64,000 nt of DNA from Takakia lepidozioides (lineage: Eukaryota; Plantae; Bryophyta), in NCBI GenBank assembly GCA_030704615.1, contig CM060733.1:53072001-53136000 (forward strand), in the 5' to 3' direction. Position 1 is the first letter of the stretch; each line of letters starts with the position of its first letter. The notes under the pieces were generated by a model. The model was not told the DNA's origin. It saw only the letters and a program-made list of their open reading frames with translations, and did not search any database. The translations under genes and the position numbers were made by a program. Shown one piece after another: positions 1 to 64,000 of this stretch.

Positions 1-667
1 CTAGAAAAATGTCCACCTTCCAAATTTACAGCAATTGCCCTGAGGGGGTGAAGTGACATGCTTGCTTCAGCAAGAGTTTGCCTCTCCTCTCTTGGCCAAG
101 TGCTTCGGCTTTTCGTATGCATTCAGCTTTCTGGACATTCTCTCAAGACAAAAACAAGATCAGGCAAGATTTACTAGGATTTAGACACGTACATCCAAAG
201 AGGGATGAGGGAGGTTGAGTTTTCTCTCCATCTGTAGATAATAGGAAATTGGAGCCAAAATGGTATTGGTAGGTCAATGCAAAATGTTGGAATTTGTTTT
301 CCGTCAGACCTTTGAAAACAACAAGCCATAAGATTCAATGGTCTGCTTAATGAGTAATTGAAACCTGTTTCGTCCTGTAATGCTGCATTTGGTCAATATA
401 TTCTGTTGTGAGTCATCCCTTCGCCTTTGCTGCTCAAGGTACTTCAAAGGTAGAAGATGCACCAGTCTGAGAATTACACAGAAATCTATAAGATGGCTTG
501 TCTCTCACCAGATATTTTCTTAAGCTTCCTAAGACCTCACCTACCACATTTACACAACTCAGCGGGTATAATATGGAGTTGCTTCACACGAGGGACCTTT
601 CAGACCTCTTCATTTGTAGGTGTTATCCCAAATTGTGCAGCTTCGTCTTATGCAGACTTGCATGTTT

Positions 668-3600
668 CTAAGGAATTGAAGTTTGTGAGACACCAGTTCT
701 CAGAGTGCTGCCGTTGAGCAACAATAAATACTCAGATATAGCCTCCCCTTCCTTGTCCACCTCGATGTCATACTCTGCGAGAGGATCCCCTGTCAGATTC
801 TGGGCGATCTCCACCTCCATCTCCTCATCACGATCATCAAGGTCATTTAACGTAGGACTTTCAGGCGCGGAGTCGTCTGTGCCCTGCTCTGCCGCTGAGG
901 CATTGCTGGGAGCAGTTGGGTCAGAAGTGCTAGCTAACTGGTTCTGCAGCAGCTTCTCGATTGCCTCCGTGGGGTCCAGAGTCCCTTGCAGTGCCTTCAA
1001 CACTGATACAACAGTGTTAGTAATGTTTGAATCGGTTTAAGTCTTTCGAGTATGGACATGGACTCATCATCCTTACTTTCCAGTAGCTTTGTGCCCATTC
1101 ACAACGACCCCCCAGCCTGCGCTCGAGAAGGAGAAGGGGGACAGGTGGGCAATCAGAATGGGACTACGTTCCAGAAGGTTTGCTCCTAGGGCATTACCAG
1201 AGCAACATTAAAAGTAACATGAGAACCTAAAGCCAGAGGCAAGTGTTCACAAAACATTTTTGGTTGCCCAAGGCTGGGTGATCCATAATGCCCACCCAAT
1301 GACTAAACTCCACTGTGCCTGCTGCGCAGCACTGTTGGCTTTTGAAGATTTCAATTATCTTCATGTGAACTCTTAGACTCAAGTCACCGAAGCAGAAAGC
1401 CAGCCTCTAGTCACAAGGGCAGCGCTGGCCCTTCAATACGAGGACCAACTGTCTGGATGTAAGGGCACATGTACCTCTCTTTCTGTCAAATCCCATTGAC
1501 ATGAGCTCTGCCAGTGCTGTCTCATCTACAGGCCCATATCGTCGCTGCCCCCCCAACAATGTCTGTAGACAAACAGCCACCACTCAATATAGATTGCCAG
1601 AGCTTCACCTTGTGTATCACACAAAAAGGCAGGTGGTTTTGTATCCTGGAAAACCATTCTTTACTTACTAACAGCCGCAGTATCCTTCAGGCTTGTGGGA
1701 TACTATTTTAGGATCTCTTACTGAAATGGCTAAAGATGAGTTACTTAAATCAAGAAGCTGAACGAGTTAAGATAAAGTAAGCCAATAGTAGTACCCAATC
1801 TACTGGTTTACAGCCGATGATATGTTTATTGACAACACAACAAACAAACCAATCACAGCCATTCATCAAGACAATTCCAAGCCTACTGCCACACTCATGC
1901 ACAATGAAACAGCAGGGGAGCCACTTGAAACTGCACATCCTTTAAAAAAAAAAAAAAAAAAAAACTTTCTGCCATAATGACTAACAACAGTGCAAACAAA
2001 TATCAACAAGGAGAGGAAACTTAAGACCTGAAGAGTAGCGAAGGAGGTAGGGTTCATCAACATCTCCAGTGCCAAATCCTTGTCATTTTCGCTTTGCTTC
2101 AATGCTTCTGCTACCACCCGCTGGTTATATCTGACACCCATCGACCCGAACAATACTCAATCAGCATGTCCACTATTAGCCCACAGCATCTCCCCACAGA
2201 AACGATCAAAGTACAAAACAAGGGTCTTACAAGCCAGCTATCTTTGTTTGCTCATATCCAAGTCTGGCTCTAAGACAGTCACTTCTTACCCCATGGAGGC
2301 AAGCTCTCCGAGCTTTCTGATGTCAACTGCTTTACCCCCGACAGTTTTCCCGTATTTCTTCTGCTGCCTGCAGCCAATGCAGCCAATGGCCCTTATGAAC
2401 TTCCCATGCATTTCATACCCAGAATAATTGCAGAACTCTCTAGTCCACATCCTACATAAGAAAAGTTGTTACCATCAAGTCGAGGAATGAGGATTTCACA
2501 AAATGCTCGGAGAAATTATCATGTGCTGAAATCAGATAATAACACGAAACTTTTGGCGGTTTTGTTTTTCTGGGGTCGCTGTGTTGTATGCACCTTAGCA
2601 TCCAGGCTGAGCTATCCAGGACAAGCCAATCTAATCTTGTCGAAAATTTACATGGTCCCAAAGATTTTCTCAATATGCACACAAAATACATAAACATGCA
2701 CACAAAATATGTACACATATGCCTAAAATTGTGAATAATGCAACCCTGCCATGCACAAACATTCACAAATTCACATATGTGTATAGAGAGGGCTCACCTG
2801 CGCTCCCGTTGTCGCCGCCTATCCTCCTGTGACTTCAGTAGTCTTTTTTGGCGTTCATCCATCACAAACTCAGCTGCCCGCTGCATATCTTGCCCTGACA
2901 CTCGCAGAGCCCTGCGTGACTCTGAATACGAAAATCCCATACCCGCCAGCAATGCCAGAGCCTCATCTGACACTTGCAGCTGCAAAACCCCTCATATACA
3001 CCTTTATTACTCCCTATTACATGTCTCAAGCGCCTTGATGCATGAAGCAGTCAACTTGAAGTCGGACATTCAAGTTGCTACTAATACTTGCCAAGTGACA
3101 AAAGACTGTTATATTCTCACTTTCCTGAACTCGAGTCTGCAAAAATATAGGTCAGGTAAAGCATAACCTAGCATAGATGCAGGAGAGCATAGGATGGTAG
3201 ACCTGTTGATACTTGCTTTGGGCAGAAAGCAGTGATTGCCGTGCTACATCTGACAGTCCGCTGTGGAAGGCCACCACCCCCTCTAAAAGCTCCAGCCTCA
3301 CATACCTGAACATACAAGAAGAAAACACTTGTTGACAACACCAAATTTGTTTGCTGGTTGGGATCAGTGAGAAGCACCAACTTGCAGCAGTAGCCAACCA
3401 TGGGAGAACACCCGCTGACAGTTGTGTTGATTCATTATCCATAGAATCCAGACTATTTCAGGACTAAATCCACCCATACAACCAATAAACTGGTAACACA
3501 GCATGAGCCAAAGACTTTGTTCTACCACTCTCCTTGTCGTATAAGAACCGGGGAGGTAGAGGACTACAAGCCCCTCCTGCCAGCCCTAACATTCAATTCC

Positions 3601-6231
3601 CTGTAGCTTCATCTATTGAAGTGCTTTGACAAAATTTCTGGCACAGGGATTCTCACCAGTTGCACTAGTACCAGTTCAATTCTAGACTTTCCCCTGCTAT
3701 GAATCACGATGATTGGCTCTGGGAGGGTTGACGTACATACTCTCACAGGAACATCATATCCAGTCGTTACAGCAAATACTGAATCAATACATCATGTGTG
3801 CGTCGCTGACTCTCTCTCTCTCTGACCAGACAATGATACACAAGCAAACGTCGTCTTCTGAGCAAACAAGTAAACAAGCAGGCTACAGTGAACAACGTCT
3901 TATGAGTGCCTTCTCTGAGCAGACAAATGTTTCTCCCCCACCATCCCTCCCTTCTTTCACCCTCTCCTTCACACATCAATGCTAGAGGAAGAGCTGGCAA
4001 GTTGACACACAGAGCAAGCTCGGGGCAGAATCCTCCTTGCAAGACACGGAGGCGCTCCAAATCTCGGCCATGTGAACGGCATAGCCCATCACGAGCCTTT
4101 GCCAGGCGGTCACGTGCGACAGCCAAGCGAGCAATGTCGCGCAGCATGAACAAGCACCACACTGTATCAATCTGCAGGAGTGCCACATTGTCCACCTCCT
4201 ACAAGATGCGGCAATGTTCTCGTCACCCAAGGCCCATGCTAACAAACCAAGTCAAGATAACGAATTTCACTCACAAATATAGATCTTAGCGTCAAGTGAA
4301 GCTTCTCACCACTACAAAAACTGTTCAAGAGGTCTCATAACCAGGATACAGTCTATAGCATGAAGTCAAGGTTAAAAACAGGGCGGAAGTTGTAATATAT
4401 TGAAGCACTGACAATCCTTCGTCTGAAGGTCACTACCTGAGAGGAATGACGTCAAATACCTCAAGAAATTTGCGGTCACAGAGAAGAAAGGATTCCTGCC
4501 ATCAACAGAGTATATCTCAACAAAGGCTGGATCATCTGCAAGATATTTGCTTCACAAAGATCCATTCTGCCTTTTATGGCTAGAATGCATAGCACCTATA
4601 TTCTTCTAATTTATACATTGTTCCATGTTTGCAAAGCAGGTCTCCACGTGCACAACCCACCGGGAATTTCATTATCTAGTATTGTGCAAATTATCAATGA
4701 TAATAAATAGTTTCCGAGCCATTTAGAGACATACCACGCAGCAAATTGAGACTCTTGACAAAGATACTGGATTTGATTCCAACGCTGACAGCTACTGCTT
4801 GTGATTCATGAAGATACAGTTCTCTAAAAAGTAAGGAGTCCTCTTACTGAGAAGGGTGAAAAGTTACTTCCACCATACAAGTAGAAGAATCTGTAGAACA
4901 AGTGTCTTGGCAAGTTACTCATGTTCTTGCCAACTCCAGAACTGTAACAGTTTCTCACTACAAAATGCTCAGTTTTAACAACTAGACCATCACAGTAACT
5001 GAATTGACCCTCTTCAGTTGCCTTGGCATGAAAACCACATGCAATGTGCAAGCAAGTCTCCAGGATATTACATTGTACCTCTGCCATAGCAAGGACCTCC
5101 AGGGCTTCAATGTACTGGTTCTGTTGAAGCAGGTCACGGGCCTTAGAATGCAGCATTAATCCCATTACCAGTGCCCTGCGTGTTGGCCCACCCCTGTTTG
5201 TGAAAAACCACCAACCTACAACATCTTTTGGCCCCGACAGGAAAATGCAAACCCTAAATTATATGTCTACAAAGAGCCAGAGATTCTAGCATGGGTGAGA
5301 GGAGTTACCCACGTAAATAAGGCATGGGAATAAAGTACAAGACACTAATAACCAACGATCCCCTGATTTTTCCCACATATCATTTTCCCAGGCAAGAGCA
5401 ACTGCAAGTGTCAAATCCAGTGGCTCCCCAACTGAGTCGTGATAAAACCTAAGAGCGGAATGTCAGGAGCCGTCTTAGAGTGTAATAAGAGGAAGAAATA
5501 GGCACGTCACAGGAATGGCCTACCTGCGATCGTTCTCAGAGCTGAATTTGAGCTTCTCCCCACTTTGATTCTCGAGTTGCAAGTCGAAATTATCCGACGG
5601 ATATGCGTCCTCATTGCTTCTCTTCGCCATTGCATCCGCTGCTGACCTGCATCGAGCTTGGTATGATCAGAAACCGGAACATCCAATCAAACTTCTCAAT
5701 ATAACCTTTTGAACCGAAATTCTTGTTTCTTTTGTTTCAGACTTCGAACTCCAACCAGATTGCAGTGATCCCAATTACCTCCATGCAAACTATTCCTGCT
5801 ATTAATCTGCTCGAAACTTTCTTTGTGTGAGGGTCCCAACGAACCGGAAGAAGAAAGGAAAAGTTGGAAGAATGTCACTTTAGGAGACATAGACAAAGAA
5901 TCGCATACTTGATCCGAGCCAGACGCTCTGAGCGCTCCAGCTCAACATTGACGGAGCTGGCCTGCTGCACGCCCACACGAGTGAGCAACAGCTTTGAATT
6001 TTCTCCCAGCCCCACCTCCTTCAAGCTCCGTGATCGCGCATCGTCGTCCTTGAGAACCCGGCCTGCGCTGATCAGGTTGATACTGGACACGCCAAATCCA
6101 GACCGCCGGGACACCTCCGCGCGCAGATCCGCAACGCTCCATGCATCCAGCGGCACGTCCAGCACCCCCGTCCATGCGCCTGCCACCCGAAGCCGCGATG
6201 CCCTGCTACTGGGCTCTGCCGCATCCCCCAT
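668..6231 (-). CDS. NUB1: NUB1-like protein (N-terminal ubiquitin-like domain, three UBA domains), about 11 exons
   Basis: Exons can be joined at GT-AG sites (approximate): 6231-5909 (UBL, INLISAGRVLKDD), 5646-5524 (LENQSGEKLKFSSENDR), ~5176-5078 (MGLMLHSKAR..ALEVLAMAE), ~4496-4460, ~4198-4010 (DNVALLQIDTVWC), ~3306-3202 (YVRLELLEGVVAFH), ~2979-2798 (UBA, MGFSYSESRRALR), ~2368-2288, ~2130-2028, ~1563-1474 (LAELMSMGFD), ~1004-668 (DEEMEVEIAQNLTGDPLAEYDIEV). These motifs match plant NUB1 as I recognise it. Confidence 0.9.
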
Positions 6232-6730
6232 CTCCCGTTGCTGCCCTCACACACCACAATTCTACAAAACCCAACAAAGAAAAAGCACGATTCTTCCCAT
6301 ACCCAACAAAACCCACCACTGCACAGCACGATCCCCACCAGATCTCCGGCCTGGCAGAGAAACAGAAAGAGATCTTACAGAGAGAGAGGACTCTCACACG
6401 ACAGGGATGCGACAAACAGGAGCGTGCGCATGTGGAGTGTGGATATATGTAGGTACATAGCAATGATAGACCCAATACCGACACCTCCTTTGACCTATAC
6501 TTATTACTTACTTACTTGTGTTGGGTCCCACTCTTTCCCTCTCTGCCTCCACAGTCTACAAGTTAAGTATGTATGTCCATCCCCTACCGCCCTGCTACCG
6601 AGTCTTAGGATCAAACACAGTTTCCAAGCAAATCCAGGGCTGAGCTTGCAGGACCCACAGCATCTAACTAGGTTTGTTCAGTGTCTAAATAGAGACCTCC
6701 TTATTCCCAGAAAATCCTGTATTACATTGG

Positions 6731-7312
6731 GGAAGATAATAGGAATAATGTAAGAACTTAATGCACACGTGCAACCTCTGACAGGATGGTACGCCAGTTT
6801 CTGGCATGTCAAATCTTCCCCACCCTCTCTTTGAGAGTGACATGGAACTGAAAGAGTGTCAACTCCAGTCGGGGTTACACGACAAGACTCCACTCGGGGT
6901 TACACAGAATGGAGTGTAACTCCAGTCGGTGTAACCCACACTTGGTCTCGAAATTTGACTACGTCCAAATGTGGTTAAGTAAAATGACCAACCAGAGTTA
7001 CATTAGAAACCGAGGTTTCAGAGGGTTACACCAAGTTGAGGGTTACATCAACCGGGATTACCCTGCTAGAGCCTACCATCAAGAGTTGAACCTGGAACCT
7101 TGTCACCTACATTGTTACCACCTAACCATCACGCTACCCACCACACCTTGCAACTCCTTTGGATTCATAAGTATTTAATAGTGAAACCGAGGTAATAGGG
7201 AGTGGGGAGGATTTGACAGGGGCCCCGCCGGAGAAGCCAAGGTACCAGCAGCGAAAGTACTGTCAGATCACGGGGCGTCCATTAAGTTCTTACATTATTC
7301 CTATTGTCTTCC
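6731..7312. mobile_element. Non-autonomous Mutator-like (MULE) element / MITE
   Basis: The 33-bp terminal inverted repeat GGAAGAYAATAGGAATAATGTAAGAACTTAATG matches 32/33, with further inverted similarity inward (TGTCAAATCYTCCCCAC). The 9-bp flanks TTACATTGG and TTACAGTGC match 7/9, like a decayed 9-bp TSD. Confidence 0.7.
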
Positions 7313-7589
7313 TTACAGTGCCTTCCTTCCCCGGGAAGGTTTTAATTTATTGGCGCAGAGACTTTGCATATTTTGAAGTCCATGGAGAAAATGTGGTCAA
7401 CTGACCTTATGTTTAGTCTAAAAAAGCTCTTAAGTATAAACCACGTGGCAGCTTGTCAAAATTGTTGCTTCAATGGACAGAGCCTCTCGCGGTTTGCAGC
7501 TTGTTAATATTAATATTATTTTTGCTTGTAATTAGTTTTTGCTATGTATGTAGGTTAGCCAGAGCCTCTTGCGGTTTGCAGCTTGTTAA

Positions 7590-8409
7590 CCCTTAAGTTC
7601 CCAAGCCCTTTTTTGACTTTTTACCAATTTTGGGTACCCAGCTGCAGTAAATTGCCCCTAGAAACTACCAAAAATCATCCACAGATTCCAGCCTTATAGC
7701 AATGGGCCCAGCTCATTTATGCATGACATACCAAAATATGAGCCAAGTCCACCGTGGAAATTGTGAGATTATAGCGTTGACCCGGACCTCAAATATCAGG
7801 TCCCAAGGAAAAAGTGAGAAAGAAATTGGTTTGACCAAATCAAAACCTAGCTTTCTCCAATTTTGCTTGCCCCAGACCCCACCATTTCCAAATCAATAGT
7901 GGAGTGGCTATGACCCCACTAAATTGCAGGTCCAACTGATTTTTTCACCTATGCTTGCTTTGCATGCAATTACATGGGGGTTGAAATCTCAAAATTGACA
8001 GCAGAAAATGTGCCTCCAAATGAAGTACTTTTTTTCTACAAATTTTGTAAAAGCCAACGGTGGATGTGTGTATGTAATGCTCACACACCACAAGGTGAAG
8101 TGTTTTTCCAAAATTGCTAATTTCTGCCAAAAATGGCCTTTGGAGTGCAATCTGTTTTGGGCTTGTTTACCTGCCACGTCAGCGGTCAACAGCCCTTTTC
8201 AGGCCCCAAAACGTAAATTAAAGATCTAAGATATTTTTTGTCAGTCACAACTTTTGTTTTTTTTTAGTTTTGTTTTTTGCATCATACTCGAGACAAATCC
8301 CTTGTCATTAAAGGTTCAGGAGTGGGCCCCATCAGATTAGATCTGCAAAAATTAGGTCGACCCTGCAAATTCAAAGTGACCCGATTCAGGTCGCTTGGGA
8401 ACTTAAGGG
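7590..8409. mobile_element. piggyBac-like non-autonomous element (820 bp)
   Basis: Perfect 17-bp TIR CCCTTAAGTTCCCAAGC / GCTTGGGAACTTAAGGG, flanked by TTAA at 7586-7589 and 8410-8413. The uninterrupted target sequence is present in the tandem duplicate at ~7480-7560. Confidence 0.85.
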
Positions 8410-8891
8410 TTAATATTAATATTATTTTTGCTTGTAATTAGTTTTTGCTATGTATGTAGGTTAGCTAGCTGGCATATATTGTATTTCACTAAAAAAAAAA
8501 AAAGTGGACGTATTGATGAAGCAAGCGTAAATTAGGTGTCACTTGACCCCAAGGACAAGTGCCTTCCAGTGGTGGAAGGAACGTCTAACATTTGGTTTGA
8601 ACCCACAACCACTAGTGAAGCAGTTTATGCCCTTAGGCTAAATGTTAATAAATTACAACGAGATGATGCTAAAAAAACCCAGTACAAAGGTCTCAAGGTC
8701 GGATCCAGTGTTGGGCGGTTCTATAGTTTTGGGTAGAACCTGCAGGGTAGGTTCTATCTTGTGGAAGGTAAATAGAGAACCTCCGGGCCGGGTTCTGAAA
8801 AATATGGAGAGTTACAGAACTTGCGGTGCAGGGTATATCTCTGAGTTACATTATTACGGGTATGTTTTATACCGGTTCTTTCATGCAATTA

Positions 8892-9789
8892 CCGTCCCTT
8901 GTCAACCGTTTCGGCATTTTTGTGCCTAATAATTATTAAATACCAAACAGACTACTTAGGCACGTTTCTCAAACCATTTCTCACATTAGGCATCTTCATG
9001 CTATAAGTTTTTTGAATTAGGCACATGAGAAGATAAAACATTTATTTTTTTAAGAATAAAAATACAAAATAGAAACCCAATGCCCATGGGCCCCTTGTCC
9101 CATCCCAACCGGCCCAGCTCAAATCTCCTCCAAGCTTGCAAGCTCCAGCTACCCTTCATTCCTTGCAAACCCTAAAAATGCACATCTTTGTTGTACGCGG
9201 TGCTCCAAGGCTCAAGCTGGTACAATGCTCACTAAGTCACTAGTGGTAAGCAAGAACTTACTTGATTTCAATAATGGTATGTGTTGGTACAGTGCTCTTG
9301 AAATAGTGGTAAGCTGCAAGCTCTCAGGATATCCCGGATATCTACCTTGACCTTAGTGCAAAGGAAACTATGTGTAGATGTTTTGCAAATCTGCACATTG
9401 AAAATGAGGATATCCTTGATCTCAATGTGGTGGACGAGGTAGATGGAGAGAGATTCATGATGATTTAAAGCGAGGAGGATGAATATGATGACATTGTCGA
9501 GTCCATGCAGGGGCCTTTCGAAGTTACATAGAGCTCTCGCAAATAGGTTGGGATTTGTAGGAAGTTATTTCCGCACGCATATATTTGTATTGATTTTTGT
9601 TCAATGAATTTTCATCTTATTACAAACAACATGAGAAGAGGCTTGAAAGTTTTTGCTGGAATTTTTAGGCATTAGGCACTTTGGTCCCATAATTTCCGTG
9701 CAATTAGGCCAAAATTTGAAAAATTCTCAAAACGCGTTAGGCACTTTCAATTTGAATTAATTAGCGCCTAAATGGTTGATAAGGGACGG
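8892..9789. mobile_element. Tc1/mariner-type MITE (898 bp)
   Basis: TIR CCGTCCCTTRTCAACCRTTTMGGC (21/24 identical), flanked by TA at 8890-8891 and 9790-9791. No transposase ORF. Confidence 0.8.
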
Positions 9790-10109
9790 TATCCGCCAAA
9801 TCCGGTGCTCGGGTATATGGGTAGAGAACCGTATAGGGAACTGAGAGATGACCCAGTTCCCTCCCGGTTCTGTTTTATTTTTTTTTATTTTTTTATTTTT
9901 TTTAAAGCTGAATGCCAGGACTTCAGCCTGACTTCAGCCGCATTCTGAATTCAAAAGTTGCTATGGATAGATTAAATAAAATATGTGCATGTATGACACA
10001 AAATCCAACCCCATAATTGTCAATAATTAAGGTCATTTTCAAATAATGTGTTGATCCAACAATGCTAATCTAGAGGAAGATCATCTTTAAACTCTTCTCG
10101 CTCCACCTC

Positions 10110-10380
10110 ATTCATTGAACTCTTCTTCAAGAAGCTCTGCCAAATCATCTTCCGGCTCTTGCACTTCTTGGGGTACTCTCACATTTGTGCATCCTTTACG
10201 CGGGTCTGATGGCCAATTTGTGTTTACAAAGATCATCCGATCCAAGTTCTTTGTTTGCAATGGGCAGCGGCGTAGAGCGGTGAGTATCTGAGCAAGTGAA
10301 AAAATCCTCTCAGTCTTTATTTGACTTCCTATAATTCCTAGAATCTGTCGAGCAAGAAGCCCTACGGAAGGAAAGAGGTT
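10110..10380 (-). pseudogene. hAT transposase C-terminal dimerisation-domain remnant
   Basis: My translation of the - strand reads FPSVGLLARQILGIIGSQIKTERIFSLAQILTALRRCPLQTKNLDRMIFVNTNW, which fits the hAT dimerisation motif. A CAGTGTTG start at ~8707 with GAACC/GGTTC subterminal motifs may be one end of the same element. Confidence 0.75.
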
Positions 10381-11508
10381 TACTATTTCATGAGCCCATG
10401 AGCCTATGAGCCTATGAGCTCATGAGCGGGCATCCGCGGAATTGGAATTTTCGTGTCTTTATTGACGGTATTATGTCCTCATACCTCAATAATAGGGTCT
10501 GTTTCTCCTGGTCCAGGATGCGGAATGAGGTATTTCGGCGCCGTTATTCCACGTCACAACTGTAAAACATTGTGCAGGACAGGAAAGAGACACAAACTTG
10601 TAGCCCTCACAAGCCATTGTGCAGACAGGGTAATATATTTAGGGTCAGACGACAGTTCAACTTGCAAACCCCATTCAACACAACATCAACACCACATTGA
10701 CATGACAGAAAATTTCCATACACGCTCAAAATACAAACATCAGGAAACTACAAGTTTTTATTTTGTACAGCGACAACTCCGAGCTTCCATCATCAGAAAT
10801 GGACCACTGCGGCATAAGAAACCTGTGGATCTACCATAACCCGGAGCTTGTGCCCTCCAATCACCCTCCACAATGATCCTTAACGCTCTATGCTGCTGCG
10901 TTGACATCCACAACACGAACCACCGAGTTATCGAACCACAAGTCTAGAATTAGGAGTGGTGCAGTAGTCGTCCACTGCGCATTGCCGTTTTCTGGATTAA
11001 GATGGTGCACATAAAGATACAAGATATCTATAGAGGTCACGTTCGTGAAAACATGCAGATATTGGAGGCGTCATATTGGGACCTCCTCCACAGTGTCGTG
11101 AAATTCGCAAACATCCAGGACAAACCTGTTCCGATTCTCCCTTAGTATCAACAATATATACCCTGGCCCAGAAGAGTGAGTGAGCAACTCAAGAGCCCTA
11201 TCCGGGAGCAAATACTGTGGAGGTGCAGTATAGTTATGGTAGTAAGACCTCCAGAACTCGCCGCAGCAACATCTCTTGATGAAGAGACGAACACTTCGTC
11301 TTCCAAGTCTATCTCGCACAACAAGTATCCACTGTTGTCCACTTCATGCAATGCGGAGCGTTTTGCACCTTAGGCCATGTGTTCGAATTCAAACACTATT
11401 CCGTCGCCCTCTGTCCGCGTGGCTTTTTCTCCGAGTTTGATTCCCAAGCTGACCTTACACTTACTGGCCACTTTTCTGACGTTAACCCGTGTCCACCTAT
11501 CACTAATC

Positions 11509-14500
11509 CTATGGATTGTGCAACCCGCGTGGGCTGTGTTGGGCTATGACAGGCTGTGTCAAATTGTGACGAGCTGTGATAGGTTGTGTGATGCTGTGAT
11601 GGGCTGTGATAGGTATGTCATACTGTGGTGGCCTGTGATGACTGTGTGAACACCCGTGTTTCCCGCTCAAGCCATACACATTCGGCTTTACAACAAGTGC
11701 TTCATGCTCCATTGGTATTACCAATGTAATCTGTGTCTGCTTCTGTGTTTCAAAATGCAAATCATGCTGCAATGGTTTATCATAGATACCACTGTATCTT
11801 TTCAACTTATTGGCATTCACTCTTCCAAGCATCTCTTTGTTAATGGTTTGTAACATGGCAGTGTTGTTATCATACATCTTCTGTATGACATAAGGTCCTT
11901 TCCATGGTGACTTAAGCTTAGAAGCTTTAATCTTTCTCTTCTTCTGCAACCACAGAACCAAATCACCCGTCTTAAAAGTTTTCAATTTACCTTCATCAAA
12001 TTGATCCTTCCTCTTCATCTGAATTATGGTCATGTTATCTGCTGCATCAGCACGTACTTCTTCCACGTGATATAATTCATGTTTCCTGACTTTAATTGAA
12101 TCATCCAATTCCATTCTCCTTCCCCATTCAATTCTCATGGTAGGTAACAAGAATTCCACTGGAAGTAAAGCTTCCATACCATAAACTAATTGGAATGGTG
12201 TATACTTAGTGGTGATTTTATATGAAGTCATGTATGACCACAAAGCTGTCAGCAGCTTTGTATCCCAATCTGTTCTGTTTGTATTGACTATTTTAGCTAA
12301 AATAGTGCATAGTATTTTGTTGGTGGCCTCTGCCTGCCCATTGCCTTGTGGGTAATAGGTTGTACTCTTCTTGTGCACAATCATGAACTCTTTAGTCAAT
12401 AGTTCTAAGCTCTCATTAATGAAGTGACTTCCCTGGTCACTGATAAATTCCAGGGGACAACCAAATCTTGTAAGTATGTTCTCATACAGAAACCTTGCTG
12501 TAGACTTAGCTGTGTTGTCCCTCGGAGCTTTAGCTTCCACCCACTTTGTAGTATAATCAGTAGCTGTGATTATATACTTGTTCTGTGTATTTCTGGCTGG
12601 TGGGTTTATTGGTCCAACAAAGTCTAGTCCCCATTTCTGAAATGGTTCAATAGGCATCGTAGGATGCAAAAGCCATTTTTCCAGATCTTTGCAAAGGTCC
12701 TAGCCTCTGACACTCATCACAACTCTTGCAATACTTGTGCACATCTTTGAACAGAGTAGGTCACCAGTAACCTGCAAGTAGTATTTTTCTGCTAGTAGTC
12801 TCATCTCCAAAATGACCTCCAGCTACTCCTTTATGAACTTCTCCCAAAACTTTATTTACTTCATGGTGATACAAGCATCGTTTAAGAACTCCATCAGGTC
12901 CTAGCTTATACAATTTGCCACCTATCATAGTGTAGGGTAAAGCCTTGATAGCTATTCTCTTCCTCTGTTCCTTCCCATAACTGGGTGGGCACTGACCATG
13001 AGTAAGGTAGTATCTGATTGGCCACTGCCAATCTAACCAATCATCTGCACTTCCTTGCACCTCCACTGCAAATAGACTCGCATCAGGTAGTTGGTCGTCT
13101 ACTCCCGTGGCGGGCTCTCCTATTGATAGGCGTGACAAGTGATCTGCCACAAGATACAAACGGCCAGGCTTGTAAACAACTTCGAATTCAAACTTGTGCA
13201 AGATTATTAACCATCTTGCTATCATGCCACTTATCAAAGGCTTGTTCACCAAATAAATCAAAGCCTGATGATCCACATAAAACATAAACTTCCTTCCCAA
13301 TAGGTAATGCCTGAATTTCTTGACTGCATAAATCATTGCCAATGCTTCTCTTTCAGTGGTGCTATAGTTCATTTCAGCACTGTTCAATAACGTGCTAGCA
13401 TAGTACACAGGTGAATCTATGTTTCCCGTGATATTTTTGGGCTAACACAGCTCCCAATGCTTCTCCTGAGGCATCACAATATACATGAAATATTATATGC
13501 TAGTGTGGGTTAATCAGCACAGGTGTAGTTGTTACTGACAATGTAAGTTCCTCAAAAGCCTGTTGACATTCAGCTGTCCATGTAAACACTGCATCCTTCT
13601 TCAGAAGCTTGCTCAATGGTGCTACCATCTGTGTATACCGTTTGACAAACCTTCTATAATAAGTAGTTTGTCCAAGGATCCTCCTTAGACCCTTAATGTT
13701 ACTTGGTGGTGGTGAGGCTTTAATGGCCTCTGTCTTTCTGGGATCCACAAGCAGTCCCCTCTTACACACACAGTGTCCCAAAAGTACCCCTGAATTCATA
13801 CAGAAAATACACTTTTCTGGATTCAACCCAAGACCTCTCATCCTGCATCTGGCCAAACATAATTTCAACTTCTGCAGGTGCTCATTCTTAGAGTTATACA
13901 CACTGAAGTCATCTAAGAACACCTGCATGAAATCATCCAGATAATTAAGGAAGGATTCACTTATCACTCTCTGAAAAGTTGCTGGTGCATTACAAAGTCC
14001 AAAGGGCATGACTTTGTATGCATATGCACCCCAATTTGTGATAAAAGTTGTCTTTCCCTGGTCTTCTTCTGCCACTTGTACTTGGTTATATCCACTGAAG
14101 CCATCCATGAATGAGTACATTTCATAGCCTGCCACAGTGTCCAGTACCGCTTCTGTGGATGACAAAGGAAATGGATCTTTCTTTGTACAAGCATTCAACT
14201 TCTTATAGTTCACACAAACTCTCAGTTTACCATTCTTCTTGGGAACTATCACAATGGGTGACAACCAAGTTGTATACTCTATTGGGTATATGAACTTAGC
14301 CTCAGCCAACTTCTTGATCTCCCCAACCTTTTGTGCATAGTTGGGACTCATCCTGTACCTTGCCTGTTTATTGGCACTGACCCTGGTTCCAGTTCAATCT
14401 TATGCTAACAAATCTCAGGTGGTATCCCTTTCAAATCTTTATAGCTGCAAACAAATACATCTTTGTATTTGATAAACACGCTCTTAGCTTCCTCAGAGAA

Positions 14501-16480
14501 TTATGGCTCCAAGTCAGCCCCTATTTTCACCATTCTTGGTTCCTCCTCAGTTCCCACATTCACGTCTCTCACCTGCTCTTCAGCTATCATTGTCCATCCA
14601 GCCACTACTTCATCCTTTAAACTCACAGTGGCTGGTTCTTCTAGGATTTCCATTTCTCTCTCTCTTTCCTCATAGAAATGTGGTGGGTAACTACTTGTTT
14701 CCCCCTCAATTGGTGTTGTTGTTACTGTACCACAGCAGATACCTTTAAAACAACTCAGGCCTCCCAGTTGCATTTTTGCAACCTGCTCCCACTTTGGGTG
14801 CGCAGCAAACAGGGTAGCTTCATGCTCCTCATCGAGTCATCCCCTCTAGTCATACTCTCTGATTCCACGAGGTCTTCTGGTAGCAGGTAGCCTACTAGAT
14901 TTCTTAGTGGTGACTTGTATCTTGTGCTTCCCATCATGCAGAGTAAGTAATTGGGAATTCCAGTCATGGAATACCCTGGCTTGTTTCAGCCATGGTCGCC
15001 CCAGCAATAAGGAGTAAGCTTCCATAACATCATCCATTTTCAACACAGTCACTGTGATCTTTAAGATCATCCTCTGGATCTGTATCTTAACTCCTCTTAT
15101 CAAGCCTAATGGCTGTACACTCCTTTGATCTGCCATTGTTACTCTAAATGGAGCTAGTTTCATACTACTCAGACCAAGCTTCTGCCTTAGTTGGTCTGTC
15201 ATGATATTTACTCCTGAGCCTCCATCTATCAGTACATCAGTCAGGTTTGTGCTTCCAAATCTCAATTGGATTACTGGCATAGAATCATCAAAGTCCATGA
15301 CTGTTTCTTGCCTTTCAGGCTTCACATTATAGCTTGTCACCTTGTTGTTCAGGTCTGTGTTCCCTGTCACATGGGCAATCCGATTGATTGCTTGATACAG
15401 CCTGTGTCTACAATAAGGTGCCATAGCCAATAGCTGTCCAATGGTAATCTCCGCTTTGGACTGGCATATTACTTTAGCCAAAGTCCCTTCATTACTCTGC
15501 ATTTCTGCAGCTTCTTTCTTCCCTTCATCCTCACTCACTTCTTCTTCTCTTTCAGAATCAGAGGAATCTGCCATAGGAATATCAGTACTCTTCTGCATTT
15601 CCCTTATGGTATCTGCCACTTCCTTGTGCAGTTCCTTCTCATCTCTCCAAGCCTCATCATCTTCAGGCACATCACTGCCATCCTCATGATCATCTTCTTC
15701 CTCATCCACTGGAGGTATTAGCTTAGCTTTGCTTCTGTTACTATCGTTGTACTCACTTCTGGTACAAAACATGGCCTAACCATGTGAGCCGCCACCACGG
15801 GGCCCTCATTCATAGGAGCTCTCATCTCATTCTGGTGTCTGATCCAGAATGGACAGGCCGCCTTGCGATGTCCCGCCTGATTACAATAGTAACACAGTTC
15901 TTCACCATTGGGTCCTCGCCCTTGGTCTACTCTGAAATTATTTCTATAATCCTGATTCCCTGACTGGTAATTCCCTCTTGGGTTACCCTGGTAGTTGCCT
16001 CTGAGATTGCCTTGGTAATTTCCTCTTGGATTACCTCTTCCTGCCATACCATTGTTATAACCACCAGGCCTTCCATAGTGGTCTTGGTCATTGTTTCTTC
16101 TTGGATGGGGCTGCACTTGATGCACCCTCACTAGCCTAGGTTCTCTTGCAGCTGTCCTTCTATTGTAGTAACAATTCTCAGTAGAATGGTTATCCATTTT
16201 ACAGATAGTACAGTGTTTCTCCTTCATGTGGCATTCAGCTGTGGTATGGCCTTCGTTTTGGCATTTTGCACACCAAACACCCTTCCTCCAATGTGTTGCA
16301 GCCTCTATGGCATACTTCTACAAAACTTCTACTTTTTTTTTTTCTTACTCTTCCTTTTGAGCTCTTGCTCTTCTTCCTCATTTGACTCATCTTCAGAGTC
16401 CTCATCATCCATTTTCTCTCTTCTGAGCATCCCCAATTGCTCAATTCTGTTGGCTGTTTCAAATGCCTCTTCCACTGCAT
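11509..16480 (-). mobile_element. Ty3/Gypsy LTR retrotransposon, family A, degraded copy 1 (gag-PR-RT-RH-IN)
   Basis: Gag CCHC knuckles (CTICKMDNHSTENC, CYYCNQAGHRKAAC; 15718-16227), protease LIDGGSG (14846-15772), RT with FLDD (13500-14351), RNase H NYSTTEREALA (12761-13408), integrase WGLDFVGP...SDQGSHF...GQAE and GPY motif (11509-12669). Several stops and frameshifts. Confidence 0.95.
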
Positions 16481-16499
16481 CTTGTAAGTATGTTCAAAC

Positions 16500-18990
16500 C
16501 GCGAGGCTTGTAATCAACTTCGAATTCAAACTCGTGCAAGATTATTAACCATCTTGCTATCCTGCCACTTATCAAAGGCTTGTTCACCAAATAAATCAAA
16601 GCCTGATGATCCACATAAAACATAAACTTCCTTCCCAATAGGTAATGCCTGAATTTCTTGACTGCATAAATCATTGCCAATGCTTCTCTTTCAGTGGTGC
16701 TATAGTTCATTTCAGCACTGTTCAATAACGTGCTAGCATAGTACACAGGTGAATCTATGTTTCCTGTGATATTTTTGGGCTAACACAGCTCCCAATGCTT
16801 TTCCTGAGGCATCACAGTGTACATGAAATACTATATGCTAGTGTGGGTTAATCAGCACAGGTGTAGTTTTTACTGACAATGTAAGTTCATCAAAAGCCTG
16901 TTGACATTCAGCTGTCCATGTAAACACTGCATCCTTCTTCAGAAGCTTGCTCAATGGTGCTACCATCTGTGCATACCATTTGACAAACCTTCTATAATAA
17001 GTAGTTTGTCCAAGGATCCTCCTTAGACCCTTAACGTTACTTGGTGGTGGTGAGGCTTTAATAGCCTCTGTCTTTCTAGGATCCACAAGCAGTCTCTTCT
17101 TACACACAATGTGTCCCAGTAGTACCCCTGAGTTCACACAGAAAGTACACTTTTCCGGATTTAGTCCAAGACCTCTCATCCTACATCTGGCCAAACATAA
17201 TTTCAACTTCTGCAAGTGCTCATTCTTAGAGCTGTACACACTGAAGTCATCTGAGAAACCCACACAAACTCTCAGTTTACCATTCTTCTTGGGAACTATC
17301 ACAATGGGTGACAACCAAGTTGTAAACTCTATCGGGTATATGAACTTAGCCTCAGCCAGCTTCTTGATCTCTTCCTCAACCTTTTGTGCATAGTTAAGAT
17401 TCATCCTGTACCTAGTCTGTTTGATTGGTACCGACCTTGGTTCCAGTTCAATCTTATGCTGACAAATCTCAGGTGGTATCCCTTTCAAATCTTTATAGCT
17501 GCAAACAAATACATCTTTGTATTTGATAAACATGCTCTTAGCTTCCTCAAAGAATTATGGCTCCAAGTCAGCCCCTATTTTCACCATTCTTGGTTCCTCC
17601 TCAGTTCCCACATTCACGTCTCTCACCTGCTCTTCAGCTATCATTGTCCATCCAGCCACTACTTCATCCTTTAAACTCACAGTGGCTGGTTCTTCTAGGA
17701 TTTCCATTTCTCTCTCTCTTTCCTCATAGAAATGTGGTGGGTAACTACTTGTTTCCCCCTCAAATGGTATTGCTGTTACTGCACCACAACAGATACTTTT
17801 AAAACAACTCAGGCCTCCCAGTTGCATTTTTGCAACCTGCTCCCACTCTGGGTGCGCAGCAAATATGGTAGCTTCCTGCTGCTCATCCAGTCCTCCCCTC
17901 CAGTCATACTCTCTGACTCCACGAGGTCTTCTGGTAGAAGGTAGCCTACTAGATTTCTTAGTGGTGACCTGTATCTTGTGCTTCCCATCATGCAGAGTAA
18001 GTAACTGGGAATTCCAGTCATGGAATACCCTGGCCTGTTTCAGCCATGGTCGACCTAGCAATAAAGAGTAAGCTTCCATAACATCATCCATTTTCAACAC
18101 AGTCACTGTGATCTTTAAGATCATCCTCTGGATCTGTATCTTAACTCCTCTTATCAAGCCTAATGGCTGTACACTCCTTTGATCTGCCATTGTTACTCTA
18201 AATGGAGCTGGTTTCAAACTACTCAGACCAAGCTTCTGCCTTAGTTGGTCTGTCATGATATTTACTCCTGAACCTCCATCTATCAGTCCATCAGTCAGGT
18301 TTGTGCTTCCAAATCTCAATTGGATTATTGGCATAGAATCATCAAAGTCCATGACTGTTTCTTGCCCTTCAGGCTTCACATTATAGCTTGTCACCTTGCT
18401 GTTCAGGTCTGTGTTCCCTGTCACACTTTAGCCAAAGTCCTTTCATTACTCTGCATTTCTGCAGCTTCTTTCTTCCCTTCATCCTCACTCACTTCTTCTT
18501 CTCTTTCAAAATCAGAGGAATCTGCCATAGGAATATCAGTACTCTTCTGCATTTCCCTTATGGTATCTGCCACTTCCTTGTGCAGTTCCTTCTTATCTCT
18601 CCAAGCCTCATCATCTTCAGGCACATCACTGCCATCTTCATTATCATCACCTTCCTCATCTACTGGAGGTATTAATTTGGCTTTGCTTCTGGTTACTATC
18701 ATTGTACTTACTTGTGGTACAACACATGGCCCATGTGAGCTGCCACCACTGGCCCTTCATTCATAGGAGCTCTCATCTCATTCTGGTGTCTGATCTAGAA
18801 TGGACAGGCTGCCTTGCAATGTCCTGCCTGATTACAATAGTAACACAGTTCTTCCCCATTAGGTCCTCGCCCTTGGTCTGTTCTGGGATTGTTTCTGTAA
18901 TCCTGATTCCCTGGCTGGTAATTCCCCCTTGGATTACCCTGATAGTTGCCTCTGGAATTTCCTTGGTAATTTCCTCTTGGATTACCTCTC
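16500..18990 (-). mobile_element. Family A Ty3/Gypsy copy 2 (tandem, internally deleted: gag end-PR-partial RT-partial RH)
   Basis: Near-identical to 13170-16040, but with a deletion inside RT (LRVCV joined to DDFSV) and another before the protease. Cut at 18990 by a different LTR. Confidence 0.92.
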
Positions 18991-19411
18991 TGTCATGGTT
19001 TTAGTCATGGTTATCTAGAATTACCTACTTCTAGTTAACTAGGACATTTTAGATATTTATATTTATATTTTGTGTGTTGGGACTTCATTTGGTCTCACAT
19101 GCCAAGTGAGGTGTCGAGCCTCACTTGAGACATGGAGACATGTTTTCCCCTTGTGAGTGTTGAGGAGGCTCATCTTCTTGTAGTTGAGCCTCCATGAGCT
19201 TCTCTCACCTCCATAGCTCTAGGTATTGAGAGGGAGTGTGTTGAGGGCTTTGTAGGGTGGATTCCTTTAGCAAAGGTGCCCTTGGCTTGACTTAGTTTAT
19301 GTGATAGAGTGGATTTCACTTGGAAGGACTAGGGCTTGTTCTTCATGTGATTGCTTCATGCTTTGAGAGCTTTCATTGTATTCTACTTCTCTCATTTCTC
19401 ATCTCTTATCA
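18991..19411 (+). mobile_element. LTR (type B, TG...CA) followed by a putative self-priming PBS
   Basis: Starts TGTCA and ends CTTATCA. The next 12 nt, CTACAAGAAGAT (19412-19423), are the exact reverse complement of ATCTTCTTGTAG inside the LTR (19172-19183). Shares the GGCTCATCT...GTTGAGCC hairpin and TTATCA end with the B segments at 37493, 50395 and 58291. Confidence 0.75.
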
Positions 19412-20409
19412 CTACAAGAAGATCACCTTATGCTTGTGAGTGCGGAGTGTAAGGATTAGTTTTGCACTTGTATTTTAAAGAGGTTGAGAGCTAGGAGAAT
19501 TTAGCTCTTGTATCACAAGGCTTGCAAGGGGTTGCAAGGAAAGGTGCTCGAGTATTGCATGCACCAAGGAGTTGGAGAGCTTGAGAAGAAAGCTCTTGAG
19601 TCACAAGATTTTGCAAGGATTGTAAGGAGGAAGTCTGTGTGTGTGGAAAGCATGGATTCTAGGGTTTGAGAATCCTTTGTATGCATTATGGAGTCGATGG
19701 TGTGCGCCATGGCTTGTGGAGAGTGACTAAAGGCTTGTTAGTGCTCATTTCACTATCAAGCTAGGGTTAAGTAAGTTCAAAGTGTGGATGTGTGGAAGAG
19801 AAGCCAAGGAGCTATATATGCTTGGGCTTGAAGACAACAAGGGCAAGCACTTGGAGAGCACTAAGAAGCTCAAGAGGTTTTGAAAGGGAGCATGTGAAGA
19901 AATCTTCCAATCATGTGGTGTGGAGCCAAGCTTAGGGTGCCATTGGAAGGGCTTGGAGAACATGTGGTGGGAAATCCTTGAAGGGAAATCATCATTCAAT
20001 GTATGCATAGCTTCATCCTAACTATGTAATGTGACAAGAGGGGGAGGCAATACTTGGCTATTCATGCTCTTGGTAGTGCGAGCTTTGTGGTGGATAGTTG
20101 ACCAAGCAAGTGGTGCATGTGTGGAGCATGCTCGCTTGAGTTTGTAAGTTCAAGTTTGAGAAGATGAGCTCTTGAACTAGCAAGAGGTGAAGGCCTTTGA
20201 GATCCATTTGTGTGTGAAGTGGAGAGGTGTTGATTCATGTTATGACATTGTCCACCAAAGCTCCTCGAAGGGTCCCTTCAAGGACCCCAAAGATCCTCCA
20301 AACACTCCTCCAAGGACCCCAAAATCCTCCAAATACTCCTCCAAGGGCCCTCAAATATCTTCCAAACAATCCTCCAAAGGCCCTTAAATTTCACTAAGTC
20401 CTTTCACTG

Positions 20410-20712
20410 TTGATACCTTAACAGAGGTATAGTCTGAGGTTGCTAGGGTCCCTTATGTTGATGTACCTTTACAGAGGTATAGTCTGAAAATGAGGGTTCT
20501 GTTTGGTATACTAACAGAGGTATAGTCTGAGCTGATTAGGGTTCACATATGGTGATACCTCAATAGAGGTATAGTAAAATGGACAAGCTCCTGTTTGGTA
20601 TACTAACAGAGTATAGTCTCACATTAGGTTTCACATATGTGATACCTCAACAGACGTATTGTCAAAGGGACAAGCTCCTGTTTGGTATACTAACAGAGGT
20701 ATAGTCTGAGCA
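20410..20712 (+). repeat. Tandem array, 7 copies of the core ACAGAGGTATAGTCTGA, ~43-50 bp period with dimeric higher-order structure
   Basis: Cores at ~20421, 20471, 20514, 20563, 20606, 20650 and 20693. The intervening sequences alternate between GATACCTCA-type and CTGTTTGGTATACTA-type. Confidence 0.85.
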
Positions 20713-21799
20713 TACACTACTAGGGTTTGTAATGAAGAGCTAGAATGCAAGTCCTTGACTTCTATGCTTCTACTCAAGCAAAAATATGGTCTCTAGGTGG
20801 TCATAAGAGGCATCTTCTTGCTCTCTTCCACCCCAATGTGCAACCAAGAGTGGTCCAACTCAACTTGCAAGTCATTGTCCACCAAATCAATCCCCCTTCT
20901 AGTCCTTGGGATTTGATTGCAAACTACCATATCTCCATTGCCGAGCAATCATGCATTTGTCTCCTCATCACTTGACAATTGCTCCAAATCAACACAAATT
21001 ATCTCAATGTGTAGGAGCAATGCTTGTCACTTACAATAATGCTCCCAAGCAATCCGCCTTGGATCCCACTCTCACGCCATATGCCTCATTTGGGGTCTTG
21101 CACCAATCCATCATCCATGTGCTCCCCGTGGTCATTTGAATGCATGTTTCATGACCTCTTGGCCTATGTGTTGCTCGAAGAGCTCTTGAAGGATTGATTG
21201 AGGGATATTGAAGGATACTTGCCACGGCCATACAAGCGAGTGGATAGAGACATGAGGGAGAGTGGTGGGATGAGAGCATTCTGGGGTTAGGAATTGCTTT
21301 AGTTTCTCTTCTCCATAGTCTTTCACCCTCTCTGTAGGCCAAAACCTTTCCGTAGGTGGAGGCGAGAGTCAGTCCGGGTCTGGGCTGGGGTGTCCTTGCA
21401 GGAGCGACACTGTGGAGTGTTTTTGGTGTGGGGGAGTTGCTGTCTTGATTTTCTTGTGTTTGGATCCCCTCCACACCTGCATGCTTGACTGTGCGCCATG
21501 TTAGCTTTGTGTGGGCGCTTGTTTTCATAGGAGGTTGGTCCGGATTTGATCACCGGCCAATCCTAGAGTATGCTGTCGGTGGTGAGGCTGGAGTGATGAC
21601 CAGCAAGACCACCAGTGTTTCTTCTAGGGTGAGGCTGGGTTGATGACCAACAGACCATAGGAGTGCTTGCGGTGGATGCAGGTGCAGGTACAGGTCTACG
21701 TTAGAAACCTATTATTCCTGCTTGAACCAGTAGCCGCAACAGGTTCTTTACCCGGTTACCTTGTAGAAAGTGGGGATTAGAGACAGGTTGACAACCGGT

Positions 21800-24700
21800 T
21801 TGGGTTGTGAGTTTTCATCACGGAGGTGCCACCAGCTGCTGAGGAGAGTGCCGGTACAAGCACCAGCGATACTAGTGGGTACACAAGACAAGGTGTGCGG
21901 TTTAGGCCACTTTCACCTTCAGTGTCTTCTGAGGAAGGTTCAGACTCGGAGTCAGGAGGATTCTCGCCAAGGGTGCAAGTCAATTCCGTGCCATTGTTGT
22001 GGGACACGATGGAGGAGATGTATGGAGCTACCAAGGGGCCACGAAGGTACTCTGGGGCGGTGGGCACCATTGAGTTGGATGATTTATCCAGAGTTTGATA
22101 GTTGGTTTAATTTGCAGCACATGCGCAATCCCACACTATTTACGCCTTTCATGGCATGGAAGGGGCGTTTCAGCACCTGAGAGGGGGCCACCTATGGATG
22201 ATTACCATGAGTTCAGGCGGGGCATGAGGTTGAGATCGAGAAGTGGAGGATGTACTAGCACCCGACTATGTCTCCATCACTAGGGGCACTAGAGCCACAG
22301 GGCATTGGCTACACCTGCCGCTGCACCGGCACTTCAGCAAGCAGCAGTGGGACTGGTGATACCATAGCTACGACGTCCACCCAAGCTACTGCTGCACCAG
22401 CCCGACCAGTGGCGGTGCCTGCCTTCAACCCCTGTTGTGGATTCTTCGAAGAGTTAAGAGGGAACTACCAGGGGTGAGGACAGAGAAGTTGCGGAGCTTG
22501 CAAAGATTCCAACGGAAGCCGACTGAGAGCTTGAGGGAGGCTTTCACTCGCATGAGGCGCTTGATAAATGTAACCCAAGGGGTTACGGAAGCTCAGGCAG
22601 TCCAATGCTTGTATGGGATATTGGACAAGACTGAGGAGAGGGGTGTGGGATGCAACTCTCCTACAAGCGGCCCAACCCACTTTAGCAAATGTGTTTTTGC
22701 TAGCAGAGGCGGATAGAGCTCACATGGTGGAGGAACGAGACGGTCATGGTGGGATTTGCTAAGGAGACACCACGGGGTAGTGGTGCTCCTAGCCAACCAC
22801 TACCTCAACGTGCTCAAGGCAACAAGGGTGCTCAGGTGAAGCCCAGGAAGGACAGAGAGAACCTCAGATGCAGGGTCTCTCCCTCATTTGCGGCCACAAC
22901 GGGGGATGTGGTGTGTTGGACATGTGGCGACCCCATGTCAAGAAGGATTTTGACCCAGAGGAAGACGGGGCTAGCATAATGCACAGCCTGCACATTGCAA
23001 TATGCATTGTGGCAAGCACGGGCATGGAGAGGCCCAGTGTTATGGTTTGCATCCTGGTTGCGCCCCGGCCAGTTCCAAGGGAACAATGGTGGCCGGGGGT
23101 GAGGTGGAGCAGCCCCGAGAGCACGAGGTGTCGGGCACGAGGTGCAGGCCAATGGCAAGCTCAACATGGCCAAGGACGCGGAGGTCAAGGTTTGACCGAC
23201 ATGGCCCCAGCTTCAGCAGCTAGAGCAGAGGCTCGTTGCCATGGCTACAGCTCAGGTGGTACCGCTCCCAGCGAGATGGTCACCCTCCTGTTCCTAAGGG
23301 AGAAGATATGGGAGGCATGGGATTCATGTGCGGAGCAGCCTACCACTAGTGCAGGTGGGTCTGCTGGCAAGCCCTGACTCCGAGGAGCAGCACAGTTCCT
23401 GAGCCCGAGGTGCAGAGGTGGAATTGACCCCATCGTGGGAGGCAAGCGTCAGGCTGAGGCTTCCTCAAGTCATTCACATTGGCGAGACAATGTCGACGCC
23501 ATCCATTAGGCCCGGACCGAGGCGGAGGTTCTATGCCATTGGGGAGAAGCTACAACTGCACACTGACACCTGCTACCAGGCTAGTACAGCCGGTGTGTTA
23601 TTGGGGGCAAGCCACCTCTGTGTCTCAAGCCCCACTGTTCTTGGCAACCATGATTGCGACGCCGGGGGTAGACCACTGCATTTCAACTAGCAGGCAACAC
23701 TCTGTGAGAGTGGGAGGTCACTCATCTTCTGCGGAGTTACTGGAAGGTGTAGTGGCAAGAGGGATCCTCGGATTTGAGGGTCAGACTCCACGGCTGCGCC
23801 ATGGCAGCTGCAAGCTGCCAGCTAGGCCAGCCTTTGAGCGCGCCATGTGACACCTGGAGTTGTCCTTGTTAGACAACCAGGGAGCATTTTCACTTTGAGT
23901 GGACCGGCAGGCAAGAAGTACCGGCCACTGCGGGTCCTTGTTGGACTCAGGAGCACAGCCACTGATGTTGGGCATAGGCTGCTTTTGCAGGTTTGGGCCT
24001 CATGGAGGCGGATATGAAGCCTTGTCCTTTCCAATACAGACATCTCTGGGAGGATCAGAGCAGGCTCGGGGCATGATACGGCGTGATTTGCCATTGGACT
24101 ACACCAGATCATCCTGTAGATGGCTCAGTGATGCGAGCCAGGCCATTGTGACAGACGCGGTCTCTTACGATGTCCTTGTTGGTGGGGCAATGTTATATCC
24201 TATGGGCTTCACCTTGGACTTTTGGGAGGAGTTAGCATCCTACAGGCCAGGATGGCAGTCAGGGGATGGTCGTCGTGCACAAGCTTTCCTGTGACATTCA
24301 TTTGGGTATTGCGGCTGCCAAGCGGGGCAAGATGCCAACACTAGCCGCCTTTACAACTGCAGTTAGTTGGCCTAGAGAGTTGCTAGAAGGCAATGCCCAT
24401 GCAGAGGATGTGCCACCTCCAGCAGAGCAAGATGACATGCATGGTACGGCGGAGTTGCCTGCCTGGTTGCTCACACTCCATTATGGGTACGAGCAAGGAT
24501 TTGCAGCAGGCTGCTGATGGACGGGTACAACAAGCCTGGCTAGAGACCTTCTTACCGTCAGGAGAAGAGGAGAGTGCGGTGATTGCACCAGGACCACCTC
24601 AGTTGTCGCCATTGGACACCACACCTCTTGTGTGGCAGTGCCCGGATGAAGACATAGGCCTTCTGGACTTGCTTTGGCGGGATCAGCACTGGATTGGCTG

Positions 24701-27700
24701 CAGTATTGCAGGCAGGTGTACGAGTTCGACGTTACCTGTATGTGGAGAGGGATGAGACTGCACGACGCGTCTCACTGCGCCATGTTGCTCAGTTGGTACA
24801 GCAGTAACCTGATTTGTCGCCAGTGTCTGCAGTTCGTGGATACCAAAAAGCCTTGCCAGCAGACATTTCGTTGCTGGGGGCGCATGATTTGGAGCAGGTT
24901 GGCTCCATTGATCTGGTAGTGGCAGGTTGGCCCTGCCAAGGGCATTCATCAGCCGGGCATGGCAATGGATTGCGAGACTCGAGGACGGGTCTGTTTTGGG
25001 AGATGGTGCGGATTTTACGCCACTTGCAGCTTCATCAAGCTGTATCTCCAGCATACATCTTGGAGAATGTGCCACTGATGAGTGATTCTTGGGCCAAGGT
25101 GATGGCCAGTGTGCATCAAGTCCGGTCGTGGCTTGGGTCAGCAGTGTTGCTGGATGCAGCTGCAGTGGGGTCATGGGCTCATCGTTCACGGCTATGGTGG
25201 ATTAACTTGATGCCACCCGCACTGCTCAAGCGTGCATTTGATGGGGTGTAGTGGCCAACACACCTCACAGTGGATAGCATTTTGGACACAGGGAGGCAGT
25301 CTCAACGTGTGAGACACGATGACCGTTTGCCTTTGCAGTGGTCAACAAAGAGGGTCAACCACGAGCAGCATTACCTACACTGCTCAGCTTCCCAGGATCC
25401 CATGCTTTTCGGGATGGTGGACCTGGCCTCTTGTGGGATAGCCAGTTGCAATAATTAGTGGAGCCCAATGCTGACGAGCGCGAGCGGGCGATGGGTTTTA
25501 CCACAGGTACCACGGCGGTGCCATCTCTTTCTGAGGCATCACGTCGTCAGGTGTTGGGGCAAGCAATGGATATCAATTGCTTGACCTGGATTATCAGCTT
25601 GGCTATGGCTGAGCAGCGCAGAGTACGAAGTACACTTCCCTTCATGGTCTCCCTGCCTACCGAGACGGTACAGGCAGCAAGTGGGGGCGAGCAGGTGAGG
25701 ACCACGAGGTGCAGGCCGCATCCATGGCACACGTGGGAGGTGCTCGAGGTTCAGAAGGAGTTGGCAGCCAAGGCGGCGGTGATGGATCAGGTTGGGGATT
25801 TTTTCTCGGATTGAGGAGGTCCTCAAGGATGGGATAATGGGGCAGGATGAGACATTGTCACTGACAGAGGAGGTAGTGGTCACTGCTCAAGAGGTTGCAG
25901 CATAGCAACCATGGGACGCGTCTTCTACGTCTAAGCCTGCTGGACTCAAGGTTGCAGTCACGGAGGACAACTGGGAGCTTGATGTTGGACCTATAGTCAC
26001 CGGAGGAGAGAGACGACATATACGGCGGTTCTTGAGGGCTTACAGTAATTGCTTTGCCTTCAGTTTGAAGGACGTAGGAGCACTGAAGGGTCAAGAGATT
26101 CGCATTGAATTGGCTACTGACACACCAATCTTTCGGAGACCCTATAGATACAGTGACATGGAGAGGTCCTTGATTCAGATGAGAACTCAGGACCTTTGGG
26201 AGGCTGATTTGGTGGAGCTATCTGGGGGAGAGTATGCTTCAGCCACAATGATGCCAGCCAAGAAGGATGTCTTTGGCAATTGGAGGGAGAGACGTATGTG
26301 CGGTGATTACCGGCCTGTAAATCGTCAGACCAAGTCCGATAGGTATGCCATGCCAACACCAGAAGAGATCTTTGATGCCATTGGGCATGCCAAGGTCTTT
26401 AGCACGTTGGATTTACGATCCGGATATCACCATTTGCCGATCAAGGAGGCGGATAAGCAAAAGACGGCATTCTGGGGGATCAATGAGCACGGGAAGGATT
26501 GCCTATACCAGTGGCGGTTCTTACCATGTGGGCTTAAGAACGCTCCGGCAAAGTTTCAGAGAGTCATGGACAGGATTCTAGCAGGGGTGGAGTTTGCTCG
26601 GTGCTACATAGATGACATCATCATTTTTAGTGCTACGGTGGAAGAGCATGAGAGACACCTTCAGGGGGTATTTGAGCGCTTGAGGGCGCACGGATTGAAG
26701 TTACATCCGGGAAAGTGCAAGTTTTTCCACAACCAGATTGAGTATCTGGGTCACATGATATATCCTGGAGGATTGGGGGTACAGCAGACTAAGGTAAAGT
26801 CCATTGCACAGGTTCCACGCCCCACGGATGTGAGCCGAGTTCGAGCTTTCATGGGGTTAGCAAACTATTATAGACGGTTTGTTAAGGGATTTAGTGCCAT
26901 TGCAAAGGCTCTAACCAAGCTGACCAAGGTGGACCAGGAGTGACAGTGGGAAGATGAGCAAGAACAAGCTTTTCAAGAGCTCAAGGCGAGGTTGACCTCG
27001 ACGCCCATCTTGAGACGACCTATCAGGGGGCGTCCTTTTCAGCTGCATACAGATTGGAGCATGTTGGGGCTTGGAGCGGTGCTCACACATGTGGATGAAG
27101 AGGGAAGAGAGTTCGTAGTAGCTTATGCTAGCCGTTCGAACAACGTTGCAGAGTCTAAGTATAGCTCATATGAGGGAGAATGCTTAGTTGCAGTGTGGGC
27201 CGTGGCACACTTCAGGTGCTATCTATACGACAATCTCTTCACCCTTGTCACGGATCACCAACCACTCAAGTGTTTGATGGACCTGCAACAAGGATGACTG
27301 TAGATCAAGTGTCTGAGGACCCTGAGGCCAGCAATGAGCAAGGTGGCGCCAAAGATATACATGAGGATTCAGTTGTGTTGGACTATCTCCGCACTGGAGA
27401 CACTGCAGCCACTGTGACTGCCAAGGAGAGGGATCGGATCCTACAACGAGCCAAGAGGTTCAAGTGGGAGGGGACACACCTTCTCCGAGTGTGGGAGGAT
27501 GGTCGAGTGAGGATTGTGCCTCACCCAACACAGCGGGCACGGTTAGTGCGGCATGCCCATGAGGAGTTGGGGCATTTTGGGATGCGACGCATACATAGTC
27601 TACTGCAGGGGTAGTATTGGTGGCGTGGTATGCACACAGAGGTGCAACAATTTGTGGCTAGGTGCATGATATGTGACAGGGTGCGTGCTTCATTCAACGC

Positions 27701-28086
27701 CTCTACTCCACAATTGCACCCTCTTCCGATCATGGGATTGGGCTACAGGTGGAGTCTTGACTTCGCAGGGCCGTTGCCACTGACCATGCGCCACAACAAG
27801 TACGTGTTGGTGATGGTGGAGCACTTCTCCAAGTGGATTGAATTGGTTCCATTGCCTGATAAGGCTAGTGAGGGAGCTGCGTATGCATTCTTGGATTGTG
27901 TGCTTAGCCGATTCGGTGCTCCAGCTGAGGTACTCACGGACCAAGGGAGAGAGTTCTTGGGGGAGTTTCAGGCTTTGTGTGACAAGGCCTTGATAGACCA
28001 CCGCACCACTTCTTGGGATCATCCTGAGGCCGATGGCTTGGCAGAGAGAGTTGTTCAGACAGTAAAGAGGGGTTTGCGCAAGTATG
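21800..28086 (+). mobile_element. Ty3/Gypsy retrotransposon with a C5 DNA methyltransferase (family D), copy 1: gag-PR-DNMT-RT-RH-IN, 3'-truncated
   Basis: Gag (LRSLQRFQRKPTESLREAFTRMRRL; knuckle CMHCGKHGHGEAQC), protease LLDSGAQ (23899-24294), DNMT motifs (24655-25620), RT with YIDD (26032-26943), RNase H FQLHTDWS..YSSYEGECL, integrase HEELGHFG..CMICD, WSLDFAGP, TDQGREF, GLAER. The 5' boundary is uncertain. Confidence 0.92.
24655..25620 (+). pseudogene. DNMT3-like C5 cytosine methyltransferase domain within retrotransposon pol (disabled)
   Basis: Motif I LDL/FGGISTG (1-nt insertion at ~24672), motif II YLYVERD, catalytic motif IV DLVVAGWPCQG (PCQ at 24931-24939), motif VI YILENV, motif VIII LLDAAAVGSWAHRSRLWWINL, motifs IX-X ERERAMGF..SRRQVLGQAM. 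Canonical (non-permuted) order, no introns. Confidence 0.92.
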
Positions 28087-29335
28087 ATGTGCTCAAATTG
28101 GCTGATGTGTACATCAAGATCCCTTTTCCCTTCATATATTGGCAAATGTGGTTTTGCCCGTGTTGGAGGTAACACCATCTGTGGCCCTAAACCCTGCCCA
28201 CTGACAGGTGCTGGTCCTTGAGGACCTGCTATTGTAGTGGTGGATCTCCCACCAAGTGCGGGTCCCTGAGCACTCCCTGCTACTAGCCCCACTATAATCT
28301 CAATATCCCTAGCTACAGTTGCACTACTTCCCACACTCCCTGTCCCCCCAGAGCCAGATCCAAACTGCCCGCCTGATCCCCCTGAGCCGACAGTTTCGTT
28401 GGCCTATGATCCAAGTGCTCCACTTGATCTAGGTCCAACAGGTTGGGATGTCCTGGTTGTAGTCTCAACCTCAATTGTCGGGTATACTTCTCCATACCCT
28501 TCATCTTCCAAATTCTTCTCTCTGTTTCCATCTTCCAAATTCTTCTCTTGGATTTCTTCTTCTTCACTCATGTAACTCAATTGCAATGGTGTTGGAGAGT
28601 CTGAACTCTCCGTTGGCTCTGCCACATCTTCCTCTCCCTCTTTATTGTGTGATTCAGAAACTGGAGTTCCTGCCTTTGGTGTCCAATGCCAACCCTTATC
28701 AAAGATTTCTGTCAAATCTTTTATCTAGGGATGTACCTCAGATCTCTCCCCTCGTGGCTGATCTTCTTCTTGTACCAAATCCCTTAATGTTTCTTGTAAA
28801 GAATAAGAAGGAGTGGCATCCAACTCTGGTTCCTCCAGTATGGGTAATGTACTCTCTGATCTTAATGGTGTGAGAGGTCCAGATGATTCCCCTATGTCTA
28901 TTCCTCTCTCCCAAAGATATGGATAATAATTTTTCAAATAACTTTCTCTTTTTGCTGAATATCTGTGAAGTCTAGCTTCTCTTTCATCACTCATGTCCCA
29001 TGTCTTTCATATTTTCAATGAGGCAATAACCAAAACTCTCTCATGTAGTATCTCTCGTATATGCCTGGATTTCTTTCAAGCTTCAATGCACCCTTGGCTA
29101 TACTAGAAGTCTCCGTTACCATATAACCATATGGCAAGCACGTAATTTGGAAAGCTGTTCTTGGTGTAAGTTTGATCCACAGGATATCCTTGGGAATCCA
29201 ATTCTTTACCAGTACCAATTCTTCATGCATATGAGTGTAAGCATTCACTTTCCGTTCCTCCCAGCCTTCAAACTCCACTCGTTTAATGGATAGCAACGCT
29301 ATCACATAAACCAGTGTTGGTAACCAACTTGCTCT

Positions 29336-30275
29336 TGTTAGAGGGCTGTCTGGGACTTAGACACTTTTATGAGCTTTGTGGGGTACCCTTAAGTTTTTGC
29401 GCAGACTTACGGATGGTAGACTTAGACCAATAGAGGCCTTAGGGGTGACAGGCACAGGCTTTAGGGGTGGTAGTCAGGTTTTCACAGCTTGACACAGCTT
29501 CGCACAGCCAGTCACAGCTCGACACAGCCCGACACAGCTTCGCACAGCCAGTCACAGCTCGACACAGCCCGACACAGTTCTACACAGCCAATCACAGCTC
29601 GGCACAGTCACAGCCCGATACAGCTTGGCGCAGCCGTCACATCGTACGTAGGGAACAATTATCATTGGCGGGGAACGACTATGTGGGAACGACATCTGTA
29701 GAGGGAACGTGCTTACTTCTTGAGATGACAGTTAGTTAGTTAGGCGGTTAGAACAGCTTGCGGGAAGATTAGGCAGAGTAGCAACTTGGAGAGGACACTT
29801 CGGGCATCACGACTTGGTCATCGGGAAGAGGAGGACGATATGGAGCTGGAGGAGAGAATATGGTGAAGAAGGAGAGACGATCTGTTGACGTTGTTACATG
29901 CAAGCTGTAGAGATATGTAGTAGGGTAGACTAGGGACACCATGGCTTCAGCCTGATACATGATAAATCTCAATCTAATACTTATTCAATATAAACATACT
30001 GTGTAGAGAGACTTGAGTGAAGCTGTGAAATGAATGGATGAGTGAATGGAACCTGATAGATACTGAAGCAATCTGATGCTTCAGTATACACAGTAAGGTA
30101 ATTGCTAATATGAAGGCAAGAAGAAATAGAGATAGGAAGCACAACCATGATTCACTAGCTGTAGGTCATGACTGATTGTTCAGAGCGGGCTGAGTGCTTA
30201 GAGATATCCAACTCTTCTATTTTGGAGTTCCTACCTCAGATAGCGAAGGGACGGGTGAGTAAAAGCCGCTCGACA
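29336..30275 (+). mobile_element. Solo LTR (940 bp, TG...CA), same family as the LTR at 30551-31567, opposite orientation
   Basis: TGTTAGAGGG...GCTCGACA, with flanks GCTCT and GTTCT (4/5 TSD). Removing it and one TSD restores the reading frame ..QVVCRGR-ASWLPTLVYVIALLSIKR.. of the host element. Confidence 0.88.
29480..29635 (+). repeat. Degenerate ~10-bp minisatellite (GACACAGCYY-like) inside the LTR; related arrays at 31200-31415 and 11525-11650 (opposite strand)
   Basis: Directly visible CACAGC / GCTGTG periodicity. Confidence 0.85.
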
Positions 30276-32941
30276 GTTCTCCCTCTACAGACCACTTGAT
30301 AAATCTTTATCACTCCTTTCTCCAGACCCCACTCAGGATCAGCATCATGCACTCTCTTAAGAATGTTTTCTTTGCAACCATCTGGCAATTCCAAGAATCT
30401 CTGAAAGAATTGCTTGGACAATCTTTCTTTCTCAATTCCACAAGGAATTTGATTCACATCAAATTCTTTAATTCTCCATCAACCATGATCCCATCAGATG
30501 CCTGTCACATCTGGTTGTTCTTGACCCAGTTTCCCAGTATGGTCGCCAAATGTCAAACGGCTTCTACTCACCCATCCCTTCGCTATCCGAGGTGGGAACT
30601 CCAAGATAGAAGAGTTGGATATCTCTAAGCACTTAGCCCGCTCAGAACAATCAGTCATGACCTACAGCTAGTGTATCATGGAAGTGCTTCATGTTTGTAT
30701 TCTTTCTTGCCTTCATGTTAGCAAATTACCTTACTATGTATACTTAAGCATCAGATTGCTTCAGTATCTATCAGGTTCCATTCACTCATCCATTCATTCC
30801 ACAGCTTCACTCAAGTCTCTCTACACAGTGTGATTGTATCGAATAAGTATCAGATTAAGATTTATCATGTATCAGGCCGAAGCCATGGTATCCCTAGCCT
30901 GCTCTACGGTATATCACTACAGCTTGCATGAATCAAGCGTCATCAGTTCGTGACTCCTCCATCTCTCCATTCTAGATCGTGCTCTCCTTCCCGATGGCTA
31001 AGTCCTGATCTCCAGAAGTGTCCTCCAAGAAGTGTTCTCCATGTCGCTGCTCTGCTTAATTTATCTGCAAGTTGTTCTAACCGCCTAACTAACTAACTGT
31101 CACCCAAGAAGTAAGCACGTTCCCTCTGCAAATGTCGTGCCCTGCCAATGATAACCATTCCCTACGTACGTTGTGCCGGGTTGTGCCAAGATGTGTCGAA
31201 CTGTGACTGTGTCGAGCTATGACTGGCTGTGTCGGGCTTTGACTGGCTGTGTGAAGCTATGTCAGGCTGTGACTGACTGTGTGAAGCTGTGTCGGGCTGT
31301 GACTAGTTGTGTCAGGTTGTGATAGACTGTGATAGGCTGTGTCCGGCTATAACAAGGTGTATCAGGCTGTGATAGAATGTGATAGGCTGTGTACGACTGT
31401 GTCCAGCTGTGACTGAATGTATAAGCCTGTCTACCACCCCTAAAGCCTGTGCCTGTCACCCCTAAGGCCTATGTTGGTCTAAGTCTACCATCCGTAAGTC
31501 CGCGCAAAAATTAAGGGTACCCCACAGAACCGGTAAAACTGTCTAAGTCCCAGACATCCCTCTAATAATAGTCCATGCTCGCAGCTGTTTTCACGATGGG
31601 GGTCCTATGGAGCATAAGACTCCCTGCCCACTATGCAGAAACCGTAAACTTTGTACATGTGCAGAGGTGTTTACTTCACTTGTACTTGGGGAACATATAA
31701 GCAAAGAATTTCTTTTTGCCTACGATATAAACCATTTTTCCTTACTGCAAGTTTCTGTACCTTTACGGCTTCACAACAGCTCACATGAGCATAACTGCTA
31801 TAAACAGCAGCTCACATGAGCATAGCTGCTATGTTTCAAACTATTTGGTTTTGGTGCTCATGGAATCAAAATTTATCGAGTACAATAAGCAAACTTTCAT
31901 ATATATTGTCGGAGAAAACATGTAGTCGGCAGTGACTACAATATAATTTCACAATACGTATGATGATGTTGGCAAATAATCGGTGCGGATTTTCCCCGCG
32001 CGCGCAGAAACATAGGAGAAGTATTGGTAGTCGGTGCCGACTACCAACATCCGTGCCTTTGGGTAAATCGAAATAGTGGTAGACACCAAGGCATTCCTAT
32101 GCCTTTTTGTTGTTTCTCTATTCATGGAGTAAAGGTGTGAAAATCACATCGCGGTTAATCGTTACCCTCAGTGCCAATTCAACAAAAACAAAGAAGAGGA
32201 CATTGAAGTCGGTTCCGACTACCACCACATGGGGCGAGGGAAAATGTAGTGGGAAAATATATAGTCGGCAGCGACTATAGACGAATTTCTCATTACATAG
32301 CATGTTTCCGAAAAGCCGTTGCCGATTTCTACCACGCCAACAAAAATTGAGAACAACTCACAGTAGTCGGTGCCGACTACCACCAACCGGGACGACAAGG
32401 TGCTTGGAATAAAAACGAAAATCGCAGTAGTAGGCCTCACCATTGTGCATATGCGGCCAATTTATTCGTTCACACTGTAACATTTCCACTGCGATACATC
32501 ATCCTTATCTATTGAGGTTGATAGGGTCTTGGGTGCATGATGTTGACAATGCAAATGTGTCACTCAGAGAAGTCGACGTCGTATCTACGGAGGCATACCC
32601 AAAATATATAGTCACTTCCGGACATACTCATAAAGCACATTACTTGCAAATGAACTTATCCAACTATACTCGCCGCTAGCTAATGCTCTCCTTTGTTACC
32701 TTAGAACGTTGGCGGAAATCGGAAACATCTCATGGGACAGGATGGAAACAAACGAGACAAATGAAATGAAATGTTTCTTTAGCAGGAGGCCACAGAATCC
32801 CAAGCCATACTCTTTAACATCAACTTTGTAATGGCCGTGGGAAGCTTCCATACATAGGAGAGCACTAAAGACAACAGTGAGGCCCTCAACAAAAGGCCGG
32901 GTAAAACAATTCAACATGAAAATGCAACTCGGCATTGTTTC

Positions 32942-33499
32942 TCACAATCGACGCCGGCACAGGGGGCATGTGCCGTTCACTTGAACCCAGCTGTCAATGC
33001 ATGCACTGTGGAAGGAGTGCAGGCACACACTGAGCATGCATATAGTTTCTCCCGGTTGTGCCGACTGAAGGCAAATAATACATGAGTCCATTGCCTTAGT
33101 TTCCGCGGTCACAATAACCTGTTCATCAGAACTGACAAAAGAGTCCATGCAAACACCACTCCAATGGAAGTCCTCTTCCTCAACAACCTCCAATTCTTCA
33201 AAACCATGTACAGGATACTCCCCAGCTTCCTCCTCGTCCACACTCTCGTCGGATGACTCTGACTCCAAATCCAATGCACACCACCAAGGCAATCTGGATT
33301 CTAAGAAGGCAATGCAGTCGGCCATCCCTTCTTCATATTCCGTGATGTTTACCAGCTGAGGGGAGGCAGGCCTGCTCCCCACGTCTTCTTCCACCGCAGG
33401 AATTCCAACTGCTTCAAAATTGGCATCAGGTGAATGTCCACTTTCACTACCATGTTCCTCTGCACCTCTCCCCTCATCATTGTCATACCGCTCAACCAC
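32942..33499 (-). CDS. RING-H2 zinc-finger protein with acidic N-terminus (intronless; start codon uncertain)
   Basis: C-terminal CIICLQ..CLHSFHSACIDSW..GTCPLCR is a C3H2C3 RING-H2 domain. Confidence 0.7.
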   Translation of the reverse strand: MVERYDNDEGRGAEEHGSESGHSPDANFEAVGIPAVEEDVGSRPASPQLVNITEYEEGMADCIAFLESRLPWWCALDLESESSDESVDEEEAGEYPVHGFEELEVVEEEDFHWSGVCMDSFVSSDEQVIVTAETKAMDSCIICLQSAQPGETICMLSVCLHSFHSACIDSWVQVNGTCPLCRRRL

Positions 33500-34199
33500 T
33501 CCACCTTTTTGTGATTCCTCGCTGTAGGATTGCCCTCACATGTGTGAAGATGGCCTCTCACCATCATGGAGGTAACTTCAGCGAATGTCGTTCCACAAAG
33601 TGGAATGTCACCTGTTAAACAGAAACGTAGCCCTAACAGACAAGGCCATCACTTTGGCTCCTTTATATTCTGTTTTGTACATGCACGAGCGGGAAAATGA
33701 TTGCCGCAAACGTTTTCCACTCCGTCCAATAGCTATAGTCGTTGTCGACTACTCCTTAAGCGGCCATTGGATACTATTCCACGGAAAATAAATAACAAAG
33801 TTCCGAATGTCGAATGCATCGATTTTAACCATGTTCAAAAAATCATGTTTATTACAAAATTTCCTATTACCGCAAACCTATTACCGCGCATTTTTGTCGC
33901 GCGCCTATACCCGTGATGGAGGTCGCAGTGCCTATAGTCAGCACCGACTACCTATCCATTAAATTTGTTTCTCATACAGTCTGCACCGACTATTTAGGTT
34001 CGGCAACTCCCGAACCAAATCTCGATAAACCACATCTGCAATCTATGGGCCACAACGATGGCTATCATACCTATTTTTCACCTCAAAAGCAATGGGAAAT
34101 TGCGTGGTGGCGGGTCAAAATCCGGGAATATTCCTTGGATTATGCTCTGCTCATGCTTATATTTGCTCATGCTCATGCTCACCGCTCATGTAAAATCCA

Positions 34200-35731
34200 C
34201 ACCCCAACAGTTAAGGCAAAAGAAGCATGAAACTGTTGAAGAGTACATGGAGAAGATGGAGTTAATGAAAAAGCTGGTTGCGGTATCGGCACTAGGATTA
34301 CATAAGACTTGATTTGTGAGTGGACTAAGACCTGAGTTACAAAAGAAAGTGGATATGCTACCTCGTAATACAGTGGAGGAGGCATTCGAAACAACCAACA
34401 TAATTGAGCAATTGGGAATGCTCAGGAGAGATAAAAGGGATGATGAGGACTCCAAAGATGAGTCAGATTAGGAAGAAGAGCAAGAGCTCAGGAGGAAGAG
34501 CAAGAAGAAGGAAAAGTTGAAGAGGGACAACTATGAGAAAAGACTGGAAGAAATCTTGAAAAAATACACAACAGAGGCTGCAACACATTGGAAGAAGGGT
34601 GTTTGGTGTGCAAAGTGCCAAAATGAAGGCCATACCACAGCTGAATGCCACATGAAGGAGAAACATTGTACTATCTGTAAAATGGATAACCATTCTACTG
34701 AGAATTGTTATTACAACAAGGACAGCTATAAGAGAACCTAGGCAAGTGAGGGTGCATCAAGTGCAACCCCGGCCAAGAAGAAACAATGACCAGGACCACT
34801 ATGGTAGGCCTGGTGGATACAACAATGGTATGGTAGGAAGAGGTAATCCAAGAGGGAATTACCAAGGCAATCCAAGAGGCAACTATCAGGGTAATCCAAG
34901 GGGGAATTACTAGCCAAGGAATCAGGATTATAGAAATAATCCCATAATAGACCAAAGGGCGAGGACCCAATGGTGAAGAACTGTGTTATCATTGTAACCA
35001 CGCAGGACATCGCAAAGCAGCCTGTCCATTCTGGATCAGACACTAGAATGAGATGAGAGCTCCTGTGAATGAAGGCCCAGTAGTGCCAACTCACATGGTT
35101 ATGCTATGTTTTGTACCAGAAGTAAGTACAACGATAGTTATAACAAGCAAAGCTAAACTAATACCTCCGGTGGATGAGGAGGAAGATGTAAATGAAGATG
35201 GCACTGATGTGCCTGAAGATGATGAGGCATAGAGAGATGAGAAGGAACTGCACAAGGAAGTGGCTGATACTATAAGGGAAATGCAGAAGGATATTGATAT
35301 CCCTATGGCAGATTCTTCTGACTCTGAAATTGGAAGTACAGACCTGACTGATGTACTGATAGATAGAGGCTCGGGAGTGAATATCATGACAGACCAATTA
35401 AGGCAGAAGCTTGGACTAAGTAACATGAAACTAGGCCCACTCACAGTAACAATGGTAGATCAAAGAAGTATACAACCATTGGGTTTGATAAGAGGGGTAA
35501 AGATACATATTCAGAAGACGATCTTTAAGATCACAATGACTGTGTTGAAAATGGATGATGTCATGGAAGCTTACTCCTTATTGCTGGGTCGGCCGTGGCT
35601 GAAACAGGCCAGGGTATTCCATGACTGGAATTCCCAGTTACTTACTGTGCATGATGGGAAGCACAAGATACAGGTCACCACTAAGAAATCTAGTAGGCTA
35701 CCTGCTACCAGAAGACCTCGTGGAGTCAGAG
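34200..35731 (+). mobile_element. Family A Ty3/Gypsy copy 3 (gag-protease fragment, many stops)
   Basis: Same gag knuckles (CAKCQNEGHTTAEC, CTICKMDNHSTENC) and protease (VLIDRGSGVNIM..LLGRPWL) as 14846-16480. Confidence 0.9.
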
Positions 35732-37974
35732 CATCTGGAGACCTCTTGAGAAGGTTCCTGATGGAGATTGGTTATGTCCACACTGCTTGGGATAGTGGTA
35801 GTGGATATGACCAGCAGCTAACAAGACATGGACGACCAAGCTCATCGGAGTCAATACACGAGATCCCAGGCTCAAGTTCACATGTTGCAAGATGACGACT
35901 AACGGGCAACTCTTGCACCCGGCCTCTTGATCTATCGAGTTTGAGTGTAGTAGGGATAGTGGTGGAGGACTTAGGGAGGCTACGGTCACTATCGCATCTT
36001 GTGGCTACCTAGACTTAGAGGGACCTAAACACCAACTAGGGGGGCGATTGTGGTGGATTAGTGACTGCCATAGTGGGCAGCATAGTGGTTGGACTAGTGG
36101 CACTACAAGAAAAAGTAGGGGTTTTCGACGCCGCAGCGTCGTAAAACAGCTCTTTTTAGGGGGGGGGGGGGGGGGGGGGGGGAGAACCAAATTTGCGACG
36201 TTCAGGCGTCGCGAGCCCGTCGCCAAAAAAACGTCGCAAAATTTGCGACCAATGGGGGTCGCAAATATGCGAAACCGTGATTTGCGACGCCGACGCGATT
36301 TGCGACGCCCGGGCGTCGAAAAAAAAAAAACCTACTCTGCAATGCAGAATTAGCACCGTCCGGGGGTCGCAAAGTGCGACGCCCCGGACGTCACAATTTA
36401 AGGGGGTACATTTGAATTTAAAACAACGGCCCTGGAAGAGTATGAACAGTTGTAAGGTGGGAAAATTTGAATTTGAATTTTGAATTTCAAAAATTTGTTG
36501 ACCATTGACTCCGGTTCTGTCTAATGGCAATATGTTCATTGTTCTACATATATCATGCAACGCATACTTGAACCTAAGACCTCCACGTTATAACATTTCT
36601 AAGACACTACAAATTAACCAACACACCTACGCTACATCTATGTATCACAAAAACAATCTAAATATATATATATATATACATATAAAGATTTCCTTCAAGT
36701 TCTTTCAAGTTCCTTCTAAGGGGTCTCTCTTGTGACGCCGGGAGTTGCAACCTCCACAGCCTTAATGCCCAGCCCCAGCCCCAGCCCCAGCCCCAGCATC
36801 GTCGCCGTTGTTGTACCCCCCACCGCCAGGCGTCCTAAGTCCTTGTGTGGACCTAAGCTGACCACAACACCATTGCGACCCCCTGTGGCGATGTCGTTAC
36901 AACCCCCTGACGTCGCAACGTTGGGCGTCCCAGCGCGGGGCGCCCCAGCGACGCTTTTGTGAAGTTGAGGGCCGCAAAGCCAAAAAAAATAAATCCCGAT
37001 GATATTGATACAGGGGAGACGTCAGACAAAGAGTTGGACTCCGACTTTGCCTGTGAGTAAGTTCAACCTGTGAAAAAAACTCCCACTGTGGTGATGCTGT
37101 TGCGACGCCCTGGCGTCATAGAGGTGCTGGGGCGCCCTTAGTGACGCCGAGGCGTCACAACGTTATTTTTATTTTTATTTTTATTTTTCGGATTTCCGAC
37201 GCCGGGGCGTCGCAAGAAAAAAAATCCATCGCAGCGAGGGCCCTCTTTCCCCCTTCATGCCACCTTACGACGGCTGGGCATCGTAATGGTGTCGCAGCGG
37301 GGGATTGCGACGCCGGGCGTCGCAAAAAGCGGCGTGGGCTCGGCGTCGCGGGCTCAGCGCCGCGCGGGGCGGCTGGCGTCACAAAACCCCCCCATTTGCT
37401 GTAGTGAGGTATACTAGTGTGTGGTGTGCACATGTGTTGTGTGGTTTTGGACAACGATGTAGTTGTGTAGCGATATGTATGCACACGACAGCTGTCAAGT
37501 TATTTCACCACTAGTGTGAAACTAGCTAGGAAATAGCTAGCTTTTACATATTGACATTTGGGATTGGCCCAAGTGTCAATCCAGGGATCAAGACATCTAT
37601 TTAGGCCCTGGAGTGATTATCTTCACGGCAAACGCGAGAGGCTCATCTTTCTTGAGTTGAGCCTCACCGCGCCTAGCCATGGCGCCGTAGTATGGATTCC
37701 CCATAGCATGGGGTATACTTGGCTCGACTTAATATATGTGTGATGGTTTTCATGTGCAAGTGTGTGAGTTTGAGAGAGCTTGTGTGCTTGTATTCTTCTC
37801 TTTATCATTGTGATGGACTAGTGACTCCCATAGTGGGCAGCCAGTGATTGACTAGTGGCAACCTAGTAGTTGGACTAGTGGTTGGACTAGTGGTATACTA
37901 GTGTGTGGTATGCACATGTATTGTGTGGTTTTGGACAACGATGTAGTTGTGTAGCGATATGTATGCGCACGACA
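35732..37974 (+). mobile_element. 3' remnant of a family D element: PHD end, 3' UTR, PPT and A-B-A terminus, interrupted by a CACTA element
   Basis: Encodes PLEKVPDGDWLCPHCLG*. PPT-like AGGGGGGCGAT precedes A1 36049-37490 (containing the CACTA insert), B 37493-37807 and A2 37809-37974. Confidence 0.85.
36101..37406. mobile_element. Non-autonomous CACTA element (1306 bp)
   Basis: Begins CACTACAAG and ends CTGTAGTG. 3-bp flanks are TGG and AGG. Dense GCGACGCC / GGCGTCGC subterminal repeats at both ends. The empty site GGACTAGTGGTATACTAG is visible in the sister A repeat at ~37885. Confidence 0.88.
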
Positions 37975-40113
37975 TCATCCATATTTGACAAATTCATCCA
38001 TTATTATTTTTTCTTTGTAGAAATTTGGCGATTTCATCCATGAAAATTTGGGAATTTACGACACACTGGTGCCATATAATCAGATTATTGAGAGCAAATG
38101 CCTTAGAAAATTCAACTCGATACTTGAATTTGGTGGTCAAATCTATGCAATCTTAAAATATATTTACAAATTGGGGCAGATATATATATATATATAGTGA
38201 ACAGGGGGCTAGGCCCGGGATTAGATTTATTGAGTTTATTTCGGGGAAAAAAATTAAAACCCCTGATTACACCATGAGGCACACACACCGTGGTAAGTGG
38301 GAAATGAACCAACCTCCTAAATAGGAGCACAAATAGAGACCTAGGGTTACGAAGCCCTATCCGAATCACCGCCCCTAGGGGGTAGAGAGAAACCTAGGCT
38401 GACTGCCAAGAACCGTAAAGACCACAAGAAGATCGTTTGGAGCAACAGCAGAGAACAAGCTACAGGCCATTAGACTGAAGCTAGTGTATGGAACTTGGGA
38501 ATCCAGCGAAATTTCAATCTAGCAGCTGATTTGATGTGGCGCCAATTGACATCTCTGGCAGATTATTTTGCTATAATCTCCCAGCTGCAATGGTCAAAGT
38601 GACTACATTTTTCACAGGATATGGATGTAGTAGATATGCACATAAGTATAAGGTTCATCCGTATGGATGATTAGGGGTAAAATGTTACACCCTTATCCAT
38701 GATGCTATGCACTATTTTTCAGTGGGCTCACCAAAATGGTGCTCCTCGTTTTAAGGGTTAAGGTCTTCAATGGGTTATCTGCCATATCCCACTGCAGAGA
38801 GGAAATGAGGACTTACAAAACTTTTGGGTTGTATAACCAGTTTACTTAACACAAAACATATTATATTTTACATCCATCGCACATTGCAAGGTTTGAACAC
38901 AAAACCTCACACACCCTATCACACCTTGCTATCACCATATCAACAGCTTGATAGATATTTTTAACCTTTTAATGTTTTATTGTATACATCTGACTGGAGG
39001 CAGGCCCTGGACCCCTCAAACGGTGGACCCTGCAAAGGAATCCTCTATACACCTTAAGACCCATGACTCATTTAAGAGGAAATACATTCTGGAATGTTGG
39101 AGTTGACACATTCACTAAGGCTGGTCTTCTTGTCCAGCTTGTAGCCTTGTGACCGTTAACCCCAACCCCTAGTACTGTGCTCGGACATGGATTATGAGGT
39201 CCTTTGTTACTGTCAACTCCGATGCCACTGCATCCTGTTGAGATAAATCACCATCTTACTGATTGCCACTCAACCCTTATTTATTGTTGAAGACTGGCGA
39301 AACCCGCAAATGTCATTTCATGGGCTTGGCTGTGAGAGGGCTGTGGCAGGGCACAGGGCCAATGGCCACAATGCTATGGCATATGTATAACCTCAAAGCA
39401 TTCTAGTAATGAGTGTTCTACTCATTCTGTTTTGTCTTTTCTTTGTCCCAGAAGCACACTGAGCTTCCCATAGTCTCTTTTTTTTTGGCTCTCTCCCTTG
39501 CAGAGACTTTGCATCATGTTGAAGTCAATGGAGAAAATCTGGTCAACAGTCCTCACACCATGTCAAGACTCTTATTGGTCCGAAAACATGGTGTCTGTTG
39601 TGTTGAGTCATGCCAATTAGGAAGTATTGACATGCTAGAAAATGAGCAATTACAATTTGTGTATAGTAACATTACAATTAGATCTTGTAGTAGCAATTAA
39701 TTAGAACACTAACCACACCTCACTTTTGCCGCAATCGTCAGAGCCTTTTGCAGTTTGCGGCTTGTTCTCTTTCTGCTTGTTCTTATCCAAATACTAAAGG
39801 ATAGAGGATATCTGGAAAACCTGGATTAATTCTTTATATGGAGGTAAGTCTTACTACCAACGTCAGCCCCTGACAGAGGTAGGTTCTGTCCCTTTTGTTC
39901 TAGCTCAAACTGGGCGCGGGGTCAATGGCCACAAGGCTACGGCAAACAACGTCTTATGAGTACAATCTTATCCAAATACTAAATGAATGAATGAATTAAT
40001 GTTCACACATGGCACAAGAAACGAGACTGAAGAGGCAACCTCGTATATAAGATACCCACAAGCACATTCGTCTATGGCTTCAGACATTTGTTCATCTGTA
40101 ATGCCTTTAGAGT

Positions 40114-43100
40114 TCAGGCAGCACAAAGGCTTTCAAAGCCCATGTAGGCCCCTGCTTCCCATTCCAAGTATACCTTAATGCCTCCTTGCAGTCCTGCCAG
40201 TCCGTAGAGAAATCACAAAATCAGCAATTTTTATGTCAAGTTCATGGGCGGATTGCACAAAATTTGTGATCGAGCTTGGCTTCAGATTTCAGTCTGGAAA
40301 TCTGTAGATACTCTGGTTTGGGACACAGGAGGCAGGTTTCCAGCACCAGAGATGACAAGCATCAAAGAGCAACTGGAACATTAAGGTGGTCTAGCAGAGT
40401 CAAACTTATGGCTCATGCCCAAGTTCAAATCCTGCACATCATAAATTTCCCTGGGAAACTCCCTACAGGAAGGTCATGTAAGGAAGTAAAAACCATACGA
40501 GTCCCTCGAGGTCTAACAGTGACCATACCTTTGGCATGCATGTGCCTGTAAAATTTTGAGCTCTTTTAGAAGCAAGTGCTGCTTTTCCAATCCCTCTAGT
40601 GATAGCACAATAGATGTATTTGAGATTATCTTGGTAACAACCAAGCACAACTTAGACTTCTTAAGGTATGGAAGCATGGCAGGGACGCCTTACCTAGTAC
40701 CACTGTACTGAAGGCAACACAACAGGCAAGCGCAAAGATGATAATAGAAGCCTTTCCAGATGCAAGAATGATTTGGCGTATCACTGATTGTCCCGCCACG
40801 GCAGCAATCATAGCCAGAATTATTAAATAGATCGCTGCAATCCAAATAGCCTTCCATCAGTGTTAGCTTTTTCTATTTTGAGATGAGAAGTTTCCAAGAC
40901 TGCTTGAATACAGAGCCTGAATAAGTTAAAAGTTGACACATATCTACTGGAAGGTAGTGTGCGGGACCTTGCAAAGGTGGGAATACTACCAACAGCTTTC
41001 TCACAAGAACGGGCATCAGATTTATGTAGTACTCATAAATCACTGCATATAAAAAATGCAGCATGTATATATCATTTTATACTCATGGCCTAGGAGTGGG
41101 ATGAAGAAGAAAAAGTAACATAGCCAGATATCCTCGGAAGTATGTGTCCAGCAACCATTTGTCAGCTGCTACAAAACATCTATTACTGAAGAAGGGTTGA
41201 GCAATCAACAACACAAACAGGTGAGATATAAAAAGAAGCAGGAAGCATACAATACCAGGATGGAAGGAGTTGAGAAAAGTTCACTGGCAATGTTTGAAGT
41301 GGGGGAAGGGAGAAGAGAAATGAAATGGTTCTTTATAAGAGAGAGAGGGAGTTCTCTGATTTGCTGAGGTATTTTGTGAAAAGGATTTCTGGTGCAGGTC
41401 TAACTTAAGGAAGAAACCAGAAAAGACAGTTCCGAAGGGCAGAGAGTAATTTGAAAGATATGAGTGAGAGGTTACCAAAGTTGGACGGGATACGATCCAT
41501 GAGGTAATACTCCACCACAGACAAAGACGACGAGAAAACCATCACAAACGTGGCTGTAGCAGTCGTGACCTGTAAAACAAACACCATGTCTAAATAGCAC
41601 ACTGCAAGAGAAAACCAAGCAGTTGAATCACAACTTATAGTCCAGCATTTGACGAACTAACAAAAGATGTCTTGTTCCAACTTTTAATAGTTCTGGGTTT
41701 TTGGCTGTGCATTAGGAGGATGTGTGCCAAAGCAAGTTTGAATCTTCACCAGTTAGGAAGGTGGTCAGCTTTCTACCAGGGGAACTTGATTGCCCAATCC
41801 TTGCCCCAGATTCAAACAACAGCGGGTACCAAGTTTAGACAGTGACCCCCCCTTTCTTGCTGACTTATCTGTAATGGGCGACACTCAACATACAAAGATT
41901 GTGTGCATCATGTCCACTCAAATGTTAGGAGAATGTAGAAGCTGTGGTGCTTTTCAGCCCCACAAGCTCCAAACTTCAGCAATTTAAGAGGCATTGCAGC
42001 AAGGCTGGTTACAGAAGAGGTCTGTAGAGCTCCCTAGGAGCATGATGGAGTCCAATATTAGAGTTGGCTGTACCCAATGAAAACCTAGGAGAGGCTTAGC
42101 TTAGTGTACATTCTTCAGAGCAACAAATCTCATACCTCAGGGGGCATGCCAAGCTCTAGGAGCAGAGGTCCAATAACGGCACCGCCACCTACACCAAGAA
42201 GGCCCCCCATGATGCCAGCACCAATGGCTGCAGCCGCATAAATAGCCAGGTTCCAAATCTCCCATTTCTGTGTGGTTGATCTATGTGACGGAGGCTCCTC
42301 TTTTAGAACAGTTTGAACCTCGACCTTTTTACACATTGCTGCTACTTGAAAGCTTGTCACCGTCACAGCAACAGGAATCTGTGCACCAAGAAATTTTTGC
42401 AAGTTAGTGGAATTTTTCTCTCGGACACTACCCGAACATGCATGGCACATACCCAGCCTAATCATACGAATATCAACAATGCTCAAAGGAGCCCTGGGTA
42501 TGGGGAATTACTACTCTGCTACTTTACCAAAAGTCAGTTACTATGAAGTCTGATCAAGCCTCTCTGGACAGAAAGCTTTTACAGCTGCCATTCAACTCAC
42601 ACAGCGAAAATAAACTGCAAGGGGGGAACTGTCTTCTCTGTCAATTGGTACTACAACTTTCCCATCATACTTGTGACACAAAGGCAGCCACCTTTACTTA
42701 CAGATGGCTAAAATTTTCCCAAGGTCAATGCAGTATAAGGTGCAAAATGGCCTGCTATTGAGTATCATAGGTGCGAACCAGAAAAATCCCTACACACCTG
42801 TAAGAAATCGAGCAGCCAGTACCAGAAACTGCAGGTCTGTACATGGATCTGTAGATCATTCCATACGAAGTTCAGCTTTTGGGCTCATAGCAGTGTCATG
42901 CTTAGCAGATCGCCACTGAAATAGCTGTATGAGTTGACAAACTCCTAGTTTATGCAAACAGGCAGGTGTATGTAGAAATCAACATAAACAGGCAGTTGTT
43001 AACCCACCCTACTTCTCACTTTTGCCATTGTTTACAAACGTTTTAACTAACACATTGCCACTAATTAAATCCTCCAGCCTAAAAACAATTGCAACCACAA

Positions 43101-46100
43101 AGAGATATTCAGCTAGTAACTTAAATAGGATGTTTGCAGGGGATGACACGTGGCAGCAACATATAAACTGAAAATGTTCCATGAGAAGCCACACGCTTGG
43201 AGACAGCTCCCAGGTTGTACGCACCCAACTTGCATTGTCAGGGCATTGTCTTACTCTAATCCAAGCAAGCATCACATCATGTGGGGATGACAGCCTGTGA
43301 AAAGACCTTCAGCACACATAGACTCTGGTTTTGGGCCTACAAGTGAGGTCCTGGAAAATGAAGTCATTGAAGACAGGGCTCTCTGAATAAATCCAGTAGA
43401 AGACGTAGTCCCATACAGGTTGGGCCAAAGTGATGAGAAGGTGCAAAGTGCAGTCGGAGAGAGAACCTCCTCAACTCAACCTAGCCCCTACTGTGAAAGA
43501 CACCTGTTCCCAAGGCTTCATACCAGTCTTTTCAGAGAAGGAATGCTCAAGTACAGCCAGGGTACCCCTGTTTGAAGCCAGGTATCTAGTGGTTGAGGTT
43601 TTGTGACATAGAATGGGTTCAGAAGTCATATTTAAACCAATTCGATGCACTGCAGTAGTCTATGGAAGGGTTGACAACATGCAAATCTTACTTGCCTTGA
43701 CAACTTGCAGGATTAGAAACACAAGCCACACAAACAAAAGAAGCCTCATCTCTTTCCAGCGCACATTCCCCCAGATAGTTGATGAGTCCTGCATGTGGCT
43801 TCAACAACTCTTAGGATATCAAGCACCGTGTACTGAACACTCTCTCCCTGAACATGAACATGATCTGCTCTGAAAATATGCACAAAAGGGAGACACAAAG
43901 CTTCAGTATATTTGCAAGAGTAAATTGAGTTAACTAAGGTCCAGCAAAGACTCACAATTTGCTGGCTATCCTCAGAGGGAAGCGGCATATACTCTGGCTC
44001 CACCTGTGTTACATCTACCCAGATTAAACGTATAAGTTGCCTTTAGACACAAGCTGGAAAGCCTTCTTCCCACAGTGATCCCTTTCAGATTGACATGTTC
44101 TTCATTTGGCAACAATCTCTTGGTTCCCAACCAAGGGAAATTCCACACACAAAACCACTTCAAATCAAATTTGCAAGCAAATAAGTTGCTTCCACATGGC
44201 TCTTGAGACCAAAAACCAGATGCAAGGCACATGTGAAGGTAGGGGGCAATGCCCCATTTGGAAGCCCTAATATGCACCTCAAGATGTCGTGGCTGCTTGA
44301 TGTGGTACTGTTTTGGAATGAAGGTTACAGGGAATACCTGCTATGCCAAGACCTGAACTTGAAGTTGGCAGGGTGGGTCGCTGGACCTGTACTCTGGCCA
44401 AAAATCAGAAACTCTTGAGCTGTTTCTCCTCACAGCCAATACTTCAACCTTCCTTTAGAGATATGTTTTGGGCACTCTTTGAGAAAAGCCACCACCATAT
44501 ACATTCCTTCATCTGGTCAAAACATACTGAGCCCTCAAATTACATCCATCACGTGAAAAAGGTGAAGGGAGCTTCACAAAGGTTGCCCTGCATATGCATA
44601 TAGGGGTTTATCTATTCCTGCAGTATTCATATGGAGGGTCTTGAATTAATTCAACTGTGAAATCTAATGACAATTGGTGACACGAGTTCCTTCAGACTAA
44701 GTGGCGAAAACTGACCTTTGCGGATGTTTCTGACTTCCACGCAACAACTGCCTTACAAAAAGTATTCCAGGAAATACCTGGATCCATCCATAGGTTTCTT
44801 ATAAGCGCCATCGTTATCATCTTTAACTACAGAAATGAAGTCCGCCAATGCTACCAAACACTACATGCATAACTTATAGATGATGTGTTTCAGGTGATAG
44901 ATATACAAACTGCAGTTGCAATAAGATTGTACGTTAAACGAAGTACCTGAGAATAGCAAAATGAGAAAAAGTGTGACCATCCAATCCGCAAACATAACAT
45001 TGAAGGCAACCCCAATGCTGATTCCCAGGAGCAACATTGGCTGGAATAGCAATGCAATGTCGTAATCTATAACAGGCTCATCCTTCGTGGGGTGTTTCCG
45101 TTTCAAGTTGAAGCAGATTGTGGAGAATGCCGCCCCCATTATCATTGCTACAAGTTCATTTTGGCACGATTAATCCTCAACTCCAATTGACCTCCTAGAT
45201 AAAGCCACCTACAGAATCATGGACCATGGTACTAGGGACTAACGAAACTAAAGTTTGCATGAGTTTAATTGCATGACTAGGGAAGGAAATAAGCAACTTA
45301 GAACCAAGATCTAGACTCCATTATCTATTATATCACCAGAATAAACTGAACAGAAGTCACCACATGTTCACTTCACTGAGTTGAGAATTATACAACTTGC
45401 CAACCATACACCCATGCTCAGTACTGCAAAGTCTGTGGAACTATGAAGGTCCACATTCTGGAATTCACTCAGGACTCCTCAAGGATTAGAGATTTTTATT
45501 TCTTTGTTTTAAATTACACATTTTGAGATTGGGTCATCCACATGTGTTTTGAGGGCGCAATTGGTTGCAACCGATTGCAGATCCCCAACTCACCTACTGC
45601 ACTAACTTTCCTCCAGAAACTAGGACCACATTCTGTAGGGAGGTGACTAGAACCAGAACTTCGCTACATTGGAAATAATCGGGAACTGACAACCAATAGT
45701 TAGAGTTCACATGCAAGAGTATCAACGTTTGAGCAGAATTGGGGACAAACTTCTAGTTCAGTTGCTCTCACATTTTGAGAGGGCCGTTGCAGTCTTGGCA
45801 TCAAAGCCAATCACCAAAGTCAAGATTGGGACGAAAAATCCTCCGCCCCCAACGCCCCCCACACTCCCTAATGCAGCTCCCAGAAAGCTCAGGATACTAC
45901 CCACCACCATCCTCCAATTGAATTCAAATTTCTGTCTCCCCCAAAAAACCAAACTCAGCCACACGAATTCTGTGATCTTCTCTTAGGTTGAGTAAACAGA
46001 ACAAACTAGATTCTTCGACAACTTTCACGTATATCTGCGTATCAGATATTCACAACAATTTCCTTGATGGTACATCCCCAGACGGGACCCTGCTGAGGGA

Positions 46101-46665
46101 ATAATCTGACTAGTGAGTAATTATACTTCTCAATCTCAGCAGTTTGAGGTAAGGGGTTTCCCAAGATAGGGGCATTGCTGGGAATTTGTCAGCTAAGGTC
46201 TCATGGACACGGGATTCACACGACGATCTTTAAAAAGAAAAGAAAAAGGAAAAGCCCGGCAGCTGTCTGTCTTTCTCTGACTTTTCTGTGGGTGTGGTCA
46301 GTCGGCACAAGTGCAAGGGATACATTTCTCTGTGTGCACGATAGGTGCACAATTACTGCATGAAATGGAGAACACAACTACCAACAGGCGTTTTTGCTCT
46401 TGGTTCACACACAAAGAAAAGGACTTACAGGCCACAGCTTGCGATAAGAAGAGTAGTCTGCAGTTGCCCAAGCACGGTATGCATAGCTGCCGCCGCTTAT
46501 TGAATCCCAGAGCTTGAAAAGTATGAACTGTATGCCCTGCTTCCTTTCATCTGGTCCAGGATGTGAGGCATTGTTCACGACCACTCCATGACAAGCAGGA
46601 GCAGCAGCTACAAGAAGTGCTAAAACACCAAGTAGCAGCGCCACTGCACTCCTGAATCCCCCCAT
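40114..46665 (-). CDS. Sulfite exporter TauE/SafE family membrane protein (multi-exon)
   Basis: Exons encode a signal-peptide-like N-terminus (46665..), GSVGGVGGGGFFVPILTLVIGFDAKTATALSKC, MIMGAAFST..IDYDIALLFQPMLLLGISIGV, NVRWKEMRLLLFVW, TCSFWYWLLDFLQ, GIMGGLLGVGGGAVIGPLLLELGMPPE, TATFVMVFSSSLSVVEYY, SIIIFALA and a final AYMGFESLCAA* (stop 40114-40116). Some middle exon boundaries are uncertain. Confidence 0.9.
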
Positions 46666-46696
46666 GGATTCTTACAGACGGAAAAAGCCGATACGT

Positions 46697-46996
46697 CACT
46701 TCTGATTTGTAGAGTGCGTGGGCAAACTACAGCAAAATAGATGATGGCAGCATCATAAATTCGAGCATTGAGAAGCACCCACCAGGCTTTCACGCTTCAC
46801 TTCTGATTTGTAGAGTGTGTGGGCAAACTACAGCAAAATTGATGATGGCAGCATCATAACTTCGAGCATTGACAAGCACCCACCAGGCTTTCACGGCTTC
46901 ACTTCTGATTTGTAGAGTGTGTGGGCAAACTACAGCAAAATTGATGATGGCAGCATCATAACTTCGAGCATTGACAAGCACCCACCAGGCTTTCAC
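46697..46996. repeat. Tandem repeat, ~3 copies of a 101-102 bp unit, just upstream of the TauE start codon
   Basis: Units start at 46697, 46798 and 46900. Copies 2 and 3 are essentially identical. Confidence 0.92.
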
Positions 46997-47829
46997 CTAC
47001 TGTAATTTGATTCGCCTCTGTCCTATGAAAAGTATGATTAGTTTTAGAAATTGCCTACTCAGCTCTAACATGAAGAATCGGGATGTCCTGTCAGGCATTG
47101 CCGCCTGCCCAAGTAGAGCAACAAGCGCGTGAGCTCTGGGAATTCCTGTGCCACCCAATTTGGGCGCTCCCCTTTTCCAACAGATAATATCTTCCTCAAC
47201 TTTGATCTGATTGACACACAGTGAAACCCAAATTGAAATTTAGTTATAAAATTTCTGAGGCCATTGTCCCTCTTTCTTTAAGAAAAAGTGGAAGCCAAAG
47301 TTGTAGCCCCGACTCAGATCTTTCCAAGCGATGGTCCACATTGGAAGGGGCTGTGGGCCTATGTGGGGCTTCCCCACACTGGAACCCAGAAAGGTGAGAA
47401 ATCATGTTCTCTAGCCCAGGCTTAACATAACAGAAGTACATGAGATGCCATCAAGAGACATGGAGTACATAGGACATGAACCATGTTCCTCATTGCAAGC
47501 CCCCCCCCCATGAGAATCTTGTACTTGGCTCTTCAAGAATCTTGTTATGAGAGTTCACTCCTCATCCGAGAAGATATGACTTCAACCTCAAGTAAGTTAG
47601 GAATTGGAGAGTGTTTGCAGCTGGGGAGGATCGATAGAGTCCAATGCGTTAAGGGAAAACTTTCTAAGTCCCTTGTTCCCTCTAACTGCAAACTGAGCCT
47701 CCATCCCCTTGCAACGGCTTGGATCCCCTATGTGCAATTCAATTGTGAGGCTTCTCATGCTGACTAGGAACCAATCTTCCTGTACTCTTGATTTTACATA
47801 TATCTATAAAATATGCATATGTATAATGT

Positions 47830-47897
47830 GGAAGATAATAGAAATAATGTAAGAACTTAATGCACACGTGCAAACTCTGATAGGATGATGGTACGCC
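47830..47897 (+). repeat. Orphan copy of the MULE-like TIR seen at 6731
   Basis: GGAAGATAATAGAAATAATGTAAGAACTTAATGCACACGTGCAA..GATGGTACGCC matches 6731-6794. Confidence 0.8.
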
Positions 47898-48719
47898 GGT
47901 TTCATATATACATAATATATATGCAATGATATAAATTTTGTTCCTGACATTGGGCATGCACGGCTAAATCCTACTATCCTGGGAGTATGCCAACTTCCCA
48001 TTCTCTTGGACAACTGCTTGATCCAGAATATGTGCAAGATACATAGACATCCTAAAGGAAGTACTCTCTAATGGATACATCTCTCTCAATCGTTGCATCA
48101 CTTTGGAACATACAATCAGAGGAACACCTATATTTGAGTAAAGCTTGTGGCACTTTCTTGAGAAAGTCAAGAGATCTCACAATTGCAGACCAAAAGTACA
48201 TGCAAGGACACACAAAAAGGAGAAGGAAAGAATGTAGCTTCTGTTTTCCACAAGAAGCCCGTAGAGATTATGCAAGAAATGAATGCAAACAAAGGAACAA
48301 CATGAAAGAGAAGAAAAAATATCATACTGGACAAGGTTTATAGCTTGGACCTTGCAGTTAAGAAAGACAGAACAGACACACCTTGTAGACAGGAGGATTC
48401 CCAGCAGGAGAAACAAGACCAAAATGTTTGTCACCAGGCAGAAAATAGTTGCAAAAGTATCTCAAATGCCGCAACAATGAGTTTACACGCCAATGGAGTG
48501 GGCATGGACCATATCATGCGAATCCCTATAAACTTATAGTCTTTGAGGTACTTAAAGATTCTTTCGATCCATCCAAGGGTCTCTTTGTTGCAACAACAAG
48601 AATTTGTGTTTCAGAGAGCATTGACTGAGCATCATCGCATGTCTGCAGCCACCCAACGTAGTGGTTGGGGACAAGATGAAGGCATAACCAGTACCCAAAA
48701 CTGTAACTATTATGAATGT

Positions 48720-50308
48720 TCATGTCTTGAATTTCTTGGACGTTTGCTCAAAAATTTCCTCCTTAGCTTGAACATAAGCTGTTAATTGGTCAGTTAAGGA
48801 CTCAAGTGGAAGCTTGAGAACAACCTGCCATACCAAAGCCGTCTTGTCCTTGTGAATCTTAGAACCATCTGAGAATTTATGCACATCTTTGAACCCATCG
48901 TCATAATTGGAAGGGTCTGCGACAAGCAGAAGTAGTGGTTGCCACACTTGAGGTGATAGTAGACCGGGGCAGACACCCTCCAAGTAACGGTATGCCTCAG
49001 CTCTGTTATTGGAGTCCACTTCCATGGCCCCCACAAGAATTTTAAGCCCACTTCGCTAGATTTTATGGTGGTTCCCAGGATCCATTTGGAAATACAGCAC
49101 AGGGCTGCTGAGTGCATCCACCGCAGCAAAATTTGATGAAGAGGGCAGGCAATACTTCTTACAATTTGCTTCCACCAATTCAGCTGCTCCCTTTACACTG
49201 TGAAACGTATGTATCGTTGACTTTGGCAGCACAAGTTCAAACGATGGCCTAACATGCGGCATTTAAAGCATCCACCTGATGCTAGCATAAAGTGAGCGAG
49301 CTGCTCACACCAGTAACCTCTCTTCGTTGCTTGCTCCATGTGCCCAAGTGATTTCATGTTATCCCCATAGTCAAACTCAAGAGAGCTGTAACTTGCGGTG
49401 AAACAAATCACAGACACATTCTACTGTACTTCCGTAGACACTTCTTCGCTGGGCTGCTTGAATTCTCAGGGAGGTCCTCAGAATCAGGAATTGTCCAGTG
49501 GAAGATCTTATCACTACCCAGAGGAAATCCACTAGTTCCAACATGAAGTAGGTGGCTTTGGACTGAGGACGTGGTCATTGCATAAACCAAGTTCATCTTC
49601 CAATCTTCAACATTTTGCCCCATAACTTGCCCATAAAGCACTGTGCGTGCAATTTCACCTGCGAGAGCAAACCACTCCCTAATTTTGGACACCTCTAAGT
49701 TGCTTAACCGTGTTACGGCTTCAGCACATTTCTCCAGCTCCTCTAGCTCAAAGAGGGGCATGTATAACACAAGGGTGTCAGGATGCTTCCTTTGAAATTT
49801 AAAATGTTGCTTTTGTACACTGCCAAAAACCAACTGCAATATACGTGGGCACATCCCCACAAAGATGTTTGGACTACAACCGTCCACAACATATGCTGCC
49901 CTCTTGACTTCCTTTTGCAGCACTTCCAAGGCATCTAGGCTCCGGTCTGTTACGTGATCTACTGGAGGACCATCTTTGGGCAGCTCAAGAATGTAAATGA
50001 ACATTCCTTCGAATTGGGGATCTTGCTGAGTCCAACCTTTCTAGAACAACCATTTTTCCGTCAATTCTGCCACCATCAGTGACTTACCAATTCCAGGGGT
50101 GCCCGTGAACAGTTGCATGGAAAGGCCTACTCTCAAAATAAGCAAGGCGAGCCTCTTTCAACTCAACATAAGCACTCCGAACAAAAACTTGGTTGGTGAA
50201 AGTCGACTCATCACCGAACCAGTACACACCGTCCTGCAAAGCGATCGCAAATCCAGAGCCCGTCCGTGCTCGATCTATGTTGTCTTTGACAGACATGAAA
50301 GACTCCAC
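48720..50308 (-). pseudogene. Crinkler/RHS-like P-loop NTPase gene fragment (frameshifted, 5' end cut by a retrotransposon)
   Basis: VFVRSAY upstream, Walker A FTGTPGIGKS (50080-50109, in a shifted frame), Walker B-like AAYVVDG, and LYMPLFELEELEKC and WFALAGEIARTV motifs typical of CRN/RHS NTPases. Confidence 0.7.
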
Positions 50309-53300
50309 TATCGTGCGCATACATATCGCTACACAACTACATCGCTGTCCAAACCACACCACGCATATATGCACAATAAAGTGGTCTGCCACAATGATAA
50401 GAAAGAACTAAACTCAAATAACAAGAGAAACACAAAACACAACACCATCACTCTTTAAATAATAGTCGAGTCAGGGGCACCCCAAGCTATGGGGACTCCA
50501 CCCCACAACAACCTATCCTCCCTTCATAAGCACACTCAGGTTCTGAACGGTGAAGGAGCTCGGTCGTGCAGGCTCAACTCGAGAGAGATGAGCCGCACGA
50601 CTGACGCTCTCGTGAAGATAAGACGGTTCAGGTGTCAAACTAAACTTGACATCTGACTTAACACTTGAACTAAATCCAAGTATTAAATACAAATAACTAG
50701 CTTTATTCTAGTTAGTTTCACACTGTGTTTATTTAACTTGACAGCTGTCGTGCGCATACATATCGCTACACAACTACATCGATGTCCAAACCACACCACG
50801 CATATATGCACAATAAAGTAGTCTGCCACAATCGCCCCTCTAGCTGGTGGATAGGTCCCTCTAACTCCAGATAGCTACAAGATGTAATAGCCACAGCCGT
50901 ACTAAGTCCTCTATCACTGTGTCTCTTGTACTCAAACTCTATAGACCAGGAGGCCGGGTACAAGAGTAGCCCCATCGTTAGTCGTCGTCTTGCAATCTGT
51001 GAACTTGAGCCAGGATCTCGTGTGTTCAAGGTCTCATAGTAGCTTGGCCTTGCGTTTCTTGTTAGCCTTCCATGGTTGTATCCACTCCCACTATCCAATG
51101 CAATGTGGACATAACCAATCCCCATCCGGAACCATCTCAAGAGGTGGAGTCAAGCATCCCATATGCCAACCTCTAGAGCATCGATCACACACCAGCATGG
51201 TGGCTGCCCCTCTAGCAGACCCACACAACATGCACCTCAAACTTGCAGATACCACTGCCAGGTTTGGGTCAATCCTGCCATCGACATTCGAAAGATGACA
51301 TGGCGCACAATTACGCACATGGTCCTTCCAAGTTATGCCATCCCGACCCTCCAAGATCAAGACGCCTGAGGGCAAGACCTCTCGAACCCTCAAAATAACA
51401 CGTCCTGCAGTCACATCCAAGGTCGTAGGAGCAGTCTGCTGCAGATAGACATAGTCACCAGGGTTGAATCTCCGAACCCCAGAACGATAACCCCCACCAC
51501 GTATGGTAGCATACCTCAACGTATCACGATGTTGTGCAATGGCAAGTTTCTCGGAAGCCATGGGCATGACTTTCTTGAACAACTCTGCACGCTGCTCATA
51601 TGCACGTGCCCACACGTCCGGATCGTCAAGGTTAAGAACTGTAGCAACTTCTCTGCGAATGGATGTAGGCAAATCCGGCTCTCGGCCAAAGAGAAGAAAG
51701 TATGGTGAGAATGAGGCAAGTGATGCTTGCTTGCTGAACCTGTAGCCCACGGCTAACCAGGGTAACTGAAGGTCCCAATCTCCTAGGTGTCCCTTCTGCA
51801 AGCCATACTTGCGCAAACCCTTCTTTACTGTCTGAACAACCCTCTCTGCCAAGCCATCGGCCTCAGGATGATCCCGAGAAGTGGTACGGTGGTCTACCAA
51901 GGCCTTGTCACACAAAGCCTGAAACTCCCCCAAGAACTCTCTCCCTTGGTCCGTGAGTACCTCAGCTGGAGCCTTGAATCGGCTAAGCACACAATCCAAT
52001 AATGCATACGCAGCTCCCTCACTAGCCTTATCCGGCAATGGAACCAACTCGATCCACTTGGAGAAGTGCTCCACCATCACCAACACGTACTTGTTGTGGC
52101 GCATGGTCAGTGGCAACGGCCCTGCGAAGTCAAGACTCCACCTGTAGCCCAATCCCATGATCGGAAGAGGGTGCAATTGTGGAGTAGAGGCGTTGAATGA
52201 AGCACGCACCCTGTCACATACCATGCATCTAGCCACAAATTGTTGCACCTCTGTGTGCATACCACGCCACCAATACTGCCCATGCAGTAGACTATGAGTG
52301 CGTCGCACCCCAAAATGCCCCAACTCCTCATGGGCATGCCGCACTAACCATGCCCGTTGTGTTGGGTGAGGCACAATCCTCACTCGACCATCCTCCCACA
52401 CTCGGAGCAGGTGTGTCCCCTCCCACTTGAACCTCTTGGCTCGTTGTAGGATCCGATCTCTCTCCTTGGCAGTCACAGTGGCTGTCGTGTCTCCAGTGCG
52501 GAGATAGTCCAACACAGCTGAATCCTCATGTATATCTTTGGCGCCACCTTGCTCATTGCTGGCCTCAGGGTCCTCAGACACTTGATCTACAGTCATCCAT
52601 GTTGCAGGTCCAACCTAGCCTTCCGCTGCCAAGATACACAGAAATGCACATGCATGTCATCCGGGCACCATCTCCTCATCCGTCTCACCATGCCACCGAG
52701 CTCCAATGTCATCATGTTGGCTCGTGCATGGATTGCAACTCAACCCATCTGCATTGCGATTGACCAAACCTGGTCGATGCACAACCTGAAAGTCATACTC
52801 TTGAAGTATGAATGCCCACCGTGCAAGCTTCCCCGTAAGCTTGTCTGACTCTATCAACCACTTGAGTGGCTGGTGATCCGTGACAAGGGTGAAGAGATTG
52901 CCATATAGATAGCACTTGAAGTGTGCCACAGCCCACACTGCAGCTAAGCATTCTCCCTCATATGAGCTATACTTAGCCTCTACAGCGTTGTTTGAGCGAC
53001 TAGCATAAGCCACTACGAACTCTCTTCCCTCATCATCCACTTGTGTGAGCACCGCTCCAAGCCCCAGCATGCTCCAATCTGTATGCAGCTCAAAAGGACG
53101 CCCCCTAATAGGTCGTCTCAAGATGGGCACCGAGGTCAACCTCGCCTTGAGCTCTTGGAAAGCTCGTTCTTGCTCATCTTCCCACTGCCACTCCTGATCC
53201 ACCTTGGTTAGCTTGGTTAGAGCCTTTGCAATGGCACTAAATCCCTTGACAAACCGTCTATAATAGTTTGCTAACCCCATGAAAGCTCGAACTCGGCTCA

Positions 53301-55078
53301 CATCCATGGGGCGTGGAATGTGTGCAATGGACTCTACCTTAGTCTGTTGTACCCCCAATGCTCCAGGATATATCATGTGACCCAGATACTCAATGTGGTT
53401 GTGGAAAAACTTGCACTTTCTTGGATGTAACTTCAATCCGTGCGCCCTCAAACGCTCAAATACCACCTGAAGGTGTCTCTCATGCTCCTCCACCGTAGCA
53501 CTAAAGATGATGATGTCATTTATGTAGCACCGAGCAAACTCCACCCTTGCTAGAATCCTGTCCATGACTCTTTGAAACTCTGCAGGAGCATTTTAAAGCC
53601 CAAATGGTAAGAACCGCCACTGGTATAGGCAATCCTTCCCGTGCTCATTGATCCCCCAGAATGCCATCTTCTGCTTATCTGCCTCCTTGATCGGCAACTG
53701 GTGATATCTGGATCGTAAATCCAAAGTGCTAAAGACCTTGGCATGCCCAATGGCATCAAAGATCTCCTCTGATGTCGGCATAACATACCTATCGGACTTG
53801 GTCTGACGATTTACAGGCCGGTAATCACCGCACATACGTCTCTCCGTCCAATTGCCATAGACATCCTTCTTGGCTGGCATCAATGTGGCTGAAGCATACT
53901 CTCCCCCAGATAGCTCCACCAAACCAGCCTCCCAAAGGTCCTGAGTTCTCATCTGAATCAAGGACCTCTCCATGTCACTGTATCTATAGGGTCTCCGAAA
54001 GATTGGCGTGTCAGTAGCCAATTCAATGTGAATCTCTTGACCCTTCAGTGCTCCTAAGTCCTTCAAACTGAAGGCAAAGCAGTTACTGTAAGCCCTCAAG
54101 AACCGTCGTATACATCGTCTCTCTCATCCGGTGACTATAGGTCCAACATCAGGCTCCCAGTTGTTCTCCGTGACTGCAACCTTGAGTCCAGAAGGCTTAG
54201 AGGTAGAAGACGCGTCTCGTGGTTGCTATGCTGCAACCTCTTGAGCAGTGACCACTGCCTCCTCTATCAGTGACAATGTCTCACCCTGCCCCATCATCCC
54301 ATCCTTGATGACCTCCTCAACCCGAGAAAAATCCCCAACCTGATCCATCACCGCCGCCTTGGCTGCCAACTCATTCTGAACCTCGAGCACCTCCCACGTG
54401 TGCCATGGATGTGGCCTGCACCTCGTGGTCCTCACCTGCTCGCCCCCACTCGCTGCCTGTACCGTCTCGGTAGGCAGGGAGACCATGAAGGGAAGTTACC
54501 TCCGTACTCTGCGCTGCTCAGCCATAGCCAAGCTGATAATCCAGGTCAAGCAATTGAGATCCATTGCTTGCCCCAACACCTGACGACATGATGCCTCAGA
54601 AAGAGATGGCACCGCCGTGGTACCAGTGGTAAAACCCATCGCCCGCTCGCGCTCGTCAGCACTGGGCTCCACTAATTGTTGCAACTGACTATCCCACAAG
54701 AGGCCAGGTCCACCATCCCGAAAAGCATGGGATCCTAGGAAGCTGAGCAGTGTAGGTAATGTTGCTCGTGGTTGACCCACCCTGTTGACCACTGCCAAAG
54801 GCGAACGGTCATCGTGTCTCACACGTTGAGACTGCATCCCTGTGTCCAAAATGCTATCCATTATGAGGTGTGCTAGCCGCTGCACCCCCATCAAATGCAC
54901 GCTTGAGCAATGCGGGTGGCATCAAGTTAGTCCACCATAGCCGTGGACGATGAGCGCGTGACCCCATTGCAGCTGCATCCAGCAACACTGCTGACCCAAG
55001 CCACGACCGGACTTGATGCACACTGGCCATCACCCTGGCCCGAGAATCACCCATCAGTGGCACATTTTCCAAGATGTA
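50309..55078 (-). mobile_element. Family D copy 2: partial DNMT (motifs VI-X)-RT-RH-IN-PHD-PPT-A-B-A terminus, 5'-truncated
   Basis: YILENV..AHRPRLWWTNL (54854-55078), ERERAMGF..RQVLGQAM (54496-54900), RT 53593-54099 and 52657-53565, integrase plus PHD 51091-52596, PPT 50831-50843, A1 50746-50830, B 50395-50743, A2 50309-50393. Highly similar to copy 1. Confidence 0.93.
51091..52596 (-). CDS. Ty3/Gypsy integrase with a C-terminal PHD finger (open 501-aa frame)
   Basis: HHCC (HEELGH..CMVC), DDE core, and CMLC..LVCDRC..WHMGCLTPPLEMVPDGDWLCPHC (C4HC3). Confidence 0.92.
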   Translation of the reverse strand: MTVDQVSEDPEASNEQGGAKDIHEDSAVLDYLRTGDTTATVTAKERDRILQRAKRFKWEGTHLLRVWEDGRVRIVPHPTQRAWLVRHAHEELGHFGVRRTHSLLHGQYWWRGMHTEVQQFVARCMVCDRVRASFNASTPQLHPLPIMGLGYRWSLDFAGPLPLTMRHNKYVLVMVEHFSKWIELVPLPDKASEGAAYALLDCVLSRFKAPAEVLTDQGREFLGEFQALCDKALVDHRTTSRDHPEADGLAERVVQTVKKGLRKYGLQKGHLGDWDLQLPWLAVGYRFSKQASLASFSPYFLLFGREPDLPTSIRREVATVLNLDDPDVWARAYEQRAELFKKVMPMASEKLAIAQHRDTLRYATIRGGGYRSGVRRFNPGDYVYLQQTAPTTLDVTAGRVILRVREVLPSGVLILEGRDGITWKDHVRNCAPCHLSNVDGRIDPNLAVVSASLRCMLCGSARGAATMLVCDRCSRGWHMGCLTPPLEMVPDGDWLCPHCIG

Positions 55079-58000
55079 TAGGGATTAAAGAAGTTCAAGT
55101 ACTGTAGTTTCTGTTTTTGGCCTAGGAAGCACCACTGCAGCTAGGTGCATCGTGTGGGCCACGCTAGGTACCTTCGATGATTTGCGGATTCTAGAGTTGC
55201 TAGGAAGGAATAGAGATGTGTCGGGGGATATTTTTGGAAGGAGCAGCGAACCCTGCGAAAAGCTTGATTTAGCTCACATCAGAAGACGTGCTTTAGCTCA
55301 CATCAAGAATGGAGCATATCTATGAACTCCAAGTCCATGAGATTATTAGGCGACTTAAATTGGTACTTGAAGACCTAAATAGTTTTCACTATCCTTTGAG
55401 GCATACTTACCCGACCATAGCATGGCTTGTGTCATCTGACGTGCCTGGAAACCTGGATTCAGATGACAGGCAAAGGAGCCAAAAATTGTAGGCTCTCAGA
55501 GGCCTCTCATATGTCTCGTGGACAGTACATCATTTACGACAGTCACTACCGACAGAACCCACATGTTCTGTACTGGCACAAAGAGATCGGGCCCACCAAA
55601 CATGCAGTTCCCGACACTTAAAAGTAATCGTGTATAAGTATTCCAAAACGCGTAGTCTCCAGTCTCCACCTTTCATTCAGGGGAAGATTCGATTTTTGGT
55701 TTTGTTGCCTCTAGAAACATGGAAGAAAACATTTGGTCGTTGCAAGGACTCGGGCCAGTGGGCACAGTGAATAGGGTATGTGTGCAAGTGTCAAAGCCAT
55801 ATTTAGTTATTCGTGAAGACGTTTGATTGTTTTCAAAAGCAGCAACCTTCTGAATTCAATGAGGGTACTATGCAACTGTCGGTACCGATTGCGGACTGCC
55901 GACCGGTCAACGATGACATCGCGGCTGTCATCACACATGGTCCCGAGTTCGGATCCATCAAGCTGTGGAAAGCTGTCAGAGTTGTATAATTGATGTTATC
56001 CCTGAAAAATAAGGTTGTATGAAGAGTATTGAATCGACGCAGGATGCATGTAACGTGCATAGCACTGTACAAATCCTTGTTTCCTGTTATCTACTTCCCC
56101 TGTAAGTCTCTCTCATGATCTTTCTCAAGGTCTTTGGAATTTTCCCCTTCTCCCTGCTCTTCTAGGCCCAGTTACCATTTCTGAGGATTAGATCATCTCT
56201 CTGCTCTCTCGATGGGAGCCTCAACGGTTAGAGCGTTTTTTCCTCACCAATCGAAATAGGACAATTAAACTCATCTCTATCTCTTCTCCCGTTATCAGTA
56301 CTACTGAGAATAGTCCCTCTGACTATTCTTGAGTGACTCTCACTTTCTCTTGTCCATGGCATGGTTCGCGTCCTTGGGGCTATGGCTACAACTGGTTACC
56401 TATAGGTCGAACTCAAGCACGTGGCACTTGATCAACGATTGCCTTCTAAGAAAGCATGTTTTGTTGCTCTGGAGAGACGATTTGATCCCAAATTATGACG
56501 GAACTTCTGTAGACAAGTTTGATCGAGACAAGTTTGCTTGTGTTTTAACCTAAATTGTGGTCGTAGCCGATCATTCTTGAAACTGTGTTAACTTTTGATC
56601 AGCCACCACCACAATTTGAAGTTATAGCACAAGCGTACATTGGGTGAAATGTTTCACAGTCATTCAGGATTCGATAGTGCAAATGGGACAACGAGTCCAA
56701 GAATGTTGACAGATCATATCAAAGACTATCGCCGTTGCTGTTGCCAAATCACACTTGGTCACCCAACAATAGAAATCGGCAAAAGTGACTGACGAAGTAG
56801 GGTGCAACATGTACCCACAAGGTTGGAAATTTTGTACATACCGCTTTTCCTGAGGAAATATGCCATCTCGAGATCCTAATTTCAATTTGCTTTGGAACGA
56901 TTGGCTGGACGCCATCAAAAGTTGGCATACGATCTCCTTGGATCGGTCTTCCCAAATTCTTTACAGAATGGGTGGATGTGCAAAGGTGAGCTCATGCCAC
57001 ACCTTTATAAAATCTAGAGAGCTTCCAGTATCGTCAATAAGCCTTGCAAAGTAACTTGTACAGATATATTGGTCAAGAATCAACTGAAAAACGTCAAACT
57101 TCTCGAAAGTAAGCTGAACTAGACGAAGGGGGTACAGCAGGAGATTGTGCTACAGTTTCTTATCCAAGCACGGGTATTAGGAAAGTCTCTATCAGCTGAT
57201 GATATGAATCAAAGCACCTTCTCTAGAATTCAAGTTTTTGGCTCCATCTACGAGCCTGGATCATCTGGCACGGAGTCCCATTCATGAACGTTCACATTTG
57301 AGAACCAAGTAGAAGGGTAGTGCTATGTACAGAATGGTCGGAAAAGAGCAGCTCTCAGTCATCACTCGTTTGATGATCATTATCAGATAATAGACAACCT
57401 TACCACTGGTCAGTTGAATGAAAGTGTTAGCTACCAACCACCTCAAACAAAACCAATTTACACAAAGTCTGAACAACATTCTATGGAAGAAATAATTTGA
57501 ATTGATTTCTATGCATGCCAGTAAAGTTCTTGCTCTTATAGATCCCCTAAGGCATTCTAGCACTAGTTGAAGCCGACCTTATGAGACTGATGAAGGGAAA
57601 ATTGGCTATCACTTCAGAATTCTGCTTAGGAATAGGCGATGGAGGCTCTTCCGACTTACTGTTGGAAAACATGAACATCTAAAGCTACTATAGACGCTAG
57701 CAGCAACAAAAGAACACTTGACAAGGCGGTGAGAAGAAGACAACGTGCTGAAGAACCCTGTACTCAACAGTGAAAAAGATTAATTCAACAAGTATTTTAA
57801 TATTTCAGTGGGTATTTCAACAAGCATTCAATATTTTAATAACTAGTAAATTCGAAGATCAGTTTTGTAATATCAAACATAAAATTTAATTCATACATCA
57901 ATAAAGTTCTGCCAGGGCTTCTGTCCCCGACTTTATAAATAAATAAATAAATAAATAAATAAGTAAATAAAGTTAAGGGCCTCCATCCCCTTTCTGTAAA

Positions 58001-58290
58001 ATAAAAATAAAAATAAATTGTCCTCTAATACATAACATGATTGACATATAATTCAAAAACAAAGTAAACCAAACTTAAGAGTTTTAGGGTGGAGCCATTA
58101 CGCGACTAGATGCTTGTTCTTAGCGATTTGTTTTTAGACCGCTTTGTTTGAAAAGCAAAGGTTTATATTATCCATGACTTTAGAATTATTGTTGGAAATA
58201 TGACTTGAACTACCAATGCATGAGAAGTTTGTTTTGTGTATTCAGGATTGGTGCAAGTGAGGGAAGACTCTCCGATGTTTAGATTTGTGG

Positions 58291-58639
58291 TGTCAAGTTA
58301 AATAAACATAGTGTGAAACTAACTAGAATAAAACTAGTTATTTGTATTTAACACTTGGATTTAGTTCAAGTGTTAAGTCAGGTGTTAAGTTTAGTTTGAC
58401 ACCTGAACCGTCTTATCTTCACGAGAGCGTCAGTCGTGCGACTCATCTCTCTCGAGTTGAGCTGCACGACCGAGCTCCTTCACCGTTCAGAACCTGAGTG
58501 TGCTTATGAAGGGAGGATAGGTTGTTGTGGGGTGGAGTCCCCATAGCTTGGGGTGCCCCTGGCTCGACTATTATTTTAAAGAGTGATGGTGTTGTGTTTT
58601 GTGTTTCTCTTCTTATTTGAGTTTAGTTCTTTCTTATCA
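58291..58639 (+). mobile_element. Stand-alone type-B LTR followed by a putative self-priming PBS
   Basis: TGTCAAG...CTTATCA, nearly identical to the reverse complement of 50395-50743. The downstream CTCAAGAGAGAT (58640-58651) pairs 11/12 with ATCTCTCTCGAG (58445-58456). Confidence 0.82.
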
Positions 58640-58967
58640 CTCAAGAGAGATCATCTCTTACCTGTGAGTGCAAGGTAGGAGTTGAGGGTTAGCACTTGCA
58701 TGATTAGTGTAAGTAGTGCTTAGTTTGAGAAGCATATCATTGAATGTGACCACAAGATTCAGCGTGCCCTGAAACGCCTGGAGGATGACGATGCCGGAGC
58801 CGCCACTGCTATCGCAGTCTTTGAAGTTACCAAGTCACCAAAGGCTTTAGAGTACACAAGAAAATCAAGGAGAAGATGAAAGCTGCGGAGTACATGGATT
58901 TGGATGGGAAAGCAGACGACAAAATTCGGATAATGGAGGAAGTGGAAGTAAAAGTTGGCAGCAGCCG

Positions 58968-59550
58968 ATGAACACGAAGAAAAAAACACTGCAGCTCACA
59001 TTCCAGGCACAAGAAGAATATAGGCGGAAGCAAGATGCACTGCGAAGGCAACAGGCACAAGTGGGTGGAGACGCTTTATCTTTGGGTGATCTCGAGTTCG
59101 TAGCATTCTTGACTGAGGAGGGTATGATTGCGGATTGCGGCAAACCCGACTCGAAGGCAAGTGTGTATGCCATTTTCGATGAGGAAAAGACTCTACATTA
59201 CGTTGGTGTCTCAAGACAGGTTTATCAGAGTATGAGGCTACACTTTGCACGCAAGCCGCTACAGTGCTGGTATGTGAAGGTGCAGAATGAGAACCGTCCC
59301 AGCCGAGCTCTACTTGAAAGCATTCGAGACAAATGGATCTCTGAGAATGGTTCAGTTCCAGCGGAAATGACAATGGGGAGTTGCAAAATATTTGGGAGAA
59401 CCCACTGGATTGCAAACCTCTCATGACAGAGGAAGAGAAGTTGAAGTTTGAAGAGGCAGCACCAGGGCCACCCAAGGCAAAGGCCTTGAATCATGCAGCT
59501 AAGCGGGTTGAAAAAGAATTAGAGACCTTGTTTCATTCACGGAATTGGTG
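58968..59550 (+). pseudogene. GIY-YIG-domain protein of the cyanobacterial/GRXS16-N type; intronless, frameshifted at ~59362
   Basis: SVYAIFDEEKTLHYVGVSRQVYQSMRLH..CWYVKVQ..RPSRALLESIRDKWISENGSVP, then in a shifted frame NDNGELQNIWENPLDCKPLMTEEEK..AAKRVEKEL. Confidence 0.7.
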
Positions 59551-61339
59551 ATCGAAAATTGGGCCGGGTCACAGCCTACTGTTGATTGGAAGTTGTAACC
59601 TACCCATGTGTTGAAGATCCGAGTTGCATTCAGTCTGTACGGGGAGCCAGATTCAGTGTGCCTGCCTAAGTTGAACTCAAGAGTGCTGCCAGCTGGGACA
59701 AGGAGGACAGGGCGGAGTAGTACCTAGCTTACAGGCAAGCCATTTGCAGCAAGGCCCACTCAACGGCTCACATCTGCCGTAGCTGCACTGTGAGCTGTGT
59801 TGGTGGCGGTGGTGTTGAAGAGATTAGAATCTCACCGGGCGGGTTGCTGGTGTACCTCTTTCGGATTTGCAGTAGTGGGATTGAAAGGTACGGGCCTGAG
59901 AGAAAGATGAAGGTTGGTCGGCTCAAACTGCCAATTTTCCAAGTTCTTTACCACAGAAGCACTCTCTAGCCGCTGTCCAAGGGCTCCAATCTGCCATTCA
60001 TTGTAACTCCCAAGGTATAGCCATGTCCATCCTGCTGGAATCCCCGAGTACTGTCAGCGTTCTCATTAAGTGAGGAGATGTCGTCTTCCTGGGCCGCCCA
60101 TAGTTTTGGAGCTGCCATGGTGCCTGCACGAGAATGGTCTGTTGCTCAAGTTGAGCTGACAGGATTGCATGCAGGAGACTGGCGAGCTGCGTTTGCCACA
60201 GAGACGAGTGATGCCAGTTGAATATGAACAATACCTAAGAGCCTCGGGTACCAATTTAGAACTTTGGGCACATATACAGGAACAGGGAACCAGGGAACAT
60301 GGAACCAAGACAAGTTATTGAAAATAGATTTTTCCTTGTATTTGTTTTTTTTTTAAAGAAAAAAAAAAGAAAAGAAAAAGGTGTTATGTTTAAAGAGCCT
60401 GGTTGGTCATATCTTTGTCAAATGAGCTCCGTTTGACTCAATTTTTGGGGGGATAGCTGTAGAGAGGGGAAATCTGGTTTTAGTTTTTTGGACTCTGCTA
60501 AAAATCTATGGAATTTTTTGAGTGTGAGGGTGCTATGAAAGATCCACAATTCTGTTTCTAGAACCCGTTCTAGTCTATATGAGAGACAAATCTGTGGATG
60601 TCCTCCTTGTATGGCTGGGGGAAATGAGGACGTAATTGAAGGGCAGGTCTCTTCTCTTAGCCTGTGCACACAAGGGGACAAGATTTATGTTTCCCAAGGA
60701 ACTCAGACCGATTTGAGTGGAGAGCAGTTGGACGAGTTGATTGCATACTGGGAGTCAGGCATTAGCAGTAGACAACAAACTGATGTAGTTGGCGTTGAGG
60801 GCCTCAATATTGCTTTGGACAGTCAGAACTCTGTTGGAGCCAACAGTTCTGTAGCTGTAGGTAAAATACCAGGGTGGGTAGCTCTAGAGCTTATTCTAAA
60901 TGGGTTTGTCGTACACTCGTCTTGCACAAGGGGGTTAACCAGTTGTTGAGAGTGGGATATCTGTGAAGCTATTAATTAGCAGAAGACCTATGTATCAACA
61001 GGGTCGAGACCATTTCTTTGTCGGTTAGGTCGGTCCGACTGAAGCTGACACAGCCTACAGACTCGCAATACGTCGAACCTAGCAATTGATAGATACCGAA
61101 GATTCACATATTTGAAATTATGTCGACATGACTTTGCGTGTAATTTACCAGTCATGTTTAAACTCTTCCAAGATCTAAACTCCCTCGAAACCCACTTTAT
61201 CTTTCTGCATGTGTGTCAAGGGTTGGACTCTAGACTGTAGTTATATATATGGTCACATGTCCATGTGTAGATGTGGCCAATCACTGCTTGAGAATTTTGA
61301 GACTGTGGAAGGAGAGACAGGGTGAGCTCGAGTCCCAGA

Positions 61340-61648
61340 GAGATGGAAAAGTCAGGGGAGAAGCGTGTTGAATACAAAAGAATCTGTTACCGTCCTGAGC
61401 TAACGCCTCAGGAAGCAGCTCGAGCTTACGATGCGGGCATTTTCTACACTGGCAAGAGCACTCCATACAACTTCCAGGACTCTCCAAGCAATCTTCCCGC
61501 TCTATCTAGGGATATGTCCGATGAAGAGAGACATATTGCCATCCAGAAACAAGCCAAAGCTGCTGCAGTAAGAGTTCGAGAGCAGAACTACAGTGGTGAT
61601 AATGCCAAACGCCGGCGAGTGCCTGATGTGTTAATAGATCTTCAATAG
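61340..61648 (+). pseudogene. Internally deleted AP2/ERF-domain gene fragment
   Basis: YKRICYRPEL is joined directly to TPQEAARAYD..YNF, followed by IQKQAKAAA (ERF/DREB-like). The central W..EIR..WLG strands are absent. Confidence 0.6.
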
Positions 61649-64000
61649 GTTCCTGAACATTACAGATCTTCTAAGGCGACCCTGGGTAGAATTCTTAGCG
61701 GGATTGCTTAGTAGCGCGATAGTAACTCAATGCATGACATGTATATAGTTCAATGTGAGTCTTCAATCGCGTCTTCCCACTATTTGCTTAGCGGGAAAAT
61801 TTGGAGCTGTCTGTACTTGATATTTGAGCTGTCACAAAGTATCCATTTCTGTTTCTCCGATTTTGTCCAAAGCACTTCCGTGATTGCCCACGCCAAGTCG
61901 GAGGAGAGTCGGAGCTGTTCTTGGTAAAAAACACTTCATCACCACGGATTCATAAACTTTATACAGTTTGTTTGCCTGAGACCTTGTACACGTTATTATT
62001 ACTCTTTCCAAGAATTCTGAATTGTACAGTAATCTTTCAGGCTAGCATTACTTACTGGCATTCAATATAGAAGCATACTGATCAATGCCTGACCCATAAA
62101 TGCATGTACACGGTGCCCAAAGTTGCCTGGATGTCTGGCTGTAGATTGATGACAATGTACAAATCCAACTACCCTTTCCCAGGCAGACCGGGTGCTGATC
62201 AAGCGACATGCTTCACAGCAGCGATGAAGAAAAGTTGCTACGTCCTAGCGTGATACTAGTGTGATGAAATAGCCTTGTTCGATTAGACCATTTCTTTGTC
62301 TGCTACCGAAGTTGTTACTGAGCAACTTGAAAGAGTCATCATCCTCCACACGAGTCCATCAAAACACTAAGTTCTCATCCTCATGAATCAATGCACATTT
62401 TTTTTTCCAAGGCGCTTGCCTAGCACTTAGCTCCATTAGTGCTATATTGTTGTGGAAATGGCTAGATCCCATATGAGTTTTTATTGAAGGGTTGAATGTC
62501 AATGAAACCATAATTTTCCCATTTTCCCATTCTTTTCCCTTATACTATGGTACTCAACTACTCAAGACTTAGCAGTGAATGCATTGGAATCTGGGTCTGA
62601 AATTTAGTGAAATTTATGTTGAAAAAATGACTGTCTATGTTCACAATCCCCTTCTCAATGTCCATTTCAGTTACACCCACATCTATGATTTAGAGTAGAA
62701 GATTTATGGACCATACTTTGGACAATCATGGAAAGTTATTGTTGGGCAGTAATCATACATGCTTGTCTAGTTGCTTATTATCTCTTGTTGGATTAAAGTT
62801 TTTAGAGTTTGGAGCCAATTTGGATCATAAACACGAATAGACAAGTGCAGAAGTTGCAGCAAATGATATTACAAAAAAAGCATAGTTGTCAATTATGATG
62901 TGACATGGCGCCAACACATCAGCGTCACGGAAAATCTAGAATGGACTTTAAAGTTTACGTCGGAACTTTTTTCACATTGTTTTTTTTTTTTTTAACGATC
63001 CGATTTATTCCCATGGACAAGGTGGCAGCCTACATGAATTGCACGCATGGCCTTCATATTTTTATTTTTTCAATGCAAAAGAAAATGTTGGGCAGCCGCA
63101 ACGGCCGACCAATAGCTAGATGGACGGCCAGATGACAGTGGGACAATCACACGGGGTGACCGTTGACCAATAGCTAGGGTACGATGGGGCTACGATGGCT
63201 ATGAGGTCGTTTTTTTTTTTCTTTTTTTTTCTTTTTTTTTGTTTGGTCTTTGTTTCTTTAAATAAATTTTGTCGGCGACCGCTCCACAATCATCAAACGA
63301 CTGCTTTACAAGGGTCTGGTCGGTTGTTCGATTTTTTAATTTTCTCTTTGAAAACAAATGGATTGCTTGATGTTATTTTTTGGGGGACCTTTGTGTCACA
63401 TTTTTCACCCCCTTAACAATTACATCAATATGATGCAAAATTGACCATGTTAAGGCTGCGTCAAACGTGACCTGACGTCGCTGATGCTGATAACTTTGAC
63501 GGAAAACGGGATGCCTGAAGTCAAGAGACCAAGTTTTTGGAAGTTCATTTGTGGACCAGTTCACTGAGAATTGCGGCTCGCTAGCTAACCTCACTCCCTG
63601 CGCCAGCCTATATGTAGTGTACGCCTCAATGTACTGTTGAAATCAATACTCTATGCTATGGGTATGTAATGTACCAGTGTTGAGCGGGTATTAATTTAAT
63701 TTAATTTAATTTTTTATTTTTATTTATCCTCAAGGTAAGGGTAACCTGAATTTTGAGAAAAGATTTACTCAGTCAAGGAATTATTATTTTCAAATGGAAA
63801 CTAAGGGTCAGTTCCCGTTAATGCACATTTGTAGAACACATTGGGTCAGGGTATAACCGGGTACCCTCAAAATCTAACATGAGGGTAAGGTTATTTAACG
63901 GGTCCGGATAATTTGGTATACCAGCCGGATAAATATAATTAAGTTTGGGTAGGATAAGGGACATAACAATTTCCTAGGGATTTCGGATGAATTGGCAACA

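Follow-up and report, generated by a model that had tools for sequence, protein, structure and literature searches.

Decayed copies of a Ty3/Gypsy family with a DNMT3-like methyltransferase domain between protease and reverse transcriptase in the moss Takakia lepidozioides

This locus raises the question of whether a retrotransposon of a land plant carries its own cytosine methyltransferase and what such an enzyme might do for it. The window, a 64,000-nt stretch of Takakia lepidozioides contig CM060733.1, contains decayed copies of a Ty3/Gypsy family with a DNMT3-like cytosine methyltransferase (DNMT) domain between protease (PR) and reverse transcriptase (RT).

Two decayed copies in the window

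The following features were assigned to copy 1.

22009..23100, +: gag, frameshifted, with a capsid-like part and a CCHC knuckle at 23008 (tblastn with Marchantia gag, 32-41% identity; motifs)
23899..24258, +: aspartic protease, LLDSG at 23938-23952 (51% to the Marchantia protease region)
24655..25622, +: DNMT3-like C5-methyltransferase domain, motifs I-X in canonical order, broken (PF00145, E 1.7e-14, 54 bits, cut-off 22; 68-78% to the Marchantia domain)
24673-24693, +: DNMT motif I
24925-24939, +: DNMT motif IV, GWPCQ
25060-25071, +: DNMT motif VI, LENV
25177-25200, +: DNMT motif VIII, AHRSRLWW
25476-25499, +: DNMT motif IX
25554-25571, +: DNMT motif X, LGQAMD
25903..25911, +: stop with readthrough-type context TAG CAA CCA, end of the Gag-PR-DNMT frame (motif definition from PMC3542737)
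25966..27288, +: RT and RNase H (RVT_1, E 9e-33; RT_RNaseH_2, E 2e-31)
26605-26616, +: RT motif YIDD
27456..28086, +: integrase, H2C2 and DDE core, truncated at 28086 (rve, E 2.6e-14)

A preliminary description had placed a full, intronless set of C5-methyltransferase motifs between protease and RT, and every named motif was found in its place on the + strand; the domain needs no intron. The motifs and their order are real, but the domain is broken and a conserved TAG parts it from RT. Its reading frame shifts at motif I (about 24672) and again near 25335, and it is interrupted by stops at 24805, 25249 and 25452. The DNMT-RT linker carries a one-base offset and gag is shattered. As shown by the profile search proposed earlier, DNA_methylase (PF00145), RVT_1 and rve all matched. 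The Retrotrans_gag match was weak and under the cut-off, and a Pfam scan of the copy 1 protease ORF itself gave no match, although relatives do match Asp_protease_2. The order protease-RT-RNase H-integrase agrees with the Ty3/Gypsy assignment, and no tyrosine recombinase was found in the scanned ORFs, which matched rve and H2C2 instead. The complete layout was shown to be gag-PR-DNMT-stop-RT-RNase H-integrase-PHD. The earlier reading had noticed neither that the copies are broken nor the stop, the PHD finger or the split arrangement of the terminal repeats. Identity between copies 1 and 2 stops at 28086, and the 5' leader of copy 1 matched neither repeat A nor the leaders of relatives.

Copy 2, its surroundings and a piece of a sister family were mapped as follows (A and B, terminal repeat units).

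58287..58651, +: GTGG, repeat A1 (58291-58639, 97% to A2) and a 12-nt PBS-like stretch complementary to 58445-58456
54508..55079, -: 3' part of the DNMT domain, motifs VI-X, broken, starting inside motif VI
54220..54228, -: stop context TAG CAA CCA, in frame with DNMT and RT
51094..54165, -: RT, RNase H, integrase and C-terminal PHD finger (51234-51100; PHD, E 2.8e-10; rve; H2C2)
50746..50845, -: polypurine-tract-like run, then repeat B1 (50832-50746)
50740..50749, -: palindromic B|A junction GACA-GC-TGTC, putative integrase attachment site
50395..50743, -: repeat A2, 349 nt, TG...CA
50305..50394, -: repeat B2 (to 50309), then GTGG (50308-50305), a likely target-site duplication
35742..37974, +: sister-family 3' end, with PHD end, 3' UTR, polypurine tract (PPT), B1 (split by an insertion), junction, A and B2

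A second copy with the domain directly before RT had been reported at 54496-55078 (-), and it was borne out. Running from 55079 down, it is 94-97% identical to copy 1 and carries motifs VI-X ahead of RT, and it too is broken. In contigs from public runs, DNMT sequence carries on past 55079 in the upstream direction. Stops and frameshifts leave both copies in the window dead. The segment at 58287..58651 (+) is probably the 5' end of copy 2, displaced and inverted; the bases right after A1 (CTCAA) are the same as in complete relatives. The empty site of copy 2 was seen at none of the 15 contig joints listed out of 151. An unrelated solo LTR was considered for the 350-nt unit and rejected, as the unit comes after the palindrome and before the family leader, as in complete relatives.

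No tRNA genes were found within the 64-kb window. A search of the ESM Atlas with a frame of a host gene returned no usable match. In a NUB1 tree the neighbouring host gene grouped with mosses, which set aside a liverwort host. The observed/expected CpG ratio was 0.53-0.55 for the element and 0.51 for the neighbouring host gene; the ratios are equal and thus give no sign of special self-methylation.

Methyltransferase domain and host range

The domain had been described as DNMT3-like and distinct from the circularly permuted DRM type, and this is supported. Its best solved-structure matches were DNMT3A/B, before DRM and bacterial enzymes (PDB profile search: DNMT3A 5e-21, DRM 1e-9, HaeIII 3e-7). 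When an open natural relative (L001) was modelled with AlphaFold (pLDDT 94.7), 32 of the 32 matches listed were DNMT3 chains, at a TM of about 0.7. Motifs I-X are unpermuted and include the catalytic Cys, ENV and RxR. Among 156 full-length homologous domains, the catalytic Cys was retained in 153 and the motif VI Glu in all 156; of the two Arg in motif VIII, one was retained in 151 and the other in 152; the motif IV Pro was replaced by Glu in 60, which are distant ones. The catalytic residues are conserved from Haematococcus to mosses.

The dN/dS check suggested earlier pointed to purifying selection on the domain, with values of 0.10-0.20 in 8 of 10 between-lineage pairs, those with finite dS, although most are near saturation (dS > 1.3 in 7 of the 8). 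The sole unsaturated pair gave 0.14 for DNMT vs 0.11 for protease. Between decayed sister copies the value was 0.56 for DNMT and likewise 0.53 for RT. The DNMT of the family is probably catalytically competent.

Relatives were found in Marchantia, Calypogeia, Sphagnum, Closterium, Klebsormidium, Mesostigma and Haematococcus, with 39 long homologues, including 18 named ones from Marchantia plus Calypogeia and Sphagnum. The domain is a family trait, as had been proposed; it is the external homologues that prove this, which two window copies alone would not. With bryophyte relatives and a host gene that groups with mosses, the suggested extension to land plants also holds. The conditions that would have spoken against the description were absent: the PF00145 match is significant, the domain occurs beyond the two copies, and neither termini nor a target duplication of a nested insertion were seen around it. 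A protease lies upstream of DNMT in 43 of 65 loci (counted by hand), and an RT-RH-DNMT-INT arrangement occurs among other relatives.

Trees of RT and of DNMT both gave a group of the window copies plus bryophytes. The DNMT trees comprised only retro-DNMTs and 9 bacterial or phage outgroups; within that sampling, one clade of 38 rows including K. nitens was supported at 99/100 against the prokaryotic outgroups. For RT, the tree was rooted on a single outgroup, with K. nitens absent. Viral contigs yielded 30 loci at 28-46% identity, which were used only as prokaryotic-type outgroups, and prokaryote genome contigs searched with the K. nitens protein yielded nothing. No description of the Marchantia and Sphagnum relatives was found in the literature searched, nor was the family mentioned in the accessible parts of PMC9477723, PMC11244446 and bioRxiv 10.64898/2026.09.17.752431. 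A PHD-bearing Chlamydomonas Gypsy is described in PMC9940879, the available part of which mentions no DNMT.

Conserved stop, split repeats and a candidate life cycle

The TAG at 25903-25905 in copy 1 and 54228-54226 in copy 2 is conserved family-wide. All 33 linkers have the stop in the frame of RT; 22 linkers are in frame and the other 11 are shifted by an indel. CAR-YY follows the stop in 31 of 33 linkers vs 6 of 337 premature stops taken as background, and 25 of these 31 rows belong to one Sphagnum-like family, some being a single locus assembled twice. The exact CAR-YYA occurs in 6 of 33, from four lineages with unalignable linkers. Sphagnum-like rows read CAA CCC ATG; this falls short of the full motif, and its ATG could serve separate initiation. 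TAA replaces TAG in 9 of 33 rows, 8 Sphagnum-like and one off-frame (L026). In copy 1 the first in-frame Met past the stop is residue 85, 64 residues into RT homology. Relatives P0043, P0079, P0080, P0081 and P0113 and Closterium P0137/P0284 have a stop-free DNMT-RT fusion, so a Gag-level supply of DNMT is not essential. The conserved stop with CAR-YY predicts readthrough and a Gag-level enzyme: most ribosomes would very likely end at TAG-CAR-YY(A) and few read through to RT and integrase, leaving DNMT at the level of Gag and far above RT. A stop with CAR-YY separating Gag-PR-DNMT from RT-RNase H-integrase-PHD was not found in print.

The terminal repeats of the family are split, with A at the 5' end and B-A-B or a single B at the 3' end; two full LTRs around the coding region were not found. 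The element works like a Gypsy but is circularly permuted. A complete A-coding-B-A-B form is present in L024, B-A-B in L037 and L056 and twice in the window, and single-B 3' ends in L015, L020 and L029. Target duplications of 4 bp flank L024, L010 and the window element, and L026 with one mismatch. TG...CA ends and a PPT-like run before B1 are present. The B|A junction recurs at 37484 and in L005, L024, L037, L041, L042 and L056, and the integrated ends fall inside the B+A LTR at the GACA-NN-TGTC palindrome. In the RT-RH-DNMT-INT loci this palindrome was not convincing (2 one-mismatch matches in 9 loci). Recombination between B1 and B2 could also yield single-B ends.

B1 directly follows the PPT and A1 is directly followed by the PBS-like stretch, as for an ordinary LTR made of B+A, whose linear product would end elsewhere. 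No TGG-type primer site was found behind A1. The self-priming segment pairs with a site about 155-167 nt into A; it can also pair with a nearby inverted sequence a little upstream in A, and 2 of 14 A units gave no match. It is likely that the RNA 5' end, pairing just behind A, primes minus-strand DNA, that the PPT before B primes plus-strand DNA, and that the product carries B+A LTRs. We slightly favour closure of this DNA to a 2-LTR or 1-LTR circle, which the DDE integrase would open at the internal palindrome to give A-coding-B-A-B or A-coding-B. Neither self-priming and polypurine signals framing a B+A LTR nor integrated ends at a palindrome inside the LTR were found in print.

We consider it reasonably probable that DNMT is translated with Gag up to a leaky stop, is packaged, and methylates the element's own cDNA before a circular copy integrates. 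The readthrough minority would supply RT and integrase. Methylation in the particle would leave new copies pre-marked as host-like or shielded from surveillance, and the PHD finger would likely steer integration through chromatin. We give about even weight to cDNA in the particle being the main substrate. Were DNMT instead to act after integration or in trans, it would enter the nucleus and methylate genomic copies or insertion sites, for self-restraint or to reshape host chromatin. This is unlikely, although Gag-level expression means far more enzyme than one cDNA needs, self-restraint is among the options raised by de Mendoza et al. 2018 (PMC5890265), and the DNMT3s of host plants form a distinct class with DUF3444 (PMC6453930). 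The RT-RH-DNMT-INT and fused arrangements keep the domain together with Pol, as would suit action on cDNA, and the K. nitens methylome is plant-like despite such elements (PMC5890265). It is very improbable that the DNMT came in as a nested insertion or captured passenger, or that it is dead and irrelevant to transposition; the nested-insertion form is already largely refuted, and neither termini nor a target duplication were seen around the domain. The broken window copies, the value of 0.56 in decayed sisters and the motif IV replacements would suit such readings, but RT shows much the same value among decayed copies, annotated Marchantia proteins hold DNMT in one frame with gag and protease, and the catalytic residues are widely conserved.

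Split repeats could also arise with no circle, if the internal B|A junction templated repair of both cDNA ends and integrase received a linear A...B. We regard this as possible, if the less probable course: such repair has been proposed for split direct repeats of the Ngaro/VIPER type, the A1 ... B1-A2-B2 layout is that of VIPER, Ngaro and PAT-like elements (PMC6681497), and ordinary 3' processing of a linear molecule would be compatible with TG...CA ends and a 2-nt spacer. Against it stand the single-B 3' ends and the PPT and PBS-like positions that mark B+A as an ordinary LTR. Pol might, finally, come from its own RNA or by re-initiation, the stop being a true end. The Sphagnum-like family, with ATG two codons past the stop and 8 of the 9 TAA rows at this position, would accord with that, but no Met precedes RT homology in the window copies, L001, L041 or L042, and CAR-YYA is conserved across unalignable linkers; we judge a separate Pol improbable.

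More tentatively, and with some doubt, a single ancient DNMT3 capture may have founded a green-lineage-wide DNMT-PHD Gypsy clade, from chlorophytes to mosses and liverworts. Its bryophyte branch would make a methyltransferase at capsid stoichiometry by readthrough, methylate cDNA in the particle and integrate LTR circles via an attachment site moved inside the LTR. If true, a DDE-integrase retroelement with a circle as normal substrate would exist in Marchantia polymorpha, where it is annotated solely as hypothetical genes.

The 2018 work did not settle how a retrotransposon benefits from having a DNMT of its own (PMC5890265). The family occurs in a moss, in Sphagnum and in liverworts including M. 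polymorpha, for which genetics and methylomes exist, so this question becomes testable. A 2019 opinion held methylase-encoding transposons to be absent from land plants such as tracheophytes (PMC6338049). For bryophyte epigenomics, the family is an unannotated source of possible de novo methylation and can make counts of DNMT genes too high. Enzyme dosage is a prediction of the conserved stop. Should the permuted ends result from circle integration, a retroviral-type integrase would be following an unusual route. Tools requiring two matching LTRs would likely miss such elements.

Comparison with known systems

Self-priming of the Tf1/sushi type, with its 11-nt detail, is familiar background. 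Self-priming in general is treated in PMC2864245. The moss family resembles the Tf1/sushi type in an LTR-derived stretch behind the 5' repeat that pairs with the likely RNA 5' end and in lacking a tRNA-type TGG site, and differs in that its integrated ends are not its primed ends. In stop context it is like tobamovirus-type UAG-CAR-YYA readthrough (PMC3542737), with a stop then CAR-YYA, and like the leaky gag-pol stops of LTR elements (PMC3441728), with a downstream frame that is fused and mostly without its own start. Unlike in those cases, the stop follows protease and an accessory enzyme, not gag.

The A-coding-B-A-B layout is shared with SymbioDIRS-Dnmt3 (PMC5890265) and Ngaro/VIPER (PMC6681497), which use a tyrosine recombinase, whereas the moss family has a DDE integrase, TG...CA ends and 4-bp target duplications. 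The DNMT3-type domain of SymbioDIRS-Dnmt3 gave de novo CG methylation in yeast (PMC5890265). EpiLTRs and DAM-LTRs (bioRxiv 10.64898/2026.05.21.726589) likewise join a methyltransferase and a chromatin reader in a retrotransposon; EpiLTR DNMTs, however, are sister to DNMT4 and come with a chromodomain, and the moss family has a PHD finger. Host plant DNMT3-DUF3444 (PMC6453930) shares the DNMT3-type fold in non-flowering plants; no DUF3444 match was returned for the element proteins scanned.

The precedent of DNMT-carrying retrotransposons, raised earlier, was confirmed in PMC5890265, and the moss family is of the KnitGypsy-Dnmt3 kind described there from Klebsormidium nitens, here in land plants. 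Both have the Gypsy domain set and a polyprotein with a DNMT3-like domain that is intronless and unpermuted, and both show DIRS-like A-coding-B-A-B repeats and purifying selection, with values below 0.2. In K. nitens GAQ93235.1, knuckle, protease and DNMT follow one another as in the moss family; it shares 36% identity with the Marchantia domain and belongs to that clade. In yeast, no DNA methylation was obtained with the K. nitens domain, a result its authors called inconclusive. For KnitGypsy-Dnmt3, no mention of a PHD finger, a self-priming signal, single-B ends or an internal attachment site with a palindrome was found in the available part of PMC5890265. The hosts differ, being land plants here, and so does the junction with RT: a stop parts DNMT from RT in the moss family, whereas the K. 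nitens DNMT is in one ORF with RT and RNase H (PMC5890265, authors' review response). DNMT and RT of the moss family would share one product only via readthrough, and we therefore class it as a variant of the KnitGypsy-Dnmt3 kind.

Organization of the window copies and their neighbours

The element at 22009-28086 (+) is a decayed Ty3/Gypsy copy with the order gag, protease, RT, RNase H and integrase according to Pfam, tblastn and motifs, and a C5-methyltransferase domain (PF00145, E 1.7e-14) lies between protease and RT. The domain is intronless and every motif named in the preliminary description was found in it. Copy 1 is dead: motif I is frameshifted, stops occur at 24805, 25249 and 25452, another frameshift lies near 25335, gag is shattered and the element is truncated at 28086. 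The second copy, also claimed to have DNMT before RT, was recovered on the minus strand, 94-97% identical to copy 1. It starts at 55079 within motif VI, continues into RT, RNase H and integrase, and carries a PHD finger (E 2.8e-10) before ending in terminal repeats.

Four public runs were mapped to 49000-60500. Summed contig depth, which does not equal copy number, was far higher over copy 2 than in its flanks in three of them (0.5-1.2 million versus 120-940 in run X1), and the DNMT part was as deep as the RT part (3/4 runs). The fourth run gave a single 5-kb contig across 50826-55079, extending further upstream. Depth of this kind suggests an abundant family with DNMT as a standard component.

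Other features of the window are listed below.

713-6231, minus strand: spliced NUB1-like host gene, closest to moss proteins
11512-18989 (minus) and 34368-35731 (plus): another Gypsy family, unrelated and lacking DNMT, with part of it duplicated in tandem
29332-31571 and 11514-11613: a degenerate 10-bp unit repeated in arrays that together make a long inverted repeat
32945-33535, minus strand: RING-H2 ORF (E 1e-11)
36101-37406: insertion inside repeat B1 of the sister DNMT-PHD family, ends CACTA...TAGTG
58851-59423, plus strand: GIY-YIG-like ORF, weak (E 0.006, below cut-off)

In a 22-row tree of this one gene, the NUB1-like sequence grouped with mosses (93/97), outside the Ceratodon/Physcomitrium clade and at an unresolved fork with Sphagnum; judged by this single gene, an early-branching moss is the likely host. 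The DNMT-less Gypsy family is strongly CpG-depleted (o/e 0.16), and its plus-strand copy adjoins the sister-family 3' end at 35741. The insertion at 36101-37406 is presumably a CACTA element. The flanks of copy 2, 49408-50304 (-) and 57990-58290 (+), keep one reading frame across GTGG. Inspection by eye showed a Walker-A-like GTPGIGKS near 50100; a Pfam scan of these flanks gave no match. Copy 2 seems to be inserted in a coding sequence, and segment 55080-58639 appears to be inverted.

Relationships of the methyltransferase domain

The open homologous protein P0057 matched DNMT3B/3A best in PDB (E 2e-9), then DRM (2e-6) and HaeIII (6e-4), and a 36-row profile gave 5e-21 for DNMT3, 1e-9 for DRM and 3e-7 for HaeIII; among solved structures, the claimed likeness to DNMT3 rather than DRM was supported. 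For the AlphaFold model of the domain from metagenome locus L001 (pLDDT 94.7), all 32 structural matches listed were DNMT3 chains, with TM about 0.7 and 21% identity. Of 156 full-length homologous domains, 153 retain the catalytic Cys and every one has the motif VI Glu; the two arginines of motif VIII are conserved in 151 and 152 domains. Distant members (proteins P0079-P0243) have Glu (60/156) or Ser (6/156) for the motif IV Pro, with the Cys unchanged.

Between lineages, DNMT dN/dS was not neutral, at 0.10-0.20 in eight of ten pairs (seven with dS above 1.3; the other two saturated), and the sole unsaturated pair gave 0.14 for DNMT versus 0.11 for protease. Decayed sister copies gave about 0.55 for DNMT and RT alike. 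A DNMT3-like domain that is family-wide and under selection in a Gypsy-type element of a likely moss is real, and methyltransferase activity is predicted.

A longer-protein search returned 39 matches, including 18 from Marchantia polymorpha, two from Calypogeia and two from Sphagnum. Further searches added Haematococcus and Closterium relatives, and 20 later matches checked by name included one from Klebsormidium nitens (GAQ93235.1), one from Mesostigma and three from Closterium. In the representative library, 42 clusters matched with an E-value of 1e-30 or better, and 65 of 73 metagenome loci were taken into further analysis. DNMT is a family trait, as proposed, with homologues carrying it in the genera named here. 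By hand count, protease lay upstream of DNMT in 43 of the 65 loci; in 11 distant loci DNMT followed RNase H or directly preceded integrase. The arrangement with DNMT between RNase H and integrase was seen in L047, L050, L052-L054 and L057-L062 and in Haematococcus proteins P0093/P0094. These loci form one RT clade (100/100), and no report of the arrangement was found in the literature searched. The domain has evidently moved within the polyprotein.

The same group (window, Marchantia, Sphagnum-like and L039-L042 rows) was recovered in the RT tree (100/99) and DNMT trees (94/97; 98/96). All 38 retro-DNMT rows, including K. nitens, formed a single clade (99/100) against nine prokaryotic outgroups, in a tree that omitted 11 rows of an earlier one and had long branches flagged. 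A single DNMT capture is proposed as likely. A nested insertion of DNMT is largely excluded because gag, protease and DNMT share one frame in Marchantia proteins.

A conserved stop between DNMT and RT

Both window copies read TAG CAA CCA between DNMT and RT. The linker was spanned by 33 of 67 sequences, 25 of them from one Sphagnum-like family reading CAA CCC ATG, and a stop lies in the RT frame of every one of the 33. CAR-YY directly follows it in 31 (not in L026 and L039), compared with six of 337 premature stops located within domains; the full CAR-YYA occurs in six (both window copies, L001, L040, L041, L042). Eleven linkers are out of frame, and several distant relatives lack the stop. 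In Marchantia and Calypogeia, the gene models terminate 73-77 residues past the DNMT domain, at the position of this stop, and in copy 1 the first downstream Met lies 64 residues into RT homology. UAG-CAR-YYA is described as the type I readthrough motif, functional with UAA too (PMC3542737), and leaky gag-pol stops as rare (PMC3441728). Readthrough is the best reading of these sequences, and would place DNMT at Gag stoichiometry.

Terminal repeats and comparison with known systems

Copy 2 ends in PPT-B1-A2-B2, A and B being units of a split terminal repeat, with the palindrome GACA-GC-TGTC at the B1/A2 boundary; the sister family shows the same pattern at 36050-37974. The complete relative L024 reads AAGG, A1, coding, PPT, B1, junction, A2, B2, AAGG, and 4-bp duplications also flank L010 and L026 (one mismatch in L026). 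The 5' A unit, found in 15 loci (13 insertions), starts with TGTCAT (TCTCAT in one), and its flanks are unrelated and lack B. B terminates in ACGACA or ATGACA; B-A-B was seen in L037 and L056, and a single-B 3' end in L015, L020 and L029. Because GTGG precedes the lone window A (58291), the family's first leader bases follow it and GTGG also directly follows B2 of copy 2, this A and B2 probably mark both termini of a single rearranged insertion.

In 12 of 14 A1 units, the best pairing partner for the 12 bases behind A is a segment 154-167 nt into A (10-12 of 12 bases), a match equalled in 0-16 of 300 shuffles (window, 2/300). In Sphagnum-like units the paired segment lies downstream of a TATA-like run, and at six positions the window version departs from the Sphagnum-like one on both sides. 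The pairing fits self-priming (PMC2864245). Within A, the likely RNA 5' end is part of a short inverted repeat (L024:1840-1870; window 58430-58465), possibly an alternative fold that could regulate priming. Such self-priming would be of the Tf1 type.

The putative priming signals delimit an LTR of B+A, and the site used in integration lies inside it. A 2-LTR circle opened there would give A-coding-B-A-B and a 1-LTR circle A-coding-B, and we infer circle opening as the source of these ends. Rival explanations are end repair of the Ngaro/VIPER kind (layout, PMC6681497), which would account for A-coding-B-A-B, and B1 x B2 recombination, which would account for single-B ends.

The charophyte precedent is KnitGypsy-Dnmt3 of K. 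nitens, reported with DIRS-like repeats, Ka/Ks <0.2 and no activity in yeast (PMC5890265); its DNMT, RT and RNase H are in one ORF according to the review response. PMC12344493, citing PMC5890265, and bioRxiv 10.64898/2026.05.21.726589 mention such elements in 'streptophytes', and bryophyte sequences may be present in the supplementary trees of both. Land plants such as tracheophytes are said to lack methylase-encoding transposons (PMC6338049), and host plant DNMT3 is described with DUF3444 (PMC6453930). No report of a bryophyte DNMT Gypsy family, its readthrough or circle-like ends was found in the literature searched, which lay outside subscription journals, Repbase and REXdb. The Marchantia, Calypogeia and Sphagnum relatives uphold the proposed extension to land plants: a kind of element known since 2018 is here extended to bryophytes and chlorophytes, and three mechanistic features of the bryophyte elements are testable in Marchantia.
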